Shown one piece after another: positions 1 through 64,000 of a stretch of DNA of 64,000 nucleotides. Source of the stretch: an uncultured Candidatus Saccharibacteria bacterium. Lineage in GTDB: Bacteria > Patescibacteriota > Minisyncoccia > Phycocordibacterales > UBA5272. Location of the stretch: contig CAYJED010000005.1 of assembly GCA_964369115.1 (NCBI GenBank), forward strand, positions 2,237 to 66,236, written 5' to 3'. The notes under the pieces are model-generated. The model saw only the letters and a program-made list of their open reading frames with translations, had not been told where the DNA came from and did no database searches. The translations under genes were made by a program, and so were the position numbers. Position 1 is the first letter of the stretch. Each line of letters starts with the position of its first letter.

Positions 1-5
1 CCACA

Positions 6-1475
6 ATGTACAAAATTATTTTGTACGCACTTTTACTTCTCATTATTCAGGCGTTCATTGGAACTTTCTTAGGATTTGTTTCTTTTTCTTTTGTGGAGCT
101 TTTGGTAAGCCTTCTTGTTATTTCTTCGGTGACACTTTGTAGTCATTTTCTGTTTCGTAAACTGTATAGTGCAGAGGTAAGTGCAGAATCGAGTTATATC
201 TCTTTGTTTATTTTGTTTCTTATTCTTGCGCCATCTACTGAAAAGGGAGATATTCTTATGATGGCTGCAGCTTCTTTTATTATGGTTGCTTCAAAGTATG
301 TTGTTGCATACAGGTTGCGTCATATCTTTAACCCTGTTGCTTTCAGTCTTGTGTTTCTCGGTGTTCTTGGTTCAACACTTTCAATATGGTGGGTCGGGGC
401 GGTGTACTTTTTCCCAACAGTATTTCTTCTTGCTTTCCTTATGCTACGAAAGCTAAAGTGCTACAGCCTTTTCTTTAGTTACGTTATTTCAAGTCTTCTT
501 ACGGTCACTGCATATGCACTTTTTAGTGGTCGCGGAATAGATGAAGCATTTACTCAACATCTTATTTCCTGGCCATTTCTTTTCTTTGGTATCATTATGG
601 TGACTGAGCCGTTTACTATACCGGCGCGTAACCTTACTCAAGGTATATATGGAGCTCTTGTGGGTGTGCTCTCATCATTTCCGTACGCATTTCCGCCTCT
701 TTATAGTTCACCCGAGCTTGCACTTATTTTAGGAAATTTTTTTGCTTTTACAGTTTCTCTTAAAACTAAACCACTCCTTTTCTTTAAAGAAAAAAAACAA
801 ATAGCTCAAAATACATTTGAGTTTACTTTTACAAAAAAAGAACCTATTCCATATATTTCTGGGCAATATATGCAGTGGTCACTTCCACATCATAAAGAAG
901 ATGTTCGTGGAACAAAGCGTTACTTTACTATTGCTTCCTCTCCATACGATGAAGATATTAAGCTTGGTGTTAAGATTTTGGATAATGGGAGTACTTTCAA
1001 AAAAGAGTTAGCTGATTTACAAAAAGGGGATACGCTTCTTGTAAACTCTGTTCGAGGAGATTTTGTGCTTCCAACTGACACAACAAAAGCAGTGGTGTGT
1101 GTTGCTGGAGGTATTGGAATTACACCGTTTATAAGTATGCTTCGTACGCTTCTTCATACAAAAGAAAAACGTAACCTCAGTCTTTTTTACTTTGTTAATC
1201 AAAGAGAAGATATTGCCTATAAGGATGTTCTCCAAGAAGTAAAAGATACTTTAGGAATTACAACAGTGGTAAGTCTTTCTAAAGAAACTGTTGAAGGATA
1301 TGAATCTGGAATGTTAACAAAAGAGATGCTTGGTGTTCATATAAAAAGTATCACCGATACGTATTTTTATATTTCCGGTCCACCTATGATGGTGTCAGCA
1401 TATAAAGACCTCCTCATTTCGCTCGGTGTAAAAAGAGCATACATCGTTACTGACTTTTTCCCGGGACTTGAATAA
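6..1475 (+). CDS. Membrane-anchored FAD/NAD(P)-binding oxidoreductase (polytopic N-terminal domain fused to a ferredoxin-NADP-reductase-like C-terminal domain)
   Basis: The N-terminal ~270 aa are hydrophobic with multiple predicted TM helices. The C-terminal half carries an FNR-type FAD motif RYFTIASSP (RxYS) and an NAD(P) motif GGIGITP (GGxGxxP). It lies immediately upstream of apbE. Confidence 0.6.
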   Translation: MYKIILYALLLLIIQAFIGTFLGFVSFSFVELLVSLLVISSVTLCSHFLFRKLYSAEVSAESSYISLFILFLILAPSTEKGDILMMAAASFIMVASKYVVAYRLRHIFNPVAFSLVFLGVLGSTLSIWWVGAVYFFPTVFLLAFLMLRKLKCYSLFFSYVISSLLTVTAYALFSGRGIDEAFTQHLISWPFLFFGIIMVTEPFTIPARNLTQGIYGALVGVLSSFPYAFPPLYSSPELALILGNFFAFTVSLKTKPLLFFKEKKQIAQNTFEFTFTKKEPIPYISGQYMQWSLPHHKEDVRGTKRYFTIASSPYDEDIKLGVKILDNGSTFKKELADLQKGDTLLVNSVRGDFVLPTDTTKAVVCVAGGIGITPFISMLRTLLHTKEKRNLSLFYFVNQREDIAYKDVLQEVKDTLGITTVVSLSKETVEGYESGMLTKEMLGVHIKSITDTYFYISGPPMMVSAYKDLLISLGVKRAYIVTDFFPGLE

Positions 1476-1483
1476 GCTTATCT

Positions 1484-2377
1484 ATGAAGACGGAGCGTTT
1501 TTCACATGTGCTTACATTTGAAAGTATGGGGACTGTTTGGAAAGTTTCTTTTAAGGAATTTTTTCATGAAGAGAAAGTGAAAGAGATAGAGGGTGTGATA
1601 CAAACACACCTTACCACTTTTAATAATGTATATTCTCGTTTTAATCGTGATTCTTTCATTTCTAAGCTTCAAGAGGTGCGTGGGGTGGTGGAAGTACCAC
1701 ACGATCTCGTCGCTATGCTTAGGTTATATGCTAAGTATTATATGGTGAGTGATAAGAAGTTTACCCCATGTATTGGGGCGCTTCTTGAAGATGCTGGATA
1801 TGATGACGTGTACTCCTTTCAAGAAAAAGAAAGCAAACGCCCTGTGCCTGACTTTTTTGAAGCAGTAAAAATAGTTGATGACACACATATTTTTCTTAAT
1901 GATAGTGTTCTTCTTGATCTTGGTGCACTTGGAAAAGGGTATTGTGTTGATCGGTTGGTTGAGCTACTTCGTCCGTACACAGAAGAATCTTTCTTGGTTG
2001 ATGGAAGTGGAGATGTGTATTATGTTGGTAACGACTCTCTTGCTGTTGGACTTGAAGATCCAGATGATACAACGCAGGTGATAGGGGTTATTGCTATGAC
2101 AGAAGGTGGTATGTGTAGTTCGTCTACAAACCGTCGTGCGTGGGGTAGGTATTCGCATTATCTTGACCCAACCACCACTTCTTCTCCTTCGTTTATTCGA
2201 TCAAGTTGGGTGCTTGCTCAAACTGCTGCCGAAGCTGACGCTCTCTCTTCAGTACTTTTCTTTGTTGCTCCAGAAAAAATAGAAGAAGAGCTTGGTGTTA
2301 CTTTTTCATACTGTCTTTTAAATAACGAACGACACATAAAAAAATCACCGAATTTCTTGGCGACTTTTTTCTCATAA
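1484..2377 (+). CDS. apbE: ApbE-family FAD:protein FMN transferase (flavin transferase)
   Basis: ~300 aa soluble protein with the ApbE-like motif LDLGALGKGYCVDRLVELL (compare DLGGIAKGY). Adjacent to a membrane oxidoreductase and an FMN-binding-domain protein. Confidence 0.65.
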   Translation: MKTERFSHVLTFESMGTVWKVSFKEFFHEEKVKEIEGVIQTHLTTFNNVYSRFNRDSFISKLQEVRGVVEVPHDLVAMLRLYAKYYMVSDKKFTPCIGALLEDAGYDDVYSFQEKESKRPVPDFFEAVKIVDDTHIFLNDSVLLDLGALGKGYCVDRLVELLRPYTEESFLVDGSGDVYYVGNDSLAVGLEDPDDTTQVIGVIAMTEGGMCSSSTNRRAWGRYSHYLDPTTTSSPSFIRSSWVLAQTAAEADALSSVLFFVAPEKIEEELGVTFSYCLLNNERHIKKSPNFLATFFS

Positions 2378-2391
2378 TGCACCTTAAGTAA

Positions 2392-2910
2392 TTAACTTTT
2401 TGCTCCAAGCTTTACCTTCTGTAGCGCATCCATAAAACCCTTTGGTGTAAGTGATGATCCATTCACAACGGTGAGTGCTACTTCATCAATCTTCTTACCT
2501 ACAACAGCAGCACTAAACCCTTTACTAAATTCTCCTTGCCAACGAATACTCCCTGGGTTGGTTGCTTCACCTTTCCATGTTGCAGAAGTGATGATGTCAT
2601 CGGTGAGTGTGATAGACACCTCTACATGTTCTTCTCCAGCAGGAGAAGTGTAAGTTCCTTTGTTGGTGTAGATTCCGTTTTTGTATACAGTTGTTTTTGC
2701 GAGCTCTTCTTTTGTGAGAGGGAGTTCATTTTTTTGCCCTTCATTTGCTGTTTGACCCTTTGTTTCTTCTTTTGTTGTGATAGAGGTTTCTGCTACTTCT
2801 TCTTTTTTAGATCCACTCACATACATTGCAATTCCTGCAATAGCTACAACAGAAACAATACCAATAATTCCTTTTTTAAGAGCGCTTGGCCTGGTTGTGT
2901 TTGATTCCAT
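2392..2910 (-). CDS. Membrane-anchored FMN-binding domain protein (probable ApbE flavinylation substrate)
   Basis: Likely start is the internal Met (MESNTTRPSALKKGIIGIVSVVAIAGIAMYV), which gives one TM anchor. The C-terminal domain resembles the FMN_bind family (RnfG/NqrC-like), with VVNGSSLTPKGF near the C-terminus (compare the flavinylation motif D-x-SGAT-x-T/S). The 5' extension in the ORF track is probably spurious. Confidence 0.5.
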   Translation of the reverse strand: MESNTTRPSALKKGIIGIVSVVAIAGIAMYVSGSKKEEVAETSITTKEETKGQTANEGQKNELPLTKEELAKTTVYKNGIYTNKGTYTSPAGEEHVEVSITLTDDIITSATWKGEATNPGSIRWQGEFSKGFSAAVVGKKIDEVALTVVNGSSLTPKGFMDALQKVKLGAKS

Positions 2911-2957
2911 ATAATAGTCAGTATATCGAAACTCTTCAATATGTAAATGTGAAATGT

Positions 2958-2987
2958 AAAAGGCGCGACCGCATAGGTCGCGCCTCT
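2958..2987 (-). terminator. Rho-independent terminator (GC hairpin aggcgcgacc-gcat-aggtcgcgcct) downstream of the GNAT gene
   Basis: 10-bp GC-rich inverted repeat followed by a U-run on the minus strand. Confidence 0.5.
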
Positions 2988-3548
2988 CTACTTGCAAAAA
3001 GCTCTCGACAAGATGTCGTCTTTTACAAGTAGGATTGCTTCAGCTTCCCCGCTCAAGCCTGTCATGGATTCCGCTTTTCCGGCAAAGCGGAATCCATACT
3101 TTTGGTAAAATCCCACATGTGCCGGGTTGACGATACACATGGCACTTGTTACGCCAAGCAGAACAGCGCGACGCTCGACCTCTCGAATCATAAGAAGGGC
3201 GACACGTTTGCAGTGTTTGCTTGGGGTTGTTGCAAACGACCCAATGTACATCCATTTTTTTTCGGATGTACGGAGGGCAACAAGCTTTTCATGGAAAAGC
3301 TTGTCTGCGGGTAGATTTCCGTTGTCGACCATGTATGAGATGGTGCCGACAACACAAGCGTCTTCTTCTGCAACGAGGATTTCGTTGGAAGGACGAAACA
3401 TCTGCTTTCCAATTTTCAGAAGACTGGTTATCCAGTCCATCGAAAAAGAAAAGCAAACGTAGCCCTTCTTGGTGTAGTTTCCTACCACCAAGAAAAAAGC
3501 TGAGACAGCTTCCAACGTGGAAGCTTGACGGACCAGTACGTGCGTCAT
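2988..3548 (-). CDS. GNAT-family N-acetyltransferase
   Basis: Acetyl-CoA-binding-like core ...RVALLMIREVERRAVLLGV...VNPAHVGFYQKYGFRFAG typical of GNAT motifs A/B. Confidence 0.6.
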   Translation of the reverse strand: MTHVLVRQASTLEAVSAFFLVVGNYTKKGYVCFSFSMDWITSLLKIGKQMFRPSNEILVAEEDACVVGTISYMVDNGNLPADKLFHEKLVALRTSEKKWMYIGSFATTPSKHCKRVALLMIREVERRAVLLGVTSAMCIVNPAHVGFYQKYGFRFAGKAESMTGLSGEAEAILLVKDDILSRAFCK

Positions 3549-3751
3549 CGCAAACTCCTTTTGGGCTTATGGCCCATAAGGGGAGTTGTGACAACCGTTT
3601 GGGCCAAAGTAATGACGGGTTGGTGAGAAAGATCAGTGAGGGAAAGGGAATCCCCCCCCTATATTTCGATTATATCATATATATAATATTTGTCAAGCAT
3701 CTCTTGTTTACCCACATAATGTGTCTAACTATCCTGATATACTCTTACTAT

Positions 3752-4399
3752 ATGAAAGAAACTTCGCCAGAACAGCTTATTGCAAAACCTAGGTACTATG
3801 CCCGCCTTCTTGAGGCATTTATTCTCTTTGTTGTTGCTGTGTTTGCAACACATTTTGCAAGTAAGTATGCTCACATTAAAGCAAGTAACCACGTAGAAGA
3901 TATTGTTCTTAGTAATACTCGTGTATACGATTCTGAGTTCTTTTTTGTACACGGTGCAATAATGCTTTCGCTTTTTGTGGTAGCGCTCTGTTTTCGTTTT
4001 GCAAAGACAGCACCTTTTGTTATTAAGACGGTATCACTTTTTATTATCATCCGCGCAATGTTTGTTTCAATGACCCATATTGGGCCGTACCCAACCAAAC
4101 TTGAACTTGAGTCGAGTCTCCTTGATTTTATTACGTCAGGAAATGATCTCTTCTTTTCTGGGCATACTGGATTACCATTCTTGATTGCGCTTCTTTTCTG
4201 GAAACATTTGTATGTACGAACTCTCTTTTTGGTGGCGTCTGTGATGTTTGGAATTACGGTACTTCTCTCACACCTTCACTACACAATTGATGTTTTTGCG
4301 GCATTCTTTATTACGTACACTATTTATCATTTGGGAATTAAGTTTTTCAAGAAGGATTATCTCTTCTTTCAGGAAGAAGAACATAAACATCACGCATAA
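3752..4399 (+). CDS. PAP2_C / sphingomyelin-synthase-like membrane phosphotransferase
   Basis: Polytopic membrane protein with SMS/PAP2_C D3-D4-like motifs FFSGHTG and HYTIDVFAAFFITYTIYH. The track ORF start at 3221 overlaps the antisense GNAT gene, so the start is more likely Met at 3719 or 3752. Confidence 0.45.
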   Translation: MKETSPEQLIAKPRYYARLLEAFILFVVAVFATHFASKYAHIKASNHVEDIVLSNTRVYDSEFFFVHGAIMLSLFVVALCFRFAKTAPFVIKTVSLFIIIRAMFVSMTHIGPYPTKLELESSLLDFITSGNDLFFSGHTGLPFLIALLFWKHLYVRTLFLVASVMFGITVLLSHLHYTIDVFAAFFITYTIYHLGIKFFKKDYLFFQEEEHKHHA

Positions 4400-4401
4400 G
4401 T

Positions 4402-4812
4402 ATGGAACATTCACTCTCTCTTCCTCGTATTCATATAGATAATCAGCCGCACCTTGTTAAAGAAGGGGTGTTTATTGTTGATGATGAAGTGTGGAGTACG
4501 CAGAAACGTATTGCAAGAATTTATGGAAGAAGTGTTCCTACAATAAACGATCACCTTAAAAAAATTTACGGAGAAAAAGAACTCACAAGGAACATAAGTG
4601 AACGAGAACTTATGGTAACGCAGCAGGAAGGGAAGAAAAAAGTGTCACGAAAGATTTATGTGTATAGCACTGATGTTGTGATCGCTATCGGATTTCGTGT
4701 AAAAGGGGAATGGGGTAAAGAGTTCAGAATTTGGGCACGAGAGGTGGTAAGAGGAAGTTACGACCCTCAAGATCAGGTGAAGCATTTAGTAAAAAAAGAA
4801 AGAGGGTTTTAA
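4402..4812 (+). CDS. RhuM-family protein (short, N-terminal RhuM-like domain only)
   Basis: TQKRIARIYGRSVPTINDHLKKIYGEKEL...IAIGFRVKGEWGKEFRIWAREVV matches the conserved RhuM core pattern (TxxxIAxxxGxSxPTINxHLKNI...GYRVxSxxGxxFRxWA). Confidence 0.5.
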   Translation: MEHSLSLPRIHIDNQPHLVKEGVFIVDDEVWSTQKRIARIYGRSVPTINDHLKKIYGEKELTRNISERELMVTQQEGKKKVSRKIYVYSTDVVIAIGFRVKGEWGKEFRIWAREVVRGSYDPQDQVKHLVKKERGF

Positions 4813-4838
4813 AATAAAAGAAAGCCTACGGCGTTCGT

Positions 4839-6464
4839 TTATTTTTGTACAATATGTTGCTTAAGATAGGTAAGTGAGGCGCCTACTTTTTTTCCTGGAT
4901 TAAGAACACCGAGAGGATCCCAAACATTTTTTATTTTTTTAAAGAGGTTGATAATTTGGTCGCTATACGAGTATGACAAAAATGGAGTTCGCATAAGACC
5001 TTCACCAGAAGACATACTGACACCTCCTTTGTATTCTTTTATAATTGCACAGATATCTTGCGTTACCCTAAGGAGGGTGTCTCCGTAGTGTTCGTTGTGT
5101 TTATCAAAGAGAAGAGTGATAGAAATATTACCAACATCAATTGCTCCAGTTAAGATATGTGGGAGCCCTTTTTTGTGGAGATAGTTTTCGATATCAAGAA
5201 GAGCTTCTTTTATTTGTGGACTGGTAACAACAAGATCATTTAAGCCACTGTAAATACTAAAAGCTCCTCGGGTATAATCTTCACACAAAGAAAAGAGAAA
5301 CCCTTTTTCTGTTATTGTTTCAAAAAGTTCTATACCAGAAACATATTTTATAGTAAAAGCTTCAACAGGGATTTTTTTAAGGTAACTCTCTATTTTTTCT
5401 TGAAGAGATGCTTCGCTTTTTCCACTGAAAGTAAGTGCAAGTACATATGGTGTTTCTGAAAAAAATGGAACCATGCCTTGTCTATATTTTTGAGCGAGTT
5501 GCATGAAGGTTTCGTCGTATAAAAACATTTTTTCACCTCCTTTATTTTTTGCTTCACGGATGCACACTTCGAGATCTTTTTTATTATGAAGAGGTATGTA
5601 TATTGTTCCGGTGTGTGATTTTTTGTGTGTAATGCGAAAAGTTGCAGAAGTGATAATGGCAAGAGTTCCTTCTGATCCAATTATTTCATCGATAAGTTGT
5701 CGTGGCCCGATTGAGGTGTCCCATATACGATATCCGCTCCCGTCAACATGAGATAAAGGTTTGTGTGCTCGAAGCAGTGGAGCCTCCTCTGTAAGAAGAG
5801 GGAATAGAGCTTGATAAATACCAAGAAGTCTTCCGTGAGGGGTTATGCCTTCCTTAAGAATATGTTCTTCTCCTTCGTCTGTTACTATGGTTATAGATTC
5901 AATCCAATCACGTAAAGAACCAAAAGAGAAGGTTCCAAAAGTTGCACCATTGGTTGCAATAAGGCCCCCAACAGTTGAAGGGTCTTTCTTTGAAAGAAGA
6001 GGTATGTCGTAATTTATTGGGTGTAATCTCTCAAGGAGTTCTTCAACAGAAAATCCAGCTTCAGCAGTTACTGTATTTTCTAAAAGATTCACCGAACGCA
6101 TGCGTGTAAAGTAACGCGACATATCAATGATCACACCTTCACCTAAAGCTCCCCCGTTACCACCTATTCCTTTTCCTCGCACAGTAACAGGGATTTTATA
6201 TTCACGTGAAAAAGAAAGAATGTGTTTTATATCGCTTGGATTTTTAGGATAAACAACTGCTTGAGGTGTAATAAAAAAAGGGGATAAATCTTTGGTGTAT
6301 TTTTGTAATGTTTCATATGAGCAATCAATATCACCGTGAAGCATTTTTGCTACATCTTGAAAGAGTGGAGGTATGCGATGTGTTGAATTAGAGACCGTTA
6401 TCATAGATGCTTTTACCGTTTTGATGAACGAGAAAGAAAATAAAAGTAAGTGTACATAAAACAA
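4839..6464 (-). CDS. FAD-linked oxidase (PCMH-type FAD-binding domain, GlcD/D-lactate-dehydrogenase-like) with N-terminal signal/TM segment
   Basis: VRGKGIGGNGGALGEGVIIDMS matches the FAD_binding_4 Gly-rich loop. The hydrophobic N-terminus MFYVHLLLFSFSFIKT suggests secretion or anchoring. Confidence 0.6.
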   Translation of the reverse strand: MFYVHLLLFSFSFIKTVKASMITVSNSTHRIPPLFQDVAKMLHGDIDCSYETLQKYTKDLSPFFITPQAVVYPKNPSDIKHILSFSREYKIPVTVRGKGIGGNGGALGEGVIIDMSRYFTRMRSVNLLENTVTAEAGFSVEELLERLHPINYDIPLLSKKDPSTVGGLIATNGATFGTFSFGSLRDWIESITIVTDEGEEHILKEGITPHGRLLGIYQALFPLLTEEAPLLRAHKPLSHVDGSGYRIWDTSIGPRQLIDEIIGSEGTLAIITSATFRITHKKSHTGTIYIPLHNKKDLEVCIREAKNKGGEKMFLYDETFMQLAQKYRQGMVPFFSETPYVLALTFSGKSEASLQEKIESYLKKIPVEAFTIKYVSGIELFETITEKGFLFSLCEDYTRGAFSIYSGLNDLVVTSPQIKEALLDIENYLHKKGLPHILTGAIDVGNISITLLFDKHNEHYGDTLLRVTQDICAIIKEYKGGVSMSSGEGLMRTPFLSYSYSDQIINLFKKIKNVWDPLGVLNPGKKVGASLTYLKQHIVQK

Positions 6465-6713
6465 ATATAATAAGAAGGATATGCCGTACTGCTGGGTAGA
6501 GATTCTTCTTATGGTGGCGATTGTGGTAAGCCTCTTCTTCTGTAGGGGAAATTGTTTGAGGGGTGTCTTCTGTTGTCATGATCTATGTGAAGCTAGTGGT
6601 TACAGTATACTTTGTTTTCTATGCTTTTTTTAGAGTATCCTGTCCACAGAGAAGAGCGATAAAAACAGGATATACTTACGGTATACAGCGTTTTTATTAC
6701 TAAGTACATTTTT

Positions 6714-8741
6714 ATGAAAGGAATTACACTATTTTTTACAAAACTTTATCAATACGCAACTATTTTTATTGCGGTAGGAGCACCACTTTTCTTTATTCCT
6801 CGTATTGGATTTTCAGGAGACGTGACGTACCACATCGCAATGATGCTCCTCATTGCTGTTGCGCTCTTCTCATATGTTTTGGTTGCTCTTATTACAAGAA
6901 CATGGCATACGGTTTCTCGTTTTGAGTTTGCCGCATACGCTGTCTTCTCTGTTGCAGCGCTCCTTTCGGTTCTTTTTTCTAAAACACCGGGGCTTATTCT
7001 TTTTGGTGAAGCATTTAATCAATTCTCAGGAGTGGCGCTCCTCTCTCTTCCTGTGGTTATGTACCTTGTGCGTACACTTCCAGAAAACGTAAGACGTAAA
7101 CTAAAGTTTGCCATTGTTGGAGTGCTTGGTGTCGCATCGTTTGTTTTTGTAAGCGCTCTTATCTTTGGTGGTCATGCTCTTTCTGCAACAAAATTCCTCT
7201 TCTCTGGTTTTTCAAGCTCAATGTCACTTTCTGTGTACCTCGGACTCTTCTCTGTTATCGCTCTTTTTTATGTGAAAAAGGGAGGCATTAAGAAGCGATA
7301 TAAGTCAGTTGTACTTACAATGGCGCTTCTTTTTATTGCTTGGACAGTAACTATTTCTTCTCAAAATAGTATTCGTCCCAACTTAAGTAGCACCCTTCTT
7401 GCAGGTAAGCAAGTACTTTTAAATGAGGGTGTTTTTGGTATCGGTGCAGGGAACTTTGCACGTGCTTGGCAGTTGTACAAGCCACAAGATGTAGTAAATT
7501 CACAGTACTTTAGTTATGACTTTAGTGTTGGTTCAGATACCATGACTACGTTTTTTGTTACTGTTGGTATTGTTGGGCTTGTTGGCTTTATGATGCTTGT
7601 GTTGTCTGCACTCTATAACACTATTCGTAATTACCGAGCAACTAAAGAAGGGGAAGAGCATATGGTGCTCGGTATCCTTTCCTTCACCCTGATTTATTTC
7701 CTTGGTGTTTCATTCCTCGTTCCTCTTACGTATTCAATGCTTGTAATGTGGATGGTGGTTGCAGGGCTTGGTATAGCAAAGACACCGCTCACAGAATTTC
7801 ATCCAAGTAAAAAGGTTGGATATATCGTTATTCCTGTTATGGCGATCCTTGTTGTGAATGCATTTATGACAGTTAATAAAGCTCGTGCTTTTAATTACTT
7901 CAATAGCGCTCAAACAGCAAAGACTGTTGAAGAGGCTGAAGCTTCTGTTCTTAAAGCGACACAGCTTTATAAGTTCGACGGTTTCTATAGAGTTCTTGTT
8001 GAGTATGGTATTACTGCAAACCGAAACCTCCTTAGCACCCCAACAGAAGATCAACAAGCTCTTAAGAATGCTTATCTTAAGAAAGCTCAAGTTACTGTAG
8101 ACTATGCTTTGCTTGCACGCGATCTCAATCCTCATAACTATCAGAACTATGTAAGTCTTGGTCGTGCATATGAGCTTGCTGTTCCTTTTGATAAGGATAA
8201 TGCGTTTAAGAATGCAGAAAATGCATACAACGAAGCAATTAAACTTTACCCAGAAAACCCTTACCTCTACTTGATGGCAGCACGTCTTGAGACATCTGCT
8301 GGAACAAGGGAAGGGGTTCGTGAGCACTTAACTGGCGCTCTTAAAACAAAACAAAACTTTGCAGATGCTCTTTATCTTATGAGTCAGCTTGAAGCTTCAG
8401 AAAGTAAAATTGAAGAAGCTCTTGCGTACGCAATTGAAGCAATTAAGAGTGCACCAAATGATCCTGCAACATATGTTCAGGCTGGGCTTCTCTTTTACGG
8501 AAAGAGGGATTATGAGAATGCTGTGCTCGCGCTCCGTACTGCGCTTGAAAAAGATCAGAACAATCCAAACATCGCATACTTCCTTGCGCTCTCTCTTAGA
8601 GATGGTGGTCGCCCTGACCTTGCGCTCCCTATTGCGGAAGAACTTCTTCGTAGAAATCAGGGTAATACTGAAATTGAACAATTTTTAAAATCTCTTACCC
8701 CAGCAAAAGAAGAGAAAGCTCCTGCTGTAAAGACGAGATAG
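6714..8741 (+). CDS. Polytopic membrane protein (O-antigen-ligase/Wzy-like N-terminal domain) with C-terminal TPR repeats
   Basis: ~390 aa with >=10 hydrophobic helices, followed by ~280 aa of TPR-like repeats (YNEAIKLYPENPYLYLMAARL..., ALAYAIEAIKSAPNDPATYVQAGLLFY...). Confidence 0.4.
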   Translation: MKGITLFFTKLYQYATIFIAVGAPLFFIPRIGFSGDVTYHIAMMLLIAVALFSYVLVALITRTWHTVSRFEFAAYAVFSVAALLSVLFSKTPGLILFGEAFNQFSGVALLSLPVVMYLVRTLPENVRRKLKFAIVGVLGVASFVFVSALIFGGHALSATKFLFSGFSSSMSLSVYLGLFSVIALFYVKKGGIKKRYKSVVLTMALLFIAWTVTISSQNSIRPNLSSTLLAGKQVLLNEGVFGIGAGNFARAWQLYKPQDVVNSQYFSYDFSVGSDTMTTFFVTVGIVGLVGFMMLVLSALYNTIRNYRATKEGEEHMVLGILSFTLIYFLGVSFLVPLTYSMLVMWMVVAGLGIAKTPLTEFHPSKKVGYIVIPVMAILVVNAFMTVNKARAFNYFNSAQTAKTVEEAEASVLKATQLYKFDGFYRVLVEYGITANRNLLSTPTEDQQALKNAYLKKAQVTVDYALLARDLNPHNYQNYVSLGRAYELAVPFDKDNAFKNAENAYNEAIKLYPENPYLYLMAARLETSAGTREGVREHLTGALKTKQNFADALYLMSQLEASESKIEEALAYAIEAIKSAPNDPATYVQAGLLFYGKRDYENAVLALRTALEKDQNNPNIAYFLALSLRDGGRPDLALPIAEELLRRNQGNTEIEQFLKSLTPAKEEKAPAVKTR

Positions 8742-8799
8742 TGTTTTTGAGGTAGAGGGCAGCGTCTCTCCTCAGCATCGTTCGTAGTACTATAACGGA

Positions 8800-10206
8800 A
8801 TGACTTTAACCTTAAAAGAAATTGAGACCGCTCTTGACCAGCTAGTAAAAAGACATCCGGATATTGATACGGAGTTACTAACAACGTTACTTACTGCGTC
8901 CGGATGGGAAAAGGCACAACTTAAAGATGCTACGCTTTTGTTTAAACAAAAGTATCCAGAAAAAGCAAAAGAAAAACCTGTTTCTCAAGAAAAAAAATCT
9001 AGTGAAGGGATTCCTTCTGTGCGTAAACAAGAAACTATTTCTGTTCCACCTGCTCCCACTTCGCGTCCTGTTGTAAGGCAACAGCAGAATATTGGTTTTT
9101 TTGAAGCACTGTTTCAAGCTTTTTTTGGTGGTAACTCTTCTCCTAAAACAGCGCCAGCAACTATTCAGGTCCCACTTCCTCCTAAAGAGGAGGTGAAAAA
9201 AGTTGAACCACCTAAAGAAAGTAAGGTGAATACTCAGCCTGATGTAACACCTCAGGTGATACAGCAAAAAGAAGAGGTGCATGTTGTGGCTACTCCTGTT
9301 CTCTCTAAGAAAGAGGAAAAAGTTTTTATACCCCCAGTTCAGCCTGTTATAGTGCCTCCACCTGTTTCCTCTCCACAAGTTGTACCAGTGTCACCTCCTA
9401 AAAAAGAAGTGATTGAGGAAAAAAATCTTACAAAGCAGGTTATAGAAAAATCGTCAGTACAGAAAAGTGAAACTCCTTCATTTTTATCAGCACTGTTTCG
9501 TGCATTTTTTGGAGAACCAGGCGAAAGGGGTGAAGGAAGGGTGTTGGATAAAAAAGAAATTACCGCAGATGTAAAAAAAGAAGTACCGCTACCTGCTCCT
9601 CCTAAAAAGGAAGAACATCAAGAAGTTCGTCCTCAAGAGGTCACACCTCCTCCTGTTGTTTTGCCTGAGCAACGCATCGTTTCTGAGTCTGTTCAGAAAA
9701 ATAATCTCACCGAATCAAGGTCAGCACTTCAAAGAGAGTATGCTACAGAAGGGATTGCTATTAGTGCTATGGATAATGTTGCGGTTGATGATGTTGGGCA
9801 GGCACCTGTACTTGATATACTTCCTGCGCCTGTAGAGCAACCTCCTGTAAAAGAAGAAAAAGTCACCACCTCACTTATTGAAACTACAGTTAGTTTGCCT
9901 GAAAAAAAACAAGGGGAACTTCCTCATAATCTTCCTATTGTTCCTTTCGAATCTTCAAATCACGTGTGGGCGCTTAAAGATTATAAGGAAACTTTCCACA
10001 AAGAAAAGGAAGTTGAGCAGAAAAAAGAGGAACCTGTGTCACAAAGTTCTGCGCCAGCTGTTATAGAGGATAACGGTGAAGAAGACATTGTCCTTGAAAG
10101 TGTTCCGCTTACAAGAGGAGATGAGTCACTTGTTTTTATGGCCGGGGTTATGCTTCTTGTTATAATCTTAATACTGGGATATATGTACAGTAACGGGCGT
10201 TTATAA
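8800..10206 (+). CDS. Pro/Lys/Glu-rich low-complexity envelope protein with C-terminal TM anchor
   Basis: Extensive PPxK/PxV repeats. An amphipathic motif repeats twice (EALFQAFFGGNSSPK and SALFRAFFGEPGERG). There is a C-terminal hydrophobic helix LVFMAGVMLLVIILILGYMY. Confidence 0.4.
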   Translation: MTLTLKEIETALDQLVKRHPDIDTELLTTLLTASGWEKAQLKDATLLFKQKYPEKAKEKPVSQEKKSSEGIPSVRKQETISVPPAPTSRPVVRQQQNIGFFEALFQAFFGGNSSPKTAPATIQVPLPPKEEVKKVEPPKESKVNTQPDVTPQVIQQKEEVHVVATPVLSKKEEKVFIPPVQPVIVPPPVSSPQVVPVSPPKKEVIEEKNLTKQVIEKSSVQKSETPSFLSALFRAFFGEPGERGEGRVLDKKEITADVKKEVPLPAPPKKEEHQEVRPQEVTPPPVVLPEQRIVSESVQKNNLTESRSALQREYATEGIAISAMDNVAVDDVGQAPVLDILPAPVEQPPVKEEKVTTSLIETTVSLPEKKQGELPHNLPIVPFESSNHVWALKDYKETFHKEKEVEQKKEEPVSQSSAPAVIEDNGEEDIVLESVPLTRGDESLVFMAGVMLLVIILILGYMYSNGRL

Positions 10207-10229
10207 ATTTTTTAAACTTATAGTTATAT

Positions 10230-11027
10230 ATGGAGTCACTTACTTATAAAAAACATATCTGGATTGCGGGAACAGTTGCTCTTGTGTGTATTTCATTTGC
10301 TTCACTTGCATTTGGAATTCAAAATCTCGACAGCATCAAACATCCAAATGGACAGGTTGCTACGATTTCTGTTTCAGGGGAAGGGGAAGTTACTGCAGTT
10401 CCTGACATAGCAACAGTAAGCTTTACTGTTCGTGAATCTGCAAAAACTGTTCCTGAGGCACAGAAACTCGTTGAAGCAAAAATTGCTAAAGGTCTTAAAG
10501 AGCTTGAGGTTATTGGTGTAGAAAAGAAAGACGTGAAGACTCTCTCTTATAATGTTAGTCCTAAGTATGAAACTCAGGGCGGATATTGTGCTCCAGGTGC
10601 ATACGCATGTCCTCCAATGAAGACAGTTATTAATGGCTACGAAGTAAGTCAGTCTGTTTCAGTAAAAGTACGTAAAGTTGATCAAGCAGGAGAAGTGCTT
10701 GGTATGCTCGGAAAAGCTGAAATTACAGAAATTTCTGGTCCTGATTTCACTGTAGATGATATGGATAATCTTAAAGCAAATGCTAAAGTGATTGCTATTA
10801 AGAAGGCTCAAGCAAAGGCGGAAGAAGAAGCTAAGGCGCTCGGAGTATCTCTTGGCTCAATTATTTCTTTCTCAGAAGATAATGGCGGATACTACCCTCC
10901 AATGATGTATGCATCAAAGGCTATAGGCGGAGTTGCGATGGCAGAATCAGCTCGTGATCAGGTGTCTCTTCCAGAAGGGGAGAATCTCATTAAGTCACGT
11001 GTGACTATTACGTATATCATTAAGTAA
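10230..11027 (+). CDS. SIMPL-domain (DUF541) protein
   Basis: N-terminal TM segment, then ISVSGEGEVTAVPDIATVSFTV... matching the SIMPL/DUF541 pattern (VxGxGxVxxxPDxA). Confidence 0.55.
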   Translation: MESLTYKKHIWIAGTVALVCISFASLAFGIQNLDSIKHPNGQVATISVSGEGEVTAVPDIATVSFTVRESAKTVPEAQKLVEAKIAKGLKELEVIGVEKKDVKTLSYNVSPKYETQGGYCAPGAYACPPMKTVINGYEVSQSVSVKVRKVDQAGEVLGMLGKAEITEISGPDFTVDDMDNLKANAKVIAIKKAQAKAEEEAKALGVSLGSIISFSEDNGGYYPPMMYASKAIGGVAMAESARDQVSLPEGENLIKSRVTITYIIK

Positions 11028-11052
11028 TTAGGTCTATACTGCACTAAAGAAA

Positions 11053-11083
11053 AAGCGCCTTATAAAGGTGCTTTTTCTTTGGT
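11053..11083 (+). terminator. Rho-independent terminator
   Basis: agcgcctt-tataa-aaggtgct followed by ttttcttt. Confidence 0.5.
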
Positions 11084-11218
11084 TTCCAGAAACAAGAAAG
11101 AAAACCCCATAATCTTGCTTTTTTAGTAAAGATATGGTACTATATACATATGGATGCCCCGCGGGGTGTTTTTTAGAATAAGAAGAACGTATACTGTTCT
11201 TACTAACTAGTAGCTACT

Positions 11219-11401
11219 ATGAAATTTACACAATACCTCAAAGAAACCAAAAATGAACTTAAGGAAGTTGTTTTCCCGACAACTGCAACAACAATTACGT
11301 TCACGGTTATCGTTATCGCTGTTTCTGTTTTTATTGCAGCATTTTTGGCTGGTGTTGATTTCTCACTCCGCGAAGTTGTTGAGCGAGTTATTAATCGTTA
11401 A
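11219..11401 (+). CDS. secE: Preprotein translocase subunit SecE
   Basis: 60-aa single-TM protein (TFTVIVIAVSVFIAAFLAGVDF) directly upstream of nusG, the conserved secE-nusG-rplK order. Confidence 0.7.
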   Translation: MKFTQYLKETKNELKEVVFPTTATTITFTVIVIAVSVFIAAFLAGVDFSLREVVERVINR

Positions 11402-11423
11402 TTAAACCTCTCATTTATATTTT

Positions 11424-11969
11424 ATGGCGAAACAAGAATTTACAGGGGAGCGTCATTGGTATGCAATTCATACCTACAGTGGATATGAAAATGCAGTACT
11501 CCGTAACCTCAAGCAGCGTATTGAGTCTCTTGGTATGCAGGATAAGATTTTCAATATTGTTGTTCCAATGGAAAAGAAAATCAAAGTGAAAGGAACTAAA
11601 CGTGTTGAAGTGGAGGAAAAAGTGTATCCTGGATACGTACTTGTAGATATGATCGTGGATGACAATAGCTGGTATGTTGTTCGTAACACTCCTCGTGTAA
11701 CTGGGTTCGTTGGTGCTGGAACTACCCCTGTGCCACTTTCACAAAGTGAAATTGATTTCCTTTTTAGTCGAATGAATACAGGAGATGTTGAACATGAGAT
11801 CTCAATTGTAGAAGGGGAGCTTGTGGGAATTATCGATGGTCCATTTAAGGACTTTGAAGGAAAGGTATCTGAAGTAGACAAGGCTCGCGGGAAGCTTAAG
11901 GTGCTCGTTAATATGTTTGGACGTGAGACACCTGTTGAGCTCGACTTCCTTCAAGTTAAGAAGATCTAA
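11424..11969 (+). CDS. nusG: Transcription termination/antitermination factor NusG
   Basis: NGN domain (HWYAIHTYSGYENAV) plus a C-terminal KOW motif (GKVSEVDKARGKLKVLVNMFGRETPVEL). Confidence 0.85.
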   Translation: MAKQEFTGERHWYAIHTYSGYENAVLRNLKQRIESLGMQDKIFNIVVPMEKKIKVKGTKRVEVEEKVYPGYVLVDMIVDDNSWYVVRNTPRVTGFVGAGTTPVPLSQSEIDFLFSRMNTGDVEHEISIVEGELVGIIDGPFKDFEGKVSEVDKARGKLKVLVNMFGRETPVELDFLQVKKI

Positions 11970-12069
11970 AGCAACGCACACTCATTTTCTTCCTTAATTT
12001 GTATAAGAAACAACCTCTTGAAAAAGAGAAAAAACTGTGTTAGAATAAGCAAACTTTAAAAAAACGTAT

Positions 12070-12483
12070 ATGGCAGCTAAAAAAATTACAAAATATGTAA
12101 AGGTTCAGATCGAAGCAGCTAAGGCTACTCCTGCACCACCACTTGGTCCGGCCCTAGGTCAGGCCGGTGTTCAGATTGGTGACTTCGTTAACAAGTTTAA
12201 CGCAGCAACACAAGGTCAGCAGGGTCGTCTTTCGGTAAAGATCTATGTGTACGAAGACCGTACATACGATTTCGTTATCAAGACTCCTACAGCAACATCT
12301 CTTGTGATGAAAGCTGCTAATGTAGCAAAAGGTAACTCAAAAGGCCGCGCTGGAACAATTTCAAAGGATAAGATTCGTGAAATTGCAGAGCTTAAGCTTA
12401 AAGATCTTACTGCTCACACTGTTGAACAGGGTATGAAGATTATTGAAGGTACTGCACGTTCTGCAGGTATCGCGGTAGTCTAG
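12070..12483 (+). CDS. rplK: 50S ribosomal protein L11
   Basis: MAAKKITKYVKVQIEAAKATPAPPLGPALGQAGVQIGDFVNKFN is the canonical uL11 N-terminus. Confidence 0.9.
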   Translation: MAAKKITKYVKVQIEAAKATPAPPLGPALGQAGVQIGDFVNKFNAATQGQQGRLSVKIYVYEDRTYDFVIKTPTATSLVMKAANVAKGNSKGRAGTISKDKIREIAELKLKDLTAHTVEQGMKIIEGTARSAGIAVV

Positions 12484-12511
12484 GTAAAATTACTTCAATT
12501 ACTTAACAAAA

Positions 12512-12546
12512 CAGAAACTCTCGCATTCGCGAGAGTTTCTGTTTTA
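12512..12546 (+). terminator. Rho-independent terminator after rplK
   Basis: cagaaactctcgc-attc-gcgagagtttctg followed by tttt. No rplA follows. Confidence 0.6.
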
Positions 12547-12586
12547 TGCTAGTGTAGCGGTAGTTCTTTATCTAAGTGAGGTAAAC

Positions 12587-13204
12587 ATGCTTAACTCTTG
12601 CAGTAGTCGTCCCAGCTGGGATGAGATTCATATGCTTGATGCAATTCGTGTTGCAACACGTAGCTCCTGTCTTGTGCGTGCGGTTGGAGCATCTCTTGTA
12701 CGTAATAACCGTGTCATTGCTTCGGGGTATAATGGTGCCCCTCCAGAAGTTGTAAACTGTCTTCAAATGGAAGAGTGTTTCTATCAGCATATTGCTTTTG
12801 AGGACAGTAAGAAAGGTCTTGGCAATTACGAGGATCTCAAGGAGATGCGTAAACCGCTTTGTATTGCGGTGCATGCTGAAGTGAATGCGCTTAGTCAGTG
12901 CGCTATGTACGGTATTAGCTCAATTGGGGCAACATTGTATATCACTAATATTCCTTGTCCAACGTGTACACGAAATGAGATTCTTGCAAAAAAACTGAAA
13001 GAAGTGAAGGTTTGGAAGGGGTATTTGGAAAACCCGCTCCTCACTCTTGATGAAAAAACAGCTACAGAAGATCTCTTGCAACAGGCGGGTATTCCGCTCA
13101 TATACGTTGAACTAAGTCAAGAACGTATGAAAGAAATTTTTGCAACAATGCTCTCTGTTGGTGATCGAACAAGTTATAAGTTTGACCCAAATAAAAGGGT
13201 ATAA
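12587..13204 (+). CDS. dCMP deaminase (cytidine/deoxycytidylate deaminase zinc-binding family)
   Basis: Zinc motifs HAEVNAL and PCPTC. The N-terminus RPSWDEIHMLDAIRVATRSSCLVRAVGASLV is typical of ComEB/dCMP deaminase. Confidence 0.8.
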   Translation: MLNSCSSRPSWDEIHMLDAIRVATRSSCLVRAVGASLVRNNRVIASGYNGAPPEVVNCLQMEECFYQHIAFEDSKKGLGNYEDLKEMRKPLCIAVHAEVNALSQCAMYGISSIGATLYITNIPCPTCTRNEILAKKLKEVKVWKGYLENPLLTLDEKTATEDLLQQAGIPLIYVELSQERMKEIFATMLSVGDRTSYKFDPNKRV

Positions 13205-13250
13205 AAGGAGGGAAACCTCCTTTTTCTTTTTGTTATACTTATACATATCT

Positions 13251-13670
13251 ATGAAAATGTTTGTACAAAAACTTAACGATAAAGCAATTATTCCAGTTCG
13301 TGCACATCATGATGATGCTGGGGTAGATCTTTTTTGTTATGAAGATTATACGTTATTACCTGGTGTGCCATATAAAGTGCCGCTCGGTGTCGCAATAGAA
13401 ATTCCACATGGCTATGTTGGACTTATCTGGGATAAATCATCTATTGGAAGTAAGGGAATAAAAACATTAGGAGGTGTAGTGGACGCTGGATATCGAGGTG
13501 AAGTGCAGGTGGTGCTATGTAATTGCACACATGAACCGTATCATTTTACATCTGGGCAAAAAGTTGCTCAAATGCTTATTCAAAAAGTTGAATTTCCGGA
13601 GATTGAAGAAGTAAGTGAGTTAAGTGACTCCTCTCGTGGTGAGAATGGATTTGGAAGTACAGGAAAATAA
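13251..13670 (+). CDS. dut: dUTP diphosphatase
   Basis: AGVDL, GYRGEV and C-terminal SRGENGFGSTG dUTPase motifs. The start is likely the Met at 13251, since the longer ORF from 13140 overlaps the previous gene. Confidence 0.8.
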   Translation: MKMFVQKLNDKAIIPVRAHHDDAGVDLFCYEDYTLLPGVPYKVPLGVAIEIPHGYVGLIWDKSSIGSKGIKTLGGVVDAGYRGEVQVVLCNCTHEPYHFTSGQKVAQMLIQKVEFPEIEEVSELSDSSRGENGFGSTGK

Positions 13671-13674
13671 AAAG

Positions 13675-13697
13675 AAAAAGGAAAAGCCACCCAAAAG
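13675..13697. terminator. Bidirectional terminator hairpin between dut (+) and the DHFR-like gene (-)
   Basis: agccaccc-aaaagag-ggtggct. Confidence 0.45.
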
Positions 13698-13712
13698 AGG
13701 GTGGCTCTGTAG

Positions 13713-14321
13713 TTACTCCCTTACGTAATCAAGGAAGTTATAAATTGGGGACCATGCAGCGGGGTTGCTGTTTGGTGTTTTTTTGATCAAAACAAAACCC
13801 TGAGCTTCTGCTTCTTCTGTAAGAGGCTTATTAAGTCTTGCGTATTCATCACCTGGGCATTCTTTGTATACCAGAGTGATGTAGGCTTTTCCGGCAACGG
13901 TCATGCCAAATTTCCAACACTCACTCCCTCCAATAAAGATAAGCTTATCAACGATCGGAGAAGGAAGAAGGTTAAGGGTGTCAGCAAACGATCGCGCGAA
14001 GGTGATGCGGTCGTGTCTGGACAGACTTTCACTTTGTGCAAGAAATGCTTCTGGGTGATGTCTGGAAACACTGACAAGAAGTCGGTTTGGACCAAGATCA
14101 AGATCTTTCATTGTTTCTGCTGTAACTCTTCCTGCAACAAGAAGGTTTACTTTGCCCGGCTTGACCTCTTCTGTGACAGATTTGAAGCGCAACATGTCAC
14201 CAGGGAGTCCGGCTTTGCCTCTTTGCCAAGGCATGTCATCATCTAGGCCGTAGGCGCCATCTGAGGTGCATGCTCCAATGACTACAATTCGCGAACGATT
14301 AGCTGTGTTCATGGTACACAT
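13713..14321 (-). CDS. folA: Dihydrofolate-reductase-like protein (DHFR/RibD-C superfamily)
   Basis: IVVIGACTSDGAYGLDDDMPWQRGKAGLPGDMLRFKSVT...NLLVAGRVT...LIFIGGSECW follows the DHFR pattern (LPW..P.D...FK..T...GR.T...IGG). Adjacent to thyA. GC content is higher than the surrounding genome. Confidence 0.5.
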   Translation of the reverse strand: MCTMNTANRSRIVVIGACTSDGAYGLDDDMPWQRGKAGLPGDMLRFKSVTEEVKPGKVNLLVAGRVTAETMKDLDLGPNRLLVSVSRHHPEAFLAQSESLSRHDRITFARSFADTLNLLPSPIVDKLIFIGGSECWKFGMTVAGKAYITLVYKECPGDEYARLNKPLTEEAEAQGFVLIKKTPNSNPAAWSPIYNFLDYVRE

Positions 14322-14374
14322 ATCCTTTCTGTGGAAATAACGAAAAGGTCTACTGGATACTCTACTATGTTTAA

Positions 14375-14404
14375 TAAAAAAGAAAACCCCCTCGAAAGGG
14401 GGTG
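14375..14404 (-). terminator. Terminator hairpin downstream of thyA
   Basis: accccctcgaaagggggt with a U-run on the minus strand. Confidence 0.45.
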
Positions 14405-14415
14405 GTATGAGAAAG

Positions 14416-15219
14416 CTATTTGGAAACTCTTCCTGTAATCGCCGGGTGGTGCTTGTACCCGATCAGTTCAAAGTCCTCGAACTCATAACCAAAGATGTCT
14501 TCTGGTTTGCGTTTCAGGTGCATTGTTGGGTAAGGGTACGGGTCCCGGGACAACTGCAACTTCACTTGCTCAAGGTGGTTGTTGTAAATATGACAATCAC
14601 CACCAGTCCAAATAAATTCACCAAGCTCAAGATCACATTGCTGTGCCATCATCATGGTGAGGAGAGCGTAGCTTGCGATGTTGAAGGGAACACCAAGGAA
14701 GGTGTCACAGCTGCGCTGATAGAGCTGACAGCTGAGCTTTCCTTCAGAAACATAGAACTGGAAGAGTGCGTGGCACGGCATAAGCGCCATCTTGTCGAGA
14801 TCTCCAACGTTCCACGCTGAAACAATGATGCGACGGGAGTCCGGATTTTGCTTCAGAGTTTTTACCACTTCAGCAATTTGGTCAATGTGCCTCCCGTCGG
14901 CAGTTGGCCACGATCGCCACTGCACACCGTAGACAGGACCAAGAGCACCGTCCTCAGCCGCCCATTCATCCCAAACGGTGCACCCACGCTCTTGTAGCCA
15001 GCGAGCATTGCCATCACCACGCAAGAACCACAGCAGTTCAAGGATGATGGACTTCAGGTGTACCTTCTTGGTGGTGACCAAAGGAAAACCTTCAGCAAGG
15101 TTGAAACGCATCTGGTAACCAAACACCGAAATGGTGCCAGTGCCCGTGCGATCGGTTTTCGGCACGCCGTCTTCAAGGACGTGCCGAGCGAATGTTTCGT
15201 ACTGAGAACTGTCGCTCAT
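14416..15219 (-). CDS. thyA: Thymidylate synthase (ThyA type)
   Basis: Near-canonical ThyA sequence: [42 protein letters not shown] (catalytic Cys), [20 protein letters not shown]. Confidence 0.9.
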
Positions 15220-15374
15220 GTAAATCTCCTTGGAATTAGAAAAAGAAGAACGGTAGCAGAATTGCTTCCATGAAGAACTCTACCTTTTCTAGAGGTCTTT
15301 TGCAATTTCTTTCCAAGCAAGCCTTAAACAAGAACAGTCTTTTAATTCTTTAGTAAATACGGTAGTATAGAGAA

Positions 15375-17072
15375 ATGAATTCGCGCGATACTATTTTTTC
15401 AGTCCTTAAAGAACTTAATCCTTCAGCTTCTTTTTCTCTTACTCAACCTGAAGAGACTGCTCATGGCGACTATGCTACCAACATTGCCTTTACTCTTTCA
15501 AAAGAAAAGGGTATTTCTCCGAAAGCGTGTGCTGAAGAACTTGCTACAGTTTTAGCAGAGAAATGTTCTTCAGTTGTAGAAAAGGTGGAGGTTGCTGGTC
15601 CTGGGTTTCTTAATTTTTTCTTGCGAAATGATGTGCGTACTGATGAAGTAGAAGAGCTTGCGTCATATGGTGTACTTCGACCGCTTCGCGACGAGCAGGT
15701 GCTTGTTGAGTACACTGATCCAAATTGCTTTAAGGTATTTCATATTGGTCACCTTATGTCTAACACTATAGGTGAATCACTTGCGCGTCTCTATGAAGCT
15801 GTTGGGTATGACGTGCTTCGTGTATGTTATCCGTCTGATATTGGGCGCAATGTGGCGATGGGGGTGTGGGGAGTGATGAAAAGAAATGCAGAGAAACCTC
15901 CTAGAGATGCAAGTCTTAAAGATAAGGTAACATTTCTTGGTATGTGTTATGCCTACGCAAATCAGCAGTTTGAAGAGAGTGACGAGGCAAAAAAAGAGAT
16001 CATTGAAGTTAATAAGGCAATTTATGGAGGAACTGATGCGCATATTATGGAAGTGTATGCTGAAGGGCGAGCGCTCTCTTTAGAATACTTTGAGTCACTT
16101 TACAAAGAGCTTGGCACAACATTTGATGCCTACATTTCTGAATCAGAGGTTGCTGACCCAGGACTTTTTATTGTAAAAGAATACCTAAAGCGAGGAATCT
16201 TTGAAGAATCAGAAGGGGCTATTGTTTATAAGGGTGAACAGGACGGACTTCACACTCGTGTGTTTGTGAACAAAGAAGGGCTTCCAACATATGAGGCAAA
16301 AGAGCTTGGAAATTATGAAAAGAAAATTGAACTTCTTCCAAATGCTTCAAAGTACGTCATTATTACCGCAAGTGAACAAAGAGAATACTTTAAAGTAATT
16401 AATGCGGTTACCGAAAAAATACACCCAACTCTCAAAGGTAAACTTGTACACATAAGTCACGGCATGATGCGTCTTCCTACAGGGAAGATGTCTTCACGAA
16501 CCGGAAATGTGATTGGAGGGGAAGATCTTCTTAATGATATTAAAGAGACTATCACAGAGAGGGTTAAAGAAATGCGCGTAGAAGATGATGAGAAAGCTTC
16601 ACTTGTGAGCGCTATTGCGGTAGGGGCTATTAAATTCTCTGTACTTAAAATTGCGCCAGGAAAAGATATTGCTTTTGATTTTGAGAAATCAATTTCTTTC
16701 GAAGGTGATTCTGGTCCGTATCTTCAGTACACACATGCACGCCTCTCGGCTCTTTTGGATAAAGGAAATGAAAATAGTATTGCGTATGAACACGGCTACG
16801 TTGTTACCTCTTCTGAGAAGGAGCTTGAGAAAGCTCTCATTGGATATAAAGAGGTGCTCATAAAAGCATATGAAGAACTTAGTCCGCATCACATTGTGCA
16901 ACACTTACTTCTCGTAACACGACTCTTTAATAATATGTACTCACGTGTGCAGATTGTAAACGTAGAGAATAAAGATGAGAGTATGTATTACCTCATGCTT
17001 ACTAAGGCAACCAAAGAAGTTCTTAGTCACGGTCTCAGTGTTTTAGGAATCAATGCTCCAAACAGAATGTAA
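15375..17072 (+). CDS. argS: Arginine--tRNA ligase
   Basis: Class I HIGH motif FHIGHLMSNTIGESLARL, and the Arg-tRNA-synthetase N-terminal and DALR anticodon-binding architecture. Confidence 0.85.
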   Translation: MNSRDTIFSVLKELNPSASFSLTQPEETAHGDYATNIAFTLSKEKGISPKACAEELATVLAEKCSSVVEKVEVAGPGFLNFFLRNDVRTDEVEELASYGVLRPLRDEQVLVEYTDPNCFKVFHIGHLMSNTIGESLARLYEAVGYDVLRVCYPSDIGRNVAMGVWGVMKRNAEKPPRDASLKDKVTFLGMCYAYANQQFEESDEAKKEIIEVNKAIYGGTDAHIMEVYAEGRALSLEYFESLYKELGTTFDAYISESEVADPGLFIVKEYLKRGIFEESEGAIVYKGEQDGLHTRVFVNKEGLPTYEAKELGNYEKKIELLPNASKYVIITASEQREYFKVINAVTEKIHPTLKGKLVHISHGMMRLPTGKMSSRTGNVIGGEDLLNDIKETITERVKEMRVEDDEKASLVSAIAVGAIKFSVLKIAPGKDIAFDFEKSISFEGDSGPYLQYTHARLSALLDKGNENSIAYEHGYVVTSSEKELEKALIGYKEVLIKAYEELSPHHIVQHLLLVTRLFNNMYSRVQIVNVENKDESMYYLMLTKATKEVLSHGLSVLGINAPNRM

Positions 17073-17080
17073 TAGTGAGA

Positions 17081-17704
17081 CTATTCGTGGTGTTCTTTAT
17101 AAAAGCGTTCGATTACTTTTTCAATAAGTTTTGGAAGAACTGTTGCTGTGATCATAATTGCAACTATTACAGTAAGAACATAAGCAATCCCATGTTGCAC
17201 AGAAAGAGCATTTGAAAATCCTTTCCCTAAATACCAACCTACAGGGAAGATTGCTCCAAGGAAAAAAGTGGTACCTATTGCATTAAGGATGATCTTTTTC
17301 CAGAAAGGAATTTTATTTTTAAGAACAATATACAGGGTGAGCACAAGTCGCATTCCAATTAGGAATTTAATAAAGATAAGCACCAAGAAGAAGTGGGTAT
17401 CAACAAGTCGAATAAAAAAACGACTTGATTTTTTTGCCGTTGCTTTTGCTAAATGTTCATCATACGAATGGCGTAAGTATCGTTCGGCAATAAAAAACCA
17501 AAAAATATCAGAAAGAATGGATCCTGTAAATGCAGACAGTACAGCTGTTACAGGATGAATGAACCCTTGAGCTGAGAGTGCAAAAATTGCAATTGCAGCA
17601 TTCTCCCCAAGAAAGAAAACACTAACAACAGTAGTAAGCACCCCATGATGCTCAAGAAGTATTCGAAGAGATTCTATAAGTTCAGTAACAAATCCTTGTT
17701 CCAT
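17081..17704 (-). CDS. DedA/VTT-like membrane protein
   Basis: Small polytopic membrane protein. VVSVFFLGENAAIAIFALSAQG resembles the DedA signature region. Confidence 0.35.
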   Translation of the reverse strand: MEQGFVTELIESLRILLEHHGVLTTVVSVFFLGENAAIAIFALSAQGFIHPVTAVLSAFTGSILSDIFWFFIAERYLRHSYDEHLAKATAKKSSRFFIRLVDTHFFLVLIFIKFLIGMRLVLTLYIVLKNKIPFWKKIILNAIGTTFFLGAIFPVGWYLGKGFSNALSVQHGIAYVLTVIVAIMITATVLPKLIEKVIERFYKEHHE

Positions 17705-17722
17705 TTTTAATAGTGTATCATT

Positions 17723-18550
17723 TTAGTAGTCACGAAGCTTGAAATCATACATTCTGCGGTAAAGTACAGCCCAAAGACGTATATACATAATCCTATACCC
17801 CTCACTACTTGGGTGAAGTCCGTCATGAGAGAAAAAATTATCTGGACATCTTTCATCTTCTAGGAAAATTGGCACTGCTTCAATATTAAAATCTCTTGAA
17901 ACTCTCATAAAGATTTGATTAATTTTATTTGTTCTGTAAAGAATAATTGGTCGAACAATGAGAGGGAAGACTGGGCCTGAGGCAATGTTGTTATAAATAA
18001 TAACCACCACATTATTCCCTGCAATGTTTTTTGCACGTGCAAGTAGTTCTCGAAGAGAGTTTTCAATAGCATCCATTTTTGTCATTTTCCAGGTATCGTT
18101 TCCTCCTGTACTAATAATAACTAAGTTATATTTTGCTTTCTCAATTTCTGCCTTTTCGACTTGTTTAAGTGCATCTTTGGTGACAGAGCCATTTACTGCA
18201 TAATTATCAACCTGCACCTGAGGAAAGTCATGAGCAAATCTTCCTGTTAAAGTATCTTCAAGTTTGTCTGCCCCTGTTCCGTATGCTGTACTATCTCCTA
18301 ACACGAGGATTCTTTTATCTTTCCCTTCATTTAATATTCGAGGTCTTTCTGTGGCAATTTTTGCTAAATTTCTATTACGTTTTCCGTTTTCGATCATTTT
18401 ATTTATGCTCTCCAAAGAAGAAAGAAGAAGTAAAAATGGAACAATAAGCCCATAAACAATAGTTTGATTGGTGTGGAAAAAAGAGAAAAAAGCCTCTACG
18501 GCATCAAGGAAATTTTCGTTGCTAAAAATAGCATAAATAATATTTTCCAT
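17723..18550 (-). CDS. SGNH/GDSL-family hydrolase with N-terminal TM anchor
   Basis: Block I ILVLGDSTAYGTGA (GDS) and block V DGLHPSSEGY (DxxH). Confidence 0.6.
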   Translation of the reverse strand: MENIIYAIFSNENFLDAVEAFFSFFHTNQTIVYGLIVPFLLLLSSLESINKMIENGKRNRNLAKIATERPRILNEGKDKRILVLGDSTAYGTGADKLEDTLTGRFAHDFPQVQVDNYAVNGSVTKDALKQVEKAEIEKAKYNLVIISTGGNDTWKMTKMDAIENSLRELLARAKNIAGNNVVVIIYNNIASGPVFPLIVRPIILYRTNKINQIFMRVSRDFNIEAVPIFLEDERCPDNFFSHDGLHPSSEGYRIMYIRLWAVLYRRMYDFKLRDY

Positions 18551-18680
18551 TTTAATCTTTTAAAGAGTTTGTAAGATAGAGTATATCCTATTCAAAAACC
18601 TTATTTTTATTAGGGGTATGGGGATAGTGGTCACTTTTTTACGACGCTACGCGGTACTATTACAGTAAGAAGATGTCAAA

Positions 18681-20273
18681 ATGTCTTTATTTTTAACAAA
18701 AAAGAAGATCGTCATTGGCGCCCTTATATTTTTATTTTTTGGGGCGGTTGTTTCGTTTGCTGTGTTTTTTTCGAATGATAAAAACGAAGTTTTTTTAGTT
18801 AAGTCTCAGTCTATGACGGAAGAGGTTGTTGCAACAGGCAGAGTTGAAGGTTTAACAAGTGCATCTTTTGGTTTTAAAAATGGAGGTAAGGTGACTTCGC
18901 TTTTGGTAAGCGTTGGGGATACTGTTAAAAAAGGACAAGAGCTTCTTTTTCAGGATACAAGTGCTCTTGATTCACAGATAGCAGAACTTGATGCAGCCAT
19001 TAGAGTGGAACGTGCGCGCCTTAGTCAGTTGCGGGCAGGGTCTTCTTTAGAAGAGATTGAAATAGTTTCTTCAAATGTTGAAGGGGCAGGGGTTGCTTTA
19101 GAGAGCGCAGAAACAAATCTTACGATTGCTAAACAAGCTGTTGTTGACGCTCTTAAAAGTACGTATACAATTGCTGAAGATGGGGTTAAAAATAAGGCCG
19201 ACAAACTCTTTACTAACCCTAACTCAAATGATCCACGACTTTTATTTCAGTCCTCTAATTTCCTACTTGGAAATGAATTAGAGGCAATGAGGGTTGGTGT
19301 GGGCAAGGAACTAAAAGAGCTTAGTAAAGAAGTCTCTGGTCTCAGTGTTGATTCAGATCTCAGTGGAAAGATAACCGCAATAAGAAAAAGGGTTGAGGCT
19401 GTGAAGGTTTTTTTGGAAAAGACTTCTCAATACACTGTTTCCGTTGAGGCTCTTCCTTCGGCACTGCTTCAGACTTCTTTTGAGGTAACGAAAGCTGAGC
19501 TCACACAAGCAAAAAATGCAATTAACTCTTCTCTTTCTCAGATCACTCAAGCTCAGGCAACGTTTACACAAACAACATCCGTTAAAGCTTCCGCAAAAAC
19601 AACTCTCACTACAGTTAATAGGCAGCTTGAGCAAGTTAAAGCCTCTGCACGAGGGACTGACGTTGCTGTGTACCAAGCTCAGCTTGAGCAAGCTATGGCA
19701 GCAAAAAGAAAAGTAGAAACTTTGCGTAGTGACTTTGTTATCACCGCTCCTTTTGATGGGGTTATTACAGATGTTCCTATAAAGCTAGGTGAAGTTGCAC
19801 AGGGTGGTGTTCCTGCTGTTTCGATTCTTTCATATGAAAAATTACAAATAAAGGCAAATATTGTTGAGCATAATATAGTTAGAGTGCGCATTGGTCAGCA
19901 AGTGTTCTTTACCCTTGATGCAATGCCTTCTAAAAAGTTTAAAGGTAAGGTTATCGCAATTGATCCTGCAGAAAAAGAAATCAATAATACCATTTATTAT
20001 AAAGCAACAATTGATCTTGAAGAGAAGGTTGAATTTTTGCGCCCAGGAATGACAGCAAATGTTTTTATTGTTGCTTCTCAGCTAGAAGATATTATTGCTG
20101 TTCCTGCAGCGAGTATTTTTGAGCGAGAAGGGGTTCGGTATGTGAAGGTATTACGCGGCAAAGATGAAGAAGAAAGAGTTGTCACTGTTGGAATTTATGA
20201 TAGAGAAGGAATGGTGCAGATAATCGAAGGTCTTCAGTCAAACGAAATAATTGCCCTTTCCCCAACATTATGA
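18681..20273 (+). CDS. HlyD-family periplasmic adaptor (membrane fusion protein) of a MacAB-like efflux system
   Basis: N-terminal TM, a long coiled-coil middle region, and a C-terminal beta-barrel-like segment ...VITAPFDGVITDVPIKLGEV... Confidence 0.55.
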   Translation: MSLFLTKKKIVIGALIFLFFGAVVSFAVFFSNDKNEVFLVKSQSMTEEVVATGRVEGLTSASFGFKNGGKVTSLLVSVGDTVKKGQELLFQDTSALDSQIAELDAAIRVERARLSQLRAGSSLEEIEIVSSNVEGAGVALESAETNLTIAKQAVVDALKSTYTIAEDGVKNKADKLFTNPNSNDPRLLFQSSNFLLGNELEAMRVGVGKELKELSKEVSGLSVDSDLSGKITAIRKRVEAVKVFLEKTSQYTVSVEALPSALLQTSFEVTKAELTQAKNAINSSLSQITQAQATFTQTTSVKASAKTTLTTVNRQLEQVKASARGTDVAVYQAQLEQAMAAKRKVETLRSDFVITAPFDGVITDVPIKLGEVAQGGVPAVSILSYEKLQIKANIVEHNIVRVRIGQQVFFTLDAMPSKKFKGKVIAIDPAEKEINNTIYYKATIDLEEKVEFLRPGMTANVFIVASQLEDIIAVPAASIFEREGVRYVKVLRGKDEEERVVTVGIYDREGMVQIIEGLQSNEIIALSPTL

Positions 20274-21502
20274 GTCTTCATGATCTTAACGCTGCGCTTT
20301 TCATAGCTTATAAGACAATTGTAAAAGGTAACAAGTCAGTAACTATTCTTCTCATTACTGTTCTCAGCCTTGTTTTTTTTAACCTTATTTTTATAAAAGC
20401 ATTTCTTACTGGTTTTTCTGAAGGTGTTCTCCAATCGATGATAGACACCAGCACTGCGCATATTATTCTTTCACCAGAAGAGAAGCCTATTCAAAAAAGT
20501 TTTATACCAAATCAAGAAAAATTACGTAATCAAATTGAAACAATTCCAGGTGTCGTAGGCACACTAAGACATTATTCTGTCGGAGGGACCATTTCTTTTG
20601 ATAAAAATAAAACAGGATCAGTAAAGTATGTTTCTGCGCCAATTTTAGGTTTTAATCAGAAAGAAGAAAAGACAATTATGGGCGTACATAAAGTTATACG
20701 ATCAGGCACGTTTCCTGACATACTTAACGATGACGAGATTTTAATCGGTGCAAGTTTGGCTGGTGATTATGAAAACAGTGTTCAAGGTTCTGATTTGGGG
20801 GGCGTGCGCGCAGGTGACAAAGTTACTGTTCATTATGTGAACGGAGTTAATAAAATTTATACCGTACGAGGTATTTTTGAAGTAACAATAGGTTTTACAG
20901 GTAGTAGTGCTTTTATTTCTGACAAAGAAGCAGAGCGTATTCTTTCCGTATTTGATCAATCTTCAGAAATTTTGGTGCGTGTTGATCTTACAAAATATCC
21001 AATTGAATCGTATGTAAGACGTATACAAACTATTGCCCCACAACTAAAAATAGAGATATATAAAGACCGCCTTGCTGCAGTGGGTAGTCTTATTGATGCT
21101 TTTAATGTTATAGCGCTCATTATTGTTATTGTAAGCATTCTTGTTTCTGCTGCTACCATTTTTATAATGATTTATATTAATGCGCTTAGCAAGAAAAGAC
21201 ATATTGGAATTTTAAAAGCGATTGGTATTAAAAATGAAAGTATCGAGTTATCGTATATGTTGCAAGCTGTTTTTTTTTCACTTCTTGCCACAATAACCGG
21301 AAGCGTATTTTTTGTAGGAATTGTTCGTCCTTACATGGAAGCGAATCCAATCAAGATGCCGTATGGAGACGCTCTTCTTATTGTTGCTCCACAAGAAATT
21401 ATTATTTACGCAGTTTTACTTATTGGGGCTTCTTTATTTGCGGGAATGTTTTCTTCTCGAGTTATTGCAAGAAAGCCAATAGTTGAAAATATTTGGAAAT
21501 AG
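20270..21502 (+). CDS. ABC transporter permease (FtsX/MacB-type)
   Basis: N-terminal TM, a large periplasmic domain, and a C-terminal FtsX-like 3-TM bundle. Its start overlaps the upstream adaptor stop, indicating translational coupling. Confidence 0.55.
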   Translation: MSLHDLNAALFIAYKTIVKGNKSVTILLITVLSLVFFNLIFIKAFLTGFSEGVLQSMIDTSTAHIILSPEEKPIQKSFIPNQEKLRNQIETIPGVVGTLRHYSVGGTISFDKNKTGSVKYVSAPILGFNQKEEKTIMGVHKVIRSGTFPDILNDDEILIGASLAGDYENSVQGSDLGGVRAGDKVTVHYVNGVNKIYTVRGIFEVTIGFTGSSAFISDKEAERILSVFDQSSEILVRVDLTKYPIESYVRRIQTIAPQLKIEIYKDRLAAVGSLIDAFNVIALIIVIVSILVSAATIFIMIYINALSKKRHIGILKAIGIKNESIELSYMLQAVFFSLLATITGSVFFVGIVRPYMEANPIKMPYGDALLIVAPQEIIIYAVLLIGASLFAGMFSSRVIARKPIVENIWK

Positions 21503-22223
21503 TAATTATATGATTCATGTACGTAATCTAAAAAAAATATATGGAGAGGAGGGGGAGTCTCTGGTAAAAGCTCTTAACGATGTTTTTTTTACTATTAAAG
21601 ATGGAGAATTTATTGGACTTATGGGGAGAAGTGGTTCAGGTAAATCAACTCTGCTTCATCACTTAGGTCTTCTCGATACTCAAACTGAAGGAACTATTAT
21701 TATTGACGGTTTCGACACCACACTTCTTTCCGAGGATGAAAAAACACTTTTTCGACTTACTAAGCTTGGATATGTTTTTCAAGAGTATGGGCTTATTCCT
21801 GAATTTTCTGCATTAGAAAATGTATGCTTCCCTGCTCTTTCTCTTGGAAACATGGAGGCAACTTCTCGTGGCGAAGAATTACTTAGGTATGTTGGTTTAG
21901 GTGACAGAATACATTATTACCCTCATGAGCTTTCTGGTGGACAGCAGCAACGTGTGGCAATCGCCCGAGCTCTTATTAATGACCCTGCAATTATTTTTGC
22001 TGACGAACCTACTGCTAACCTAGATAGTCTTGGCACTGAAATGGTTCTCGCCCTCTTTAAAAAACTACATGAAGATTTTGGTAAAACCATTGTAATGGTA
22101 ACGCACGAAGAAAGTGATCGCCACTTGGTGGACAGGGTTCTTTTTATGAAAGACGGCTTTATTGTGAGTGATACACGCAAAGAAGATGTTGCAACAAGTA
22201 AGAGTAAAGTGTTGCGCTCTTAA
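21483..22223 (+). CDS. ABC transporter ATP-binding protein (MacB/LolD-like)
   Basis: Walker A GRSGSGKST, signature LSGGQQQRVAIARAL, Walker B IIFADEPT. Confidence 0.8.
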   Translation: MKIFGNSNYMIHVRNLKKIYGEEGESLVKALNDVFFTIKDGEFIGLMGRSGSGKSTLLHHLGLLDTQTEGTIIIDGFDTTLLSEDEKTLFRLTKLGYVFQEYGLIPEFSALENVCFPALSLGNMEATSRGEELLRYVGLGDRIHYYPHELSGGQQQRVAIARALINDPAIIFADEPTANLDSLGTEMVLALFKKLHEDFGKTIVMVTHEESDRHLVDRVLFMKDGFIVSDTRKEDVATSKSKVLRS

Positions 22224-22261
22224 GAGGGTTTGCAGGAGTGTGTAATTTTGCTAATATTACT

Positions 22262-22470
22262 GTATAAGCGCCGACGAGAGTAATCGCCTCTGAGCTTCTT
22301 CGGGAAGAACGTTTGCAAAAACTAGTAGAACCCATTCTAAATAAGCCCGACCTCAGTTTTACATTTCTAAAATCAAAACTAAGACCGGGGAATCAAGGTG
22401 GTACCACGATATACATCGTCCTTGGAAAATATGTAGCTACTACATATTTTCTAAGGACGATTTTTATTTG
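22262..22470 (+). promoter_or_regulatory. T-box riboswitch leader of ileS (candidate Ile specifier AUC, antiterminator/terminator switch)
   Basis: T-box-like sequence aatcaaGGTGGTACCacg (compare AGGGUGGNACCGCG) with a 7-nt bulge UGGUACC. It is flanked by helix A1 (caagg/ccttg) and A2 (acgat-atac-atcgt). A competing long terminator follows (tcgtccttgg...aaggacga + ttttt) ending ~20 nt before the ileS ATG. Stem-I-like agagtAATCgcctctga contains AUC. Confidence 0.55.
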
Positions 22471-22487
22471 CAATTTTTATACACATT

Positions 22488-25400
22488 ATGACAAATCCTC
22501 ATCAACAAAAAACCGTAAACGAAAAAGAACAAGAGACACTTCTCTTCTGGCAAGAAAATAACATTTTTGAGAAGTCTATAGTAAATCCAGGAGGTGAAAA
22601 ACCTTTAGGTGACTTTTCTTTTTATGATGGACCTCCTTTTGCGACAGGGCTTCCTCACTATGGTCATATTCTGGCGGGTACCATTAAAGATGCTGTGCCA
22701 CGCTATCAGACGATGAAGGGTAATAGTGTTCGTCGTGTATGGGGATGGGACTGTCACGGTCTTCCAATAGAAAACCTTATTGAGAAAAAATTAGGACTTG
22801 CAAGCAAAAAAGACATTGAAGATTTTGGTATTGATAAGTTTAATAAAGATGCGTATGAAAGCGTGCTTCAGTATGAAAAAGAGTGGCAGAGTATCGTGCC
22901 TCGACTAGGAAGATGGATAGATATGGATCATCCGTATAAGACAATGGATGCAACGTATACAGAAAGTATTTGGTGGGCTTGGAAAACGTTGTATAAAAAG
23001 AAACTTGCCTATGAGGGTAATAAAATGATGCATATCTGCCCACGTTGCGAAACACCGCTTGCACAGTCAGAAGTTGGTCTTGAATACCATGATGTTACCG
23101 ATCTCTCTGTGACGGCCAAATTTGAGCTCGTGGATGAGCCTGGTACATTTGTGCTTGCTTGGACAACTACCCCATGGACACTTCCTGGAAATACCGCGCT
23201 TGCAATTAATAGGGAGATTGTCTATGTGAAAGTGAAAGCTTTTAAAAGGCTTCCTCTTGCGGAAGCTGTTGACGTTAATAATAGCGGTTATGCTGGCAAT
23301 GGTGACCCTGAATTTTACATTCTTGCAAAAACTCAATTTGAGGAATATAAAAATCACTCAGAAAAAGATTTTGCTATTTTTAAAATAGAAGAAGAATTTA
23401 CAGGAGAAAAACTTGAGGGCAAAACATATCACCCTGTATTTTCATATTTCAAAGATACTCACACTGACTATAAAGAAAAGATTTGGAAAATTTGGCATGC
23501 AGATTTTATTACTGATGATACGGGAACTGGTATTGCACACGAGGCGCCAGCATTTGGTGCTGAGGATATGGAACTCGCAAAGCTTCACAATATCCCGGTG
23601 ATTAAACATGTAAAGATGGATGGAACATTTATTGACGCCGTCACCGATTTTGCTGGAAAGAAAGTAAAACAAAAAGATGACACTCAGTCAGCGGACATCG
23701 AAATCATTAAGTGGCTTGCTCATAACGGTAAACTTTTTGAGAAACATAAAATTATTCACTCATACCCACTTTGTTGGCGATGTAAAACGCCGTTACTCAA
23801 CTATGCGACAAGTAGTTGGTTTGTTGATGTTCCGTCTATAAAAGATACACTCATTTCAGAAAATAAAGCTATTGGATGGACACCGTCTCATACTCGTGAC
23901 GGGCGTTTCGGTAAATGGCTAGAAGGTGCTCGTGAATGGGCGGTTTCACGCACAAGATATTGGGGCGCACCACTTCCTGTTTGGAAAAATGCTTCAGGAA
24001 CTGAAGTGAAGGTTATTGGGTCACTTAAAGAACTTGTAGAGAATTCATTTTCACAACCTAAAAATACGTACTATGTGATGCGTCACGGTGAGGCTCACAG
24101 TAATGTAAAAGGGGTAATGGACAAAGGAACAGATGTTCATAATCATCTTACCGAAAAGGGGGTAACGCAGGTGGAAGTGTCAGCAAAGAATTTACATGAC
24201 AAGGGAATTGATATGATACTTGCTTCTCCTGTTGTGCGAGGAAGAGAAACGGCAGAGATTGTCAGTAAAGAACTTGGTCTTTCCGTTTCATTTGATGAGC
24301 GACTCAAGGAATATGATATGGGTATCTACGATGGTAAAACTCGTGAGGAATTCTTCGCTCAATTTGATAGTTCTTTTGTAGAATACGATGCTCGTCCAGA
24401 AGGAGGAGAGACACATAGAGAGATGATGCATCGTATGATGGCTCTTGTGCACGAGCTTGAGAATACCTACGAAGGTAAAACTATACTCCTTGTTACCCAC
24501 GGAGGACCTGCTCGTATGGTATTTGCTGGCGCATCACTTCTTACCGAAGAAGAAGTTGTGACAGATGATGTTCATAATGGAGCAACTCTTTATCCGACAA
24601 ATGCAGAAGTGCGCCATCTTCCACTTCATATTGTTCCTCGTGACGAAACTGGAGCTGTTAATCTCCATCGTCCGTACATTGATCAGGTGGTGCTTAAAGA
24701 TAACACAGGTGCACCGATGCATCGTATCGTGGACGTATTTGATTGTTGGTTTGAGTCAGGGTCTATGCCATTTGCTCAGCTGCACTATCCATTTGAAAAT
24801 AAAGAACTCTTCGATAAAAATTACCCAGCACAGTTTATTGCTGAAGGGCTTGATCAGACACGAGGGTGGTTTTATTCCCTCATTAATCTTGGTGTGGGTC
24901 TTTTTGGAAAAGCTCCATATGAGCATGTTATTGTAAACGGCCTTGTTCTCGCATCTTCTGGCGTAAAACTTTCTAAGAGTGAAAAAAATTACACTGACCC
25001 AATGCTTCTTGTAGAAAAGTATGGAGCAGACGCTATGCGCTATGCGCTCCTCTCCTCTCCTGTGGTAAAAGGGGAAAACCTTCAATTTGATGATGAACTT
25101 ATTGCTGACGTGTATAAGAAATGTATTTTACGTCTTGAAAATGTGCTTACCTTGTATCAGATGAATGCACCTGAAGCGGTTACTCCTTCAACAACATCTG
25201 ACAATGTTCTTGATCAATGGATGATCTCAAGAGTGCATGAGCTTATTACCGCTTCTACAGAAGGGTATGATGCATATCTTCTTGATGATGCAACTCGTGG
25301 AATTGGGGAAATTATTGATGATCTCTCTGTGTGGTATACACGCAGATCACGTGAACGTCTTAAAGGGGATATGGGCGAAGAAGAAAAAATAAAAGCATAC

Positions 25401-26003
25401 GAAACTCTTTCATATGTACTCCTTACACTTACTAAAGTAATGGCCCCAGTAATGCCATTTATTGCGGAACGAGTGTACAAGGACCTTAATGGTAAAAAAG
25501 AATCGGTACATCTTGAAAAGTGGCCAGAGATATCTTCTGTAGATACCGCTCTTCTTAAAAAAATGAAGAATACACGTAAAGTTGCCTCGCTTGCACTTAT
25601 GGAGCGCAACAAAGCAAAAATTGGTGTTCGTCAGCCTCTTACGTCTATAACAACAGGATTTATATTTAACGAACTATATACAGACATTATTGCAGATGAA
25701 GTAAACGTAAAACAAGTTATTGAAGATACAACTCTCGGAGAAGACGAAGTGAAGCTTGATACCGTCATTACTGAAGAACTTCAAAAAGAAGGAGATGTGC
25801 GTAACTTAATGCGTGCTATTCAAGATCTCCGTAAAGAGAAAGGGGTTGCGTACACAGATATAGTTCACGTTGTTTCTGATCATGAAATTATCCTTAATCC
25901 GCAAGTTGCTCCGGCGTGTAAAGTTATAGCTTCAGTTGAAAATACTGTAAACGGAACAGAAGTTGAACTTTCTTTTGGAAAAGTAATTGTTTCACTTAAG
26001 TAA
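22488..26003 (+). CDS. ileS: Isoleucine--tRNA ligase, type 2 (eukaryote-like), with an inserted histidine-phosphatase-like domain
   Basis: PFATGLPHYGHILAGTIKD (HIGH), WDCHGLPIE, editing CP1 domain, KLSKS, and FDCWFESGSMPFAQ. An insertion between ~aa 521 and 715 carries the histidine-phosphatase motifs MRHGEAHSN and LVTHGG. Confidence 0.9.
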   Translation: MTNPHQQKTVNEKEQETLLFWQENNIFEKSIVNPGGEKPLGDFSFYDGPPFATGLPHYGHILAGTIKDAVPRYQTMKGNSVRRVWGWDCHGLPIENLIEKKLGLASKKDIEDFGIDKFNKDAYESVLQYEKEWQSIVPRLGRWIDMDHPYKTMDATYTESIWWAWKTLYKKKLAYEGNKMMHICPRCETPLAQSEVGLEYHDVTDLSVTAKFELVDEPGTFVLAWTTTPWTLPGNTALAINREIVYVKVKAFKRLPLAEAVDVNNSGYAGNGDPEFYILAKTQFEEYKNHSEKDFAIFKIEEEFTGEKLEGKTYHPVFSYFKDTHTDYKEKIWKIWHADFITDDTGTGIAHEAPAFGAEDMELAKLHNIPVIKHVKMDGTFIDAVTDFAGKKVKQKDDTQSADIEIIKWLAHNGKLFEKHKIIHSYPLCWRCKTPLLNYATSSWFVDVPSIKDTLISENKAIGWTPSHTRDGRFGKWLEGAREWAVSRTRYWGAPLPVWKNASGTEVKVIGSLKELVENSFSQPKNTYYVMRHGEAHSNVKGVMDKGTDVHNHLTEKGVTQVEVSAKNLHDKGIDMILASPVVRGRETAEIVSKELGLSVSFDERLKEYDMGIYDGKTREEFFAQFDSSFVEYDARPEGGETHREMMHRMMALVHELENTYEGKTILLVTHGGPARMVFAGASLLTEEEVVTDDVHNGATLYPTNAEVRHLPLHIVPRDETGAVNLHRPYIDQVVLKDNTGAPMHRIVDVFDCWFESGSMPFAQLHYPFENKELFDKNYPAQFIAEGLDQTRGWFYSLINLGVGLFGKAPYEHVIVNGLVLASSGVKLSKSEKNYTDPMLLVEKYGADAMRYALLSSPVVKGENLQFDDELIADVYKKCILRLENVLTLYQMNAPEAVTPSTTSDNVLDQWMISRVHELITASTEGYDAYLLDDATRGIGEIIDDLSVWYTRRSRERLKGDMGEEEKIKAYETLSYVLLTLTKVMAPVMPFIAERVYKDLNGKKESVHLEKWPEISSVDTALLKKMKNTRKVASLALMERNKAKIGVRQPLTSITTGFIFNELYTDIIADEVNVKQVIEDTTLGEDEVKLDTVITEELQKEGDVRNLMRAIQDLRKEKGVAYTDIVHVVSDHEIILNPQVAPACKVIASVENTVNGTEVELSFGKVIVSLK

Positions 26004-26015
26004 ATATAACCAGTA

Positions 26016-26570
26016 ATGGCTATTGAAAAATACGTCACAAGAGCGATTATCCTTGATGTTTATGATCAAGGTGAGCATGATCGTGCATATAAAGCATTTA
26101 CGAGAGATTTTGGACTTATTATATGTCATGCAAAAAGTATCAGAAAACTTGAAAGTAAGTTACGACCCCATGTACTTCCTCGTTCAGTAACAACGCTTAC
26201 CTTAGTAAAAGGGCGTGAAGTATGGCGTATTGTTGGTGCAGAAAAAGAAAATAGAGATTGCTCTTTTGTTCATGAAACAACGCTTCTCCTTGGTCGTTTT
26301 ATTAGAGGGGAAGGAGCACATAAGAATCTCTACGACAAAGTTGATGCATTCTTACATTCAAAAGACGGGTTTGAGGAGAGATATGCTCGCCTCCTTTTGT
26401 ATTACATTCTTCTTGTTGAGCTTGGGTACGTTGACATAGAGGTTGCTCATATTGAAGGTGTTGCTGCATATAAAAAAATGACGTTACCAGAACTTTATAC
26501 TCATATTATTTTAAGTGAGCAACATGTCCGTAGACATATCAATGATGTTCTCAAGGAAATGCAGCTGTAA
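26016..26570 (+). CDS. recO: Short RecO-like DNA repair protein
   Basis: N-terminal OB-fold pattern RAIILDVYDQGEHDRAYKAFTRDFGLIICHAKSIRKLESKLRPHVLP...LTLVKGREVWRIVGAE is similar to the RecO N-terminus. It is shorter than typical RecO and has no obvious zinc finger. Confidence 0.45.
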   Translation: MAIEKYVTRAIILDVYDQGEHDRAYKAFTRDFGLIICHAKSIRKLESKLRPHVLPRSVTTLTLVKGREVWRIVGAEKENRDCSFVHETTLLLGRFIRGEGAHKNLYDKVDAFLHSKDGFEERYARLLLYYILLVELGYVDIEVAHIEGVAAYKKMTLPELYTHIILSEQHVRRHINDVLKEMQL

Positions 26571-26608
26571 GTAAAAAGAGTTTAATGTTCTGGTGGTATA
26601 CTAAGTAG

Positions 26609-28486
26609 ATGAGTATTAGTAACATCAGTAAAGAAGAACGAAGCGCGCTTGATTCTATTGAGCATGAGCTCTATAACCCTAAAGCGGTTATGGGGTCTTC
26701 TGAGATACACGAAACAAAGCGAAGAAAAGATCTACATCTTCCAACATCTTGGGGTGACGATAGTCCTGTGCTAACAAAAGCAAAAGAAGAAGGTGGTTTT
26801 TCTTTTGGAGCAAAGATGCTTCTTCTTGCGACGGTACTTCTTTTGGCTGCACTTATTTTTTCAGCATGGAGAGTGATCTCTCTTAGAAATGTTGTCTCTT
26901 CTTCAAACATTGATATGGTAGTTGATATTATGCCGTACGTAGAGGGCGGAGAGTCTGTTCCAGTTACACTTATTCTTCGTAACAGAAATAGAGTAACACT
27001 TGAAAATGTTCACGTGACACTTCTTTATAAACAAGGAACTGGTGCTCAAGATGAACAAGAAAAAGTTCAAGAAAAGAAAGAACTGGGTGCGCTTGCCCTC
27101 CTTGAGTCTAAGCAGCAAAATTTCTCGCTTGTGCTTTATGGAAGTGAAGGGGAAAAAAGAGATGTAACTCTTAAGTTGGAATATCAGGTTCCTGGATCTA
27201 ATGCTCTTTTTACAAAAATCAAACAGAGCGAAGTTATTTTACGAACCCCACCTATTTCTGTAAGTATTGACGGCCCTGAAAAACTCTCAGTTGGGCAAAA
27301 CGGCGATTTTGTTATTACTGTAAAAAATAATTCAGCAACCACATCAAAACAAAGTCTTCTTCAGGTGACTATGCCAAATACGTTCACTCTTACAGAAACA
27401 GTCCCTAAACCTCTCTCAAGAACAAGTCTTTCCTGGGCGATTCCTCCACTTCTAAAAGGTGAAAATAAAACCATTACTCTTAGTGGAAACTTTAATGGTA
27501 AAGCAGGAGAAGTTGCAACCTTTTCTTCAAAAATTGGAGCAGAAGGCGATACTCCGTCTTCGATAGGTGTTGTGTACGCTGGAGCTTCTCGAGATGTTAC
27601 CCTTAGAAGTTCACCGTTATCACTTCTCATTGATTTAACAACAGAAAGTGGATCTATGTCTTCCCTTCGTTATGGTGATAGGGCTATGCTTACACTTTCA
27701 TATTCAAATAGTAGCTCACAAGCCCTCGAAGACGTTTCGATTGTGCTCTCTCTTAAAGGTGAAGCACCTCTTTACGATGTTATTAATCCGATAAATGGAT
27801 ATTATGATTCAGAAAAAAGAACCATTACTTGGGATAGGACAACTTTTAGAGAGTTTGCTGTCCTGCCTCCAAACGCAAAAGGTACTCTTCAGGTGGTAAT
27901 ACCAATTATTCCAAAAGGTACAAATTCACCAACCATGACGGTCACTCTCAATGGAACTGCTACCACAAAAGAGCGTGACGATATTGTTGCAACTGTTTCT
28001 AAAGTTTACGCTATACAGGGAAGTGCTTCACTTGAAGCATTCACTCAGTATAAAAATTCCTCTCTCCCAAACACTGGCCTCATCCCTCCTGTGCCTAACC
28101 GGGAAACAACATATACGATTCGTCTCCGTGTCTCAGCACAAAATACGTTAAGTAATGCAAATGCCTCTTTTGTTCTCCCTGCATATGTTTCTTGGAAAAA
28201 TACTTTCCTTCAAAATACAAATGTTACCTATGATACAAAAACTCGCACCGTAACCTGGGGGGTCGGACCTCTTAAAGAAGGTGAGGTGCGTACAGCTGAA
28301 ATCATGGTAGGTGTTCGTCCTTCACAGAGTCATGTTGGAGGTTCCCCGTCAATTACAGGAGGGATAGTTCTGGAAGCTGAAGAAGAAGTTTCAAAAATAA
28401 GACTTAAAAGCACTTTGAGTCCGCTCACTACAGCTGTCTTTAATGAGATGTGGCCAACCAATCCATCAGTTGTTGTTAGTCCATAG
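26609..28486 (+). CDS. Membrane-anchored large extracytoplasmic protein of unknown function
   Basis: One TM helix (LLLATVLLLAALIFSAW) after a ~60-aa cytoplasmic region, followed by ~530 aa that is beta-rich and Ser/Thr-rich. Confidence 0.35.
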   Translation: MSISNISKEERSALDSIEHELYNPKAVMGSSEIHETKRRKDLHLPTSWGDDSPVLTKAKEEGGFSFGAKMLLLATVLLLAALIFSAWRVISLRNVVSSSNIDMVVDIMPYVEGGESVPVTLILRNRNRVTLENVHVTLLYKQGTGAQDEQEKVQEKKELGALALLESKQQNFSLVLYGSEGEKRDVTLKLEYQVPGSNALFTKIKQSEVILRTPPISVSIDGPEKLSVGQNGDFVITVKNNSATTSKQSLLQVTMPNTFTLTETVPKPLSRTSLSWAIPPLLKGENKTITLSGNFNGKAGEVATFSSKIGAEGDTPSSIGVVYAGASRDVTLRSSPLSLLIDLTTESGSMSSLRYGDRAMLTLSYSNSSSQALEDVSIVLSLKGEAPLYDVINPINGYYDSEKRTITWDRTTFREFAVLPPNAKGTLQVVIPIIPKGTNSPTMTVTLNGTATTKERDDIVATVSKVYAIQGSASLEAFTQYKNSSLPNTGLIPPVPNRETTYTIRLRVSAQNTLSNANASFVLPAYVSWKNTFLQNTNVTYDTKTRTVTWGVGPLKEGEVRTAEIMVGVRPSQSHVGGSPSITGGIVLEAEEEVSKIRLKSTLSPLTTAVFNEMWPTNPSVVVSP

Positions 28487-28518
28487 TATTTTAAAGTCAT
28501 TGTGCTAGAATACGCCTT

Positions 28519-29565
28519 ATGAAGGAAACATTACGTATTTCTATTAGCACGGGCACAATTATAAGAACAATTCTCCTTCTTATTTTGTTTGCCGCACTTT
28601 TTTATGTAAGTGATTTAGTTATTGCTCTTTTGGTAGCAGTGGTACTTGCTTCTGCTGTCGAGATGCCAGTTAAAAAACTTGCTTCTTTTGGTATACCTCG
28701 AACATTGTCGGTATCTTCTATATTTCTAACTCTTGTTGCTCTTGTTGCGGTATTTATTTTTGTATTTCTTCCGCCTCTTGCCGATGATCTTGCTCGCTTT
28801 ATTAAGGCGCTTCCTAAAATTCTTGAATCTGTTCGCATCTTTGGTCGCGATATGGGATTCAAAGATCTTGCTCTTGCCATTCAAGAGCTTTCAAGAAACA
28901 TCTCTCAGGGTCAGGTTCTTAGTATTTTAAAGACCGCCTTTCTTGGAACGGGGGGTATTTTTGCAACTACAACAGCACTCCTTGGTGGCATTATAAATAT
29001 ATTGCTTACATTTATTTTAGCTTTCTACCTTGCTCTTGAAGAGCATGGGGTGCAAAAGTTTCTTCATCTTATTGTGCCTCGACATCAAGAAGAATATATT
29101 TCTAACCTCTGGGTTCGTGCACAACGTAAGATTGGCCTATGGATGCAAGGACAACTTCTCCTTTCTGTTATTATTGCGCTCCTGATCTACATTCCACTCC
29201 TTGTGCTTCAGGTGCCATATGCTGCGCTCCTTGCTTTCTTAGCATTCTTTGGTGAACTTATCCCAATGGTAGGACTCACGATTGCTACTGTTCCAGCGCT
29301 CTTTATTGCGTGGACTCACGGAGGACTTTCACTACTTGGTATTGTTGCTCTCATTTACTTTATTGTAAGTCAGCTTGAAAATCACGTTCTTTACCCTAAA
29401 GTTATGAACAAGATGGTAGGGGTTCCGTCAGTTGTTGTCATCCTCTCACTTCTCTTAGGTGCGAAGTTTGCAGGTATTTGGGGAATGTTACTTGCTGTAC
29501 CTCTTGCATCTATTCTTATGGAGCTTGTAGGTGATATTAATAAAAGAAAATCTCATGTCGAATAA
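28519..29565 (+). CDS. AI-2E family transporter (PerM/UPF0118)
   Basis: ~350-aa polytopic membrane protein whose length and topology are typical of the AI-2E family. Confidence 0.55.
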   Translation: MKETLRISISTGTIIRTILLLILFAALFYVSDLVIALLVAVVLASAVEMPVKKLASFGIPRTLSVSSIFLTLVALVAVFIFVFLPPLADDLARFIKALPKILESVRIFGRDMGFKDLALAIQELSRNISQGQVLSILKTAFLGTGGIFATTTALLGGIINILLTFILAFYLALEEHGVQKFLHLIVPRHQEEYISNLWVRAQRKIGLWMQGQLLLSVIIALLIYIPLLVLQVPYAALLAFLAFFGELIPMVGLTIATVPALFIAWTHGGLSLLGIVALIYFIVSQLENHVLYPKVMNKMVGVPSVVVILSLLLGAKFAGIWGMLLAVPLASILMELVGDINKRKSHVE

Positions 29566-30988
29566 AAAGCTTCTCACTACTGCAATTGCATACGCAAATG
29601 GTGCACCTCATATCGGGCACGCTTTTGAATTTGTAACGGCCGATACGCTTAGTCGTTTTCTCAAGAAAGACAATGATGTCTTTTTTGTTACGGGGATGGA
29701 TGAGCATGGACAGAAAATACAAGAGAAAGCTAAGGAGAATAATCTTCCTGTACAAGCGTTTATTGATCAGTATGCAGAAAAATTTAAAAGTCTTGATGCT
29801 CGTATGGGTGTGGAGTATGATTTTTTTGTTCGAACCTCAGATAAAGAAAAACACTATAAGGGTGCTATAGCTCTTTGGAACAAGCTTAAAGAAAATGGTG
29901 ACTTAGAAAAGCGAACATATACCGCACTCTACTGTATTGGATGTGAATCATTTAAAACAGAAAAAGATCTTAATGAAAAAGGGGAATGCCCTGATCATCA
30001 AAAGGCACCAGAAACTGTTGAAGAAGAGAATTACTTTTTCAAACTTTCTAAGTACACAGATCAAATCAAAGAAGCGGTTGTTACAGGAAAGATGTCTATT
30101 GTTCCAGAGACTCGTAAGAATGAAATCCTTGCTCTTCTTGATAGAGGGCTTGAAGATGTTTCTTTTTCTCGACCTACATCAAAGGTATCGTGGGGAATTC
30201 CTGTTCCAGGAGATGAGTCACAAGTGATGTATGTATGGTGCGATGCGCTTTCTAATTACATTACGGCAATAGGGTATGGCACTGAAGCATTTGATGAAGA
30301 AAGATGGAAGGACACAACACATATTATTGGAAAAGATATTTTGCGTTTTCATGCTGCGATTTGGCCGGGAATGCTTATATCTGCAGGGCTTCCACTACCT
30401 TCAAAAATCCTTGTGCATGGCCATATTACAAGTGGTGGACAAAAAATGAGTAAGTCAATCGGCAATGTTATTAATCCTAGTGAGGTGATTGAACTATTTG
30501 CTCCGCTTACTGATTATCCAGGGGAGGTGCTTCGATTTATCTTACTTCATGAAATCCCTTCATTTGAAGATGGTGATCTTACAATGGATTCAATTAAGAC
30601 TGCGTATACAGCATACCTTGTAAACGGTATTGGAAATCTCACTAATCGTATTATGAAGATGGCTATTACTAACGGAGTTAGTTTTACCATAGAAAAAGAA
30701 GATCTTGATCTTGAAGATTTTAATCTCTTTAATGTGCAGGGGGCTATTAGAAATGTAACGCTTACTATGAATTCTTTGGATGAAACCATTGCGATTAATG
30801 AACCATTTAAAGTTGTAAAAGTTGATGAAGCAAAAGGTAAGCAAATGATATATGAATGTTTGGCTGGGTTATCTAGGTTTGCACAAAGACTTAGTATTTT
30901 CATGCCACAAACTTCAGCAAAAATTCTTGAATGTATTTCAGAAAATAAAATGCCAGAGGAACCTCTCTTTAACCGTTTTTCAGCATAG
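29555..30988 (+). CDS. metG: Methionine--tRNA ligase (short form)
   Basis: HIGH motif AIAYANGAPHIGHAFEF, KMSKS motif QKMSKSIGNVI, and a zinc knuckle CIGCESF...CPDH. The start is likely Met at 29555. Confidence 0.9.
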   Translation: MSNKKLLTTAIAYANGAPHIGHAFEFVTADTLSRFLKKDNDVFFVTGMDEHGQKIQEKAKENNLPVQAFIDQYAEKFKSLDARMGVEYDFFVRTSDKEKHYKGAIALWNKLKENGDLEKRTYTALYCIGCESFKTEKDLNEKGECPDHQKAPETVEEENYFFKLSKYTDQIKEAVVTGKMSIVPETRKNEILALLDRGLEDVSFSRPTSKVSWGIPVPGDESQVMYVWCDALSNYITAIGYGTEAFDEERWKDTTHIIGKDILRFHAAIWPGMLISAGLPLPSKILVHGHITSGGQKMSKSIGNVINPSEVIELFAPLTDYPGEVLRFILLHEIPSFEDGDLTMDSIKTAYTAYLVNGIGNLTNRIMKMAITNGVSFTIEKEDLDLEDFNLFNVQGAIRNVTLTMNSLDETIAINEPFKVVKVDEAKGKQMIYECLAGLSRFAQRLSIFMPQTSAKILECISENKMPEEPLFNRFSA

Positions 30989-30990
30989 TC

Positions 30991-31617
30991 ATGGAGAAGT
31001 ATTCAGAAGGTCTCATCGAAATAGGGAAACTTGCTCTTAGCTTTGCAAAAGTAAACAGAACAACTTTTCATGAAGACGGTATTCGTTCTGAGTCCGATAC
31101 TGATCATACGGTTATGCTTGCGCTATGTGCGTCCTCTCTGGCTGATGCGCTGTATAAAGACATCTTAGATGTAGGGATTGTTGCACAGTTTGCAATTGTG
31201 CACGATCTTGTTGAAGTATACGCTGGAGATACTAATAGTATCAATCTCAGCAAGGAGGGGAAAAATGATAAAGATAAAAAAGAACAAGAGTCACTTACTA
31301 AAATTAAACTTCAGTTTGAAGGGGTGTATCCTTGGATTCATACGACAATAGAAAGCTATGAATCACTCGCAACAAAAGAGGCACGCTTTGTAAAAGCGCT
31401 TGATAAGGCGATGACAAAAATTACTAATACGCTTGACTGTGGTGCAGCTATTAAAAAACATAATTTGAAAGAAGAAGATTTTTTTCGTCATTATGAAACT
31501 CAGAGAGAGTATTTAGTTTCGCTCACCAAAGAGTTTCCTGAGCTTATGGATATTTTTGATCTTTTAACTAAGAGGATGGTTGGGGAAATCTATGGCAAAG
31601 GTCATGGTAGTATATAA
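30991..31617 (+). CDS. HD-domain phosphohydrolase (YfbR-like 5'-deoxynucleotidase family)
   Basis: HD motif ESDTDHTVMLAL and downstream VHDLVEVYAGDT. Confidence 0.55.
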   Translation: MEKYSEGLIEIGKLALSFAKVNRTTFHEDGIRSESDTDHTVMLALCASSLADALYKDILDVGIVAQFAIVHDLVEVYAGDTNSINLSKEGKNDKDKKEQESLTKIKLQFEGVYPWIHTTIESYESLATKEARFVKALDKAMTKITNTLDCGAAIKKHNLKEEDFFRHYETQREYLVSLTKEFPELMDIFDLLTKRMVGEIYGKGHGSI

Positions 31618-31634
31618 GTTATAATTTATCACGT

Positions 31635-32483
31635 ATGTCGTACGCACTTTTTGATGCTCATGCACACCTTCACGATAAAGCTTTTGATGAAGATAGAGAT
31701 AAACTCATTCTTGAAATGAAGGGATATGGAGTCGGAGCAATTACTGTTGGGACTGATTTGAAAGAGAGTGAAGCGGCAGTAGCTCTTGCACAGCAGTACG
31801 AGAACATCTACGCTACCATCGGTCTTCATCCAGCAGATAATGTACTTGAGGAGTTTGACAAGGAAGCATTTACAACTCTTCTTCTTGAGAATAAAAAAAT
31901 TGTAGCGCTCGGTGAGTGTGGGCTTGATTATCACTATATAGAAAACTTTTTTAGAAGAGATAAAGAAGAGAAGGGAATCACTCATACAGAGGAAGAAGAA
32001 AAAGAGCGTCAAAAAAGAATTTTTAAAGAGCAGGTAGTTTTTGCTTGCGAAAAAAATCTCCCACTCATGCTTCACGGAAGACCCTCAAAGAAAAGTATGG
32101 ACGCTTACGAGGATATGCTTACCATTTTAGAAGAAGCAAAGAAGGAGTACGGTGTACGTTTGCGAGGGAATGCTCATTTTTTTGTTGGAACCATTGATAT
32201 TGCAAAGCGGTTTGTAGAGATTGGTTTTACAATGAGTTTTTCTGGGGTGATTACTTTTACAAAAGACTACGATGATGTGGTTCGCTTCCTCCCGAGTACT
32301 ATGATCTTAGCAGAAACAGATAGCCCGTATGCGACGCCTGCACCATTTCGAGGGGAGAGAAATAGTCCGATGTATGTACAAGAAATTGTTGCAAAAATGT
32401 CGATACTCCGTAATGAACCACTTGAAGAATTGCGAGTACAAATCATTGAAAATACGAAGAGAATGTTTGATTTGACATTTTAA
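31635..32483 (+). CDS. tatD: TatD-family hydrolase (with a ~30-aa Glu/Lys-rich insertion)
   Basis: FDAHAHL, GECGLDYHY, and the ETDSPY metal-binding motif. Confidence 0.8.
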   Translation: MSYALFDAHAHLHDKAFDEDRDKLILEMKGYGVGAITVGTDLKESEAAVALAQQYENIYATIGLHPADNVLEEFDKEAFTTLLLENKKIVALGECGLDYHYIENFFRRDKEEKGITHTEEEEKERQKRIFKEQVVFACEKNLPLMLHGRPSKKSMDAYEDMLTILEEAKKEYGVRLRGNAHFFVGTIDIAKRFVEIGFTMSFSGVITFTKDYDDVVRFLPSTMILAETDSPYATPAPFRGERNSPMYVQEIVAKMSILRNEPLEELRVQIIENTKRMFDLTF

Positions 32484-32568
32484 GGTAAAAGGTCTAGGAT
32501 TTGGGGAAATAGTCCTTCGTGTCCAGTCCAGGTTTTCAATTCCTTCAACTAAACCTTAGGAGGTTGCC

Positions 32569-32823
32569 ATGGCAAAGCATAATGGGGCCGAGCAAGGTAA
32601 GGTGCTCGGAATGGTGGTCAAAGTTCTTGATCATCGGGATGGGACGACAACGTTTGACGTTGTCTGTCACAATTCGCGCGGGGTGGTTGCTCATCGGGAG
32701 AAGTTCCTACTTCCTCCAAAGAGTCCGCTTCGTTCGAGTCTCGCAAAAGGGAGGCGTACGTTCGTGCGCTTCCTGAAAACCGGGAAAGAAAGGGACAGAC
32801 CTGTTGAGGTTCTCCCTCAGTGA
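32569..32823 (+). CDS. Small basic protein of unknown function (GC-rich island; weak IF-1/OB-fold-like N-terminus)
   Basis: Strong RBS taGGAGGttgccATG. 84 aa. FDVVCHNSRGVVAH echoes the IF-1 pattern FxVxxxNGxxVxAH. A hairpin plus T-run follows at 32826-32872. GC content (~50%) is far above the local background. Confidence 0.3.
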   Translation: MAKHNGAEQGKVLGMVVKVLDHRDGTTTFDVVCHNSRGVVAHREKFLLPPKSPLRSSLAKGRRTFVRFLKTGKERDRPVEVLPQ

Positions 32824-32889
32824 ACAAAGCCGTATCCGTAAAAGGGTGCGGCTTTTCTTTTGGCGAAATATGTGGTATAATAGCAACCT

Positions 32890-33372
32890 ATGACTGAAAT
32901 TAATGAAACCACAGTAGATAGCCGTATTTATGAAATTTCTTTCATCTTTGATAACAAACTAGATGAAAGTGCGGCGCTTGAGAAGGGGAACGCGCTCAAG
33001 CAATCTATTGCTACCCTAGGAGGTAGCTTCATTTCGGAAGAAGCTCCGTATATGCGTGAGCTCGCTTATGAAATGATTCGCGTTGTTAATAATGTGAACG
33101 TCCGTTTTAATGAAGGATACTTTGGGTGGATCAAGTTTGAGCTTGAGCCAGCGAAAGTTAAAGATCTTGAAAAGCTTGTAAAGCAGGATGAAGAAGTTGT
33201 TCGCTTTCTCGTTGTAACAACAGTTCGTGAAAACACTGTATACACAAAGCGTGCTCCTGTTATTAAGGCAGAAACACTCGTTGATAATGAGACTGACGAT
33301 GAAGTAATTGATGAGACAGCAGTTGATACAACTACTGAATCAGAAGTTGCTGTTACAGAAGAGGCTAAGTAA
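32890..33372 (+). CDS. rpsF: 30S ribosomal protein S6 (with acidic C-terminal tail)
   Basis: RIYEISFIFD...YMRELAYEM matches the bS6 pattern R.YE..F......R.LAY.I. It sits in an rpsF-ssb-rpsR arrangement. Confidence 0.7.
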   Translation: MTEINETTVDSRIYEISFIFDNKLDESAALEKGNALKQSIATLGGSFISEEAPYMRELAYEMIRVVNNVNVRFNEGYFGWIKFELEPAKVKDLEKLVKQDEEVVRFLVVTTVRENTVYTKRAPVIKAETLVDNETDDEVIDETAVDTTTESEVAVTEEAK

Positions 33373-33456
33373 TTAGGCTTCCCCCGGTGTACCTTACAAA
33401 AAGGTGTATACTATACTCTAGTATTACCAAGCTAAACATAACAATCGATTTATCGT

Positions 33457-33912
33457 ATGTATCTCAATAAAGTCTTTTTATTCGGAAATCTTACACGTGA
33501 CCCAGAACAGCGTTCACTTCCTAACGGAACTGCGGTAACTAACTTTTCCTTGGCAACTAATCGTATCTACAAAGATGCAGGAGGTGCACGTCAGGAACAA
33601 GTTGAATACCATAACATTGTAGTATTCGGTCGCCAAGCAGAAACCAGTGCTCAGTTTCTTAAAAAGGGGCAAGGGGTAATGATTGAAGGTAGAATCACAA
33701 CCCGTTCATGGGACGATAAGACAACCGGTGAAAAGAAATACCGAACTGAAATTGTGGCAGATGCTGTACAATTTGGTCCAAAGTCAGCAGGCACATCTCA
33801 AGAAGGGTTTGCTGGAAATCCAGATCCGGTGACACCAAAGTCTGCAGCTCCTGAGTTAGATACGATTGATTATGGAGATACCAATGTCAATCTCGACGAC
33901 ATTCCTTTTTAA
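33457..33912 (+). CDS. ssb: Single-stranded DNA-binding protein
   Basis: OB-fold LFGNLTRDPEQRSLPNGTAVTNFSLATNR...YHNIVVFGRQAE, with a C-terminal acidic tip DDIPF. Confidence 0.85.
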   Translation: MYLNKVFLFGNLTRDPEQRSLPNGTAVTNFSLATNRIYKDAGGARQEQVEYHNIVVFGRQAETSAQFLKKGQGVMIEGRITTRSWDDKTTGEKKYRTEIVADAVQFGPKSAGTSQEGFAGNPDPVTPKSAAPELDTIDYGDTNVNLDDIPF

Positions 33913-34062
33913 AAATCCATTAGCATAGAATCTGCTTCGTTAGAAAAACTTTTTTCTCCCGCAATGTACTATATGTACATTTTGGTCAAAAAAAGTTTAT
34001 CTGCCTCGCATATTCAGCACTACTGAATTTTTAAACCACTACGAAACTATTAACTATATATT

Positions 34063-34266
34063 ATGAAAAAACAAGACCACTTCAATCAGAACAATATTAA
34101 GTTCATTGATTACAAGGATACTGAAATTCTCGTGAAATTCCTTAACCCACATGCTCGTATTCTTAATCGTCGTAAGACAGGTCTTACAGCAAAGAATCAG
34201 CGTGCGCTTGCAAATGCAATTAAGCGTGCTCGCTTCATGGGGCTTCTCCCATACGTTGCGCACTAA
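34063..34266 (+). CDS. rpsR: 30S ribosomal protein S18
   Basis: [50 protein letters not shown]. Confidence 0.85.
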
Positions 34267-34270
34267 GTGT

Positions 34271-34310
34271 AATAACAAAAACCACCCTTAAAGGGTGGTT
34301 TTTGTTATTG
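34271..34310. terminator. Bidirectional terminator (convergent rpsR and 34305-34610 gene)
   Basis: aataacaaaaaccaccc-ttaaa-gggtggtttttgttatt. Confidence 0.55.
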
Positions 34311-34610
34311 TGAAGTTTTCCTAAGGTTTACTATAAGAAGATCGGCTATTTCATTCGTATAACTCTCTATTACTCCTGGAAGAACATTTTTATCTTGAAT
34401 AAACTTTACTTCACTTAAAATGCTTGAGAATTTTTCACTGAGCGTTCTGCGTGTATCTTCTTCAAAGGTTTCAAATGTATCAGCATTAATTTGGTCAAGA
34501 TTAAACCCGTGCCTATTAAGTGCTCTATCAAGTAAACTAAGGTCAATATAATCTTTTGCAGCACTGTACCTAGCTACTGTTCCTTCTGGAGAAAAATCTT
34601 TAGTGGTCAC
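34305..34610 (-). CDS. Hypothetical protein
   Basis: 101-aa ORF with good coding potential and its own terminator. No recognisable motif. Confidence 0.3.
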   Translation of the reverse strand: MTTKDFSPEGTVARYSAAKDYIDLSLLDRALNRHGFNLDQINADTFETFEEDTRRTLSEKFSSILSEVKFIQDKNVLPGVIESYTNEIADLLIVNLRKTSQ

Positions 34611-34782
34611 AGCTTCAAAGGCTTATTGTTCAAGGTCGTGCGGGGAAGGATTTATTTCTTGTTGCATGATATCTACAGTGTAACATTTTTAGTGATTTTT
34701 ACCTTTGGCAAAAAAGTGCTTTTTTGGTAGTATGGTAAGTACTATCTGTTATTAAATATAATTAAAGTAATTTAACCATTCT

Positions 34783-35394
34783 ATGCACCCTAAAAAAGAA
34801 AGAACGTTTGTAATCCTTAAGCCTGACGCAGTTCAGCGAGGACTTGTGGGTGAAATTATTAAGCGTTTTGAACGTATTGGCCTTAAGATTGTTGGGATGA
34901 AAATGCACACGGTAAAAGAAGATGTGCTCTGGAATCACTACAATAAAGATGATGCGTGGTACCAGAAGAAAGGGGCTTCCATCATCGAAAACAAGAAGAA
35001 GCTCAGCCTTCCTATAGAAAAAGAACCTCTTGAGTACGGTAAAGATATTATTCGTGCCATGGCTCACTATATGTGTGCTGGACCTGTTGTTTCTCTTGTG
35101 ATTGAAGGAAACAATGCTCAGGCTGTGGTAAAGCGTCTTGTTGGCGGAACTGAGCCTGCAACAGCTGACTCTGGAACTATTCGTGGAGATTACGCTCTCG
35201 ATTCATATTTCCTCTGTGATACTGACGGGTCACGTGGAATGCGTAACCTTATTCACTGTACCGATCCGGCAGATGGTGAAGGGGCGTATCAGCGTGAAGT
35301 TGACCTTTGGTTTACTAAAGAAGAGCTTATGAATTACCGTCTCGTAACTGAAGCAATGCTTTACGATGTAAACTTAGACGGAATTAGAGAATAG
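34783..35394 (+). CDS. ndk: Nucleoside diphosphate kinase (long form with internal insertion)
   Basis: ERTFVILKPDAVQRGLVGEIIKRFERIGLKIVGMKM and the active-site region NLIHCTD. It is ~55 aa longer than canonical Ndk. Confidence 0.75.
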   Translation: MHPKKERTFVILKPDAVQRGLVGEIIKRFERIGLKIVGMKMHTVKEDVLWNHYNKDDAWYQKKGASIIENKKKLSLPIEKEPLEYGKDIIRAMAHYMCAGPVVSLVIEGNNAQAVVKRLVGGTEPATADSGTIRGDYALDSYFLCDTDGSRGMRNLIHCTDPADGEGAYQREVDLWFTKEELMNYRLVTEAMLYDVNLDGIRE

Positions 35395-35404
35395 GTATTT
35401 ATAA

Positions 35405-35438
35405 TAAAAACCCCACCCCAAAAGTGGGGTTTTTATTA
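35405..35438 (+). terminator. Rho-independent terminator after ndk
   Basis: aaaaccccacccc-aaaa-gtggggttttt. Confidence 0.55.
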
Positions 35439-35448
35439 TGGGGTATTT

Positions 35449-35655
35449 TTGAGTATACTTAGATGTATTATGATTTCCTTCTACACGCTCCCGCATTCTC
35501 AAGGGGAGAGTGTCGTTATTTCAAATAAAGAACGCCCAGACCCAGATTCATTTGAACCAAAAGGGTATAAAGTATTTTTTCTACTTCTCATCATTAGTTG
35601 TATTTTTCTTAGTATTGTTTATTATGGTGCTTTTAATATTGAAAGTATTCCTTAG
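35449..35655 (+). CDS. Small hydrophobic protein (hypothetical)
   Basis: 68-aa ORF with one C-terminal TM helix. Weakly supported. Confidence 0.2.
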   Translation: MSILRCIMISFYTLPHSQGESVVISNKERPDPDSFEPKGYKVFFLLLIISCIFLSIVYYGAFNIESIP

Positions 35656-35751
35656 TTTATAAAGTTTTTTTATTAAAAAAAGTTATCCACATAAGTCACC
35701 GTTTTTTAGGTTGACAAAGTATTGCCTGTTTTTTTAACAGGACTATACTTC

Positions 35752-35895
35752 GGGTAGGTGCTAAGGAGTTGTTTTTCTACCAAGTATCGTACGAGGGAAT
35801 ACCAATATTGTTGCGGAATGTGACGTCCGCCGTTTGCCATCCCAATTTTATGAAAAGCGCGTAGACAAATATTTTTCTATCCTTAGCACCTCCTC
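35752..35895 (+). ncRNA. Unclassified structured RNA candidate (riboswitch or sRNA) closed by a 12-bp perfect long-range helix and followed by an intrinsic terminator
   Basis: AGGTGCTAAGGA (35755-35766) pairs perfectly with TCCTTAGCACCT (35880-35891), enclosing ~113 nt with internal hairpins (GCGGA...UCCGC, GUAU...AUAC). A terminator gcccgagag-ttatgaa-ctcgggtg + ttttctttt lies at 35907-35937. The region sits inside a ~390-nt ORF-free gap. Confidence 0.3.
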
Positions 35896-36174
35896 TAAAG
35901 AAAATGCCCGAGAGTTATGAACTCGGGTGTTTTCTTTTGTGGAGTTGCATACAATAAGAGAAGGGGTATAATTACAAATAGAGCGTTTGGGTATTTTTCT
36001 GGATACGCATCGATTGGGTTATGGAATATTGTGAACTAGGCTGTGGCCTTATACGTTTCCTACCCACCTGACTACAAGAATCAGGAAGATGCCCCAAGCG
36101 CTCTTTGCAAAAATGACCACAAGAAGTGGTCTTTTTTGTATCTAAAAGAGAAAAATAAGCATGGTATACTTTTT

Positions 36175-36537
36175 ATGATGAAATCTATCCTGAGCTCAAG
36201 TATTTTTCTTTTTGTCATTTTGTGTGCGTCTTTTTTTATTTTTGACCCGACTCATCTTTATTATGAACTCCCGTGGCTCGATATTCCGATGCATGTTTTG
36301 GGCGGCATAGGAATCAGTTTTTTTTACCTTGCTGTAGAAAAGTATAGAAAAAAAACTATTTCATATAAAAAACTTCTTGTTTTTTATCTTATTATTGCGA
36401 TTGGTTGGGAGTTGTATGAGATTGTTAAAGATACTATCCATTCACTTCCTTGGAATAGCACGAGCGATACTGTTTCTGATGTTATTAATGGTTGGATTGG
36501 CGTATGTGTAGGGTATTTTATTAGTAAGAAAAAATAA
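36175..36537 (+). CDS. Small polytopic membrane protein (hypothetical)
   Basis: Hydrophobic helices begin at MMKSILSSSIFLFVILCASFF. The upstream extension to 36043 is poorly supported. Confidence 0.35.
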   Translation: MMKSILSSSIFLFVILCASFFIFDPTHLYYELPWLDIPMHVLGGIGISFFYLAVEKYRKKTISYKKLLVFYLIIAIGWELYEIVKDTIHSLPWNSTSDTVSDVINGWIGVCVGYFISKKK

Positions 36538-36540
36538 TTT

Positions 36541-37914
36541 ATGGCAACATTTAAGGTAACATTTGCAGGAGGTGCACAAATGCCGACAGGGTCTAACTTT
36601 TTAGTTGAGTTTGGGGGTAAAAAAATTCTCGTTGATTGTGGGCTTGTTCAAGGGGAGAAGTATGCTATGCCAATTAACAGTGAAGCTTTTTCGTACGATC
36701 CGCAGAGCATTGATATGCTTTTTGTTACCCACGCTCACTTAGATCATGTTGGACGTATCCCAAAACTTGTAAAAGATGGTTTTAAGGGTGAGATTGTGAG
36801 TACTGCACCAACGCGTGATATGGGGGAGCTTATTATGCTTGATTCGTATAAACTTCTTGCCAAAGAATCTGCTCAGATGGGGCTACCTTCTATTTATGAT
36901 GAGTCCCACGTACTTGAGTCTATGCGTTTATGGAACACAACACTTGAGTATGGTCAAAAGTTTTCAATCGCCACCAATGAAGGAGATGCTACAGTTATTT
37001 TGCGCGACGCGGGGCATATTTTAGGGAGTTCGATTATCGAACTTGAATATAAGGGTAAAAAAATTGCTTTTACAGGAGATCTTGGGAATACACCGTCTCC
37101 TCTTATGAGAAATACTGAAGAGCTTAAAGGGGTTGATTACCTGGTAATGGAAAGTGTGTACGGAGATAGAAATCATGAAGATAAAGATGAACGTATCTCA
37201 ATCTTTAAAGAAGCGGTTACTTCTACTATCAAAAAAGGAGGCACTGTGCTTATTCCAGCTTTTTCTATCGAGAGAACTCAAGAAATTCTACTTGCTTTTA
37301 ATGAGCTTGTGGAAAAAGGAGATATTCCAGAAGTTCCTGTTTACCTTAACTCTCCTCTTGGTATCAATATCACTAAGGTCTACAAAAAATATGATCACTG
37401 GTTTAATCAAAATATTGAAGCGATTATTAAAAGTGGAGATGATATCTTCAACTTTAAAGGCCTCATTCAAACTCCTTCACCTGAAGAAAGTAAAGCAATT
37501 AATCATGATCATAGACCAAAGGTTATTATTGCGGGAAGTGGTATGTCAAATGGTGGACGCATTGTTCATCATGAAGAACAATATTTACCAGACCCAAAGA
37601 GTACAATTATTATTGTTGGATATCAGGCAGTAAATACGCTTGGAAGAAGAATTGTTGATAAAGCAAAAGAGGTGATAATTCATGGTCACCCTGTAAAAGT
37701 GAATGCTCGTGTTGTAAATATCCACGGCTTTTCTGCTCATAAAGACTCTGATAATCTTATTCGTTTTGTTGAGCCAACAAAAGATTCTCTTAAGAAAGTT
37801 TTTGTTGTTCTTGGTGAACCAAAGAGCGCGTATTTCCTTGGTCAGCGTATTCATGAAGAATATGGAGTTCCTGTTACCGTACCTGAGCGTGGAGATGTTG
37901 TAGAGCTCGACTAA
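36541..37914 (+). CDS. MBL-fold metallo-hydrolase, beta-CASP family (RNA-processing nuclease-like)
   Basis: HAHLDHVGRIP (HxHxDH), downstream Asp/His motifs, and a beta-CASP region with a C-terminal His (IHGFSAHKD). Confidence 0.7.
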   Translation: MATFKVTFAGGAQMPTGSNFLVEFGGKKILVDCGLVQGEKYAMPINSEAFSYDPQSIDMLFVTHAHLDHVGRIPKLVKDGFKGEIVSTAPTRDMGELIMLDSYKLLAKESAQMGLPSIYDESHVLESMRLWNTTLEYGQKFSIATNEGDATVILRDAGHILGSSIIELEYKGKKIAFTGDLGNTPSPLMRNTEELKGVDYLVMESVYGDRNHEDKDERISIFKEAVTSTIKKGGTVLIPAFSIERTQEILLAFNELVEKGDIPEVPVYLNSPLGINITKVYKKYDHWFNQNIEAIIKSGDDIFNFKGLIQTPSPEESKAINHDHRPKVIIAGSGMSNGGRIVHHEEQYLPDPKSTIIIVGYQAVNTLGRRIVDKAKEVIIHGHPVKVNARVVNIHGFSAHKDSDNLIRFVEPTKDSLKKVFVVLGEPKSAYFLGQRIHEEYGVPVTVPERGDVVELD

Positions 37915-37960
37915 TTCCACTATCAATTACCATCTATTCTTATATACTGTAGATATATTT

Positions 37961-38539
37961 ATGCAAGACAACTCACAAAGAATTACTATTAGTGTTTCAG
38001 GGGCTGCTGAAATTGCACATTGCGGACCTTCTGTTATTCCTGTCGCAAAAGAGCTTGGAAGAGAAATCGCAAGGCAAGGGGCGCAGATTATCACAGGAGC
38101 AACGAGCGGGTTTCCTCTTTATGCAGCTGAGGGTGCAAAAGAAGTTGGGGGGTTTTCTTTCGGTCTTTCGCCTGCTGCAAGTAAGAGAGAGCATGTTGAA
38201 GTGTACCGTCTTCCAACAAAAGCAATGGATACAATTATTTATACAGGGTTTGGTTTTCCTGGTCGTGATCTTATGCTTATTCGGTCTTCAGATGCGGTTG
38301 TTATTGGGTGTGGGCGTATTGGAACCATTCATGAGTTTACTGTTGCCTGGGAGGCAAATATGCCTCTTGGTGTGCTTGAAGGAGAGTGGGCAACAGATGA
38401 AGTAATTAGAAATATTATTAAGAACAGTAATCGAACTAATCCAAACGTAGTTTTTGATAAAGACCCTAAAAGAATTGTAGAAAAGTTAATTGAGATGGTA
38501 AAAAAACAAGGACCTAATGAAAGGGAGATGAGGCTTTAG
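37961..38539 (+). CDS. LOG/TIGR00725-like Rossmann-fold protein (SLOG superfamily)
   Basis: ITISVSGAAEI...PVAKELGREIARQGAQIITGATSGFPLYAAEGAKEVGGFSFGL resembles LOG/DprA-like nucleotide-binding proteins. Confidence 0.5.
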   Translation: MQDNSQRITISVSGAAEIAHCGPSVIPVAKELGREIARQGAQIITGATSGFPLYAAEGAKEVGGFSFGLSPAASKREHVEVYRLPTKAMDTIIYTGFGFPGRDLMLIRSSDAVVIGCGRIGTIHEFTVAWEANMPLGVLEGEWATDEVIRNIIKNSNRTNPNVVFDKDPKRIVEKLIEMVKKQGPNEREMRL

Positions 38540-38556
38540 TGCATGAAAATAAAACA

Positions 38557-38588
38557 AAAGAGCGACGCCTACGGCGTCGCTCTTTTTG
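38557..38588 (+). terminator. Terminator after the LOG-like gene
   Basis: aagagcgacgcc-tac-ggcgtcgctctt + ttt. Confidence 0.55.
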
Positions 38589-38595
38589 CATAAAT

Positions 38596-38625
38596 AAAAA
38601 CCAGTTCACAGAGAACTGGTTTTTA
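38596..38625 (-). terminator. Terminator after rplT (minus strand)
   Basis: aaaaaccagttc-acaga-gaactggttttt. Confidence 0.55.
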
Positions 38626-38626
38626 T

Positions 38627-38974
38627 TTATGCATTTACTTCTTTTACGATACGAGCAAATGTTTCAGGGTTATCTTGTGCAAGCAGAGAAAGCATTTTAC
38701 GGTTGATAACCATACCTTTCTTTGTAAGCTTATCAATGAAAACACTGTAGGTGGTTCCGAGAGCTCGGAGGCCAGCGTTTAAGCGAACAGTGAAAAGGCG
38801 ACGCATGTCAGTTTTCTTATCTTTACGGTGCGCAAAAGCATGAGCTCCAGCATGGCGAAGTGCAACCTTCGCTTCAACTTCCTTCTTGCTGCGTCCAAAA
38901 CGATAGCCTTTTGCCGCCTTAAGCACATTACGGCGGTGCTTCATTGCAATACTGCTTCTTTTTACTCGTGACAT
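38627..38974 (-). CDS. rplT: 50S ribosomal protein L20
   Basis: MSRVKRSSIAMKHRRNVLKAAKGYRFGRS...AHRKDKK matches bL20 (MARVKRGVxARxRHKKxLKxAKGYxG). Confidence 0.85.
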   Translation of the reverse strand: MSRVKRSSIAMKHRRNVLKAAKGYRFGRSKKEVEAKVALRHAGAHAFAHRKDKKTDMRRLFTVRLNAGLRALGTTYSVFIDKLTKKGMVINRKMLSLLAQDNPETFARIVKEVNA

Positions 38975-39014
38975 GGTAGTTAAATTAAATAATTAAAATA
39001 GTTTTCTCAGAATT

Positions 39015-39203
39015 TTAGAGGAGTCCTGGAAGGAATCGAGATTTCTCCTTTCCTGTCATGGCGAACTCTTGAGAACGCTTTCCCGCAAGCTGCTTACTTC
39101 GAGAAGCTTTTGCGTTAAAGTGGTTGAGTCCTGGCTTACGCGCAAGAATCTTACCGTTTTTTGTTACTTTGAGACGCTTGAGGAATGACTTATTTGTTTT
39201 CAT
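39015..39203 (-). CDS. rpmI: 50S ribosomal protein L35
   Basis: MKTNKSFLKRLKVTKNGKILARKPGLNHFNAK... is bL35-like. It lies between infC and rplT. Confidence 0.75.
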   Translation of the reverse strand: MKTNKSFLKRLKVTKNGKILARKPGLNHFNAKASRSKQLAGKRSQEFAMTGKEKSRFLPGLL

Positions 39204-39302
39204 AGGTTTTATATCGCCTTTTCGATAGTTGGGGTATTATAGCACGTATTAATAGAGATATCAAGTGTTTTTTCTTTAAAAAGAGTAAGGGAAAAAGCTT
39301 AA

Positions 39303-39815
39303 TTACTTAGCTTTTTCAATAACTACCATCATTGATTTAGGAATTTTCTTAAGAGGTTCCGCAATTTTATAGTCCGCAGGAATAATAGCAAGGATACGTT
39401 CCATACGCTCCCGCAGAAAGCCTTCGTCCATATATTTGGTGCGACCTTTTAGCTGAAGATCGATTTTTACACGATGCCCCTCATTAATCCAGATCGCAGC
39501 TTTTTTAGCTTTGATCATAATGTCATTTTCACTAATTGAAACACTAATCTGAATGGTTTTTGTTTCGGTCGTATGAGCTTTTGCTTTTACTTCTTTTAGT
39601 TTTTTAGAAGTTTCGTAGGTATATTTACCGTAGTCAGCGATACGAGCAACAGGAGGGTCTGCTTGAGGTGAAACTTCAATTAAGTCGAGGTTTGAAGCTT
39701 TTGCTTTAGTTAAAGCTTCTTCTTTTGTAAGTACACCTAAATTTTCTCCGTTATGTCCAATGACACGAAGACGTGGGGCACGAATATTGTTATTGATGTT
39801 TACTTTTTCTGCCAA
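39303..39815 (-). CDS. infC: Translation initiation factor IF-3
   Basis: INNNIRAPRLRVIGHNGENLGVLTKEEALTKAKASNLDLIEVSPQADPPVARIADYGKYTYE. Confidence 0.85.
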   Translation of the reverse strand: MAEKVNINNNIRAPRLRVIGHNGENLGVLTKEEALTKAKASNLDLIEVSPQADPPVARIADYGKYTYETSKKLKEVKAKAHTTETKTIQISVSISENDIMIKAKKAAIWINEGHRVKIDLQLKGRTKYMDEGFLRERMERILAIIPADYKIAEPLKKIPKSMMVVIEKAK

Positions 39816-39865
39816 GGTGTTTTAAATTACCTATACTATACCATAAAAAACCTTAGAATACTAGA

Positions 39866-40669
39866 TTAAGCTTTTGGTAGAAGAGGTACAAAGGCACTTG
39901 TTTTTCTTTTGTAGTCTTCCCACTCAGGATCTCCTTTGAAACGTTCTTCAAGCATGGGTATACCTGAAACGTAGAGAAGGAGGTAGGTGATGAGTATTGG
40001 CGAAAGAAAAACGAACAATGATGAAGTAACAGAAAAGCTAATAATTCCAATTCCCCACCACATGGTGGACTCTCCAAAATAGTTAGGATGACGTGTATAT
40101 TTCCAAAGGCCGGTTTTTAAGATATGTCCCCTGTGAGAATCTGTGTTTTTTATAAAACGATCAAGTTGTGCGTCTCCTATTGTTTCAAACAAGAACCCAA
40201 TACACCAAAGTAACCCACCTAAAATGAGGCCGTTCCTTGAAAGCAGTGTCTCATTAATACTTAAGGTAAAAGGGAGGAGGATTATGCTTATAACTACTCC
40301 TTGAAGAATAAAAATTTGTAAGTAAGATCGTGCAAAAAAGTAAACCTTACCTTTTCGTAACCATAGTTTTCTCCATGCTGCGTATCTGAAATCTTCGCTT
40401 TTATGTAGCTTTTTTTTATATACCCGTAGCGATAGTCTTAGTCCCCAAATAGCAATAAGAGTAAAGAGTGCAACAGATACTGGGGCTATGTAGCCATAGC
40501 CATTATGTATTTTTATAAGGAGAAGAAAAGAAGCAATAATAAAAATACTACCGTAGGCAATATCGATGATACTGTTGTCTTTTTTGTGCTGCGCAATAAA
40601 AAATAAAAAAGTTGTACAACCAAATATAACAATAAGTGAAAATAAGTAGAAAGAAAAAGAGAGCATCAA
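39866..40669 (-). CDS. DUF1295 / steroid-5-alpha-reductase / ICMT-like membrane protein
   Basis: Polytopic protein with the C-terminal motif KYTRHPNYFGESTMWWG (RHPxYxGE...W). Confidence 0.5.
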   Translation of the reverse strand: MMLSFSFYLFSLIVIFGCTTFLFFIAQHKKDNSIIDIAYGSIFIIASFLLLIKIHNGYGYIAPVSVALFTLIAIWGLRLSLRVYKKKLHKSEDFRYAAWRKLWLRKGKVYFFARSYLQIFILQGVVISIILLPFTLSINETLLSRNGLILGGLLWCIGFLFETIGDAQLDRFIKNTDSHRGHILKTGLWKYTRHPNYFGESTMWWGIGIISFSVTSSLFVFLSPILITYLLLYVSGIPMLEERFKGDPEWEDYKRKTSAFVPLLPKA

Positions 40670-40749
40670 AAAAGTATAGCAAATAAAATAGTTCTACTGT
40701 TCACACAGAAGATGCAACTATTCGCTATTTTTAAGGTACACTAGTATAT

Positions 40750-42150
40750 ATGAGTATCATTAGAAAAAGTGTCGGTACTGGAATTATTATTTTTATTTTC
40801 ATGACACATCAGGCTTTTGCGGTATCTCTTTTAGAGAGTATTCCAATAAGTTGTTTTAATTCTCCGTATTATAAATACGGAAGTGTTCAGGCAAAAGTTA
40901 ATCAGAAACTTGCCACAGTTGAAGCTGGAAACGATTTGCCTTTTGGTGGGGTGATTATTAATAATAATCAGCATCCAATTTCCGAGGCACTTCTTTACGT
41001 AAAAATTGTCGAGGCAAAAAAAGGTCCGTGGGTGCAACGTAACGGCTACAATGTTGTGGATCAATTTGTTGCCGTGCGAGATCTTCCAATTGCTGCAAGT
41101 AGTTCAAAACAGATTACGTTTACATGGAAAACCCCAAAAGGGTTAGCTCCAGGGGAGTATAGAGCTCTTTACTATGTTTCTCTTAAAGAAGATAAAGACA
41201 TTAGCGGTCTTAATTTTTCTGATGATATCACAGCAAATCAGACTTCATTTAAAGTAACTTCAAAACAAGTAGATAATGCTCCTGTTTTTTTTGTAAAAGA
41301 CAAAGTAACACTTAATGGTATGGCGAATGAATTTGCTCGACCTCAGCTTGAGTTTTTGGCTGGGACGCCTGTCACCTTAAAAGCAACCCTAAAGAACCCT
41401 TCAAAGAAAGAGACTAAAGTTATCGTGACATATAAATATACCGACTGGGGACCACTTTTTGGAACACCAGAAGTAACTCGAGAATCTTTTGTAATCCCTG
41501 CAGGTAAGACGCAGGAAATTACAAAAACCTTTTATTCAAAAGGATATGTTGCTCCGTTTATTTTGGTGAGTGCATACGATGAAACAACTGGAGTAAAGTC
41601 CGAGCTTAATATTCGCTACAGTGATGATAAAAAAGGGGTTCGTGCTCACTACCTTGGGGTAATGAAGTTTCCATTAAAAGAAGATGAACAAACTGAGGTC
41701 TATACATGTTTTCATGCTCTTAATGAAACTGGATATGGAAATGGACAAGTAAAAGTAGAGTTAAGAGGATATGATAGAAGTGGTCGTGAAATCTTCAGTA
41801 AAGAAGAAATGACATCTTCTACCAATCTTCCAAAACAGGGTCTTGCGTACAAGCTTCAAGCAACACGAGATATTACCTATCTTAAACTTGAATCTGTTAT
41901 AACGGCCGACGGTGTAACATATAGTGCTGCAACAACTTATGATTGTTTAATTCTTAATAACTGCCCTGAGCTTAAGTACAAAGGAACAGATTTGTATAAA
42001 CAGGCAAACAAGGAACGCTCTGGTACTTCTCCGTTCTTTGCAGGGACTGTTGCGGGAATATTATTTATTCTTATTACTGGAAGCACAGTGTTTTTCTTAA
42101 GAAAAAAAATCTTTAAAGATAAAGAAAGTGAAAAGCCTGTAAATAATTAA
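40750..42150 (+). CDS. Secreted, C-terminally TM-anchored surface protein (hypothetical)
   Basis: Signal-peptide-like N-terminus, a beta-rich body, and a C-terminal helix FFAGTVAGILFILITGSTVFFL followed by RKK. Confidence 0.4.
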   Translation: MSIIRKSVGTGIIIFIFMTHQAFAVSLLESIPISCFNSPYYKYGSVQAKVNQKLATVEAGNDLPFGGVIINNNQHPISEALLYVKIVEAKKGPWVQRNGYNVVDQFVAVRDLPIAASSSKQITFTWKTPKGLAPGEYRALYYVSLKEDKDISGLNFSDDITANQTSFKVTSKQVDNAPVFFVKDKVTLNGMANEFARPQLEFLAGTPVTLKATLKNPSKKETKVIVTYKYTDWGPLFGTPEVTRESFVIPAGKTQEITKTFYSKGYVAPFILVSAYDETTGVKSELNIRYSDDKKGVRAHYLGVMKFPLKEDEQTEVYTCFHALNETGYGNGQVKVELRGYDRSGREIFSKEEMTSSTNLPKQGLAYKLQATRDITYLKLESVITADGVTYSAATTYDCLILNNCPELKYKGTDLYKQANKERSGTSPFFAGTVAGILFILITGSTVFFLRKKIFKDKESEKPVNN

Positions 42151-42155
42151 AAATC

Positions 42156-42920
42156 ATGAAAAAAATACTCATAGCAAGTTTTTTTATAGTAGCGATTGTT
42201 CAAAGTGCTTTTGCGGGAAGTGTAACAGTTGATATACCAGATACTCCGTCAGGGGGGACCGAATTTGGGTCGCCGTATAGTCAGGTAACGTATACAGGAC
42301 GCGTTATAAATCAACTTGGACAAGAAATATCTGAAGGCGGTAGGGTTAAGGTTGGCGATGTTTTGACCCTGGTGAAAGATTCGTATTCAGATAATACGCA
42401 GATTTATTATTTCTGTCCAGCTGGCCCAAATCCCGGTTCTCCATACGGTTATTGGAATAATAACCCAACTTCACAAAATGGAGATCTTTATGTTAAGCCA
42501 CCTGTTACAAACATTTCAGTACAAGGTTTTTCTGTGAATCCATATTTTACATGTTGGTATGATGGTGAATCTTGTGATCCTTACAGTAACCCCGAGTGTC
42601 AAGTTTGTGGGTTAAACACAGACGCTCCTGAGTATGATCCAAAAAGTGATGCTCCAGGTGGTGTAAATTGTGTAGCAAATACTTGCACAATAACAGGAGC
42701 AGGAAATATTAAAGCAACTTTTGTTATGAGCGAAACTGATTTTCGTTCAAACTACTCTACTTCTGCTCGACACAATTCATGCACAACCAATGTAAATGGA
42801 AAAGTTTCGGCAACTGGTTTTACTATAAGTTTTTTTGCAGAATCGTTGGCGCCAAATGTAGAAATTCGCTTTAGTTTTTTTGAAAAAGTGAAAAGTTTCC
42901 TGAAAGAGATGTTTTCGTAA
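42156..42920 (+). CDS. Secreted Cys-rich protein (hypothetical)
   Basis: Signal peptide MKKILIASFFIVAIVQSAFA and multiple Cys pairs in the mature part. Confidence 0.4.
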   Translation: MKKILIASFFIVAIVQSAFAGSVTVDIPDTPSGGTEFGSPYSQVTYTGRVINQLGQEISEGGRVKVGDVLTLVKDSYSDNTQIYYFCPAGPNPGSPYGYWNNNPTSQNGDLYVKPPVTNISVQGFSVNPYFTCWYDGESCDPYSNPECQVCGLNTDAPEYDPKSDAPGGVNCVANTCTITGAGNIKATFVMSETDFRSNYSTSARHNSCTTNVNGKVSATGFTISFFAESLAPNVEIRFSFFEKVKSFLKEMFS

Positions 42921-42925
42921 AAAAT

Positions 42926-42960
42926 AAAACCACTATAGAAATATAGTGGTTTTATTTTTA
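42926..42960 (+). terminator. Rho-independent terminator
   Basis: aaaccactata-gaaa-tatagtggttt + tatttttat. Confidence 0.55.
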
Positions 42961-43259
42961 TATATTGGTGGGTCGACCGCAAAACTTTCTCGTCGCAAGC
43001 TCCTCGAAAATGTTTCGCGACTCTCATTCGACTCCGACGAAAGTGACGCAGATGGGCGGGGTCGCGAGTACGCTTTCGGTCACCGCTACGGCTCGTTTCA
43101 AAAAGTTTTACTTTTTTCATCTCGGCACGTAGCCTCGACCCCGAGAAAAACCGACAAAATTATAAGCATAAAAGTCTGAAATAAAACTTTTTATACTTAT
43201 AATTTCGTAGACCGGTTTTTCGTTCGACCCCGACATAAGTTAGTTTTGACTAACTTATT

Positions 43260-43324
43260 CCCATCTCCACAAAATTAAAATACTCCACCTAAAAGGTGGA
43301 GTATTTTAATTTTGTGGAGATGGG
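43260..43324. repeat. Perfect 30-bp palindrome (inverted repeat with 5-nt loop) overlapping the 3' end of ssrA
   Basis: cccatctccacaaaattaaaatactccacc / taaaa / ggtggagtattttaattttgtggagatggg. Confidence 0.8.
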
Positions 43325-43705
43325 CGGGGTCGAACCGCCGTGTCACATGGTAGTGTATACACTTCTACGATATGTAGTTTGCTTTTTGTGTTCACAGAAG
43401 CAATAAAAAACAAACGAAAGCTACTTCTGTAGAGCATGCGATTATTTCAGATGAAATATGATGCAAGACCTCATCCTACATCTTCTGTCATATTGCTGAG
43501 TTCATTTCCGAAGATACGAAATGAGTCAACACCAGATCGGCCTTAAATTTAGGCGAATGCTGGAACTAGTCCTGCCATATATGGCGAAGGAATAGCCTTA
43601 CCAGTTGATTTTGCAACATGGTTACTCAAACGTTAACGAGTGCTTGAGTACTCTCGATATCGCGCCTACACACTATGCATATGATCGAAGCCAAAGTACA
43701 TCCCC
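43315..43705 (-). ncRNA. ssrA: tmRNA (SsrA)
   Basis: The minus strand 5' end GGGGAUGUACUUUGGCUUCGAUCA matches the tmRNA 5' consensus (GGGGcUGauUcUGGaUUCGAc). The 3' end carries a T-arm GGCGG-UUCGACC-CCGCC followed by CAUCUCC and discriminator A. The acceptor GGGGAUG/CAUCUCC pairs with a G3:U70 wobble. A candidate resume codon GCA sits near nt ~92. The gene is immediately downstream of smpB. Confidence 0.65.
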
Positions 43706-43709
43706 ATTT

Positions 43710-44141
43710 TTAGTGCTCGCGTAACTCTCTACGTGAAATATCTTTTTTAATCAATTCACGTTTATCGTTTGTGGTTTTTTTCTTACACAAAGCAATATCG
43801 CATTTAACGAGACCTTTTTTAAGATATAACGAATGTGGGGCAAGTGTCAAGGTTTTAGCTGTCTCTGTATCGGAAAGTTTATAAAGCTCTTCTTTTTTAA
43901 GGAGAAGGCGACGTGTTCGGTAGGGGTCGTATGATTTTGGAGTATTTGCTGGCTGGTATGCTGGAATATATCCACCCACTAAAAACCCTTCACCTCCACG
44001 AATAATAATACGTGCACCATCAAGTGATCCAAGCTTACTTCGAAGGGATTTTACTTCAAAACCAAACAGTTCTACACCGGCTTCAATATTTTCGGTAATA
44101 GTGTAGGTGAGATGCAGTTTTTTATACTCAATAAGACGCAT
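43710..44141 (-). CDS. smpB: SsrA-binding protein
   Basis: FEVKSLRSKLGSLDGARIIIRGGEGFLVGGYIPAYQ...YRTRRLLLKKEEL. Confidence 0.85.
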   Translation of the reverse strand: MRLIEYKKLHLTYTITENIEAGVELFGFEVKSLRSKLGSLDGARIIIRGGEGFLVGGYIPAYQPANTPKSYDPYRTRRLLLKKEELYKLSDTETAKTLTLAPHSLYLKKGLVKCDIALCKKKTTNDKRELIKKDISRRELREH

Positions 44142-44185
44142 ATCGTAATTATAGATGCTATTGTACCATGTGATAGAATACCATC

Positions 44186-46090
44186 ATGAAAAGAATGAAA
44201 TTACCAAACATGAAAAAAGAAAAGACAAGTAAGGGGTCGACTAAGACTTCTTCACCTGCAAAGCCTGCAAGCTTCTCACAGCAGCTGTTAGGAACATTTA
44301 TTATCTTTATGTGTCTTGCTTGGGGGTATTCATTGCTCACAAGTAATAAAGAAGTGGCAATCGTTCCGCTCTCTTCATTTGCACAAATGGTGCAAAAGCA
44401 AGAAATTTCTGTGGTAGAAGTAAAAGGTGATACGCTCACTGCAACTACAGCATCAGGAACGAAAATTACCGCAAAGAAAGAAGAAGGAGCTTCAGTATTT
44501 TCAACGCTCGCAGCTTATGGTGTAAGTTCTGGCACTCTTGCAACAACAACAATTACCATTGTTAATGAGCGAGGCCTTTCATTTTGGGGGTCACTTATTC
44601 CAATTCTTCTTCCAATCCTTTTCTTAGGGTTTATGATTTGGTACCTTGCGCGTGGTATTAAGGGTGCAAACGTTCAGGCGCTTTCATTTGGACAGTCTCG
44701 TGCAAAAATTATTTATCCAGATGATACAAAAGAAAAGATAACATTTAAAGATGTAGCAGGAGCAAAAGAAGCAAAGGAGGAGCTTGCTGAAATTGTAGAG
44801 TTTCTTCGTGCTCCAAAGAAGTTTACTGATATTGGTGCAGAGATTCCAAAAGGTGTGCTTCTTATGGGGGCGCCTGGAACAGGAAAAACCATGCTCGCTC
44901 GCGCTGTAGCAGGGGAGGCTGGAGTGCCATTCTTTCATCTATCTGGATCTGAATTTGAAGAAATGTTTGTAGGTGTTGGTGCGTCACGTGTGAGAGATCT
45001 CTTTGATATGGCAAAGAAGGCAGCGCCAGCTATTATTTTTATTGATGAGATTGATGCGGTAGGACGTGCTCGCTCTGCTTCAATTGGTGGACAAGGTGAA
45101 GGTCGTGAGCAGACACTTAATCAGATTCTAGTGGAGATGGATGGATTTGAGCCAACGATGAATCTCATTGTGATGGCAGCTACCAACCGTCCAGACGTGC
45201 TTGATAAAGCACTTCTTCGACCAGGACGCTTTGATCGTCGTGTAACACTCGATCTTCCTGATAGAGCAGATCGTGAAGCAATTCTTTCTGTACACGTAAA
45301 AACAAAACCACTTGCAGAAGATGTAAATCTTCGCGTCATTGCAGAGAGAACTCCTGGGTTTTCAGGAGCAGACCTCTACTCTCTTATGAATGAGTCTGCG
45401 ATCTTAGCTGCTCGTGAAGAGCGTAAAACTGTCGCCCAGTATGATCTTATTCGTTCAATTGAAAAGGTGATGCTTGGTCCTGAACGTAAGAGTCATGTTC
45501 TTTCACAGAAAGAAAAGAAGCTTACTGCATACCATGAAGCAGGGCATGCGCTTGTTGCATCAGTATTACCCGATGCTGATCCGGTACATAAGATTTCTAT
45601 TATCGCGAGAGGATCAGCTGGGGGGTACACACTTAAACTTCCACTTGATGAACGACGTCTCATGAGTCGTCAGACATTCCTAGATGATATTGCGATGTCA
45701 CTTGGTGGGTATGTTGCAGAAAAAGAAATTTTTGGTGACATTACAACCGGACCATCAAACGACCTTGAAGTTGCTTCAGCGATGGCGCGACAAATGGTTA
45801 CTCGTTATGGTATGAGTACGCTTGGCCCTATTGCTTTTATTCCAGAGGACTCACTTCGTGGTGTTTATAATAAAGAGCACAGTGAGGTATATGCTGAAAA
45901 AATTGATGACGAGGTAAAACGTATTATGGATGATGCTTGGAACAGAGCTCGACTCATCATTACTGAGTACCGTCATGTTCTTAATGCGATAGCTGAAGAA
46001 CTTATGCGTGTAGAAAATATTGAGCGTGAAGATTTTGAAAAACTTCTTCTTGTGCACGGTATTGCTCCAAAACGAATTACTGATAAGTAA
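44186..46090 (+). CDS. ftsH: ATP-dependent zinc metalloprotease FtsH
   Basis: Two N-terminal TM helices, the AAA module [15 protein letters not shown] (Walker A) with IIFIDEIDA (Walker B) and the SRH, and the protease motif HEAGHAL. Confidence 0.9.
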
Positions 46091-46093
46091 CAT

Positions 46094-46124
46094 AAAACCC
46101 CCCTTCAAAAAGAAAGGGGGTTTT
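46094..46124 (+). terminator. Terminator after ftsH
   Basis: aaaacccccc-ttcaaaaagaaa-gggggtttt. Confidence 0.5.
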
Positions 46125-46163
46125 ATAAAAAGAAACCGCCCAGTTGGGCGGAGGTGAAGTTTT

Positions 46164-46373
46164 TTATTTTTTTTCGAGAATTCTCGGGCAGCTGGTGCCA
46201 ATCGCCAGGTGATGCTTGCCGTCTCCGAAGTCTACTTCTGCCGGCTCAGCAAGAGGAGTCGGTGCTTGTTGTTGTATGAGTTCGCAGGGGATGCCTGCCG
46301 ACCAGTCACCAAGAGCTTTTTGTACTCCACGATGAAGTGGTGCCCCTGGACCGTGATGCGCTGTTTCAGTCAT
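46164..46373 (-). CDS. Small His-rich protein (hypothetical; GC-rich)
   Basis: 69-aa ORF from a Met preceded by gaGAAGGtttgctcATG, MTETAHHGPGAPLHRGV...DFGDGKHHLAIGTSCP. A terminator ccgcccagttgggcgg + U-run lies downstream on the minus strand. GC is ~55%. Confidence 0.3.
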   Translation of the reverse strand: MTETAHHGPGAPLHRGVQKALGDWSAGIPCELIQQQAPTPLAEPAEVDFGDGKHHLAIGTSCPRILEKK

Positions 46374-46606
46374 GAGCAAACCTTCTCTTTCTTGTTTCAT
46401 CCCTTCAACTATTTGAGGGGATCTTTTTATTATGAGATTTTATTTTTATTTTGTCAAAATATAAAAAAGTTACATAGGCCTTGCCTGTGTAACTTTTTTA
46501 TTCACTTGTTTTTTATAAACAAAGTGCGCCTCCTTGGACCAGAAACCTATGGACCTGTTCGTGTACTAAGGCAAGATTTCTACAGTTAACCAAAAAATAC
46601 TCTGAG

Positions 46607-46679
46607 TGCGCCTACCTGGACTCGAACCAGGGACCAGTCGTGTATAAGACGACGGCTCTACCAACTGAGCTATAGGCGC
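46607..46679 (-). tRNA. tRNA with anticodon UAU (Ile; decodes AUA)
   Basis: The minus strand GCGCCTA-TA-GCTC-AGTTGGTA-GAGC-C-GTCGT-CTTATAC-ACGAC-TGGTC-CCTGG-TTCGAGT-CCAGG-TAGGCGC-A gives a perfect 7-bp acceptor, U8, a GG in the D-loop, a TTCGAGT T-loop, U33, anticodon T34A35T36, and A37. CCA is not encoded. Confidence 0.7.
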
Positions 46680-46766
46680 ACTCAAAATATTTAGTAGCTA
46701 CACTATATCAAAAAAAGTCTTTATTTTCTAGTTTTACAGGTGAAATGATTTTAGATGCTATGTATT

Positions 46767-46889
46767 TTACATTAACCCAATCAGTGCCCCTATAAGTTTA
46801 ACAACAAGAATGATAGCCGTAATTGTAAGTCCAACAATGAGAAATACCCCAAGTATAACTACGGCTATGGCAATTTTTAGGTACTTCAT
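46767..46889 (-). CDS. Small hydrophobic peptide (hypothetical)
   Basis: MKYLKIAIAVVILGVFLIVGLTITAIILVVKLIGALIGLM forms a single TM helix. Weak support. Confidence 0.15.
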   Translation of the reverse strand: MKYLKIAIAVVILGVFLIVGLTITAIILVVKLIGALIGLM

Positions 46890-47009
46890 AAGCGAACGTT
46901 TATCGCCTTGTAAAGCTTTGGTAAAAACTTTTCTTCCTATTGTGTTAATAAAAAAATGTTTAATCATGTGGTGGTGTTTATCAAAAAATAATTTTGTATG
47001 CAAGTTGCG

Positions 47010-49169
47010 CTACTCCATATGCACCCGTTCTTTTTCTTCAAGGGTTTTTTTAAGAAAAGGATGAAGGGAGAGGGTTGCGTCTTTTTCTATAAGGTCACGT
47101 GCTTCCTTTCTTGCAACTTCTACGAGTTTTGGATTTTTTATTGCTTCCATGGCAACGTCACTTAACCCCCACTGCTTTCCGTCAAAGAGTGTGCCGATTC
47201 CTCGCTCATTCATGTCTAATTCCGCAAGCTCAAAGCCATTTTTTGCCTTTACAAGGGCTTCTAGACGACGAGCTGTAGATTCTCCAGTGCTTTCTGTAAA
47301 AAGGAAACAGTGCGATTGGTAGTGAGACCTTCCAACACGTCCACGCAACTGATGAAGCTGGGCGAGTCCAAAACGGTCAGCGTGTTCAATGATAATTACG
47401 GTTGCATTCGGAACGTTTACCCCAACTTCTACTACAGATGTTGCAACAAGGATATCAGATTTTTTATCTAAGAAATCTTGCATCACCTCCTCCTTTTCTT
47501 GCTTCTTCATTTTACTGTGAAGAATATCGACAACATAATCTGGAAAGATGATATTCGCTAATCGTTCAGCTTCTTCTTTTACACTTTTAAGTATACGTTT
47601 CTGGCGCTCTTCCTCATCTTGCTCGTCAATGCGCGGACAGATGACGTACACTTGTCTACCGTCTTTAAGTTCATTTCGTATGTGTTCATATACTTTGTCA
47701 CGTCCGCTTGGTTGCACTATTTCGGTAATAATTTTTTTGCGTTCAAGTGGCATTTGATCTATGACGGTAAGATCTAGATCTCCGAACATAGTAAGAGCAA
47801 GGGTGCGTGGAATAGGTGTTGCGGTCATTGAAAGGAGGTGGGGGATTTTTGTGGTTTCAAGATTTTCAGAATGACGTCTTGTGAGTGCCGCACGCTGCTT
47901 CACACCAAAGCGATGTTGTTCATCGATGATAATGAGTGCAAGATTTTCAAATTCAACCGTGGATTGAATAAGTGCGTGTGTGCCAATAACAATAGACATC
48001 TTGCCTTCCTTAAGCCACTTCTTAAGTTGGGCTTTTGAAATGTCTGTTGCATTGTCTGCTGTTTTACTTGGATACTTTTTACATCCGCTACCAGTCAGTA
48101 GTCCTATTTCAAGATGAGAATCTTTAAAATACGTAATAAAGCTTTCAAAATGTTGTCGTGCAAGGATTTCCGTTGGAGCCATGTAAGCTACTTGAAGTGG
48201 TTTACCGTTGTCACTTTTTGTAGCTGTGACAGCGTGTGCGATTGTTGCTGCAACAAAGGTTTTACCACTCCCAACGTCACCTTCAAGAAGGCGACCCATG
48301 GGGGTGGTTTTTTGTATATCTGTAAGTATTGAGGTGATGGCTTCGTTTTGAGCTTCTGTTGGTGTAAAAGGGAACTGTTTAATAAAAGCCATAAGCTCTT
48401 TCTTTGAAAAAGAAATAGCATGAGCAAGAAGATGTTTTGCTTCATGTTTTTCTTTATGTTGCTTTACCTGCATATAAAATATTTCTTCAAAAGCAAAACG
48501 TTTTCGTGCAGCAACGGTAAGATCCTCTGTTTTTGGAAAATGAATATAAAGAAGCGCTTCTTTAAGTGAGGGAAGGGAGAGGCGTTTTAAGATATATTCT
48601 GGAATAGGATCAATAACTTGATCAAGGATCCCTCCTCCAATTATTTTTTTTATAAGTGTGTAAAGATAGAGAGAGCTTACTCCTTTTGTTTCTCTGTATA
48701 CGGGCGTCAAAAATTCTGGAGGGGTATTCCCTGCAAAGAGTGAATCTTGATGTTCTGGTAATTCAGTAAGTTTTTCAATAATAGGGTTTGATAAAAAGAA
48801 CCCACGAGAATCTTCTTGTACAATTCCATTTACTTTCACCTTAGTACCTTCAGGGTACATTTTTCCTATGTAAGCTTGATTAAACCAAATGACTCGAATG
48901 TTTCCTGTTGTATCTACGACACGCGCTTCCGTCATTGGTACATGCCCTTTGAAACTTCTTCTTACCGTTACTTTTTCCATAAGACCGTACAAGGTCACAG
49001 ATGCACCTTTAGTAAGTTCAGCAATATGAGACTCACTTCTTGAGTCAGCGTAACGACTTGGGAAATGGTAGAGAAGGTCTTCTAAGGTGTGTAAAGATAG
49101 ACGAAGAAGACCACTTGTATGGTCTTTGGTAAGGCGATTGACGGTAGTAATTGGCGAAGATAAGTTCAC
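47010..49169 (-). CDS. recG: ATP-dependent DNA helicase RecG
   Basis: N-terminal wedge/OB domain, helicase motif I GDVGSGKTFVA, motif II DEQHRFGV, and C-terminal helicase motifs (LHSKMKKQEKE, QLRGRVGR). Confidence 0.9.
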   Translation of the reverse strand: MNLSSPITTVNRLTKDHTSGLLRLSLHTLEDLLYHFPSRYADSRSESHIAELTKGASVTLYGLMEKVTVRRSFKGHVPMTEARVVDTTGNIRVIWFNQAYIGKMYPEGTKVKVNGIVQEDSRGFFLSNPIIEKLTELPEHQDSLFAGNTPPEFLTPVYRETKGVSSLYLYTLIKKIIGGGILDQVIDPIPEYILKRLSLPSLKEALLYIHFPKTEDLTVAARKRFAFEEIFYMQVKQHKEKHEAKHLLAHAISFSKKELMAFIKQFPFTPTEAQNEAITSILTDIQKTTPMGRLLEGDVGSGKTFVAATIAHAVTATKSDNGKPLQVAYMAPTEILARQHFESFITYFKDSHLEIGLLTGSGCKKYPSKTADNATDISKAQLKKWLKEGKMSIVIGTHALIQSTVEFENLALIIIDEQHRFGVKQRAALTRRHSENLETTKIPHLLSMTATPIPRTLALTMFGDLDLTVIDQMPLERKKIITEIVQPSGRDKVYEHIRNELKDGRQVYVICPRIDEQDEEERQKRILKSVKEEAERLANIIFPDYVVDILHSKMKKQEKEEVMQDFLDKKSDILVATSVVEVGVNVPNATVIIIEHADRFGLAQLHQLRGRVGRSHYQSHCFLFTESTGESTARRLEALVKAKNGFELAELDMNERGIGTLFDGKQWGLSDVAMEAIKNPKLVEVARKEARDLIEKDATLSLHPFLKKTLEEKERVHME

Positions 49170-49174
49170 AGAGT

Positions 49175-49576
49175 TTATCGAATAGAGCCTCTCTCTGGGC
49201 GGCTGTCGTATCTATCGGTTGGCCAAGTGTCTTCAACAACCTTCACCACTTCTTTATGATGTTTAAAAGCATTAAGTCTTTGTTCTATTTCTGTAAGTAA
49301 TTGGTTAGTTCTATCTAGGTTTTTTTGAGTTGAACCTTTTACTTTTTGTAGGGTGAATACTTTTGTAAAATCTCCAACCTTCTCTCCTTCCTCCATGTCT
49401 TTTGAAAGCGCTACAAGCATAGCCTCAAGAGACCTTTTCTCTTCTTCTTGTTTTCTTCTTTCTTCGATAAGATCTAGCTTACTCATTTTTTCGTAAGGAG
49501 AAGAAGTGTTTGGCAGTGTTTCAGGTGTTGTAAGAGGGGGTGTTTTTTCTAACATATGTAACGAAGTATATCGCAT
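49175..49576 (-). CDS. Hypothetical coiled-coil protein
   Basis: 133-aa ORF upstream of recG and rich in E/K heptads. No motif. Confidence 0.3.
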   Translation of the reverse strand: MRYTSLHMLEKTPPLTTPETLPNTSSPYEKMSKLDLIEERRKQEEEKRSLEAMLVALSKDMEEGEKVGDFTKVFTLQKVKGSTQKNLDRTNQLLTEIEQRLNAFKHHKEVVKVVEDTWPTDRYDSRPERGSIR

Positions 49577-49603
49577 TTTCAGTAAAGAAAAACACCCGCA
49601 AAA

Positions 49604-49957
49604 TTACTTGGGGTGTTCTTGGGGTTTTTGAACAAGGGTCGGAATTCCACCAGAAAGCGTATCGCCGGTTCGTGTTAGAAGGGTGAGCACCTCACACAAC
49701 ACTTCCTGACTATTGAGCAGTTCGCTGACCAGAAGAGATAGCTCAGCTTGTTTTTTTTCTGGAAGCATAGGAAGGATTTCCTCAATCCCTTGCCTCAGAG
49801 CTCTGATGCTCCCCAGTCCTTCGTTAAGGGTAACGTGTGCTTGTCCTGCTTGTTTCCAGACAGGATGCATACGCATTGCTTCGGGGAGAGGCGACGGTTC
49901 CATAAATACCTCTATAGTTAAAAGTGCTCTTAATGTAAACACTAACACTATTGACAA
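49604..49957 (-). CDS. Hypothetical protein
   Basis: 117-aa ORF with no recognisable motif. Confidence 0.25.
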   Translation of the reverse strand: MSIVLVFTLRALLTIEVFMEPSPLPEAMRMHPVWKQAGQAHVTLNEGLGSIRALRQGIEEILPMLPEKKQAELSLLVSELLNSQEVLCEVLTLLTRTGDTLSGGIPTLVQKPQEHPK

Positions 49958-49976
49958 AAATAGTCAAAAGTTGTTT

Positions 49977-50348
49977 TTATCTTATTTGTGGGCGGGCGTG
50001 GTATATGATGAGAGAAAGACTTACGAGAATAAGAATGAAAAGAAGCATGTTACTTCCCGTGTACGATTCCATTGAGAAGTTAATGTAGAGTTCTGTAGAA
50101 AGAATAATGAGCACAAATACAAGAGGGAGTACTGGTCGTGGCCAGATGAGTATCAAGATACCGAGAATGACAAAGAAGGAGTGCCATATAGTAAAAGTAA
50201 TAACTTCAGAAACCTGAATAGACTGATTAATACATTCAAAAAGGGCCATGTTGGCCTTTTTTGCTCCATTTAGAAGTGCTTGAGAGTGAGGATAGATGAA
50301 GTAGAGCGCTACCGCAAGACGAAGGAGAAATGGCCAAATGTTAAACAT
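49977..50348 (-). CDS. Small membrane protein (DoxX-like?)
   Basis: Four hydrophobic helices in 123 aa. The family assignment is tentative. Confidence 0.3.
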   Translation of the reverse strand: MFNIWPFLLRLAVALYFIYPHSQALLNGAKKANMALFECINQSIQVSEVITFTIWHSFFVILGILILIWPRPVLPLVFVLIILSTELYINFSMESYTGSNMLLFILILVSLSLIIYHARPQIR

Positions 50349-50424
50349 ATAAAAAGTATACCATCGCTAGAGAATAGATGATAGATTCAAAAAAGATGAA
50401 GGCTGAGCTGGTTATTTTACTGAA

Positions 50425-50472
50425 GTAAAAAGAGAAAAAATTGGGGGAGGCGACCTTCGGTCGCCTCCCCCA
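50425..50472 (-). terminator. Strong terminator downstream of the giant surface-protein gene
   Basis: 13-bp GC hairpin gggggaggcgacc-ttcg-gtcgcctccccc preceded on plus by an A-run, which is a U-run on minus. Confidence 0.6.
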
Positions 50473-50574
50473 ATAGACACACTAAAGATTTTCTGTACCA
50501 CAACAAGTACAAAAACATACGGAGTACCCAAAATTGGGCAGTCCGTATGTTTTGATACTTTTTATGTATGAAGG

Positions 50575-53500
50575 TTATCCTTCGTTACTTGTACTTACGT
50601 TAACTCGTTTTGTTTCTTTTGTTCCTGTTTGGCACGCTGCTGTAAATTCTGTTGTGTAACGAATTTGTCGTACTGTTTTCTTTCCAAGGGCTTTGTAGTC
50701 AGTAGGGTTATCTGTCGGACTGTGACCTGGAGCAAAATTACGAAGAGATGTGCGCAGATTTCTTTTTCCGTTCGGATCATTTCCGTCAGTTTCTTCTGCT
50801 GGACTGCTGAGGATATCATTGATTCCTTTCTCGTAGTCTTTTTGTTCTTGTGAACATGAATTATTTACACAGAGAACTTTTGCGCTAAGGGTACAAGTAT
50901 TATCGGGATACTGAATAGCCCACGTAAGTACTGTTTGACCTCCTTTTTCAATGGTTACAGGAGAAATGTTAAGTAATGCTTTTGGTGATTTTGGTACCAT
51001 ATCGAAATAAACTGACCATGGATCACTTTCGACATTTCCGTGCTTACAGATAATGGTATATGTCGCACTTGCATCAGGTGTAAAGTCTTGTGGCCCACTG
51101 TAGACAGTGTTATCTATTTCTAGTACACCGTTTTTTAGAATTTTCCATGCATTTGCACTAGAACAAATGAAGTTAATGTTTGGTGGAAATCCTGGGAATC
51201 CGTATTCTCCTGTTTTTACAACACCAGTAACTTCAGGGTCTACACATTTTCCTCCAACGCTGTCCCATTTTCCAGGTCCTGCAGTACAAGCAACTGATAC
51301 ATCTTCAGAATCAAGGGGTGGTTCGCCATTATTATAGAGGAATATTTTTACGGTAGATTTTGCAGCGGTGAGATTTATCGGCTGGTTAACTCCACTGTTA
51401 GCTGTATAGACGATGGTGCCATTTGGACTATTATGCGTAATTTGAGATGTTCCTATTGGATCTTGTGTAGACCATGTAGCACGCACCTGACAAGTGCTAT
51501 CTCCTGTTGCGATGCTGCATGACAGTGGTGCAACAGAAAGTGATCCCGTAGGTAGGGTACATGCAGGCTTAGTGACAGATCCGTTGTTACAGTTTCCACC
51601 TGCACATCCTCCATTACCACAAACTACACAACTACCAGCATCCATAACACGATCTGCTGGACAGATATCACATGTTGGTGGATTCGTAGCACCGTTAGCA
51701 CAGGATGGAGGGGTACATACAGGAGGGTTTGCTCCACCGTTATTACAACTTCCGTCTGTACATCCTCCATTTAGACACACTACACAACTACCAGCATCCA
51801 TAACACGATCTGCTGGACAGATATCACATGTTGGTGGATTCGTAGCACCGTTAGCACAAGCATTAGGCTCACAACTGTCTCCATCCCATGATGTACCATT
51901 TGCACAACTTGCTGTAGTGTTTGTTGTGTCAAGAATTGTTCCTCCAACAAGAACTCCAGCATTGTTTACACCTCCATACTGAACACGATAACACCCACCT
52001 GTGTAGCCACTAAACACAGAAGCACTTTGGTCTCCTGTAAGATATGAACCATAGATGCCATTACTACAGTCAGTGAGAATAACAGGGGTTATATTTGCAG
52101 AAGTCCATGTAAGAGTTGGATTACAAGAAGAATTACCAGAGGATACTGTACAAGAAAATGGTTCGTTAGTGAATGATGCTGTTGGTCCTGCATTAGGCGC
52201 GCAATTATCTCCATCCCACGATGTTCCGTTTGCACAGCTAGTTGTAATCACTTTAGTCGCAAGCTCTACGGTGTTGTTGTACAAATAGTAGGTGATTCCA
52301 CTTCCACTGTAAGGAACAGCTACACTGTAGTTATTTTCACTGTCGTCATTGATTTTAACATTAACATTTCCTGTTCTTGTTACAGAGCTTCCTCCAGCAT
52401 TTTGAGGGTAACTAACGCTCCATGATAGTGACACATTACAGGTGCTGTTTCCTGAACTGATAACACAAGAGTTAGCAGAAGAGGTGAGAGTTCCTGACAT
52501 AAGTCGACATCTGTTATCTGTGTGCACATGTCTTCCTGTGTTACATTGTCCAGTAACGTCAATAGTTTTAAGAGTTACCCCATTGTTTTTTAATGAATGT
52601 CTAGATGGTGAAAGGTAACCAAAAGCTGAAACGCTTTTTGTGTCCTCATGTTGTGGACTATAGATTACAGCACTGTCAGAATCTCGTACAATTTGTGTTG
52701 TTGCACTTTCTGGGTTTGTAACTTTCCAATACAAGGTGACAGCACAGTTGGTTGCGTCATCAGCAATGGTACACGTTGTACCACTAGGTGCTGTAAGAGT
52801 TCCAGTCATAGTGCCAGGACATGTAGGGTAGTTCGCATGTCCATTTTTACATGTTCCTGCACATTTCCATGCATTGTCTGCGCCAAATGCATCATAGTTT
52901 GTGTCAGTTGAAACATTACATCCCCATTTAGGAGCGGAACATGAAAGGCTTCCACATTTCCAATTCCAAGCAGCTGCTGTATCTGCTGCATCTGTGAATG
53001 TTCCACTAGAACACGCTACTCCTCCTGAAGGTTGTGCATCAGGATTTTGAATAGTTCCATTTCCTGTACCACATGAGTCAGCGGGTGCCGTTGTCGTAAA
53101 CGTCGCATCTGCTGAGAAGTAGTATGTTCCACCACTATCTCGTACAAATCCTCTGTAGTGGTATGTGGTATTTGCCAACATACTTCCACCGCGCGCATGA
53201 CTAAACACTCCTGTAGACACTCCTCCTGCATTAGTTGTTTCTGCCGAACAGTTAGTTAAAGGATCTACAACTGATCCCCAACAGGTACCACGTTCAGTTA
53301 TTGTTTTTGTTCCTGCTGATCTAAAGTTTGCTCCAAGTGTTGCTCCTGTTGAGGTGATGTTTGATGCAGTAGGGGTGTCGATGACGGGGTTTAAGGTACA
53401 TGCAGGCTTAATGGTAGAGCCGTTATTACAAACATGGTTTGTACATCCCGAACCTTGACAAGCTTCACAGGAGTCACCGTCCCATGCAGAGTTTGAAGCA

Positions 53501-56340
53501 CAGTCTGCTGTAACGTTAACTGTAGCAAGCTCTTTTGAATTGTTGTAAAGTCTGAAGATATGAGGTTTAGGGTATTGCGCACCTGGTATATCCAGTATAT
53601 AGCGAGCTTGAAGGGATTGACTGCCGTTATTGACAGAATTACTAGATGGCCCTCCGCCGTCACCTACAACTTGAGATACTCCACTTGTTGCATTTGTTGT
53701 TGTCCAAGTAAAGAGAGACCAACATGTGCTTGCTCCGTTTAATATAGTACAAGCTTCAGGAGAAGCTGAGAGAGTTCCTGACATGGCACTTGGTGCCGTT
53801 GTCGTAAACGTCGCATCTGCTGAGAAGTAGTATGTTCCACCACTATCTCGTACAAATCCTCTGTAGTGGTATGTGGTATTTGCCAACATACTTCCACCGC
53901 GCGCATGACTAAACACTCCTGTAGACACTCCTCCTGCATTAGTTGTTTCTGCCGAACAGTTAGTTAAAGGATCTACAACTGATCCCCAACAGGTACCACG
54001 TTCAGTTATTGTTTTTGTTCCTGCTGATCTAAAGTTTGCTCCAAGTGTTGCTCCTGTTGAGGTGATGTTTGATGCAGTAGGGGTGTCGATGACGGGGTTT
54101 AAGGTACATGCAGGCTTGATGGTAGAGCCGTTATTACAAACATGATTTGTACATCCTCCATTTTGACAAGCTTCACAGGAGTCACCGTCCCACACAGATC
54201 CTGAAGCACAGTCTGCGGTAACGTTAACTGTAGCAAGCTCTTTTGAATTGTTGTAAAGTCTGAAGGTGTGAGGGTTAGGGTATTGAGCGTTTGGTATATA
54301 GCGAGCTTGAAGGGATTGACTGCCGTTATTGACAGAATTACTAGATGGCCCTCCGCCGTCACCTACAACTTGAGATACTCCACTTGTTGCATTTGTTGTT
54401 GTCCAAGTAAAGAGAGACCAACATGTGCTTGCTCCGTTTAATATAGTACAAGCTTCAGGAGAAGCTGAGAGAGTTCCTGACATACCACCTGCCGCCGCTG
54501 TCGTAAACGTCGCATCTGCTGAGTAGTAGTATGTTCCACCACTGTCTCGTACAAACCCTCTATAGTGGTATGTGGTATTTGCCAACATACTTCCACGCGC
54601 ATGGCTAAATACTCCTGTTGCTGTACTTCCTTCTGCCACACAGTTACTTGAAGGATTTGCAAGTGATCCCCAACAGGTACCACGTTCAGTTATTGTTTTT
54701 GTTCCTGCTGATCTAAAGTTTGCTCCAAGTGTTGCTCCTGTTGAGGTGATGTTTGATGCAGTAGGGGTGTCGATGACGGGGTTTAAGGTACATGCAGGCT
54801 TGATGGTAGAGCCGTTATTACAAACATGATTTGTACATCCTCCATTTTGACAAGCTTCACAGGAGTCACCGTCCCACACAGATCCTGAAGCACAGTCTGC
54901 GGTAACGTTAACTGTAGCAAGCTCTTTTGAATTGTTGTAAAGTCTGAAGGTGTGAGGGTTAGGGTATTGAGCGTTTGGTATATAGCGAGCTTGAAGGGAT
55001 TGACTGCCGTTATTGACAGAATTACTAGATGGCCCTCCGCCGTCACCTACAACTTGAGATACTCCACTTGTTGCATTTGTTGTTGTCCAAGTAAAGAGAG
55101 ACCAACATGTGCTTGCTCCGTTTAATATAGTACAAGCTTCAGGAGAAGCTGAGAGAGTTCCTGACATACCACCTGCCGCCGCTGTCGTAAACGTCGCATC
55201 TGCTGAGTAGTAGTATGTTCCACCACTGTCTCGTACAAACCCTCTATAGTGGTATGTGGTATTTGCCAACATACTTCCACGCGCATGGCTAAATACTCCT
55301 GTTGCTGTACTTCCTTCTGCCACACAGTTACTTGAAGGATTTGCAAGTGATCCCCAACAGGTACCACGTTCAGTTATTGTTTTTGTTCCTGCTGATCTAA
55401 AGTTTGCTCCAAGTGTTGCTCCTGTTGAGGTGATGTTTGATGCAGTAGGGGTGTCGATGACGGGGTTTAAGGTACATGCAGGCTTAATGGTGGAGCCATT
55501 TGTACAACTCAGACTACCGTCAGGGTCACTGACACTTCCTCCTGTACCTGTACATCCGCTATTACCACATGCAACACACCCTGACCCTGCTGTAAAGTAT
55601 TTCCCGTCGAGACAGCGAGTTACTGTTTCTTGAATAGAAGAAGTCGCACTCTTTGTGCCATTTTTTACAACGTAGTCTGTATTTCTAACACACCCCACAT
55701 CTCCTTCTTGGGCATTTGTGTTGCTATTTCCTGATGCGCTTGTGAATGTCCCAAACACTTTCCATGCAGTATCAGTGTTCCATGAGTTGTTTGCACAAGA
55801 TCCGGTGAGTCTATATCTGTCTGAGTACGTTGCGCCATTTGTAGAGCTCCATGTTTTTGTATTTGCGGTTCCTGCTGGATAGCTGATGGTAGAGACGTTG
55901 GTACCATATGAGCCGGCGGTTATTTTAAGTGAGGCAGTTGGGTCTGCAGCGACACATGCACTACCGTTCCAAGAAGGCCTTCCTAGTGAAAGTGAACCAC
56001 CACAGTCTTCTACAGTAAGAGTATCCGATCCAGTTACTGAATCGCGTGTACACGTAAAACTAAAAGTATCAACTGTTTTAATACTAGCAAAAGTGGCACT
56101 ACCGTTTCCGGCTCGACGGCTTCCGTTCCACTGTACACCGTTTTGGTCTATAATATCATTTGGATTGCCGGTATACGTACTATTTGCATCACAGTCAGTT
56201 GCATTTAGAACAGACCAGTTGATGGTGGCATCTTTTCCTCTCTCTATCGTTTTAGCATAGGTGGTAGTTGTAGAAATAATGACTAAAAGTAAAGAAAAAA
56301 GAATACCGCGAATAATAAGTTTATAGCTATTGTATACCAT
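50575..56340 (-). CDS. Giant secreted/cell-surface protein (1921 aa), Cys/Thr/Ser/Gly/Asn-rich with internal tandem repeats
   Basis: N-terminal signal/anchor MVYNSYKLIIRGILFSLLLVIISTTTTYA. There are four ~228-aa repeats (NGSTIKPACTLNPVIDTPTASNITSTGATLGANFRSAGTKTITERGTCWGS...YHYRGFVRDSGGTYY...), a duplicated Cys-rich module (CANGATNPPTCDICPADRVMDAGSCVVC x2), and a conserved C-terminal ~130-aa domain shared with the 60711-62396 protein. Confidence 0.7.
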   Translation of the reverse strand: MVYNSYKLIIRGILFSLLLVIISTTTTYAKTIERGKDATINWSVLNATDCDANSTYTGNPNDIIDQNGVQWNGSRRAGNGSATFASIKTVDTFSFTCTRDSVTGSDTLTVEDCGGSLSLGRPSWNGSACVAADPTASLKITAGSYGTNVSTISYPAGTANTKTWSSTNGATYSDRYRLTGSCANNSWNTDTAWKVFGTFTSASGNSNTNAQEGDVGCVRNTDYVVKNGTKSATSSIQETVTRCLDGKYFTAGSGCVACGNSGCTGTGGSVSDPDGSLSCTNGSTIKPACTLNPVIDTPTASNITSTGATLGANFRSAGTKTITERGTCWGSLANPSSNCVAEGSTATGVFSHARGSMLANTTYHYRGFVRDSGGTYYYSADATFTTAAAGGMSGTLSASPEACTILNGASTCWSLFTWTTTNATSGVSQVVGDGGGPSSNSVNNGSQSLQARYIPNAQYPNPHTFRLYNNSKELATVNVTADCASGSVWDGDSCEACQNGGCTNHVCNNGSTIKPACTLNPVIDTPTASNITSTGATLGANFRSAGTKTITERGTCWGSLANPSSNCVAEGSTATGVFSHARGSMLANTTYHYRGFVRDSGGTYYYSADATFTTAAAGGMSGTLSASPEACTILNGASTCWSLFTWTTTNATSGVSQVVGDGGGPSSNSVNNGSQSLQARYIPNAQYPNPHTFRLYNNSKELATVNVTADCASGSVWDGDSCEACQNGGCTNHVCNNGSTIKPACTLNPVIDTPTASNITSTGATLGANFRSAGTKTITERGTCWGSVVDPLTNCSAETTNAGGVSTGVFSHARGGSMLANTTYHYRGFVRDSGGTYYFSADATFTTTAPSAMSGTLSASPEACTILNGASTCWSLFTWTTTNATSGVSQVVGDGGGPSSNSVNNGSQSLQARYILDIPGAQYPKPHIFRLYNNSKELATVNVTADCASNSAWDGDSCEACQGSGCTNHVCNNGSTIKPACTLNPVIDTPTASNITSTGATLGANFRSAGTKTITERGTCWGSVVDPLTNCSAETTNAGGVSTGVFSHARGGSMLANTTYHYRGFVRDSGGTYYFSADATFTTTAPADSCGTGNGTIQNPDAQPSGGVACSSGTFTDAADTAAAWNWKCGSLSCSAPKWGCNVSTDTNYDAFGADNAWKCAGTCKNGHANYPTCPGTMTGTLTAPSGTTCTIADDATNCAVTLYWKVTNPESATTQIVRDSDSAVIYSPQHEDTKSVSAFGYLSPSRHSLKNNGVTLKTIDVTGQCNTGRHVHTDNRCRLMSGTLTSSANSCVISSGNSTCNVSLSWSVSYPQNAGGSSVTRTGNVNVKINDDSENNYSVAVPYSGSGITYYLYNNTVELATKVITTSCANGTSWDGDNCAPNAGPTASFTNEPFSCTVSSGNSSCNPTLTWTSANITPVILTDCSNGIYGSYLTGDQSASVFSGYTGGCYRVQYGGVNNAGVLVGGTILDTTNTTASCANGTSWDGDSCEPNACANGATNPPTCDICPADRVMDAGSCVVCLNGGCTDGSCNNGGANPPVCTPPSCANGATNPPTCDICPADRVMDAGSCVVCGNGGCAGGNCNNGSVTKPACTLPTGSLSVAPLSCSIATGDSTCQVRATWSTQDPIGTSQITHNSPNGTIVYTANSGVNQPINLTAAKSTVKIFLYNNGEPPLDSEDVSVACTAGPGKWDSVGGKCVDPEVTGVVKTGEYGFPGFPPNINFICSSANAWKILKNGVLEIDNTVYSGPQDFTPDASATYTIICKHGNVESDPWSVYFDMVPKSPKALLNISPVTIEKGGQTVLTWAIQYPDNTCTLSAKVLCVNNSCSQEQKDYEKGINDILSSPAEETDGNDPNGKRNLRTSLRNFAPGHSPTDNPTDYKALGKKTVRQIRYTTEFTAACQTGTKETKRVNVSTSNEG
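52720..55494 (-). repeat. Four in-frame tandem repeats of ~684 nt inside the giant gene (two copies nucleotide-identical, two diverged)
   Basis: The ORF track shows identical translated sub-ORFs at a 684-nt offset (54099-54362 = 54783-55046, and 54438-54683 = 55122-55367). Diverged copies lie at 53391-53663 and 53739-53939. Confidence 0.8.
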
Positions 56341-56492
56341 ATATTTTAGTATATCTCCCTGTAACCTTCTTTACCTCTGGGCTATACACAGTAAAGAGAA
56401 TAAAAGAAGTAAATTAGTAGATTTGCGGCATGTGTTAGATTTAAGTTTTTCTTTATTGTATTTTTGGTATAGAATTAAGATAATAAAAGCAT

Positions 56493-56813
56493 ATGCGGAT
56501 TCATATTTTTAAATTAAAAAAAAATACTGAATTTCTTCTAAAGCAGTGGGGAGAAGAAGTTTCTTCTGATAGTAAAGAAGAAGCGATTCAAAGTCTTTTA
56601 GAAGAAAACTGCCTTGAAGAATCATTACGAATTTTTAAAATTAACAATGATATGTATCTTGTTGGTGTAATGGTAGCCTTAGATTCAAAAGGTCTTTTTG
56701 AACCAAATCAAAAAAGATCTATAAATAAAAAACACTTTTCTATTTTAAAAGAATGCATAGAAGAAGAAATTTCTCAAGATAAAATTTACAACGTTCGTGC
56801 AGATAAAAAATGA
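56493..56813 (+). CDS. Small protein upstream of the SagB-YcaO fusion (possible leader-peptide-binding/RRE-like accessory protein; hypothetical)
   Basis: 106-aa ORF whose stop overlaps the start of the downstream enzyme (ATGA), indicating translational coupling. No catalytic motif. The sequence is not Cys/Ser/Thr-rich, so it is not itself the precursor. Confidence 0.35.
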   Translation: MRIHIFKLKKNTEFLLKQWGEEVSSDSKEEAIQSLLEENCLEESLRIFKINNDMYLVGVMVALDSKGLFEPNQKRSINKKHFSILKECIEEEISQDKIYNVRADKK

Positions 56814-59041
56814 TAGAAAAAACTCCACTTAAAGAAAAAAAACCTATAATACATTCTTTTGGTAAATATGAGAGCGGTTTTTTTTCTTTTGTAAATTACT
56901 GGGGAGAGATCTCTTTTGAGGTAGATGAGATGATAGCAGAAAAAATAAACAGTATTTGCTTTAAATGTACCGGAACTAACTCTGTAGCAGAAATAATTAA
57001 ATCTTTTAACAAAGATGAAGAGGTGGAGTTGCTAGAGATCTTCGAGTTATTATTTGATAATAAGGTGATTTTTGATTCAAGAGAGTTTTATAAAATTTTT
57101 CATGAAGCATCAGAGTCTCCTTCTCGCTATACTTACAGTTTTTCTGACGATGAGATTAATTCTTTTAAAGCAAAATGCAGAAGTATAGTTCATCCAGAAG
57201 GGGAACTTATTTCTTTGAGAACTGTTTCAAATACTTTATTTACTGATCTTGTCTTAAATAGAAAATCTATTAGAAATTTTTCTGGAGCATCTATAACTGA
57301 TCAAGAGTTATCTGACCTTCTGATCTTATCATATTCAACAAATAGGCATAAGTCGACGCCGTCCGGTGGAGGGTTCTATCCTTTGCGTGTATATTTTTTG
57401 CTTCGTCTTAAAACTGAATCTTTAAGCCCGGGTCTGTATTTTTATAACCACGAAAAATCTTGTATCGTTAAAGTTTCAGAGCTTCCTCTTTTAAAAGATG
57501 AGTATTTTGAAGTTGTTTTAGGGGCACCTATGTATAACAGCAGTTCTGTAGTTATTTTTGTAGGATGTGATTTTAATTTAGTTACTAAAAAATATGCAAA
57601 TAGAGCATATAGGATGGCTCTTCTTGAAGCTGGTCATCTATGTCAAAATGTTTATCTATGCACTTCAAAAACTGAACTTGGTGTGGTTGAATACGGCGGG
57701 TGGAACGATGAAGTTCTCGAGTTTTTGCTAGATATAAAAGATAAAAATATTTTAATTCTTTCTACTTTATTTATCGGACATAAACAAGAAAATAGCTCTT
57801 CTGAGAACAAAACATTTGAAGATATTGAAGAAAAGCTAAGATCTAGTATTTGTCTTAAAGATTCTGGTATTGTTCGTTTTTTTGAGACGGAGTTATTTCA
57901 TTTTAATAATTACATTATGCCTGGATACGCCTCAGTTGCGAGATATGTTAGAGATAGAGATTTAGATAAAAGAAATCCAAAACTTTACTCAGCATTTGGT
58001 TTTGCTAAAACAATATCTGAATCAAGAGTTAAGGCTATTGCAGAAGCTTTCGAGAGATATGTCTCTGGCAGATATAGAGTCGATGAAATTGTTATACCAA
58101 ATAATGCTAAAGAAAAGTTTTTTAATATACTTGAAAATACACATCAAGATATTTTGTATATGAAAGAAAATAATTTATCAATTATTGACTATACAAAAAA
58201 ATGTTCTGTAGTATGGGCTTCGTACCTCCTTGATTCCAATAAAAATGATTATTGCTATGTTCCTGTCGATCATGTTTTTTATCCTATAAGTAAAAAAGAT
58301 GTTTTGCATGATATTTCTTTCCATTCTAATTCTACAGGGGTTGCAGCTCATACCCACTATGAAACAGCAGTTAAAAAAGCATTATTTGAATTAGTGGAAA
58401 GAGATGCTGTTGCGGTCATGTGGTTTTCTAAGATCTCACCAAAAAAAATAGATACCAAATCACTTCCTGAGGATCTTTTTCTTAGGGTTGAGGCTCTTCA
58501 AAAAATCGGCAGGGAGGTTGTTTTTTTTGACATAACAACAGACTCAGTTCCTGTTATTTTATGTTTATGTTATGGTGATTTTTTTCCTATGACAACCTCA
58601 GGGTGTTCTGCTCAAGAGGATCCTGTGGAGGCATGTAGAAAAGCTTTAGATGAAGCAGAATTTATTTTCAACTCCTGGAAAAGAGTTAAAAGAGAAAAGA
58701 AGGAATATTTTGAAGTTAAGTCAGCGACTGATCATGGTGATCTTTTTGCGTGGACAAACCTTAAAGAAGACCATAATTTAAAATGGCTTTTAGAAGGTCG
58801 TGTTATATCTATGCCTGCTGCCAAACAGGATGTTTATTCTAGTTTATTAAAAACACATAACCCCGTAGTTGTTCTCCTTTCCATGAAACATGAACCTCTT
58901 TTTGTTGTAAGAGTTTTGTCTAAAACATTGTATCCTTTTACTTTTGGATACGGTTCTGAGTTTTATGGACACCAAAGATTGAAGATGTTAGGATTAAAGT
59001 GGGGTCAGAATTACCCGTCTTTTCCCCATTTAATTGCATAA
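56810..59041 (+). CDS. Fused SagB-type (nitroreductase-fold, FMN-dependent) dehydrogenase / YcaO-domain cyclodehydratase, a TOMM/LAP-type azol(in)e-forming RiPP enzyme
   Basis: The N-terminal half has NRKSIRNF and TPSGGGFYPLRVY (SagB/McbC-type motifs RxSxRxF and PSAGxxYP). The C-terminal half has the YcaO motifs FGFAKTISESRVKAIAEAFERYVSG and SNSTGVAAHTHYETAVKKALFELVERDAV (ATP/Mg-binding ExxER...ERD). Confidence 0.7.
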   Translation: MIEKTPLKEKKPIIHSFGKYESGFFSFVNYWGEISFEVDEMIAEKINSICFKCTGTNSVAEIIKSFNKDEEVELLEIFELLFDNKVIFDSREFYKIFHEASESPSRYTYSFSDDEINSFKAKCRSIVHPEGELISLRTVSNTLFTDLVLNRKSIRNFSGASITDQELSDLLILSYSTNRHKSTPSGGGFYPLRVYFLLRLKTESLSPGLYFYNHEKSCIVKVSELPLLKDEYFEVVLGAPMYNSSSVVIFVGCDFNLVTKKYANRAYRMALLEAGHLCQNVYLCTSKTELGVVEYGGWNDEVLEFLLDIKDKNILILSTLFIGHKQENSSSENKTFEDIEEKLRSSICLKDSGIVRFFETELFHFNNYIMPGYASVARYVRDRDLDKRNPKLYSAFGFAKTISESRVKAIAEAFERYVSGRYRVDEIVIPNNAKEKFFNILENTHQDILYMKENNLSIIDYTKKCSVVWASYLLDSNKNDYCYVPVDHVFYPISKKDVLHDISFHSNSTGVAAHTHYETAVKKALFELVERDAVAVMWFSKISPKKIDTKSLPEDLFLRVEALQKIGREVVFFDITTDSVPVILCLCYGDFFPMTTSGCSAQEDPVEACRKALDEAEFIFNSWKRVKREKKEYFEVKSATDHGDLFAWTNLKEDHNLKWLLEGRVISMPAAKQDVYSSLLKTHNPVVVLLSMKHEPLFVVRVLSKTLYPFTFGYGSEFYGHQRLKMLGLKWGQNYPSFPHLIA

Positions 59042-59046
59042 AACAA

Positions 59047-59145
59047 ATGAGTACTTTAAAGCTTAAAGTTACATCAAAAAGTCACAAGCAAGTTGTAAGC
59101 TCAGCTAGTCTGTGCTTAACATCTACAAGTTCTTGTGACGATTAG
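59047..59145 (+). CDS. Candidate RiPP precursor peptide (32 aa) with Cys/Ser/Thr-rich core
   Basis: MSTLKLKVTSKSHKQVVSSASLCLTSTSSCDD. It starts 6 nt after the enzyme stop and is followed by an AT-rich hairpin (59166-59202). It is not in the ORF track because it is shorter than 60 aa. Confidence 0.45.
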   Translation: MSTLKLKVTSKSHKQVVSSASLCLTSTSSCDD

Positions 59146-59375
59146 TTTTTTGTTTTGATTTCATACTAAAAATACTTTATGTTTATCATAAAGTATTTTT
59201 AGTTATGTGTTTATTTTTTCTTAGTTTTAATTACTTTGAATTACGAAATACCAAAACTCCCCAAAACCAGTCTCACTTACAAAAGACCATCTACTTACAG
59301 AGCTGGTCTTCCTTAGCTTACTCTAAGTAGAGCTTTATGCACAGAAAAGATACACAGGGGAAATAAGACTATAGT

Positions 59376-59408
59376 ATAAAAAAAGACTGTGTATTTCTAC
59401 ACAGTCCT
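59376..59408 (-). terminator. Terminator downstream of the GC-rich lipoprotein gene
   Basis: gactgtgta-tttc-tacacagtc preceded on plus by an A-run. Confidence 0.4.
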
Positions 59409-59425
59409 TATGGAATAGTGAGGTG

Positions 59426-60472
59426 TTACCGATTGGTAAACACCATCACGAGCACAATCAGTTCGAATTTTTCGGCATTCCCGGTATAGAGCACAGACTC
59501 AACACCAGTAGTAGAAAGCATGCGAAGCACGTGACGGCTAAACCTGTCCACGTATACGTAGTCGCCATTTGTCGTTTGGGCTGAGGTGTACCATGTCGGC
59601 TTATCAGGAGGCACGCGAAGATATCCGTCCTGAAGCAGGACGTAGGTCACGCCAGCTGGTGCTTCTGGGAGATCCTTCAGTTCCATGGTCATCGGGTCAA
59701 GGAAAATGTCATTGTAGCGGATTTTCCCTTCACCGGTTGGGGCTGCACAGGAGTGTGGAATGGTGCCGTCAGGCTGTGGCTGCGTCGCGGGAGCGCAGCT
59801 CGCCACTGTAGCATATTTTGTCTTGTTCTTGGCCAACACCTTGGTACCATCAGGCATGATCTTCGCAGGGAATCCGTTGTCGGTCGGATTATACGTCAAG
59901 ATGAGGTCAGTGTAGACGATTTTTTCTTGAGCCTTCGTCGTGAACGTGAGCGTTGCACTCACGGCGGCAGAAGTCCCTCCCGGGCCACTGCCTTGCACGT
60001 TCGTGGTCGACACTTGGCAGACGGTCGAGAACGGCATGGTGCCGGTGATCGTCACTGCAAAACGTGCGGTCGAGTTGGCGGTGTCAAGCGTCATGATCGT
60101 CGTGCTTGCGACGTCCGCACCTCCGCAGGTGGTGCGGAAAGTACCCGTTGCCGAGTCCATCTGACCACCACCGTTACGGAAGTTGAGGTGTGCGGCGAAG
60201 TTCGTGACGTCCACACCGGTTGCACCGTTATCGGGTGCGGTCGATGCGAGCGTCAGGCTCGGAGGGGCGGGTGGCGGGTTCACGCAGACGCCATTCTGAA
60301 GCACCTGAGGTGCCACGCAAGTGGGCGGAGTGGTGGAGCCACCACCACCACCCCCGCCACCACAGGCGACCAAGCTGGCGATGAGGCCAAGCATCACCAC
60401 ACAGGTGATGACGAAGCGCGCGAAGCGCGCCTTCTCGTCTCCACCAAAGGTGAAGATTTTCATGTTGTTCAT
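59426..60472 (-). CDS. Lipoprotein of unknown function on a high-GC (~60%) island (probable horizontal acquisition)
   Basis: Start likely MNNMKIF, preceded by aaaGGAAGcaccATG. Signal peptide with lipobox LVAC followed by a GGGGGGGGSTTPP linker. The GC shift is abrupt at both ends (~59430 and ~60480). A terminator lies at 59376-59408. Confidence 0.5.
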   Translation of the reverse strand: MNNMKIFTFGGDEKARFARFVITCVVMLGLIASLVACGGGGGGGGSTTPPTCVAPQVLQNGVCVNPPPAPPSLTLASTAPDNGATGVDVTNFAAHLNFRNGGGQMDSATGTFRTTCGGADVASTTIMTLDTANSTARFAVTITGTMPFSTVCQVSTTNVQGSGPGGTSAAVSATLTFTTKAQEKIVYTDLILTYNPTDNGFPAKIMPDGTKVLAKNKTKYATVASCAPATQPQPDGTIPHSCAAPTGEGKIRYNDIFLDPMTMELKDLPEAPAGVTYVLLQDGYLRVPPDKPTWYTSAQTTNGDYVYVDRFSRHVLRMLSTTGVESVLYTGNAEKFELIVLVMVFTNR

Positions 60473-60710
60473 GGTGCTTCCTTTCTGCCCGAAGGCAAAG
60501 ACACACAAAAGGTTTTCAAACCTTCTGTTTGGCGTGTTCAAAAATACAAAGAAATGAGCCTTTTTCATATCTGCTTTAGTCTAGTATTGCATAGACTTCG
60601 GCAGGTATGATAAGTATCTCTCCACATATTACACTACACCTATTTTAAAAACTTGTCAAGTATCCGCAATGTTAACAATTTTTTGTGTACATACAAGCAG
60701 AGAACATTTT

Positions 60711-62396
60711 TTATAGTTCACTACTATCTTTTACCACCTGAACACGTCGTGTTTCTTTGGTGATCCCATCACAGGTAAGAGTAAATTCCATTGAATGTTC
60801 AACATTGAACGTCTTTTTCCCAAGTGCTCGCCATAGCGGTTCTTCATACCCTGGTGCAAAGTACTTAAGCGCATCTTGAATAGGGCGAGTAGTATTTGGA
60901 TCGTTTATATCAGTTGAACTTGAAGTTAAAATAGTATTTACATCGTCCTCAAAAGATGTCTGATCAGGTGTACAGATGTTATTAGTGCAAACTGCTTTTG
61001 CTGTTATTTGACAATCCTCGGTAGGATATTCAATGTCCCACGAAACAACAGTATCTTCATCTTTAGTAACACTTTTCGGATAGACACTTAGGGTTATGGT
61101 AGGTGGTGGTGGAGGTGGCAAATCATAGCGCACAGTGAAAGGCACAGGGTTTCTATATGATCCGTTTCGAGCATAAATGACGAAGTTTGCTGTCTGATTA
61201 ATTTCTACATTTGTGACACCAGAGTACGTACCTGTTGCTACAAGATTTCCTGATGGTAGAGGTGAGGTATAGATTTCATAAGCATCGGATCCTGTTAATT
61301 CAAACGTAATAACTCCTGGTGCTAAATACCAGTTACCTGATGAATATCCGTAACTTATTTGAGGGTTGACACACGTTGATGAGATGGTGTCCCATCCACC
61401 TGAAGAACATGAAGTAGTTACCGTAACTGGACCTGAAAGAAGTTGTCCTGCGTCATAGAGGTACATATCTGTAGCAGGAAATTCTCCAGTTAGAGTAAAA
61501 TTTTGTGCGGTACCAAAATATCCCGTAAACACAGTTGTGTTATCTGGATTATTACGGGTAACTGCTGGTGTGCCTATAGGGTAGCCTGTAGACCATGTGG
61601 CGCTGTACTGACAAGAGCTTTCTCCAACAGGGATAACACAGCTAAGTGGTGTAACATCAAGTGTACCAATTGCTGTACGTACCATAAATCCTTGCCAGAA
61701 ACTGCAGTTATTGTCTTCTGCTGTAGATGATGGCTTTTCAGTAATGAGACCAAGATCACCTGAAGATGATTTGTCTGCACAGGTTCGTACGCTATAAAAC
61801 CCATTTTCAGAAAAAAGGTGGGTGTAGGTGACGACCCTCGCGCCTGTTGCTGAAAGTGAGGCAGTGGACGTTGCTGGCATATCTGTAATCACAGCATCTT
61901 TTTCTATTTGAAAAAAAACATTAAAAGATGAGCCGGTTGTATCTGTGCCTATATTTCGTATAACACTTTCAAAAGTTGTCGGTATACCAGTACGAAGACT
62001 GCCAGAAAACTGATCATCTGTTGTAACGGAGTCTGCTGTGAGATCGGGGTCACGTGTTACGGTGATGGAAGCAAATAGAGGAAATGTAACATTACCTGAC
62101 TTATCTCCATTCTCATAACAAGTGAGACGGTATGTAACGGTGCCTGAATCTAGTTCGCTAAGATTTGTAAACGAAGAGGGAGGGATAAATTCTGCCCAAC
62201 TGTTTGTCCAATCACCTGTTGTTTCTTGTTTGTCGATAACACAGATACCGTACCCTGTATCATCTACGGTAACGTTATAGGTTTCTCCTAGTGTTACTGA
62301 TGATGTTGATGTAGTTATTCCTGCAAACGAAGTAGCACCGTTAGATAATAATAAAAACAGAGAAACTAAAACTATTTTTTTAGAAAAAGTATACAT
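60711..62396 (-). CDS. Secreted surface protein, paralogous to the giant protein (shared internal module and conserved C-terminal domain)
   Basis: Signal peptide MYTFSKKIVLVSLFLLLSNGATSFA. LDVTPLSCVIPVGESSCQYSATWSTGYPIGT is close to the giant protein's LSVAPLSCSIATGDSTCQVRATWSTQDPIGT. The C-terminal ~130 aa (VVSWDIEYPTEDCQITAKAVCTNNICTPDQ...FAPGYEEPLWRALGKKT...EFTLTCDGITKETRRVQV) align with the giant protein's C-terminus. Confidence 0.6.
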   Translation of the reverse strand: MYTFSKKIVLVSLFLLLSNGATSFAGITTSTSSVTLGETYNVTVDDTGYGICVIDKQETTGDWTNSWAEFIPPSSFTNLSELDSGTVTYRLTCYENGDKSGNVTFPLFASITVTRDPDLTADSVTTDDQFSGSLRTGIPTTFESVIRNIGTDTTGSSFNVFFQIEKDAVITDMPATSTASLSATGARVVTYTHLFSENGFYSVRTCADKSSSGDLGLITEKPSSTAEDNNCSFWQGFMVRTAIGTLDVTPLSCVIPVGESSCQYSATWSTGYPIGTPAVTRNNPDNTTVFTGYFGTAQNFTLTGEFPATDMYLYDAGQLLSGPVTVTTSCSSGGWDTISSTCVNPQISYGYSSGNWYLAPGVITFELTGSDAYEIYTSPLPSGNLVATGTYSGVTNVEINQTANFVIYARNGSYRNPVPFTVRYDLPPPPPPTITLSVYPKSVTKDEDTVVSWDIEYPTEDCQITAKAVCTNNICTPDQTSFEDDVNTILTSSSTDINDPNTTRPIQDALKYFAPGYEEPLWRALGKKTFNVEHSMEFTLTCDGITKETRRVQVVKDSSEL

Positions 62397-62504
62397 ATAC
62401 TGTATGTATATTTAGTATATTCACAATAGGTACACAAAAGAAGTGACTTATACCCACTCAATGCATTGTAGTAAAAATAAAGTAACACCCATTTCCTTCA
62501 CTTT

Positions 62505-63854
62505 TTGAAATATGATAGAATCAGCCCATTACTTTATATGAAGCAGAAAATTAAAGCATTTTGGATACTTATCCTTGTGGCTGTATTTGCAGTATGGCTT
62601 GCAAAAGGGGACACATTATTTAATGGAGAATTTAAAAAAGACTTCGTACTTGGTCTTGATCTTGCTGGTGGAGCCTCACTTGTATACACAATTGATACAA
62701 ATGCTCTTCCTGAAGGAATAGATATTAACGAAAGTGTTAACGCACTTCGTGATGTCATTGAGCGTCGTGTGAATCTCTTTGGAGTTCGTGAGCCGACAGT
62801 GACAACTTCATTTAGTCGCCTTGCTTCGGAGTGGCGTCTCAATGTAGATCTTCCTGGTGTGGTAGACGTTGAAGAGGCTGCAAAGCTTATTGGAGAAACT
62901 CCAGTGCTTGAATTTCGTACGCTTAAGAAAGATGCAAAAGAGCTTACTGCATCTTCAACTTTATACGATTTAATCGGTAACTTCGAATCTACAGCACTCA
63001 CCGGTACCTATCTTAAAAAGTCCCAGCTTATGTTTGATCAGACGACTAAGCGTCCAATGGTGGAGCTTACTTTTGATGAAACAGGGGCACAACTTTTTGC
63101 TGCTATCACAAAAGCAAATATTGGAAAACAGGTGGCAATCTTTTTAGATGGTGTACCTATTTCTTCTCCTGTGGTAAATGAAGAAATTACTCTTGGAAAA
63201 GCAGTGATTTCTGGAAGTTTTAGTGTAGAAGAAGCGCGTCAGATGGTGGGGCGTCTTAACTCTGGAGCTCTTCCTGTGCCAATTTCTCTTTCTGGTAAAA
63301 GTCTTGTAGAAGCTTCTCTTGGAGAGAAAGCTATTGAAGCAGGAAAGAAAGCTGCAGCTATTGGATTCCTCCTTGTGATTCTCTTTATGATTGTGTGGTA
63401 TCGTCTTCCTGGAATTATGGCATCCCTTGCTCTTGTTGCGTATTCAGTGATTATGCTTACACTCTTTAAGCTTATCCCTGTAACCATTACTTCTGCTGGA
63501 CTTGCGGGGCTTATTATTTCGCTTGGACTCGCTGTTGATGCAAACGTGCTTACATTTGAGCGCATGAAAGAAGAGCTTGCTAAAGGTAAATCGCTTCGTG
63601 AAGCTATGGAGACAGGATTTCTTCGTGCGTGGACGTCTATTCGTGACTCTCATATCGCAGCAATCATTGTTTCTGTTATTCTCTTTTGGTTTGGAACATC
63701 TATTGTAAAAGGATTTGCATTTGCGTTCTTCCTTGGTGCTGTAGTGTCTCTTATTTCTGCTCAACTCATTACTCGTGCGTTCCTTCGTGCTATTGTTGCT
63801 GAAAAAATAGGGAAAGTTGGTCGCTTCCTTTTTGGGTCAGGTTTTAGGAAATAG
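62505..63854 (+). CDS. secD: Protein translocase subunit SecD
   Basis: N-terminal TM, a periplasmic domain (LGLDLAGGASLVY) and a C-terminal 5-TM bundle. secF follows. Confidence 0.8.
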   Translation: MKYDRISPLLYMKQKIKAFWILILVAVFAVWLAKGDTLFNGEFKKDFVLGLDLAGGASLVYTIDTNALPEGIDINESVNALRDVIERRVNLFGVREPTVTTSFSRLASEWRLNVDLPGVVDVEEAAKLIGETPVLEFRTLKKDAKELTASSTLYDLIGNFESTALTGTYLKKSQLMFDQTTKRPMVELTFDETGAQLFAAITKANIGKQVAIFLDGVPISSPVVNEEITLGKAVISGSFSVEEARQMVGRLNSGALPVPISLSGKSLVEASLGEKAIEAGKKAAAIGFLLVILFMIVWYRLPGIMASLALVAYSVIMLTLFKLIPVTITSAGLAGLIISLGLAVDANVLTFERMKEELAKGKSLREAMETGFLRAWTSIRDSHIAAIIVSVILFWFGTSIVKGFAFAFFLGAVVSLISAQLITRAFLRAIVAEKIGKVGRFLFGSGFRK

Positions 63855-63902
63855 TCGTACAGAACTAATTACCAATTACCAAAAACTAATTACTATATCA
63901 TT

Positions 63903-64000
63903 ATGTTTATCGTAAAATATAAAGCACTTTTCATTACGCTTGCCCTCATTATGGTGCTTGCAAGTGCATTTCTCGTGTCTTCATTTGGTATTAAGAAAGG
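63903..64000 (+). CDS. secF: Protein translocase subunit SecF (5' partial, runs off the window)
   Basis: MFIVKYKALFITLALIMVLASAFLVSSFGIKK is the typical SecF N-terminal TM, directly after secD. Confidence 0.55.
   Translation, partial: MFIVKYKALFITLALIMVLASAFLVSSFGIKK

Follow-up and report, generated by a model that had tools for sequence, protein, structure and literature searches.

The question that is raised by the secD-recG interval described here is how very large exported proteins are held by the cell, and which of their ends faces outwards. In the window (the whole 64-kb stretch of DNA that was analysed) this interval is an island in which a GC-rich lipoprotein gene and a YcaO RiPP operon lie between a giant gene and its smaller paralog, p561; secD adjoins p561. 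The positions given by the initial annotation for all island elements are correct:

50575-56340, minus strand: giant gene, an ORF of 1921 aa with 92 Cys
56810-59041, plus strand: YcaO-nitroreductase gene, an ORF of 743 aa
59426-60568, minus strand: GC-rich lipoprotein gene, an ORF of 380 aa
60711-62396, minus strand: p561, the smaller paralog, an ORF of 561 aa

A CPR-like organism had been proposed as well. Flanking synteny leads to a relative whose FtsH is 91% identical and which is labelled Candidatus Saccharibacteria; the organism is therefore a Saccharibacteria-like CPR bacterium, as proposed.

The giant protein and p561 were initially annotated as paralogs with a common C-terminus. Formal alignment upholds this: residues 1599-1915 of the giant protein and 244-554 of p561 form one continuous BLASTP alignment (37% identity, E 2e-53), and since it spans 324 aa, the common part consists of three modules and is longer than the last 130 aa. 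Both proteins have an N-terminal signal peptide, as read from the sequence, and both C-termini are hydrophilic (...RVNVSTSNEG and ...RVQVVKDSSEL), with no LPXTG motif or hydrophobic anchor. In p561, the signal peptide (aa 1-25, SFA-G) is followed by an N-terminal domain and by two further parts:

61668-62066, minus strand: CARDB-like domain
60714-61667, minus strand: conserved C-terminal unit, with the C-terminal domain (CTD) at 60714-61127, end ...KDSSEL

CARDB (PF07705) matches aa 117-211 of p561 at 19.3 bits (E 0.0014), below the gathering score of 22.7 bits; the homologous region of P0003 lies above this cut-off (65 bits, E 7.7e-18).

A search with the CTD (~135 residues) yields 272 clusters at 50% identity with E <= 1e-3, 199 of which have E <= 1e-10. 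The domain ends no more than 3 aa from the C-terminus in 146 of 149 representatives, carries Glu at position -2 in 134 of the 149 and is never duplicated within one protein; the family consensus has four conserved Cys and the end V-T-x-S-x-E-[G/Q]-COOH. Carrier length varies between about 90 and 2873 aa, and the shortest carriers are fragments. Three N-terminal types are recognisable, which cover 39 of the 113 full-length carriers (74 fit none), and the type of the giant protein, 'TIxRGxxATINW...C', recurs in other members. A 'mid' domain directly precedes the CTD in 81/122 long members, and at least 12 members (e.g. P0027 and P0028) start with an apparent uncleaved transmembrane anchor. The AlphaFold model of the p561 CTD (pLDDT 94.6, pTM 0.87) is an Ig-like sandwich with a helical insert, for which Foldseek finds only generic Ig-like matches in PDB and BFVD (E >= 0.01, TM <= 0.52). 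None of 43 CTD sequences matches any Pfam family, the T9SS tail being absent even at E <= 1, and NCBIfam, sorting-signal models included, gives no match in the giant protein, p561 or the two family members scanned. The CTD is a real family, uncatalogued in Pfam and NCBIfam and with no specific PDB match. Its extreme C-terminal position fits the common anchoring or secretion signal that had been suggested, a role which we infer.

The giant protein consists of a signal peptide, a variable N-terminal domain, Ig-like and Cys connector segments, 3.5 repeats, Cys-rich modules and the conserved C-terminal unit:

56254-56340, minus strand: predicted Sec signal peptide, aa 1-29 (...TTTYA-KT), read from the sequence
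56002-56253, minus strand: N-terminal domain, aa 30-113, of the type named above; hypervariable end
53086-55467, minus strand: tandem array, three full units of 684, 684 and 708 nt (228/228/236 aa) and a partial unit of 306 nt
53980-55485, minus strand: perfect-identity zone, 822 nt identical at offset 684 (2.2 perfect copies)
51547-51855, minus strand: two 52-aa Cys-rich modules, 156-nt period (nucleotide duplication at 51581-51858, 92% identical)
50578-51546, minus strand: conserved C-terminal unit, with Ig-like domain (51271-51546), beta 'mid' domain (50986-51270) and CTD (50578-50985)
50440-50474, minus strand: strong intrinsic terminator 3' of the gene, a 16-bp stem that includes 11 GC pairs, and a T-run after it

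The CTD of the giant protein (aa 1786-1921, end ...STSNEG) matches the family profile at 165 bits. Four repeats of ~228 aa had been counted; the tandem in-frame array stands, with three full units and one partial unit, which begin at aa 292, 520, 748 and 984. Each full unit comprises an FN3-like domain, an Ig-like domain and a Cys-rich connector, and the fourth is FN3-only. Positions 55485-54664 match 54801-53980 exactly over 822 nt, and R1 and R2 are therefore nucleotide-identical, in agreement with the two identical 684-nt copies first described; the other units are connected by additional exact matches of 326 nt and 190 nt. The second duplicated Cys-rich module is also present as described, and the JGI strain has three copies of it. 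The FN3/Ig-like folds suspected for the repeat are supported by an AlphaFold model of the 228-aa unit (pLDDT 88.1), which shows two beta-sandwich (FN3-like) domains, and by Foldseek matches of this model to tandem FNIII pairs (E down to 4.7e-6). This FN3 likeness exists at the fold level only, as the giant protein gives no fn3 (PF00041) match at E <= 0.1. Neither the giant protein nor p561 has a significant Pfam or NCBIfam match, a recognised adhesive domain or a recognised cell anchor.

Comparison between strains shows which parts of the locus vary, and agrees with the strain-variable character first ascribed to it. Among strains whose RecG is 100% identical, the number of repeats, the giant N-terminal domain and the presence of the RiPP operon all vary, and there is a 12-kb indel. 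Repeats number 4 in the window, 3 in JGI and 2 in JACCDT, where the intact giant allele (JACCDT/L016) has 1450 aa and is 471 aa, or roughly two repeat units, shorter than that of the window. Between the window and L016 the signal peptide is 28% and the N-terminal domain 35% identical, whereas the protein outside this end is 91-100% identical and the C-terminal unit with the CTD 100%. In an independent pair, L011 and L017, the flanks have 97-98% nucleotide identity, against 57% aa identity for the N-terminal domain and 51-59% for the lipoprotein. One block of the window stands out:

55946-59930, no strand assigned: block without nucleotide match in JGI and JACCDT, with identical blastn breakpoints against both assemblies

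It spans the RiPP operon together with the lipoprotein from aa 213 to its C-terminus and aa 1-131 of the giant protein. In three strain comparisons the C-terminal half of the lipoprotein and the giant N-terminal domain are swapped together. The correlation between lipoprotein type and N-terminal type is imperfect, L008 being the exception among 7 loci. N-terminal module types such as 'SELAF' are encoded by cassette genes of their own in some cases and as part of CTD proteins in others. The order of a lipoprotein gene followed by a CTD-protein gene is kept in seven assemblies, and in five a 123-aa membrane protein is encoded downstream. Between strains only 3-10 of the 561 aa of p561 differ, and this near-invariance speaks against two paralogs that bracket the island as one variable unit. 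Phase variation, also suggested initially, is not borne out: the giant gene and its 5' intergenic region (56341-56492) contain no A/T tract >= 8, no G/C tract >= 7 and no di- or tri-nucleotide array, and elsewhere in the region such tracts occur only in the RiPP genes and, as a single A8, in p561. Among the genes tabulated for the related loci there is no reverse-transcriptase family; a bAvd-like (23S-IVP) protein of 116 aa was seen in L008 and L011.

The reading that we prefer, with a probability of about 0.45, is that the secD-recG interval is a strain-variable cell-envelope locus around a conserved pair, a lipoprotein and a large exported protein, in which the CTD unit would dock close to the cell, the repeats would serve as a stalk and the N-terminus would be a variable tip. 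A large disulfide-rich protein made of beta-sandwich beads would be exported by Sec, and its conserved C-terminal unit would then dock non-covalently onto a conserved envelope component, for which a wall polymer, the co-encoded lipoprotein and membrane proteins are candidates. The FN3-like/Ig-like repeats would form the stalk, whose length may shift by whole in-frame units through unequal recombination among the near-identical 684-nt copies. The hypervariable N-terminal domain would be the exposed tip; tip and mature lipoprotein may be exchanged between strains as a single recombination block, into which the YcaO RiPP operon would have been inserted in the window strain. This variable stretch probably differs between strains because it shapes how the bacterium is presented to its host, and the giant protein and p561 may take part in host attachment; the variation may also matter antigenically. 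Against docking, no structural analogue gives the CTD a binding function, the Foldseek matches being generic.

Such an architecture resembles the fibrillar adhesins of monoderm bacteria (MSCRAMM, SiiE/RbmA-like stalks), which likewise have a signal peptide, a long tandem FN3/Ig-like stalk, a strain-variable repeat number and a variable terminal domain. Unlike them, the giant protein has no LPXTG, SLH, LysM, choline-binding or other known anchor and no recognised adhesive domain, and it has disulfide-rich connectors and the uncatalogued conserved C-terminal unit. Variable surface-protein loci of reduced-genome bacteria, such as the MgPa operon of Mycoplasma genitalium, are similar in that recombination drives the variation of a surface protein in a small genome and that one gene combines conserved with hypervariable segments; in contrast, no archived donor cassettes are seen in the window, and variation here takes the form of allelic block exchange between strains and changes in tandem-repeat number. 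In Southlakia epibionticum, one of the Saccharibacteria, envelope proteins with VCBS, dockerin and FN3 domains were found to be essential for epibiotic growth (PMC10633639). Compared by description, these are likewise large extracytoplasmic beta-domain proteins of a lineage shared at phylum level that are thought to mediate host contact; the CTD and its lipoprotein partner are not described there (PMC10633639).

Another option, which we consider doubtful, is that the CTD is a distal functional head, a conserved ligand-binding or adhesive tip pushed outward by the repeats toward a conserved host target, with the N-termini holding the proteins on the cell through transmembrane anchors or by binding to the co-encoded lipoprotein. 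The signal-anchor-like segments of at least 12 CTD-family members argue for it, as in those members the CTD would be distal and not proximal. The co-swapping of the lipoprotein and the giant N-terminal domain is what is expected of an interacting pair, and the N-terminus rather than the CTD could then contact the lipoprotein; the occurrence of 'SELAF'-type modules both alone and fused to CTD proteins points in the same direction. Yet the signal peptides of the giant protein and p561 look cleavable (TYA-K, SFA-G) and not like anchors, physical adjacency alone can explain the co-swapping, and L008 breaks the correlation between lipoprotein type and N-terminal type. In surface fibrils the cell-proximal end is usually the most conserved and exposed tips diversify; a CTD that is 100% conserved, next to an N-terminal domain at 35%, is in line with the proximal position of the docking model.

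It is less probable, and indeed improbable, that the CTD serves as a tag for secretion or sorting, read by a dedicated machinery and possibly removed later, like the T9SS C-terminal domain. The likeness to T9SS cargo of Bacteroidota (Por secretion tail) is clear in that the domain is a beta-sandwich at the extreme C-terminus, strictly placed with a conserved terminal E-[G/Q], present in one copy per protein, and that one CTD type is carried by many otherwise unrelated multi-domain surface proteins with Sec signals. However, the organism is a Saccharibacteria relative, and the CTD, with 135 aa, a helical insert and four conserved Cys, has no sequence match to Por_Secre_tail / TIGR04183 (0/43 members match this tail or other Pfam families). 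Sec signals are already present on the proteins, and Saccharibacteria are not known to have an outer membrane that would need to be crossed. There is neither a hydrophobic tail nor an LPXTG-type motif, and in the window and the related loci no T9SS genes were found and no candidate sortase, peptidase or transporter is kept beside these genes. A domain with four conserved Cys is more likely to fold stably outside the cell than to be discarded as a tag.

Part of the picture might also be an artefact of assembly, with mis-resolved repeats behind the differences in copy number and the perfect identity of the 684-nt copies, and a chimeric contig behind the high-GC gene, which as a whole is very unlikely. 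The hazard itself, about which the initial annotation had warned, is real: the Logan contig L001 ends at aa 293 of the giant protein, exactly at the repeat start, a second JGI contig ends right beside the giant gene, and the JGI allele carries a suspicious 5-nt insertion where two repeat types join. If the assemblies are short-read, collapse of repeats could account for part of the variation in copy number. Nevertheless, the ORF is intact across the array, an independent assembly has an intact 2-unit allele with flanking modules 96-100% identical, and the order p561-lipoprotein-YcaO-giant recurs in an independent run (L001). GC-rich homologs stand at the equivalent position in six other assemblies, and therefore the high-GC gene is not a chimera; an artefact would concern the exact repeat copy number only.

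The lipoprotein gene, described at first as a foreign gene of ~60% GC, does have an anomalously high GC content, although its overall value is 0.558 and 0.60-0.67 is reached only locally. Its GC3 is 0.646, compared with 0.26-0.30 in its neighbours (z = +5.9 against the 41 long ORFs of the window, mean 0.294), with sharp boundaries at the CDS. The true start is probably Met33 at 60472, and reading of the sequence places the Cys of an LVAC lipobox at residue 69: ...GLIASLVAC(69)GGGGGGGG. The protein also has a Gly8 tract and a Pro-rich linker; its beta domain is conserved, and its C-terminal half varies. The ACGGG context is present in all homologs with an intact N-terminus (P0013, L016, L008, L011, L017 and L013), and in the JGI copy the Gly tract carries a frameshift. 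Downstream lies a hairpin:

59382-59409, minus strand: terminator-like hairpin 3' of the lipoprotein gene

Six other assemblies have a GC-rich, Gly-linker lipoprotein gene of this kind directly 5' of the big gene; it is a conserved, hypervariable partner of that gene, adjacency being the sole link between the two. That the gene was acquired horizontally in a single recent event, with no relation to the paralogs, is hardly credible: the GC3 contrast with its sharp edges and the likewise GC-rich thyA, which shows that imports occur in this genome, favour it, but homologous or analogous 'ACGGGGG' genes lie directly upstream of the CTD-protein gene even in relatives with RecG only ~70% identical, the leader region is conserved, and a search of 5.8 billion proteins gave 4 matches to the lipoprotein, with no homolog found beyond the lineage and none in phages.

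The remaining part of the island is the RiPP locus that had been placed between the two paralogs. Its 743-aa protein is a fusion of YcaO (E 4.9e-32) and nitroreductase (E 4.2e-12) domains, which confirms a RiPP-type locus:

56493-59145, plus strand: RiPP-type operon between the lipoprotein gene and the giant gene, GC 0.27-0.33
56493-56813, plus strand: DUF6176 gene of this operon
59047-59145, plus strand: candidate precursor of 32 aa, MSTLKLKVTSKSHKQVVSSASLCLTSTSSCDD, with a Ser/Cys/Thr-rich end

The operon is absent from L009 and L016 and present in L001. Its genes predict a YcaO cyclodehydratase, a dehydrogenase and a candidate precursor, as in thiazole/oxazole-type systems.

The ORFs named in the initial annotation of this surface-protein island are all present, and the island is arranged as follows:

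49977-50348, minus strand: 123-aa membrane protein with about four helices and without a Pfam family
50575-56340, minus strand: ORF of the giant protein, 1921 aa
56493-59145, plus strand: AT-rich RiPP-type operon (GC 0.27-0.33), made of the next three features
56493-56813, plus strand: DUF6176 gene, the first of a plus-strand pair between the two paralogs
56810-59041, plus strand: YcaO-nitroreductase fusion, 743 aa (YcaO E 4.9e-32, nitroreductase E 4.2e-12)
59047-59145, plus strand: candidate 32-aa RiPP precursor, MSTLKLKVTSKSHKQVVSSASLCLTSTSSCDD
59426-60568, minus strand: lipoprotein gene, a 380-aa ORF between the two paralogs
60711-62396, minus strand: ORF of p561, the smaller paralog, 561 aa

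By BLASTP, residues 1599-1915 of the giant protein and 244-554 of p561 form a single unbroken 324-aa alignment with 37% identity (E 2e-53). The common C-terminal region is real, as was first noticed, but it is larger than the ~130 aa originally described. The modules of the giant protein are, from the N-terminal:

aa 1-29: signal peptide, read by eye from the sequence
aa 30-113: small N-terminal domain
middle, in order: Ig-like domain with Cys connector, 3.5 repeats, Cys-rich 'WxW' module
after the 'WxW' module: three further Ig-like domains, then two 52-aa Cys modules
aa 1599-1921: C-terminal unit, composed of an Ig-like domain (1599-1690), a beta domain termed 'mid' (1691-1785) and the C-terminal domain, CTD (1786-1921)

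In p561 the signal peptide and N-terminal domain are followed by a CARDB-like domain and by the same C-terminal unit. Its CARDB score of 19.3 bits is under the Pfam cut-off, and the homologous region of P0003 passes it (7.7e-18). Judged by eye, both signal peptides are of the Sec type, and neither protein has a C-terminal hydrophobic anchor. Pfam and NCBIfam gave no significant family in the giant protein or p561, and a PDB-sequence search with both gave no significant match.

The tandem in-frame array of the giant protein, described earlier as four ~228-aa repeats, is made of three full units (228, 228 and 236 aa) and one partial unit, which start at residues 292, 520, 748 and 984. At an offset of 684 nt the array is exactly identical over 822 nt, and the other units are linked by exact blocks of 326 nt and 190 nt, a mosaic pattern that is expected under ongoing unequal exchange or gene conversion. 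The second, Cys-rich duplication was also found, as a 156-nt module present twice at 51581-51858. The raised GC of the giant gene (0.44) is due to its amino acid composition, since GC2 is 0.58 and GC3 is only 0.276, an ordinary value. The 228-aa repeat was modelled by AlphaFold with 21 sequences (pLDDT 88.1), which predicts two beta-sandwich domains and, after them, a disordered linker rich in Cys. Its Foldseek matches are tandem FNIII pairs such as Ihog (E 4.7e-6), RbmA, contactins, Fn3-like modules of CbhA and SiiE. At the level of the predicted fold, the suggested FN3/Ig nature of the repeats holds.

When 1.84 billion cluster representatives were compared with a profile made from four CTDs, 272 proteins matched at E <= 1e-3, 199 of them at <= 1e-10 and 55 at <= 1e-30. 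Among 149 representatives, the CTD ends three residues or fewer from the C-terminal in 146, carries Glu at position -2 in 134 (consensus ...R-V-x-V-T-x-S-x-E-[G/Q]-COOH) and is never duplicated inside one protein. Its invariant or almost invariant features are four Cys, a Trp, a T-D...D...R stretch and a G-x-K-T motif. In length, the proteins that carry the CTD extend from short fragments to 2873 aa, and 'mid' directly precedes the CTD in 81 of 122 long members. Of 113 full-length carriers, 39 belong to one of three recognisable N-terminal types and 74 to none of these. No Pfam family was matched consistently by 43 members even at E <= 1, NCBIfam gave no match in the four proteins scanned, a PDB sequence search with members gave none, and in PDB and BFVD the CTD model had no Foldseek matches other than generic ones of the Ig-like, PKD and Big kinds. 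A word-indexed protein search with the profile found 3 short fragments and nothing more, and pattern-based scans of genome and metagenome contigs found just 1 and 3 loci, a low yield that is explained by the few invariant stretches of the CTD. On this sequence evidence, the CTD is a real family that has not been catalogued. By analogy it can be likened to the T9SS C-terminal domain and to Gram-positive wall-anchoring modules, but it does not appear to belong with either.

Related loci in other assemblies share the surroundings of these genes. One of them (L011), labelled 'uncultured Candidatus Saccharibacteria bacterium' in a genome-collection match, is syntenic with the window, with identities of 91% for FtsH, 69-78% for RecG and 77% for the 123-aa membrane protein. 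In five assemblies the gene of this membrane protein lies directly downstream of the big CTD-protein gene and is followed by recG. Its conservation (77-100%) exceeds that of RecG (69-100%), and a functional link with the locus is possible. Upstream, several related loci encode a TPR protein and a membrane-anchored 'SELAF...GSVVPASC' protein.

The JGI strain (L002/L009) allows a comparison at close range. RecG and the 123-aa protein are 100% identical to those of the window, and nucleotide identity is 99.6% from 51858 to 46692. In this strain p561 and the lipoprotein gene are separated by an additional 12.1 kb (L002 from 11745 onwards, L009 up to ~9690), encoding four fatty-acid hydroxylases, UbiA, an Lnt-like CN hydrolase, PAP2, a TPR protein and a 'SELAF' membrane protein; at the corresponding junction (~60654-60666) the window joins the p561 3' flank straight to the lipoprotein promoter region. 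Window positions 59930-55946, comprising the lipoprotein C-terminal part from residue 213, the entire RiPP operon and the first 131 residues of the giant protein, are unmatched in the JGI strain, which has ~1.8 kb of other sequence in their place. The breakpoints of the JGI strain recur in a third assembly, JACCDT (L016). The RiPP operon is thus strain-specific, being present in the window and in L001, an independent run with the same gene order, and missing from the JGI and JACCDT strains. A YcaO cluster also lies alongside another CTD locus (L013), with a 73-aa ORF ending GGGGGCEGAGCCGSI.

The JACCDT giant allele is an intact ORF of 1450 aa, 471 aa below the window allele, and its identity to the latter is distributed unevenly:

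signal peptide: 28%
N-terminal domain: 35%
C-terminal unit with CTD: 100%
all remaining modules: 91-100%

The same pattern was found in an independent close pair, L011 and L017, where the flanks are 97-98% identical in nucleotides while amino acid identity is 51-59% for the lipoprotein and 57% for the N-terminal domain. p561 is nearly invariant, with 3-10 differences per 561 aa over five variants.

The repeats vary as well. The window has four FN3-like units, the JGI strain three and JACCDT two, and there are three 52-aa Cys modules in the JGI strain compared with two in the window. The L001 contig stops at giant residue 293, precisely where the repeats start, and a second JGI contig stops directly beside the giant gene. 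In the JGI strain a 'frameshift' (L009 ~14190, Ga0558718_03014) splits the giant gene into ORFs of 873 and 796 aa; it consists of five inserted nucleotides (GCTTG) at the very junction of two variants of the repeat, which is most likely an assembly mis-join and makes a pseudogene the less likely explanation. Taking the broken contigs, the mis-join and the differing alleles together, the copy number is credibly variable (4, 3 or 2, as read from the assemblies), with exact figures that are provisional until confirmed by long reads; an artefact would at most affect the exact number. For practical purposes, the 684-nt repeat count of these assemblies should not be trusted before such confirmation. 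For the proposed phase variation, a mechanism by simple-sequence repeats can be rejected, as neither the giant gene nor its 5' intergenic region contains a homopolymer or simple-repeat tract. The JGI copy of the lipoprotein gene is frameshifted too, at its Gly tract.

The lipoprotein gene had been regarded as foreign. In the window it has GC 0.558 and GC3 0.646 (z = +5.9 against the mean GC3 of 0.294 of 41 long window ORFs). Yet a GC-rich lipoprotein gene precedes the big CTD-protein gene in six other assemblies:

L008, 4380-5888: GC 0.594, locus-wide 0.46
L009 (JGI strain), 10001-10933: GC 0.587, locus-wide 0.40
L011, 2609-3649: GC 0.579, locus-wide 0.43
L013, 6573-7865: GC 0.491, locus-wide 0.39
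L016 (JACCDT), 809-1942: GC 0.576, locus-wide 0.46, a high value for a 6.6-kb fragment that is mostly lipoprotein and giant genes, the strain's genome being near 0.40
L017, 382-1425: GC 0.600, locus-wide 0.43

This synteny indicates a conserved partner and therefore not a one-off import, and since independent assemblies show the same gene order a chimeric contig can be rejected as well. Across seven loci the lipoprotein GC3 is 0.47-0.72 (maximum in L017), with other genes near 0.3. Homologs with an intact N-terminal share, by eye, a '...ACGGGGG' lipobox and Gly tract, together with the raised GC. It is the fastest-diverging gene of the locus (51% amino acid identity where the flanks of the strains are 97-98% identical in nucleotides), and a protein search found four relatives only, all within this lineage. 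In tblastn against phage genomes neither the lipoprotein nor p561 had a match. GC-biased gene conversion or repeated import are possible sources of its high GC3.

Comparison of near-identical strains gives the variation a polarity, with the C-terminal unit frozen and the N-terminal end hypervariable, and the blocks exchanged between strains take in the lipoprotein together with the N-terminal domain. The preferred reading, to which we assign a probability of about 0.45, is that the C-terminal unit is a cell-proximal docking module that would hold the fibril, once exported, to a conserved component of the envelope, while the stalk of FN3/Ig-like repeats would set its reach and the N-terminal domain would be the exposed tip that diversifies. 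The main rival reverses this orientation, with the proteins held by their N-termini and the CTD serving as a conserved distal binding head; signal-anchor-like starts in some CTD-family members and the joint exchange of lipoprotein and N-terminal domain speak for it, and we consider it possible though unlikely. That the CTD is a cleavable sorting tag similar to that of T9SS is improbable, as it has no profile match and no machinery near the genes, it looks like a stable disulfide-bonded fold, and this Saccharibacteria-type group is not known to have an outer membrane to be crossed. A further and rather doubtful suggestion is that the lipoprotein and the CTD fibril together make up a two-component surface system, not recognised before, of Saccharibacteria and related CPR bacteria. 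The CTD would then be a new kind of C-terminal retention signal in monoderm-like ultra-small bacteria, the co-diversifying block of lipoprotein and N-terminal domain a determinant of host range or recognition, and the high GC3 the trace of intense recombination (GC-biased gene conversion) or of repeated acquisition from actinobacterial hosts with high GC. The correlation between lipoprotein type and N-terminal-domain type is imperfect over only 7 loci, and we do not take it as evidence of interaction.

To our knowledge, little is known about how CPR and Saccharibacteria epibionts attach to and choose their hosts, apart from type IV pili and some 'adhesins'. A surface-protein locus that varies, also in the length of its repeats, is of a known type and, as a general phenomenon in CPR genomes, is expected. 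Fibrillar adhesins share the stalk of giant-type proteins, but a known adhesive domain or anchor is absent here. In a cultured Saccharibacterium, epibiotic growth was found to require large envelope proteins that have FN3, VCBS or dockerin domains; the study describes neither the CTD nor the lipoprotein partner (PMC10633639). What is new here is the uncatalogued C-terminal domain family and its unusual GC-rich, hypervariable partner gene. The 135-aa CTD family with its ~270 clusters, a confident fold model and a conserved gene cassette make the locus a searchable handle, and the family, the polarity and the GC3 anomaly are concrete points that can be tested, so that a vague 'variable surface region' can be turned into testable hypotheses on surface retention and host specificity.

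Some features of the neighbourhood can be added. Between the 123-aa gene and recG, relatives encode a 116-aa four-helix protein of the 23S-rRNA-IVP / bAvd-like type:

L008, 9449-9799
L011, 6967-7317
L017, 4715-5077

The window has two small unrelated ORFs there (49175-49957). The bAvd-like neighbour raised the option of a DGR; the gene tables of the related loci hold no reverse-transcriptase family. RecG of L011 (7351-10005) and L017 (5081-7765) is ~884 aa compared with 719 aa in the window, with a ~150-aa mid-protein insertion, and the 'SELAF'-type membrane protein of L011 (1205-2314) has a Hint/intein-like domain (PF05203, E 3.6e-8). A few kb off the recG side of the island lie a tmRNA gene (43312-43705, minus strand, 86.8 bits) and a tRNA gene (46607-46679, minus strand), and the stretch from these to the island showed no integrase or mobile-element gene. 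The only other strong compositional outlier of the window is the thymidylate synthase gene (GC3 0.578), which adjoins a DHFR-like gene with GC3 0.40; this thyA-folA pair (14416-15219 and 13713-14321, minus strand) was likely imported.

Follow-up and report, generated by a model that had tools for sequence, protein, structure and literature searches.

The 64 000-nucleotide stretch of DNA analysed here (the window) contains a real and very compact three-gene cluster, which encodes a DUF6176 protein, an RRE–SagB–YcaO fusion enzyme and a 32-residue precursor peptide and is closed by a terminator. The cluster is probably a minimal LAP/TOMM-type RiPP operon in which a single three-domain enzyme makes azol(in)es on the 32-residue peptide; judged from the sequences, the cysteines of this peptide would most likely be converted to thiazole rings. 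A compact locus of this type, with a SagB–YcaO fusion and a Cys/Ser/Thr-rich precursor, had been proposed from a sequence-only reading and was borne out by the HMM matches and by the conservation of the small ORF. The architecture is new; the class of modified peptides is already known. No precedent for the B–D fusion was found by full-text literature search, and precedent elsewhere is possible.

All three genes are located on the forward (+) strand. The 106-residue DUF6176 protein is encoded by the first gene of the operon (positions 56493–56813), which overlaps the gene of the 743-residue enzyme (56810–59041) by 4 nt (ATGA), implying translational coupling. The TAA stop codon of the enzyme is followed after 5 nt by the ATG of the 32-codon precursor ORF (59047–59145), and the operon is closed by a hairpin resembling an intrinsic terminator [59165–59203, + strand; 17 bp AT-rich stem with a T-rich tail, ΔG = −19.9 kcal/mol, z = −5.3 versus shuffles]. 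The coupling, the 5 nt gap ahead of the peptide ORF and the terminator support the interpretation as an operon. The ORFs, the ATGA overlap, the small ORF and the hairpin were all found where the sequence-only reading had placed them. The gene 3′ of the operon (59426–60568) lies on the opposite strand and has its own terminator-like hairpin at 59409–59382. A giant gene neighbouring the operon carries repeats of ∼684 nt. No protease, transporter or immunity gene is present in the operon in the window, and no second precursor copy, DUF2268-type protease or further YcaO was found in the 64 kb of the window. The G+C content of the locus is 31–33%, compared with about 40% for the window; this low value suggests the island of foreign DNA that had been proposed, but no link to phage was obtained, as a viral-contig scan for a phage or mobile-element origin gave nothing relevant.

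The enzyme was assigned using Pfam, NCBIfam and fold comparison. The YcaO cyclodehydratase domain (residues ∼350–743; 57857–59041) matched Pfam YcaO (PF02624) over residues 397–642 with E = 4.9e-32 and 112 bits (cut-off 25.7), and the SagB/McbC-type FMN dehydrogenase domain (residues ∼136–325; 57215–57784) matched Pfam Nitroreductase (PF00881) over residues 149–316 with E = 4.2e-12 and the NCBIfam SagB model (TIGR03605) with 90.3 bits (cut-off 78.4). The families named from the sequence alone were confirmed in this way; the NCBIfam SagD model (TIGR03604) was not matched above its cut-off (117 versus 219 bits). The catalytic residues Lys201–Tyr202 of McbC align with Lys261–Tyr262 of the enzyme, which are invariant among 21 family members together with Arg151 and Arg155. 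In the YcaO domain, Glu412, Glu415, Arg416, Ser508, Gly510, Glu527, Glu530, Arg531, Asp532, Pro739 and His740 are invariant in the family alignment. The extreme C-terminal tail (...YPSFPHLIA in the window) follows a pattern, P-x-x-P-H-x-x-[A/P], that is invariant in the fusion family; the C-terminus inserts into the active site in both McbD and LynD. Profile matches of the YcaO domain comprised MusD, TruD, LynD and MJ1094, the match to the thioamide-forming archaeal YcaO MJ1094 being about as good as those to the three azoline-forming enzymes, and the domain also matched the McrA-thioamidation model. As a rule, characterized YcaOs that form azolines depend on a partner of the E1-like or Ocin-ThiF type; in a few systems this partner is dispensable. 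Its absence, noted from the sequence alone, was found to extend to the enzyme, in which the RRE (residues 1–90), SagB and YcaO domains leave no room for such a domain, and to the operon genes and the called neighbours in homologous loci, none of which carries a ThiF-type Pfam family. A TfuA gene is likewise lacking in the operon and among these called neighbours.

Pfam PqqD/RRE gave no match to the enzyme N-terminus at E ≤ 1, and a family profile compared with PDB sequences gave only sub-threshold matches for this region (N-terminus of MusD, E = 0.3; PbtF, E = 2.3). Since detection at the sequence level had failed, fold comparison was needed. Residues ∼1–90 (56810–57079) adopt a winged-helix fold with a three-stranded sheet and three helices that matches known leader-binding domains, and the region is well conserved in the fusion family. 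On the basis of this fold it is a clear candidate for the leader-recognition domain within the fusion. It has been suggested that dehydrogenase-fused RREs may be vestigial. The presence of the RRE implies that the substrate is a peptide bearing a leader.

The 32-codon ORF encodes MSTLKLKVTSKSHKQVVSSASLCLTSTSSCDD. A leader part of 21 residues (MSTLKLKVTSKSHKQVVSSAS; 59047–59109), with its boundary placed according to conservation, would be followed by the core LCLTSTSSCDD (residues 22–32), which together with the stop codon occupies 59110–59145. Gene callers left the ORF unannotated in all four metagenome copies of the operon, and no obvious Shine–Dalgarno sequence precedes it. Samples in which the operon occurs include ERR15976508, ERR4405440 and SRR13208889. 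It is more than a chance reading frame because it is conserved beside most of the homologous enzymes that were inspected and purifying selection acts on it; on this comparative evidence it is judged to be a real gene. In the homologous locus L001, the enzyme of which is 57% identical, the core is identical; six of its 11 codons differ, all six synonymously, and in a global alignment only 52 of 100 nucleotides 3′ of the ORF are identical. Related cores occur in L002 (DLCTDSSSSCDD) and L093 (DLCTTSTSS...), while the operon copies L089–L092 are nearly identical to that in the window and therefore add no evolutionary signal. Cys23 is nearly invariant across 17 aligned precursors, and all 17 carry a leader motif, h-[KRT]-[VI]-x-[VIS]-[KRS]-[PSE]-[YHF] (L-K-V-T-S-K-S-H in the window), that is shared by many precursors, including those of distant family members. 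Of the non-redundant fusion loci that were fetched, about two thirds have a short ORF on the same strand beside the enzyme gene, usually immediately 3′ of it and in three cases immediately 5′, with cysteine within a Gly/Ser/Thr-rich tail; about a third of the fetched loci have no obvious adjacent precursor. The ORF is conserved in its position and strand, in its leader motif and in having a tail with cysteine, down to about 30% enzyme identity (homologues 30–57%). The precursor families of the fusion clades are 29–65 residues long, and L098–L100 have microcin-B17-like Gly-Cys repeat cores. The core, for which a test of hypervariability had been proposed, is strongly conserved within the clade. 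A conserved rather than variable core is atypical of bacteriocin-like RiPPs. At E ≤ 1e-30 the fusion family numbers 246 representative proteins, and ultrasmall bacteria labelled as CPR/Patescibacteria commonly contain relatives. The assumption of rarity in such genomes does not hold for clusters of this class, given the size of this family and the 110 LAP clusters that an earlier survey reported from a further 93 CPR genomes (Sharrar, 2020, mBio, PMC7298704).

The 106-residue protein, which had been put forward for comparison with RRE/PqqD-like profiles, matched Pfam DUF6176 (PF19673) instead (E = 7.5e-9, 36 bits, cut-off 27), and all of its close homologues carry PF19673. Its AF2 model (pLDDT 93) has the order β-α-α-β-β-α-β, and Foldseek matched it to DABB/ABM ferredoxin-like proteins (TM about 0.5), a fold that rules the protein out as an RRE. 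Glu37, Glu38, Cys40, Glu43, Asn78, His81 and Tyr99 are invariant over fifteen homologues. In each fetched locus of the clade with 'CDD' cores (L001, L002/L003 and L089–L093) the gene immediately precedes the fusion gene, and it is found only in this clade; the remaining clades have instead a gene for a predicted Zn-protease (DUF2268), right after the precursor, a position that would fit the expectation for a leader peptidase. DUF6176 would be an accessory specific to this clade, acting in tailoring or in handling and not in binding of the leader. The sequence-only reading had left leader recognition to either this protein or the fusion, and it is the fusion, with its RRE fold, that is favoured.

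In the proposed mechanism, the N-terminal RRE would bind the short β-strand leader motif of the precursor (about residues 6–13, LKVTSKSH) and the C-terminal YcaO domain would use ATP to cyclodehydrate Cys23 and Cys30 of LCLTSTSSCDD, and possibly neighbouring Ser/Thr residues, to azolines. These would be oxidized to azoles by the central FMN dehydrogenase domain through its Lys261–Tyr262 dyad, and leader removal and export would presumably follow. The RRE–dehydrogenase module would fill the place of the RRE–E1-like module in fused cyclodehydratases such as LynD, and a separate C or F partner would not be needed. This azole chemistry is supported by the SagB score above the cut-off, the McbC-like dyad, the invariant acidic and arginine motifs and C-terminal tail of the YcaO domain, and the conserved adjoining Cys-bearing ORF with its leader motif and only synonymous core changes. 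It is weakened by the low SagD score and the about equally good match to MJ1094, by the absence of an E1-like or Ocin-ThiF partner and the possibly vestigial nature of dehydrogenase-fused RREs, and by the missing protease, transporter and immunity genes, the lack of an obvious Shine–Dalgarno sequence and the conserved core.

The same SagD and MJ1094 results, the match to the McrA-thioamidation model, the absent partner and a recently described nitroreductase-fold RiPP enzyme with non-azole chemistry would also suit a RiPP operon that forms no azoles, in which the YcaO domain performs another amide activation (backbone thioamidation or amidine formation) and the nitroreductase-fold domain another oxidation, such as dehydro-amino-acid formation. 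This is improbable, since the dehydrogenase scores above the cut-off of the SagB-specific model and retains the azoline-oxidizing dyad of McbC, no TfuA gene is found in the operon or among the called neighbours in homologous loci, the aligned cores have a nearly invariant cysteine and the motif of the C-terminal tail is similar to that in enzymes forming azolines. Recognition of the leader by DUF6176 rather than by the fusion enzyme is very unlikely: translational coupling to the enzyme gene and strict co-occurrence with the 'CDD' precursors speak for it, but the confident model is not a winged helix, most clades of the fusion family have no DUF6176 and yet their precursors bear the same leader motif, the fusion has its own well conserved RRE, and the invariant Glu/Glu/Cys/Glu/Asn/His/Tyr set is more reminiscent of an active site or a ligand site.

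There is very little to recommend the view that the 32-codon ORF is a chance, nonfunctional frame and that the enzyme modifies some other substrate, for example a protein encoded elsewhere, as do some stand-alone YcaOs. The shortness of the ORF, its lack of annotation and of a clear ribosome-binding site, and the third of fetched loci with no obvious adjacent precursor would be accommodated; the conservation of its position, strand, leader motif and Cys tail across distant homologues, the purely synonymous core changes beside diverged noncoding DNA and an RRE that implies a leader-bearing peptide substrate are against it. A far-reaching extension of azole formation by the fusion enzyme is unlikely: the fusion would be an azole synthetase that is self-sufficient as a single polypeptide, with a functional dehydrogenase-borne RRE replacing the E1-like/Ocin-ThiF partner. 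It would belong to a Patescibacteria-wide family making tiny peptides that have clade-conserved cores and a conserved physiological role rather than acting as variable antibiotics, and DUF6176 would represent a new RiPP tailoring enzyme of DABB fold. The cores may then be, for example, thiazole-x7-thiazole-Asp-Asp here and C-x6-C-x6-C-G-K elsewhere, and the peptides may serve in metal binding, in a cofactor-like function or as a signal in the episymbiotic lifestyle.

As in McbBCD (microcin B17, Escherichia coli) and the classical BCD systems, azole formation by the operon in the window would combine a YcaO with a SagB/McbC FMN dehydrogenase bearing the same Lys–Tyr dyad, a predicted RRE for the leader β-strand and a short precursor, the core of which is rich in Cys, Ser and Gly; in contrast to them, a single polypeptide contains both B and D, there is no E1-like C protein (McbB), the sole RRE is on the dehydrogenase side and the operon lacks export and immunity genes. 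In LynD/TruD/PatD and MusD (RRE–E1-like–YcaO) the middle module is E1-like, whereas here it is a SagB-type FMN dehydrogenase, so that one enzyme is predicted to perform both cyclodehydration and oxidation. The RRE-dehydrogenases of cyanobactin (ThcOx/CyaGox) and NRPS (BmdC) pathways are stand-alone or protease-fused oxidases with RREs thought to be vestigial, while in the present enzyme the module forms one protein with YcaO, and no RRE other than that of the module exists in the system. The YcaOs of bottromycin and trifolitoxin also work without an E1-like C protein, but have no fused RRE-dehydrogenase and act on non-canonical precursors, and bottromycin chemistry includes amidine formation. 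The CPR clusters of Sharrar et al. (2020; PMC7298704), found in Microgenomates and Parcubacteria, likewise pair YcaO and nitroreductase with a short precursor nearby, but as separate genes with a peptidase and an 84-residue precursor; the three-domain fusion, its RRE, the 29–65-residue precursor families and the DUF6176/DUF2268 partners are not described in the available part of that paper.

If the proposed mechanism is correct, a single protein of 743 residues would recognize the leader, perform the ATP-dependent cyclodehydration and oxidize the product. It would be the smallest known azole synthetase, as well as a compact engineering tool with which thiazoles could be introduced into peptides. 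An RRE-dehydrogenase module would then be able to replace the E1-like partner, which has been regarded as nearly universal among YcaOs that form azolines, and RREs fused to a dehydrogenase, otherwise regarded as vestigial, would acquire a clear function. Genome-reduced Patescibacteria would possess a large enzyme family, as yet unnamed, together with precursor families to match, the clade-conserved cores of which hint that their function lies outside classical bacteriocin warfare.

The operon comprises a 106-aa ORF (56493–56813, + strand), a 743-aa enzyme ORF (56810–59041, +) that overlaps it by ATGA, and a 32-codon ORF (59047–59145, +), the ATG of which lies 5 nt past the TAA stop of the enzyme and the product of which is MSTLKLKVTSKSHKQVVSSASLCLTSTSSCDD. 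A hairpin (59165–59203; 17 bp stem, T-rich tail, ΔG −19.9 kcal/mol, z −5.3) follows. All sequence features described in the sequence-only reading were recovered from the ORF map and the sequence, and its assignment of a TOMM/LAP-type locus proved essentially right, with four corrections. In the ORF map the gene upstream (for a 1921-aa repeat protein) and the gene downstream (for a 380-aa protein) both lie on the opposite strand, and the operon is therefore a bounded unit. Its G+C content is 31–33%, compared with 44–49% in the flanks and about 40% in the whole window, and this compositional mosaic suggests an accessory region, set among chromosomal housekeeping genes (ArgRS, MetRS, IleRS, FtsH, RecG, SecD).

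The 1921-aa protein, encoded divergently from the operon (50575–56340, −), is a secreted repeat protein; its gene contains near-identical repeats of ∼684 nt, with identical spurious small ORFs at 54029, 54713 and 55397, and a 156 nt tandem repeat at 51600–51910. Immediately downstream of the low-G+C operon, two genes (59426–60568, − and 60711–62396, −; 44–49% G+C) encode signal-peptide-like proteins with no Pfam match, and the second product (561 aa) resembles the 1921-aa protein over the C-terminal ∼60 residues. Elsewhere in the window, a gene at 22488–26003 (+) encodes a 1171-aa class I tRNA synthetase, apparently IleRS, with an unusual histidine-phosphatase insertion (His_Phos_1, PF00300, E = 2.8e-36, aa 529–689) between the halves of the catalytic domain. 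At 46606–46679 (−) the window also carries a tRNA-Ile whose anticodon is TAT (UAU); most bacteria use a lysidine-modified CAU tRNA in its place.

The presence of both SagB and YcaO domains in the 743-aa protein was borne out by significant Pfam matches to Nitroreductase (aa 149–316, E = 4.2e-12) and YcaO (aa 397–642, E = 4.9e-32). Against the NCBIfam TOMM models the outcome was divided: the dehydrogenase scored above the SagB cut-off (90.3 versus 78.4 bits), whereas the YcaO part fell below that of SagD (117 versus 219 bits). The first ∼130 residues received no assignment from Pfam or from a family profile compared with PDB sequences. An AlphaFold model of this domain, calculated from the family alignment (pLDDT 85.8), consists of a sheet followed by three helices; structural comparison gave 7.3 for BmdC, 6.9 for CyaGox/ThcOx, 6.1 for LynD and 5.4 for PqqD, and Foldseek agreed with the RRE matches. 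On the basis of these fold matches the enzyme is an RRE–SagB–YcaO protein with a predicted RRE, although dehydrogenase-fused RREs may be vestigial according to RRE-Finder. The family profile aligns with BmdC over its RRE-like and nitroreductase parts (positions 51–314, E = 7.5e-24). LynD-type heterocyclases share the same outline, but in the window enzyme the dehydrogenase takes the place of the E1-like domain.

Invariant residues were read from an alignment of 21 family sequences: Arg151, Arg155 and Lys261-Tyr262 in the dehydrogenase, Glu412, Glu415, Arg416, Ser508, Gly510, Glu527, Glu530, Arg531 and Asp532 in the YcaO domain, and Pro739-His740 within a C-terminal tail ...P-x-x-P-H-x-x-A/P. 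Lys261-Tyr262 align exactly with Lys201-Tyr202 of McbC, which are reported to be the catalytic pair of azoline oxidation; the paper concerned also describes the YcaO active sites of McbD and LynD as receiving their own C-termini.

Loci of homologous enzymes (30–57% identity) were fetched and scanned for flanking short ORFs. The small ORF is kept: once redundancy is removed, about two thirds of the fusion loci have an adjoining short same-strand ORF. In most cases it lies directly 3′ of the enzyme gene, and in three loci (L015, L024 and L025) directly 5′ of it. Examples are MNISDIKVTAKSHEQVVSAANLCLTSTSSCDD (L001, the locus of the 57% identical enzyme), MSNVTIEQTSHLQEMEAVDLCTDSSSSCDD (L002), MSKTKTVKVAVKPYEGSIHAYMSKCGSCSDKR (L006), MKKSKLKIKIRIKPYEGTTLSSIYACRSGGACPGGGTCGK (L005) and ...RIVIRVETKPYTKLEIESGAPHSANGCHSSSGHSGSS (L021), while in L098–L100 the precursor is a Gly/Cys repeat peptide similar to microcin B17. 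Seventeen of these peptides, when aligned, share a nearly invariant Cys and a leader motif of the form hydrophobic-[KRT]-[VI]-x-[VIS]-[KRS]-[PSE]-[YHF] (LKVTSKSH in the window); RREs are reported to bind alternating motifs of this kind as an added β-strand. Downstream of a 706-aa fusion enzyme in another locus (L104, 4522–4980) are three tandem precursor-like ORFs, two free-standing (24 aa) and one inside the C-terminus of a 58-aa ORF; their common sequence, M(A/T/S)EDILTIT.D..D.T.ME....C with a C-terminal Cys, represents a different precursor design in the same enzyme family.

Rather than being hypervariable, a possibility raised in the sequence-only reading, the core is conserved. The window and L001 peptides differ in 21 codons, 12 synonymously and nine not, yet in the core LCLTSTSSCDD all six differing codons are synonymous, and the 100 nt 3′ of the ORF are only 52/100 identical (global alignment). 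Synonymous-only changes beside diverged DNA give a clear signature, at the codon level, of a translated precursor gene with a constrained core. The near-identical operon occurs in at least four metagenome samples, and the peptide ORF is uncalled in all four of the metagenome copies listed; that the ORF is spurious is nevertheless poorly supported against this codon pattern.

The 106-aa protein belongs to DUF6176 (Pfam). A profile search gave 15 relatives, with Glu37, Glu38, Cys40, Glu43, Asn78, His81 and Tyr99 invariant. Its model (pLDDT 93, β-α-α-β-β-α-β) resembles dimeric α+β-barrel (DABB/ABM) proteins, the matches being to rhamnose mutarotase, olivetolic acid cyclase, HapK and ABM monooxygenases, with a TM-score of about 0.5 and weak E-values. 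The sequence-only reading suggested that leader recognition may lie in either the fusion or this protein: the fusion contains the predicted RRE, and the DABB/ABM fold rules out DUF6176 as an RRE, so that leader recognition by DUF6176 is poorly supported. Among the loci scanned, DUF6176 occurs only upstream of fusions with precursors ending ...C-x7-C-D-D, and it is rated a putative clade-specific tailoring or handling protein. In other clades a DUF2268 `predicted Zn-dependent protease' directly follows the precursor and is a plausible candidate leader peptidase.

In L001, the nearest homologous operon, a class I SAM methyltransferase gene (97–684), absent from the window, directly precedes DUF6176. 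In L093, a relative in the same `CDD' clade, the unit is preceded (1–5000) by genes for a GNAT protein, an M20 peptidase, a radical-SAM/SPASM enzyme accompanied by a 57-aa ORF, a Peptidase_MA_2 protein and an HATPase_c fragment, which may represent a larger or second RiPP cluster. A 154 kb contig (L095) carries a shortened 73-aa DUF6176 remnant (5001–5222) with no fusion enzyme beside it, probably a decayed operon copy. No DUF2268-type protease or second precursor was found within the 64 kb window, nor a dedicated exporter near the operon. HlyD-family and FtsX-family genes (18681–22223, +; ∼35 kb from the operon), followed by a 246-aa ORF, may form a MacAB-like efflux system; no other exporter candidate was seen in the window, and nothing ties this pump to the operon or the peptide.

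We consider it likely that a single polypeptide carries out the predicted chemistry: the RRE would guide the substrate, ATP-dependent thiazoline formation would occur at Cys23 and Cys30, and FMN-dependent oxidation would then yield thiazoles; Ser/Thr may also be modified. The main rival is that the YcaO domain forms thioamides or amidines. Such chemistry is favoured by the sub-threshold SagD score, by a match to MJ1094 about as good as those to MusD, TruD and LynD, and by the lack of an E1-like partner; the SagB-specific match, Lys-Tyr dyad, conserved Cys, C-terminal tail and absence of TfuA speak against it. As to the product, conservation of the cores within clades speaks against a bacteriocin that evolves fast. 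A signalling, metal-binding or cofactor-like role would be compatible with it, which is speculation.

HMMER was run exhaustively against 1.84 billion representative proteins, of which 246 matched the fusion at E ≤ 1e-30. Nearly all of the best 150 are 700–750 aa long and match end to end. The fusion constitutes a sizeable family. Named relatives come from Patescibacteria/CPR MAGs (Taylorbacteria, Uhrbacteria, Woesebacteria, Magasanikiibacteriota and `Saccharibacteria'-labelled assemblies), with distant fusions in Burkholderiaceae and Comamonadaceae MAGs and split B+D gene pairs in other CPR and Bdellovibrionales-labelled MAGs. The sequence-only reading took biosynthetic gene clusters to be rare in CPR-like genomes; clusters of this class are not, LAP clusters there being already reported by Sharrar et al. 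(PMC7298704). Passages of the 2015 TOMM survey describe C–D fusions and partner-less D proteins, and no B–D fusion was found in them; targeted literature searches, of incomplete coverage and thus compatible with an earlier mention, gave no match for a dehydrogenase–YcaO fusion. In its architecture the operon is a new variant within a known RiPP class, a good experimental lead rather than a categorically new system, and it defines a large unnamed enzyme–precursor family.

What the first reader, a model, noticed from the sequence alone, without database searches (positions are those of the whole stretch)
59426..60480. Abrupt ~60% GC lipoprotein gene embedded in a ~38% GC genome (probable recent horizontal acquisition)
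Base composition switches sharply at ~59430 and ~60480. The enclosed gene encodes a lipoprotein (lipobox LVAC, Gly8 linker) whose codon usage (GCC/GGC/CGC-rich) is completely unlike that of neighbouring genes. A donor with a high-GC genome is implied. The gene retains a host-like SD and terminator, so it is probably expressed. Its position next to the RiPP locus and surface-protein paralogs suggests a role in a cell-surface or interaction function.
Basis: seen in the sequence. Interest (0 to 1): 0.55.

Follow-up and report, generated by a model that had tools for sequence, protein, structure and literature searches.

The report
Foreign-looking mosaic lipoprotein gene in CPR bacterium
A GC-rich surface-lipoprotein gene sits in a low-GC ultra-small (Paceibacterota/CPR) bacterial genome; it does come from high-GC proteobacteria, but it fills a conserved slot in related genomes and is rebuilt module by module, so it is not a single recent insertion.

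Summary
Window 59426-60472 (- strand) is one 348-codon gene at 57% GC and GC3 0.66. The other ORFs in the window average 39% GC and GC3 0.29 (z = 4.8 and 5.9; tetranucleotide z = 5.9). It encodes a lipoprotein precursor: LVAC lipobox, Gly8, Pro-rich tether, an Ig-like N-domain and a roughly 165-aa beta-rich C-domain with no family or fold match. The host is a Paceibacterota (CPR) bacterium.

Proteobacterial origin is supported. Homologues are compositionally native in two 65-69% GC proteobacterial-type contigs.

"Recent acquisition of the gene" is too simple.
- Related Paceibacterota (SecD 70-79% identical) carry a homologue in the same slot (secDF, lipoprotein, giant surface protein). It lies behind the same native-type promoter, and every copy is GC3-rich.
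- Alleles within the species are mosaics, with breakpoints at the leader and at the N/C domain junction.
- Outside its own population, the N-module's only DNA-level relative is in a Burkholderiales-like genome (79% identity). There the gene is a GC-poor island.

Best reading: a resident surface lipoprotein of foreign origin, kept unameliorated by repeated module-level recombination and import. Function is inferred only. Novelty and interest are moderate.

The parts
59426..60472 (-). CDS of the lipoprotein precursor (348 aa plus TAA stop). Gene callers extend it to 60568 (380 aa, P0001), but that extension is 5' leader.
   Evidence: GC 57.2% and GC3 0.66.
60362..60472 (-). Type II (lipoprotein) signal peptide, residues 1-37. 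It has an n-region with K/R, the h-region FVITCVVMLGLIAS, and the lipobox LVAC with Cys37.
   Evidence: Translation. It is the only lipobox-type ORF my heuristic found in the window.
60275..60361 (-). Gly8 tract plus a Pro/Thr-rich tether carrying a Cys-X-Cys mini-hairpin (residues 38-66). This stretch is highly variable between alleles, with indels.
   Evidence: Low pLDDT for residues 32-45.
59927..60274 (-). N-module: a beta-sandwich Ig-like domain (residues about 67-182), GC3 0.71. It is 98-99% identical to the L002/L004 alleles, about 82-85% to the L094 allele, and 78.8% at DNA level to a Burkholderiales-like contig (L005/L006).
   Evidence: Big_5 (PF13205) hits in 5 of 14 family members.
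59429..59926 (-). C-module: an all-beta domain of about 166 aa (about 13 strands). Invariant residues are Y187, N216, C226, G236, C242, W294 and G303. GC3 is 0.60. There is no Pfam, NCBIfam, PDB or BFVD match. It is replaced by an unrelated module in the conspecific alleles P0002/P0003.
60473..60624 (-). Low-GC 5' leader of about 150 nt. It contains a terminator-like hairpin (60528-60505), the small hairpin GCC-UUCG-GGC (60496-60487) and the SD-like AGAAAGGAAG (60486-60477). It is about 95% identical in conspecific alleles. Other genera have the same layout (a hairpin immediately 5' of the SD).
60631..60659 (-). Promoter-like TTGACA (60659-60654), 17-nt spacer, TAGTGT (60636-60631). The same CTTGACAA-N17-TAGTAT/TACAGT motif precedes the homologous gene in L085, L087 and L088.
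   Evidence: Read. The consensus scan did not list it because the -10 matches only 3 of 6 positions. Inferred, not shown to function.
59382..59409 (-). Intrinsic-terminator-like hairpin (12 pairs) followed by a T-run, 17 nt after the stop codon.
60711..62396 (-). Upstream neighbour: a 561-aa secreted surface protein with native composition (GC3 0.26). Its C-terminal 310 aa or so are paralogous (37% identity) to the C-terminus of the giant protein. It belongs to the same variable surface island.
50575..56340 (-). Giant 1921-aa Cys-rich repeat surface protein (native GC3 0.28). In other genera the lipoprotein gene lies directly upstream of the equivalent giant gene.

Best explanation
The segment is a real, intact and apparently expressed gene for a cell-surface lipoprotein of a Paceibacterota (CPR/Patescibacteria) bacterium. 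The protein has a type II signal peptide with an LVAC lipobox, a Gly8/Pro-rich tether, an Ig-like stalk domain and a beta-rich head domain of about 165 aa with no assigned fold.

The family originated in high-GC Pseudomonadota, where distant members are compositionally native. In this CPR lineage the gene is not a fresh insertion. It occupies a conserved slot (secF-secD, lipoprotein, giant surface protein) under native promoter, leader and terminator.

Inferred mechanism. The coding sequence is overwritten repeatedly by homologous recombination at module boundaries: the leader or poly-Gly region, and the N/C domain junction. The incoming DNA comes from a shared pool of alleles that includes copies in Burkholderiales-like bacteria. 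This continued influx keeps the CDS far from the host's composition. It would also explain why the GC step coincides exactly with the start and stop codons.

Inferred function. The protein is a membrane-tethered binding or anchoring protein of the variable surface island. It probably acts with the adjacent giant adhesin-like protein in contact with another cell (host or partner). Diversifying pressure would explain the module swapping.
For: 1. The compositional anomaly lies at synonymous sites.

2. The host is Paceibacterota. FtsH is 86% identical to Candidatus Paceibacterota MAGs, and all close hits are Patescibacteria.

3. The family is small: 34 hits among 1.84 billion representative proteins. 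The architecture is conserved.

4. Native copies exist in high-GC proteobacterial-type contigs.
- L093: 297-kb contig with RND pump, MltA, ApaG, GGDEF-EAL and IS110; GC3 0.85 against 0.89-0.96 for neighbours.
- L098: GC3 0.74 against 0.71-0.78.

5. The slot is shared and every copy is GC3-rich.
- L085, L087 and L088 have gene GC3 of 0.57-0.73 against 0.26-0.38 for neighbours.
- SecD is 70-79% and RecG 73% identical between these genomes, but the lipoproteins are only 31-44% identical.

6. The same promoter motif and a leader of about 100-215 nt precede each copy.

7. Alleles are mosaics.
- Window vs L002/L004 (core 99.6% identical): leader about 95%, signal peptide and linker scrambled, N-domain 98-99%, C-domain unrelated.
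- Window vs L094: the surrounding island and the C-domain are 100% identical, but the 5' half of the gene is only about 82%.

8. Cross-phylum sharing.
- The N-module is 78.8% identical at DNA level to L005/L006.
- The flanks of L005/L006 (DnaE2, rhodanese, YdeI) are 69% GC. Their best plasmid-database matches are Methylibium, Variovorax, Comamonas and Polaromonas.
- There the gene is GC-poor: GC3 0.57-0.77 against 0.86-0.93.
- The window gene has no DNA-level similarity to the copies in the other CPR genera.

9. The C-domain tree interleaves CPR and non-CPR copies. P0004 + P0008 + P0039 group with 94% bootstrap.

10. No integrase, IS element or tRNA abuts the gene, and there are no repeated cassettes in the window.

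11. A divergent Lnt homologue occurs in the conspecific contig. DsbB occurs beside secDF in L094.
Against: - The donor pool is barely sampled. Only one non-CPR context close to the window allele is unambiguous on both sides (L005/L006).
- L003 and L091 have high-GC genes on one side only and 45-47% GC on the other.
- L085 carries an unexplained high-GC block of at least 6.8 kb next to secF. Some 'contexts' could therefore be chimeric or island-in-island.
- The NJ tree is weakly supported outside one node, and its root is arbitrary.
- 79% DNA identity is not very recent, so the direction and number of transfers are inferred from composition only.
- The polarised-substitution test for ongoing amelioration is only suggestive (GC->AT 22 vs AT->GC 11).
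- Pattern scans of 185,579 representative genomes found no family member. Both that scan and the first metagenome scan were probably swamped by the generic lipobox pattern.
- No expression, lipidation or binding data exist. Lgt and LspA were not found in the parts of the genome I could see.
Confidence: 0.55

Rival explanations
1. Simple recent horizontal acquisition. One high-GC donor gene was inserted recently into this genome and has not yet had time to ameliorate.
For: - Strong GC, GC3 and tetranucleotide deviation.
- Native homologues in high-GC Pseudomonadota.
- 79% DNA identity of one module to a Burkholderiales-like contig.
- An excess of GC->AT changes in CPR branches, though weak.
Against: - Homologues sit in the same slot behind the same promoter type in other genera whose SecD is only 70-79% identical.
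- The compositional step coincides with the start and stop codons, and the leader and terminator are native.
- There are no mobility genes or insertion scars.
- GC3 of 0.66 is well below that of any identified native donor copy (0.74-0.85).
Confidence: 0.15
2. Single ancient acquisition in the ancestor of these Paceibacterota, followed by vertical descent. The GC-rich state is maintained by a gene-specific force: GC-biased gene conversion at a recombination hot spot, or selection on mRNA or codon properties. The copies in proteobacteria that are GC-poor for their hosts are exports from CPR.
For: - Conserved slot and promoter across genera.
- The gene is demonstrably a recombination hot spot.
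- CPR-context copies cluster in one part of the C-domain tree, with GC-depressed non-CPR copies nested inside.
- In L005, L003 and L091 the gene is GC-poorer than its neighbours.
Against: - A GC3 excess of about 0.35 over the genome is far larger than gBGC effects reported in bacteria (my own knowledge of Lassalle et al. 2015, not checked here).
- Highly expressed native genes in the window (S6, IF3, SSB, FtsH) have GC3 of 0.35 or less, so expression-linked codon bias does not point towards GC.
- The window allele's nearest DNA relative outside its own population is proteobacterial, not another CPR genus.
- CPR branches show more GC->AT than AT->GC changes, which is not the equilibrium pattern, though the evidence is weak.
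Confidence: 0.2
3. Assembly artefact: a contaminant high-GC fragment mis-joined into a CPR contig.
For: MAG origin. One related contig (L085) does show an abrupt large high-GC block that could be a chimeric join.
Against: - Identical junctions occur in a second assembly (L001) and in four other runs (L094-L097), with 100% identical flanks.
- Syntenic GC-rich homologues occur in JGI, ENA and Logan assemblies.
- The anomaly starts at the ATG and ends at the stop of one intact ORF that has a native SD and terminator.
Confidence: 0.02
4. No foreign origin: the GC richness only reflects the Gly/Ala/Pro/Thr-rich amino-acid composition, or translational selection in a highly expressed native gene.
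For: The protein is rich in G, A, P and T. Neighbouring surface proteins also have raised GC2 (0.50-0.58) and total GC of 41-44%.
Against: - GC3 is 0.66 against 0.26-0.28 for those same neighbours.
- Synonymous choice is inverted within every codon family.
- Homologues exist in proteobacterial genomes, with DNA-level identity.
Confidence: 0.03

Closest known systems
Horizontally acquired compositional islands / xenologous genes (Lawrence-Ochman amelioration framework); HGT into Patescibacteria as surveyed in PMC12455944
   Same: - Atypical GC, GC3 and oligonucleotide signature.
- Phylogeny incongruent with the host.
- Native homologues in another phylum.
- Rare Pseudomonadota-to-Paceibacteria transfers are already reported (PMC12455944).
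   Different: - No mobility genes or insertion scars.
- The anomaly is confined exactly to a CDS under native signals.
- The same slot holds a GC-rich homologue across genera, so the state is persistent rather than transient.
- In the proteobacterial partner the gene is anomalous in the opposite direction.
Mosaic, recombination-driven variable surface proteins/lipoproteins of bacteria (for example Neisseria Opa/TbpB/fHbp-type mosaic alleles, Borrelia and Mycoplasma variable lipoproteins); comparison from my own knowledge
   Same: - A surface-exposed lipoprotein with a flexible tether.
- Alleles differ by whole modules with sharp breakpoints.
- It sits in a hypervariable surface-protein island.
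   Different: - No silent cassette archive or repeats in the 64-kb window.
- No sequence or family relationship to those proteins.
- The exchange partners include a different phylum.
- Phase-variation machinery was not identified.
Big_5 (PF13205) bacterial Ig-like domain surface proteins
   Same: The N-module is a beta-sandwich. Five of 14 family members hit PF13205 (best E = 7.5e-6). Foldseek finds Ig-domain proteins, including the Ig-like domains of mycobacterial L,D-transpeptidases, CD22 and the Sap S-layer protein.
   Different: The window protein itself gives no Pfam hit at E <= 1. The TM-scores are low (about 0.2) because only one domain matches. The C-module has no counterpart in that family.
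Beta-propeller repeat proteins (Kelch/NHL/virginiamycin B lyase-like)
   Same: The only weak structural neighbours of the C-module are propeller blades. The module has about 13 strands, roughly three four-stranded sheets.
   Different: Best E = 0.011 and TM <= 0.33. There are no repeat motifs in the sequence and no closed propeller in the model. It should not be filed there.

Membership tests
Bacterial lipoprotein (Lgt/LspA substrate) | N-terminal signal peptide with a positively charged n-region, a hydrophobic h-region and the lipobox [LVI][ASTVI][GAS]C | tested here: met
   MNNMKIFTFGGDEKARFARFVITCVVMLGLIAS-LVAC37. The ACGGGG motif is nearly invariant across the family.
Bacterial lipoprotein (Lgt/LspA substrate) | The host encodes the maturation enzymes Lgt and LspA (plus or minus Lnt) | tested here: inconclusive
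   Neither Lgt nor LspA is among the 20 window ORFs scanned. A full-length but sub-threshold Lnt homologue (TIGR00546, 108.8 bits against a cutoff of 132.9) lies on the conspecific contig L002. The rest of the genome was not available.
Bacterial lipoprotein (Lgt/LspA substrate) | Actual lipid modification of the Cys and surface localisation | not testable with these tools
   Needs proteomics, globomycin or labelling experiments.
Horizontally transferred gene | Composition (GC, GC3, codon use, tetranucleotides) deviates significantly from the host | tested here: met
   z = 4.8 (GC), 5.9 (GC3) and 5.9 (tetranucleotide).
Horizontally transferred gene | Homologues that are compositionally native in a candidate donor lineage | tested here: met
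   L093 (69% GC; gene GC3 0.85 vs 0.89-0.96) and L098 (65% GC; 0.74 vs 0.71-0.78).
Horizontally transferred gene | Gene tree incongruent with the organism tree | tested here: met
   - The CPR L087 C-domain is 61% identical to L003, a contig whose upstream genes are proteobacterial-type but whose context is one-sided. It is 44-51% identical to other CPR copies.
- One clade has 94% bootstrap support.
- The window N-module matches Burkholderiales-like L005 at DNA level but matches no other CPR genus.
- The tree is otherwise weakly resolved.
Horizontally transferred gene | Recent: absent from close relatives, or flanked by mobility genes or insertion scars | tested here: not met
   The gene is present at the same slot in the conspecific and congeneric contigs and in other genera. 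No integrase, IS element, tRNA or direct repeats lie at the borders. Only modules within the gene are recent.
Big_5 (PF13205) Ig-like domain | Significant match to the Pfam model | tested here: inconclusive
   The window protein gives no hit at E <= 1. Five of 14 homologues hit, best E = 7.5e-6. The AF2 model of residues 67-182 is a beta-sandwich with pLDDT of about 90.
Beta-propeller superfamily (C-module) | Structural superposition on propeller blades with a significant score | tested here: not met
Cassette-based antigenic variation or DGR target | Silent donor cassettes or a template repeat (plus reverse transcriptase) near the expressed gene | tested here: not met
   blastn and tblastn of the gene against the whole window find only the gene itself. 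This covers the 64-kb window only.

The most novel reading that the evidence does not exclude
The lipoprotein family is a gene that moves in both directions between a Paceibacterota episymbiont and its Burkholderiales host. Its intermediate GC3 (0.55-0.75) in both a 29%-GC3 genome and a 90%-GC3 genome would then be the footprint of sustained bidirectional exchange between physically associated cells. The protein would be a host-derived (mimetic) surface module used for attachment. If so, the gene identifies the otherwise unknown host of this CPR lineage and gives a sequence-only way to pair CPR bacteria with their hosts.
Probability: 0.2. Interest if true: 0.8.

Novelty: new variant of a known kind. 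Interest (0 to 1): 0.5.

Why it matters
Hosts and attachment factors are unknown for almost all Paceibacterota. This gene is a surface lipoprotein kept at a fixed locus beside giant adhesin-like proteins. It is rebuilt by module swapping, and it shares DNA-level identity with a gene in Burkholderiales-like bacteria. That makes it a concrete candidate both for a host-contact protein and for a genetic trace of who the partner is.

It is also a caution for compositional HGT detection. An unameliorated gene need not be a recent arrival if recombination keeps re-importing it. Finally, the C-terminal domain is a confidently modelled domain (pLDDT 93) with no family or fold assignment.

Tried and rejected
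- Pfam and NCBIfam scans of the protein gave nothing above cutoff. The only hit was a sub-threshold 'invert_tail' match on the signal peptide/poly-Gly stretch.
- A PDB sequence-profile search gave nothing meaningful.
- tblastn against 72,556 plasmids and 50,697 phages found no match, and a viral-contig scan found none. A plasmid or phage vector is therefore unsupported.
- Pattern scans of GTDB representative genomes and of metagenome contigs with the full-length alignment returned only false positives from the lipobox pattern. A C-domain-only alignment recovered just two already-known loci.
- Cluster look-ups gave no organism names.
- The silent-cassette or DGR idea was rejected because the window holds no repeated copy.
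- The highly-expressed-gene codon-bias idea was rejected because native S6, IF3, SSB and FtsH have GC3 of 0.35 or less.
- The riboswitch idea for the leader was not supported. Rfam at gathering threshold finds only tmRNA and a tRNA in the window, and leader lengths differ between genera (about 100-215 nt).
- The polarised substitution test was too small to decide.
- The DNA of the P0008 contig could not be retrieved.
Full report
**1. The observation**

The composition profile shows GC of 28-34% up to about 59400. It then runs at 49-66% through 59400-60500 and falls back to 34%.

The whole window is 39.8% GC, with an SD of 3.7% for 1-kb windows. The peak 1-kb window, starting at 59501, is 58.1%.

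The anomaly corresponds to one ORF on the minus strand. Read from the ATG at 60472 it is 348 codons plus a TAA stop at 59428-59426. Gene callers extend it in frame to 60568 (380 aa, P0001). That extension is low-GC leader with no ribosome-binding site.

I compared it with 43 other long ORFs of the window.
- Gene GC is 57.2% against 39.2 +/- 3.8% (z = 4.8).
- GC3 is 0.656 against 0.290 +/- 0.063 (z = 5.9).
- Synonymous usage is inverted in every family: GCC 0.33 vs 0.06, ACC+ACG 0.77 vs 0.29, GTG 0.67 vs 0.20, CGC 0.55 vs 0.13, GAC 0.76 vs 0.30, AAG 0.62 vs 0.28.

The tetranucleotide profile is the most deviant in the window. Its L1 distance has z = 5.9, and its correlation with the rest of the window is -0.19 against a mean of 0.78.

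Neighbouring surface-protein genes are also rich in Gly, Thr and Ala (GC2 0.50-0.58) but have GC3 of 0.26-0.28. Amino-acid composition therefore does not explain the signal.

The lipobox (L34-V35-A36-C37) and the Gly8 run are present. An AGAAAGGAAG Shine-Dalgarno-like element precedes the ATG. A 12-bp hairpin plus T-run follows the stop at 59409-59382.

- 57% GC rather than 60%, and a 40% background rather than 38%.
- 348 aa is the precursor; the mature protein is 312 aa.

**2. Not an assembly artefact**

A Logan assembly of run ERR4405440 reproduces 7,619 bp across both junctions at 100% identity.

Four further runs carry the same gene order with an allelic variant, P0036 (SRR26856460 and SRR28520270/76/77; loci L094-L097). 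Their flanks are 97-100% identical on both sides of the GC-rich CDS.

Homologous GC-rich genes in the same genomic position appear in JGI, ENA and Logan assemblies of other populations.

**3. The host**

The window's FtsH is 77-86% identical to FtsH of MAGs labelled Candidatus Paceibacterota, Nomurabacteria or Parcubacteria. Every close hit is a Patescibacteria (CPR) genome.

Other window features fit this placement: an IleRS with an inserted histidine-phosphatase domain, many TTG starts, and giant Cys-rich surface proteins.

**4. The protein**

There is no Pfam or NCBIfam family for the window protein and no PDB relative by sequence profile.

An exhaustive HMMER scan of 1.84 billion cluster representatives finds only 34 proteins at E <= 1e-3 and 14 at E <= 1e-10. 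The family is small.

Members share one architecture:
- a signal peptide ending in ...A-C-G-G-G-G(G)n;
- a Pro-rich linker;
- an N-domain of about 115 aa (PF13205 Big_5 in 5 of 14 members);
- a C-domain of about 165 aa with invariant Y187, N216, C226, G236, C242, W294 and G303, usually ending ...M-V-F-S-N.

AlphaFold2 models are confident: pLDDT 84.9 for the whole protein, and 93.3 (pTM 0.88) for the C-domain alone.

The N-domain is a beta-sandwich that attracts only generic Ig-domain hits. The C-domain is all-beta with about 13 strands. Its best structural neighbours are beta-propeller blades at non-significant scores: E >= 0.011 and TM <= 0.33 against PDB, with a similar result against BFVD. 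I treat its fold as unassigned.

Modules are shuffled within the family.
- P0002/P0003 have the window's N-domain but an unrelated C-domain ('type B').
- P0031 has N + C + type B.
- P0012 has the C-domain only.

**5. Where the family is compositionally at home**

Two members are compositionally native in high-GC contigs with proteobacterial gene content.
- P0050 lies on a 297-kb, 69% GC contig with an RND pump, MltA, ApaG, GGDEF-EAL and IS110. Its GC3 is 0.85 against 0.89-0.96 for neighbours. That contig's Rpe best matches Comamonas, Aeromonas and Acinetobacter.
- P0031 lies on a 65% GC contig with CHAT, caspase, a sigma-70 factor and a PG_binding protein. Its GC3 is 0.74 against 0.71-0.78.

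No CPR copy is anywhere near CPR composition.

**6. Why 'recent acquisition' is too simple**

*(a) Conserved slot.* The homologue sits between secF-secD and a giant surface-protein gene in L085 (P0010) and L087 (P0039). In L085, RecG and FtsH follow further on, as in the window. In L088-L090 (P0037) the homologue lies directly upstream of a giant surface-protein gene. The gene two positions upstream there shows no similarity to SecD.

SecD is 70-79% and RecG 73% identical between these genomes and the window. The lipoproteins are only 31-44% identical.

*(b) Every copy is GC3-rich.* The values are 0.61, 0.73 and 0.57, against 0.26-0.38 for their neighbours.

*(c) Shared native expression signals.* Each copy is preceded by the same low-GC promoter-like motif: CTTGACAA, 17 nt, then TAGTAT, TAGTGT or TACAGT. 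A leader of about 100-215 nt follows, ending in a small hairpin immediately 5' of the SD. GC jumps at the start codon.

*(d) No mobility signature.* There is no integrase, IS element, tRNA or direct repeat at the borders.

A neutral gene inherited since the divergence of these genera should have ameliorated at synonymous sites. This one has not.

**7. The gene is a mosaic that is being rewritten**

*Window vs L002.* L002 is conspecific: 99.6% DNA identity over 5.2 kb around recG, and RecG itself is 100% identical. Its lipoprotein gene aligns in a patchwork, as does the same allele in L004:
- promoter and leader about 95% identical;
- signal peptide and linker scrambled, with indels;
- N-domain 98-99% identical;
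- after ...FTTKA (window position about 59927), completely unrelated sequence.

*Window vs L094.* The pattern is reversed.
- SecD DNA is only 83-93% identical.
- The island 62355-55478 is 97-100% identical. This includes the 561-aa gene, the lipoprotein C-domain, the YcaO locus and the start of the giant gene.
- Inside that island, a stretch of about 600 bp (60557-59970: signal peptide, linker and N-domain) is only about 82% identical.

Recombination tracts therefore end at the leader and at the domain junction. That would explain why the compositional step matches the CDS borders.

The L002 copy carries frameshifts around the signal peptide and poly-Gly region, whereas L004 is intact. I cannot tell decay from assembly indels.

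**8. Cross-phylum sharing**

Outside its own population, the window gene has only two DNA-level matches. One is the N-module in L005/L006, at 78.8% over 335 nt. The other is a 52-nt stretch in L003. Nothing matches in L085, L087 or L088.

L005 and L006 come from two different samples. In both, the gene is flanked on both sides by roughly 70% GC genes: DnaE2/ImuC, a rhodanese and YdeI. The DnaE2 best matches Methylibium, Variovorax, Comamonas and Polaromonas at 64-67%. I call this organism Burkholderiales-like on that basis only.

There the full gene encodes a lipoprotein with an LLMAC lipobox, and it is a GC-poor island. GC3 is 0.77 for the N-module and 0.57 for the C-module, against 0.86-0.93 for the flanks.

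The closest full-length and C-domain relatives, P0006 (L091) and P0004 (L003), also sit next to higher-GC genes and are GC-poorer than them: 0.55 vs 0.70, and 0.53 vs 0.69. L003's upstream neighbours are an EAL-domain fragment and a PemK toxin. Both contigs are short, and their other flank is 45-47% GC, so I treat those contexts as ambiguous.

In an NJ tree of the C-domain, CPR and non-CPR copies interleave. P0004 + P0008 + P0039 group at 94% bootstrap, and other nodes are weak.

**9. Interpretation**

*Shown:*
- a real, intact gene with foreign codon usage;
- a lipoprotein-type signal;
- a conserved slot with native expression signals;
- mosaic alleles;
- native relatives in high-GC proteobacterial-type genomes;
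- one module shared at 79% DNA identity with a Burkholderiales-like genome, where it is anomalous in the opposite direction.

*Inferred, mechanism:* the coding region is renewed repeatedly by homologous recombination with alleles from a pool shared with high-GC bacteria. This keeps it unameliorated. The exchange may run both ways.

*Inferred, function:* the protein is tethered to the outer face of the CPR membrane by its lipid anchor and Gly/Pro tether. It presents an Ig-like stalk and a binding head, and it works with the adjacent giant adhesin-like protein in contact with another cell. Support for the functional inference is indirect:
- conserved gene adjacency;
- conserved Cys pairs, plus a DsbB gene beside secDF in L094;
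- a divergent Lnt homologue in the conspecific contig.

DNA uptake by CPR bacteria through competence and pilus systems is established background knowledge. I did not test it here.

The main rival is a single ancient acquisition whose GC is held up by biased gene conversion or selection, with exports back to proteobacteria. It explains the conserved slot and the GC-depressed proteobacterial copies. It has two weaknesses:
- it needs an unusually strong gene-specific force;
- it does not explain why the window's N-module resembles a proteobacterial copy more than any other CPR copy.

A small polarised-substitution count in the CPR branches leans towards ongoing amelioration but is not significant (GC->AT 22, AT->GC 11).

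**10. Comparison with what is known, and novelty**

HGT into Patescibacteria, including rare Pseudomonadota-to-Paceibacteria events, has been surveyed (PMC12455944). My two literature searches returned nothing that describes this family or this pattern.

The kind of event (a xenologous surface gene, a compositional island) is known. The variant is unusual in four ways:
- a persistent, CDS-exact anomaly at a conserved locus across genera;
- module-level rewriting of the gene;
- reciprocal compositional anomaly in a second phylum;
- an unassigned C-terminal fold.

I rate it a new variant of a known kind, of moderate interest. It would be of high interest if the exchange partner proves to be the physical host.

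**11. Caveats**

- Sampling of the family is thin, and organism assignments for non-CPR contigs rest on a few flanking genes.
- L085 contains an unexplained high-GC block of at least 6.8 kb abutting secF. This may be a chimera or a large island.
- The tree root is arbitrary.
- Nothing about expression, lipidation or binding was tested.

Noticed in passing
window 13713-15219 (- strand): A second GC-rich patch. Thymidylate synthase ThyA (14416-15219; 478 bits to NF002497; GC 51%, GC3 0.58) lies next to a DHFR-like gene (13713-14321; GC3 0.40), against a host mean GC3 of 0.29. This may be another foreign gene pair.
   Followed up: partly
window 56330-59041: The YcaO-nitroreductase fusion (743 aa) and the DUF6176 gene form a low-GC patch (26-37% in 200-bp windows). 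It is inserted on the opposite strand between the lipoprotein gene and the giant surface-protein gene. It is present in the window and in L094, but absent from the conspecific contig L002 and from L085 and L087. It therefore looks like a separate accessory insertion, not a partner of the lipoprotein.
   Followed up: partly
window 55478-62355 vs L094 5100-12024: The whole surface/RiPP island is 97-100% identical between the window and L094, whereas the adjacent secD is only 83-93% identical. This suggests recent transfer of a roughly 7-kb island between diverged Paceibacterota populations.
   Followed up: partly
L085 1-6800: A block of 56-71% GC abuts CPR-type secF, with an abrupt drop to 30-40% GC. 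It encodes a DUF4952 protein, a DUF642 plus PEP-CTERM protein, and several ORFs with no Pfam hit. It could be a chimeric join or a large high-GC island next to the same locus.
   Followed up: no
window 60711-62396 and 50575-56340: The 561-aa protein and the 1921-aa giant protein share a C-terminal region of about 310 aa (37% identity). This may be a common anchoring or secretion domain of this surface-protein family.
   Followed up: no
L002 about 9890-10060: The conspecific copy of the lipoprotein gene is out of frame around the signal peptide and poly-Gly tract. The gene call P0003 starts inside a frame-shifted Gly run. The same allele in L004 is intact. This could be a pseudogene, slipped-strand variation or assembly indels.
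   Followed up: partly
L088 2370-2666: The leader region upstream of the homologous lipoprotein gene is tandemly duplicated. Two copies of about 150 nt give the repeated in-frame peptide HKKHDK...LWVFLKP.
   Followed up: no
window 22488-26003: The isoleucyl-tRNA synthetase (1171 aa) carries a histidine-phosphatase (His_Phos_1) domain inserted at residues 529-689 within the catalytic domain.
   Followed up: no
window 43312-43705 and 46606-46679: tmRNA (86.8 bits) and a tRNA-Ile with anticodon TAT. These are the only RNA genes detected in the window.
   Followed up: no
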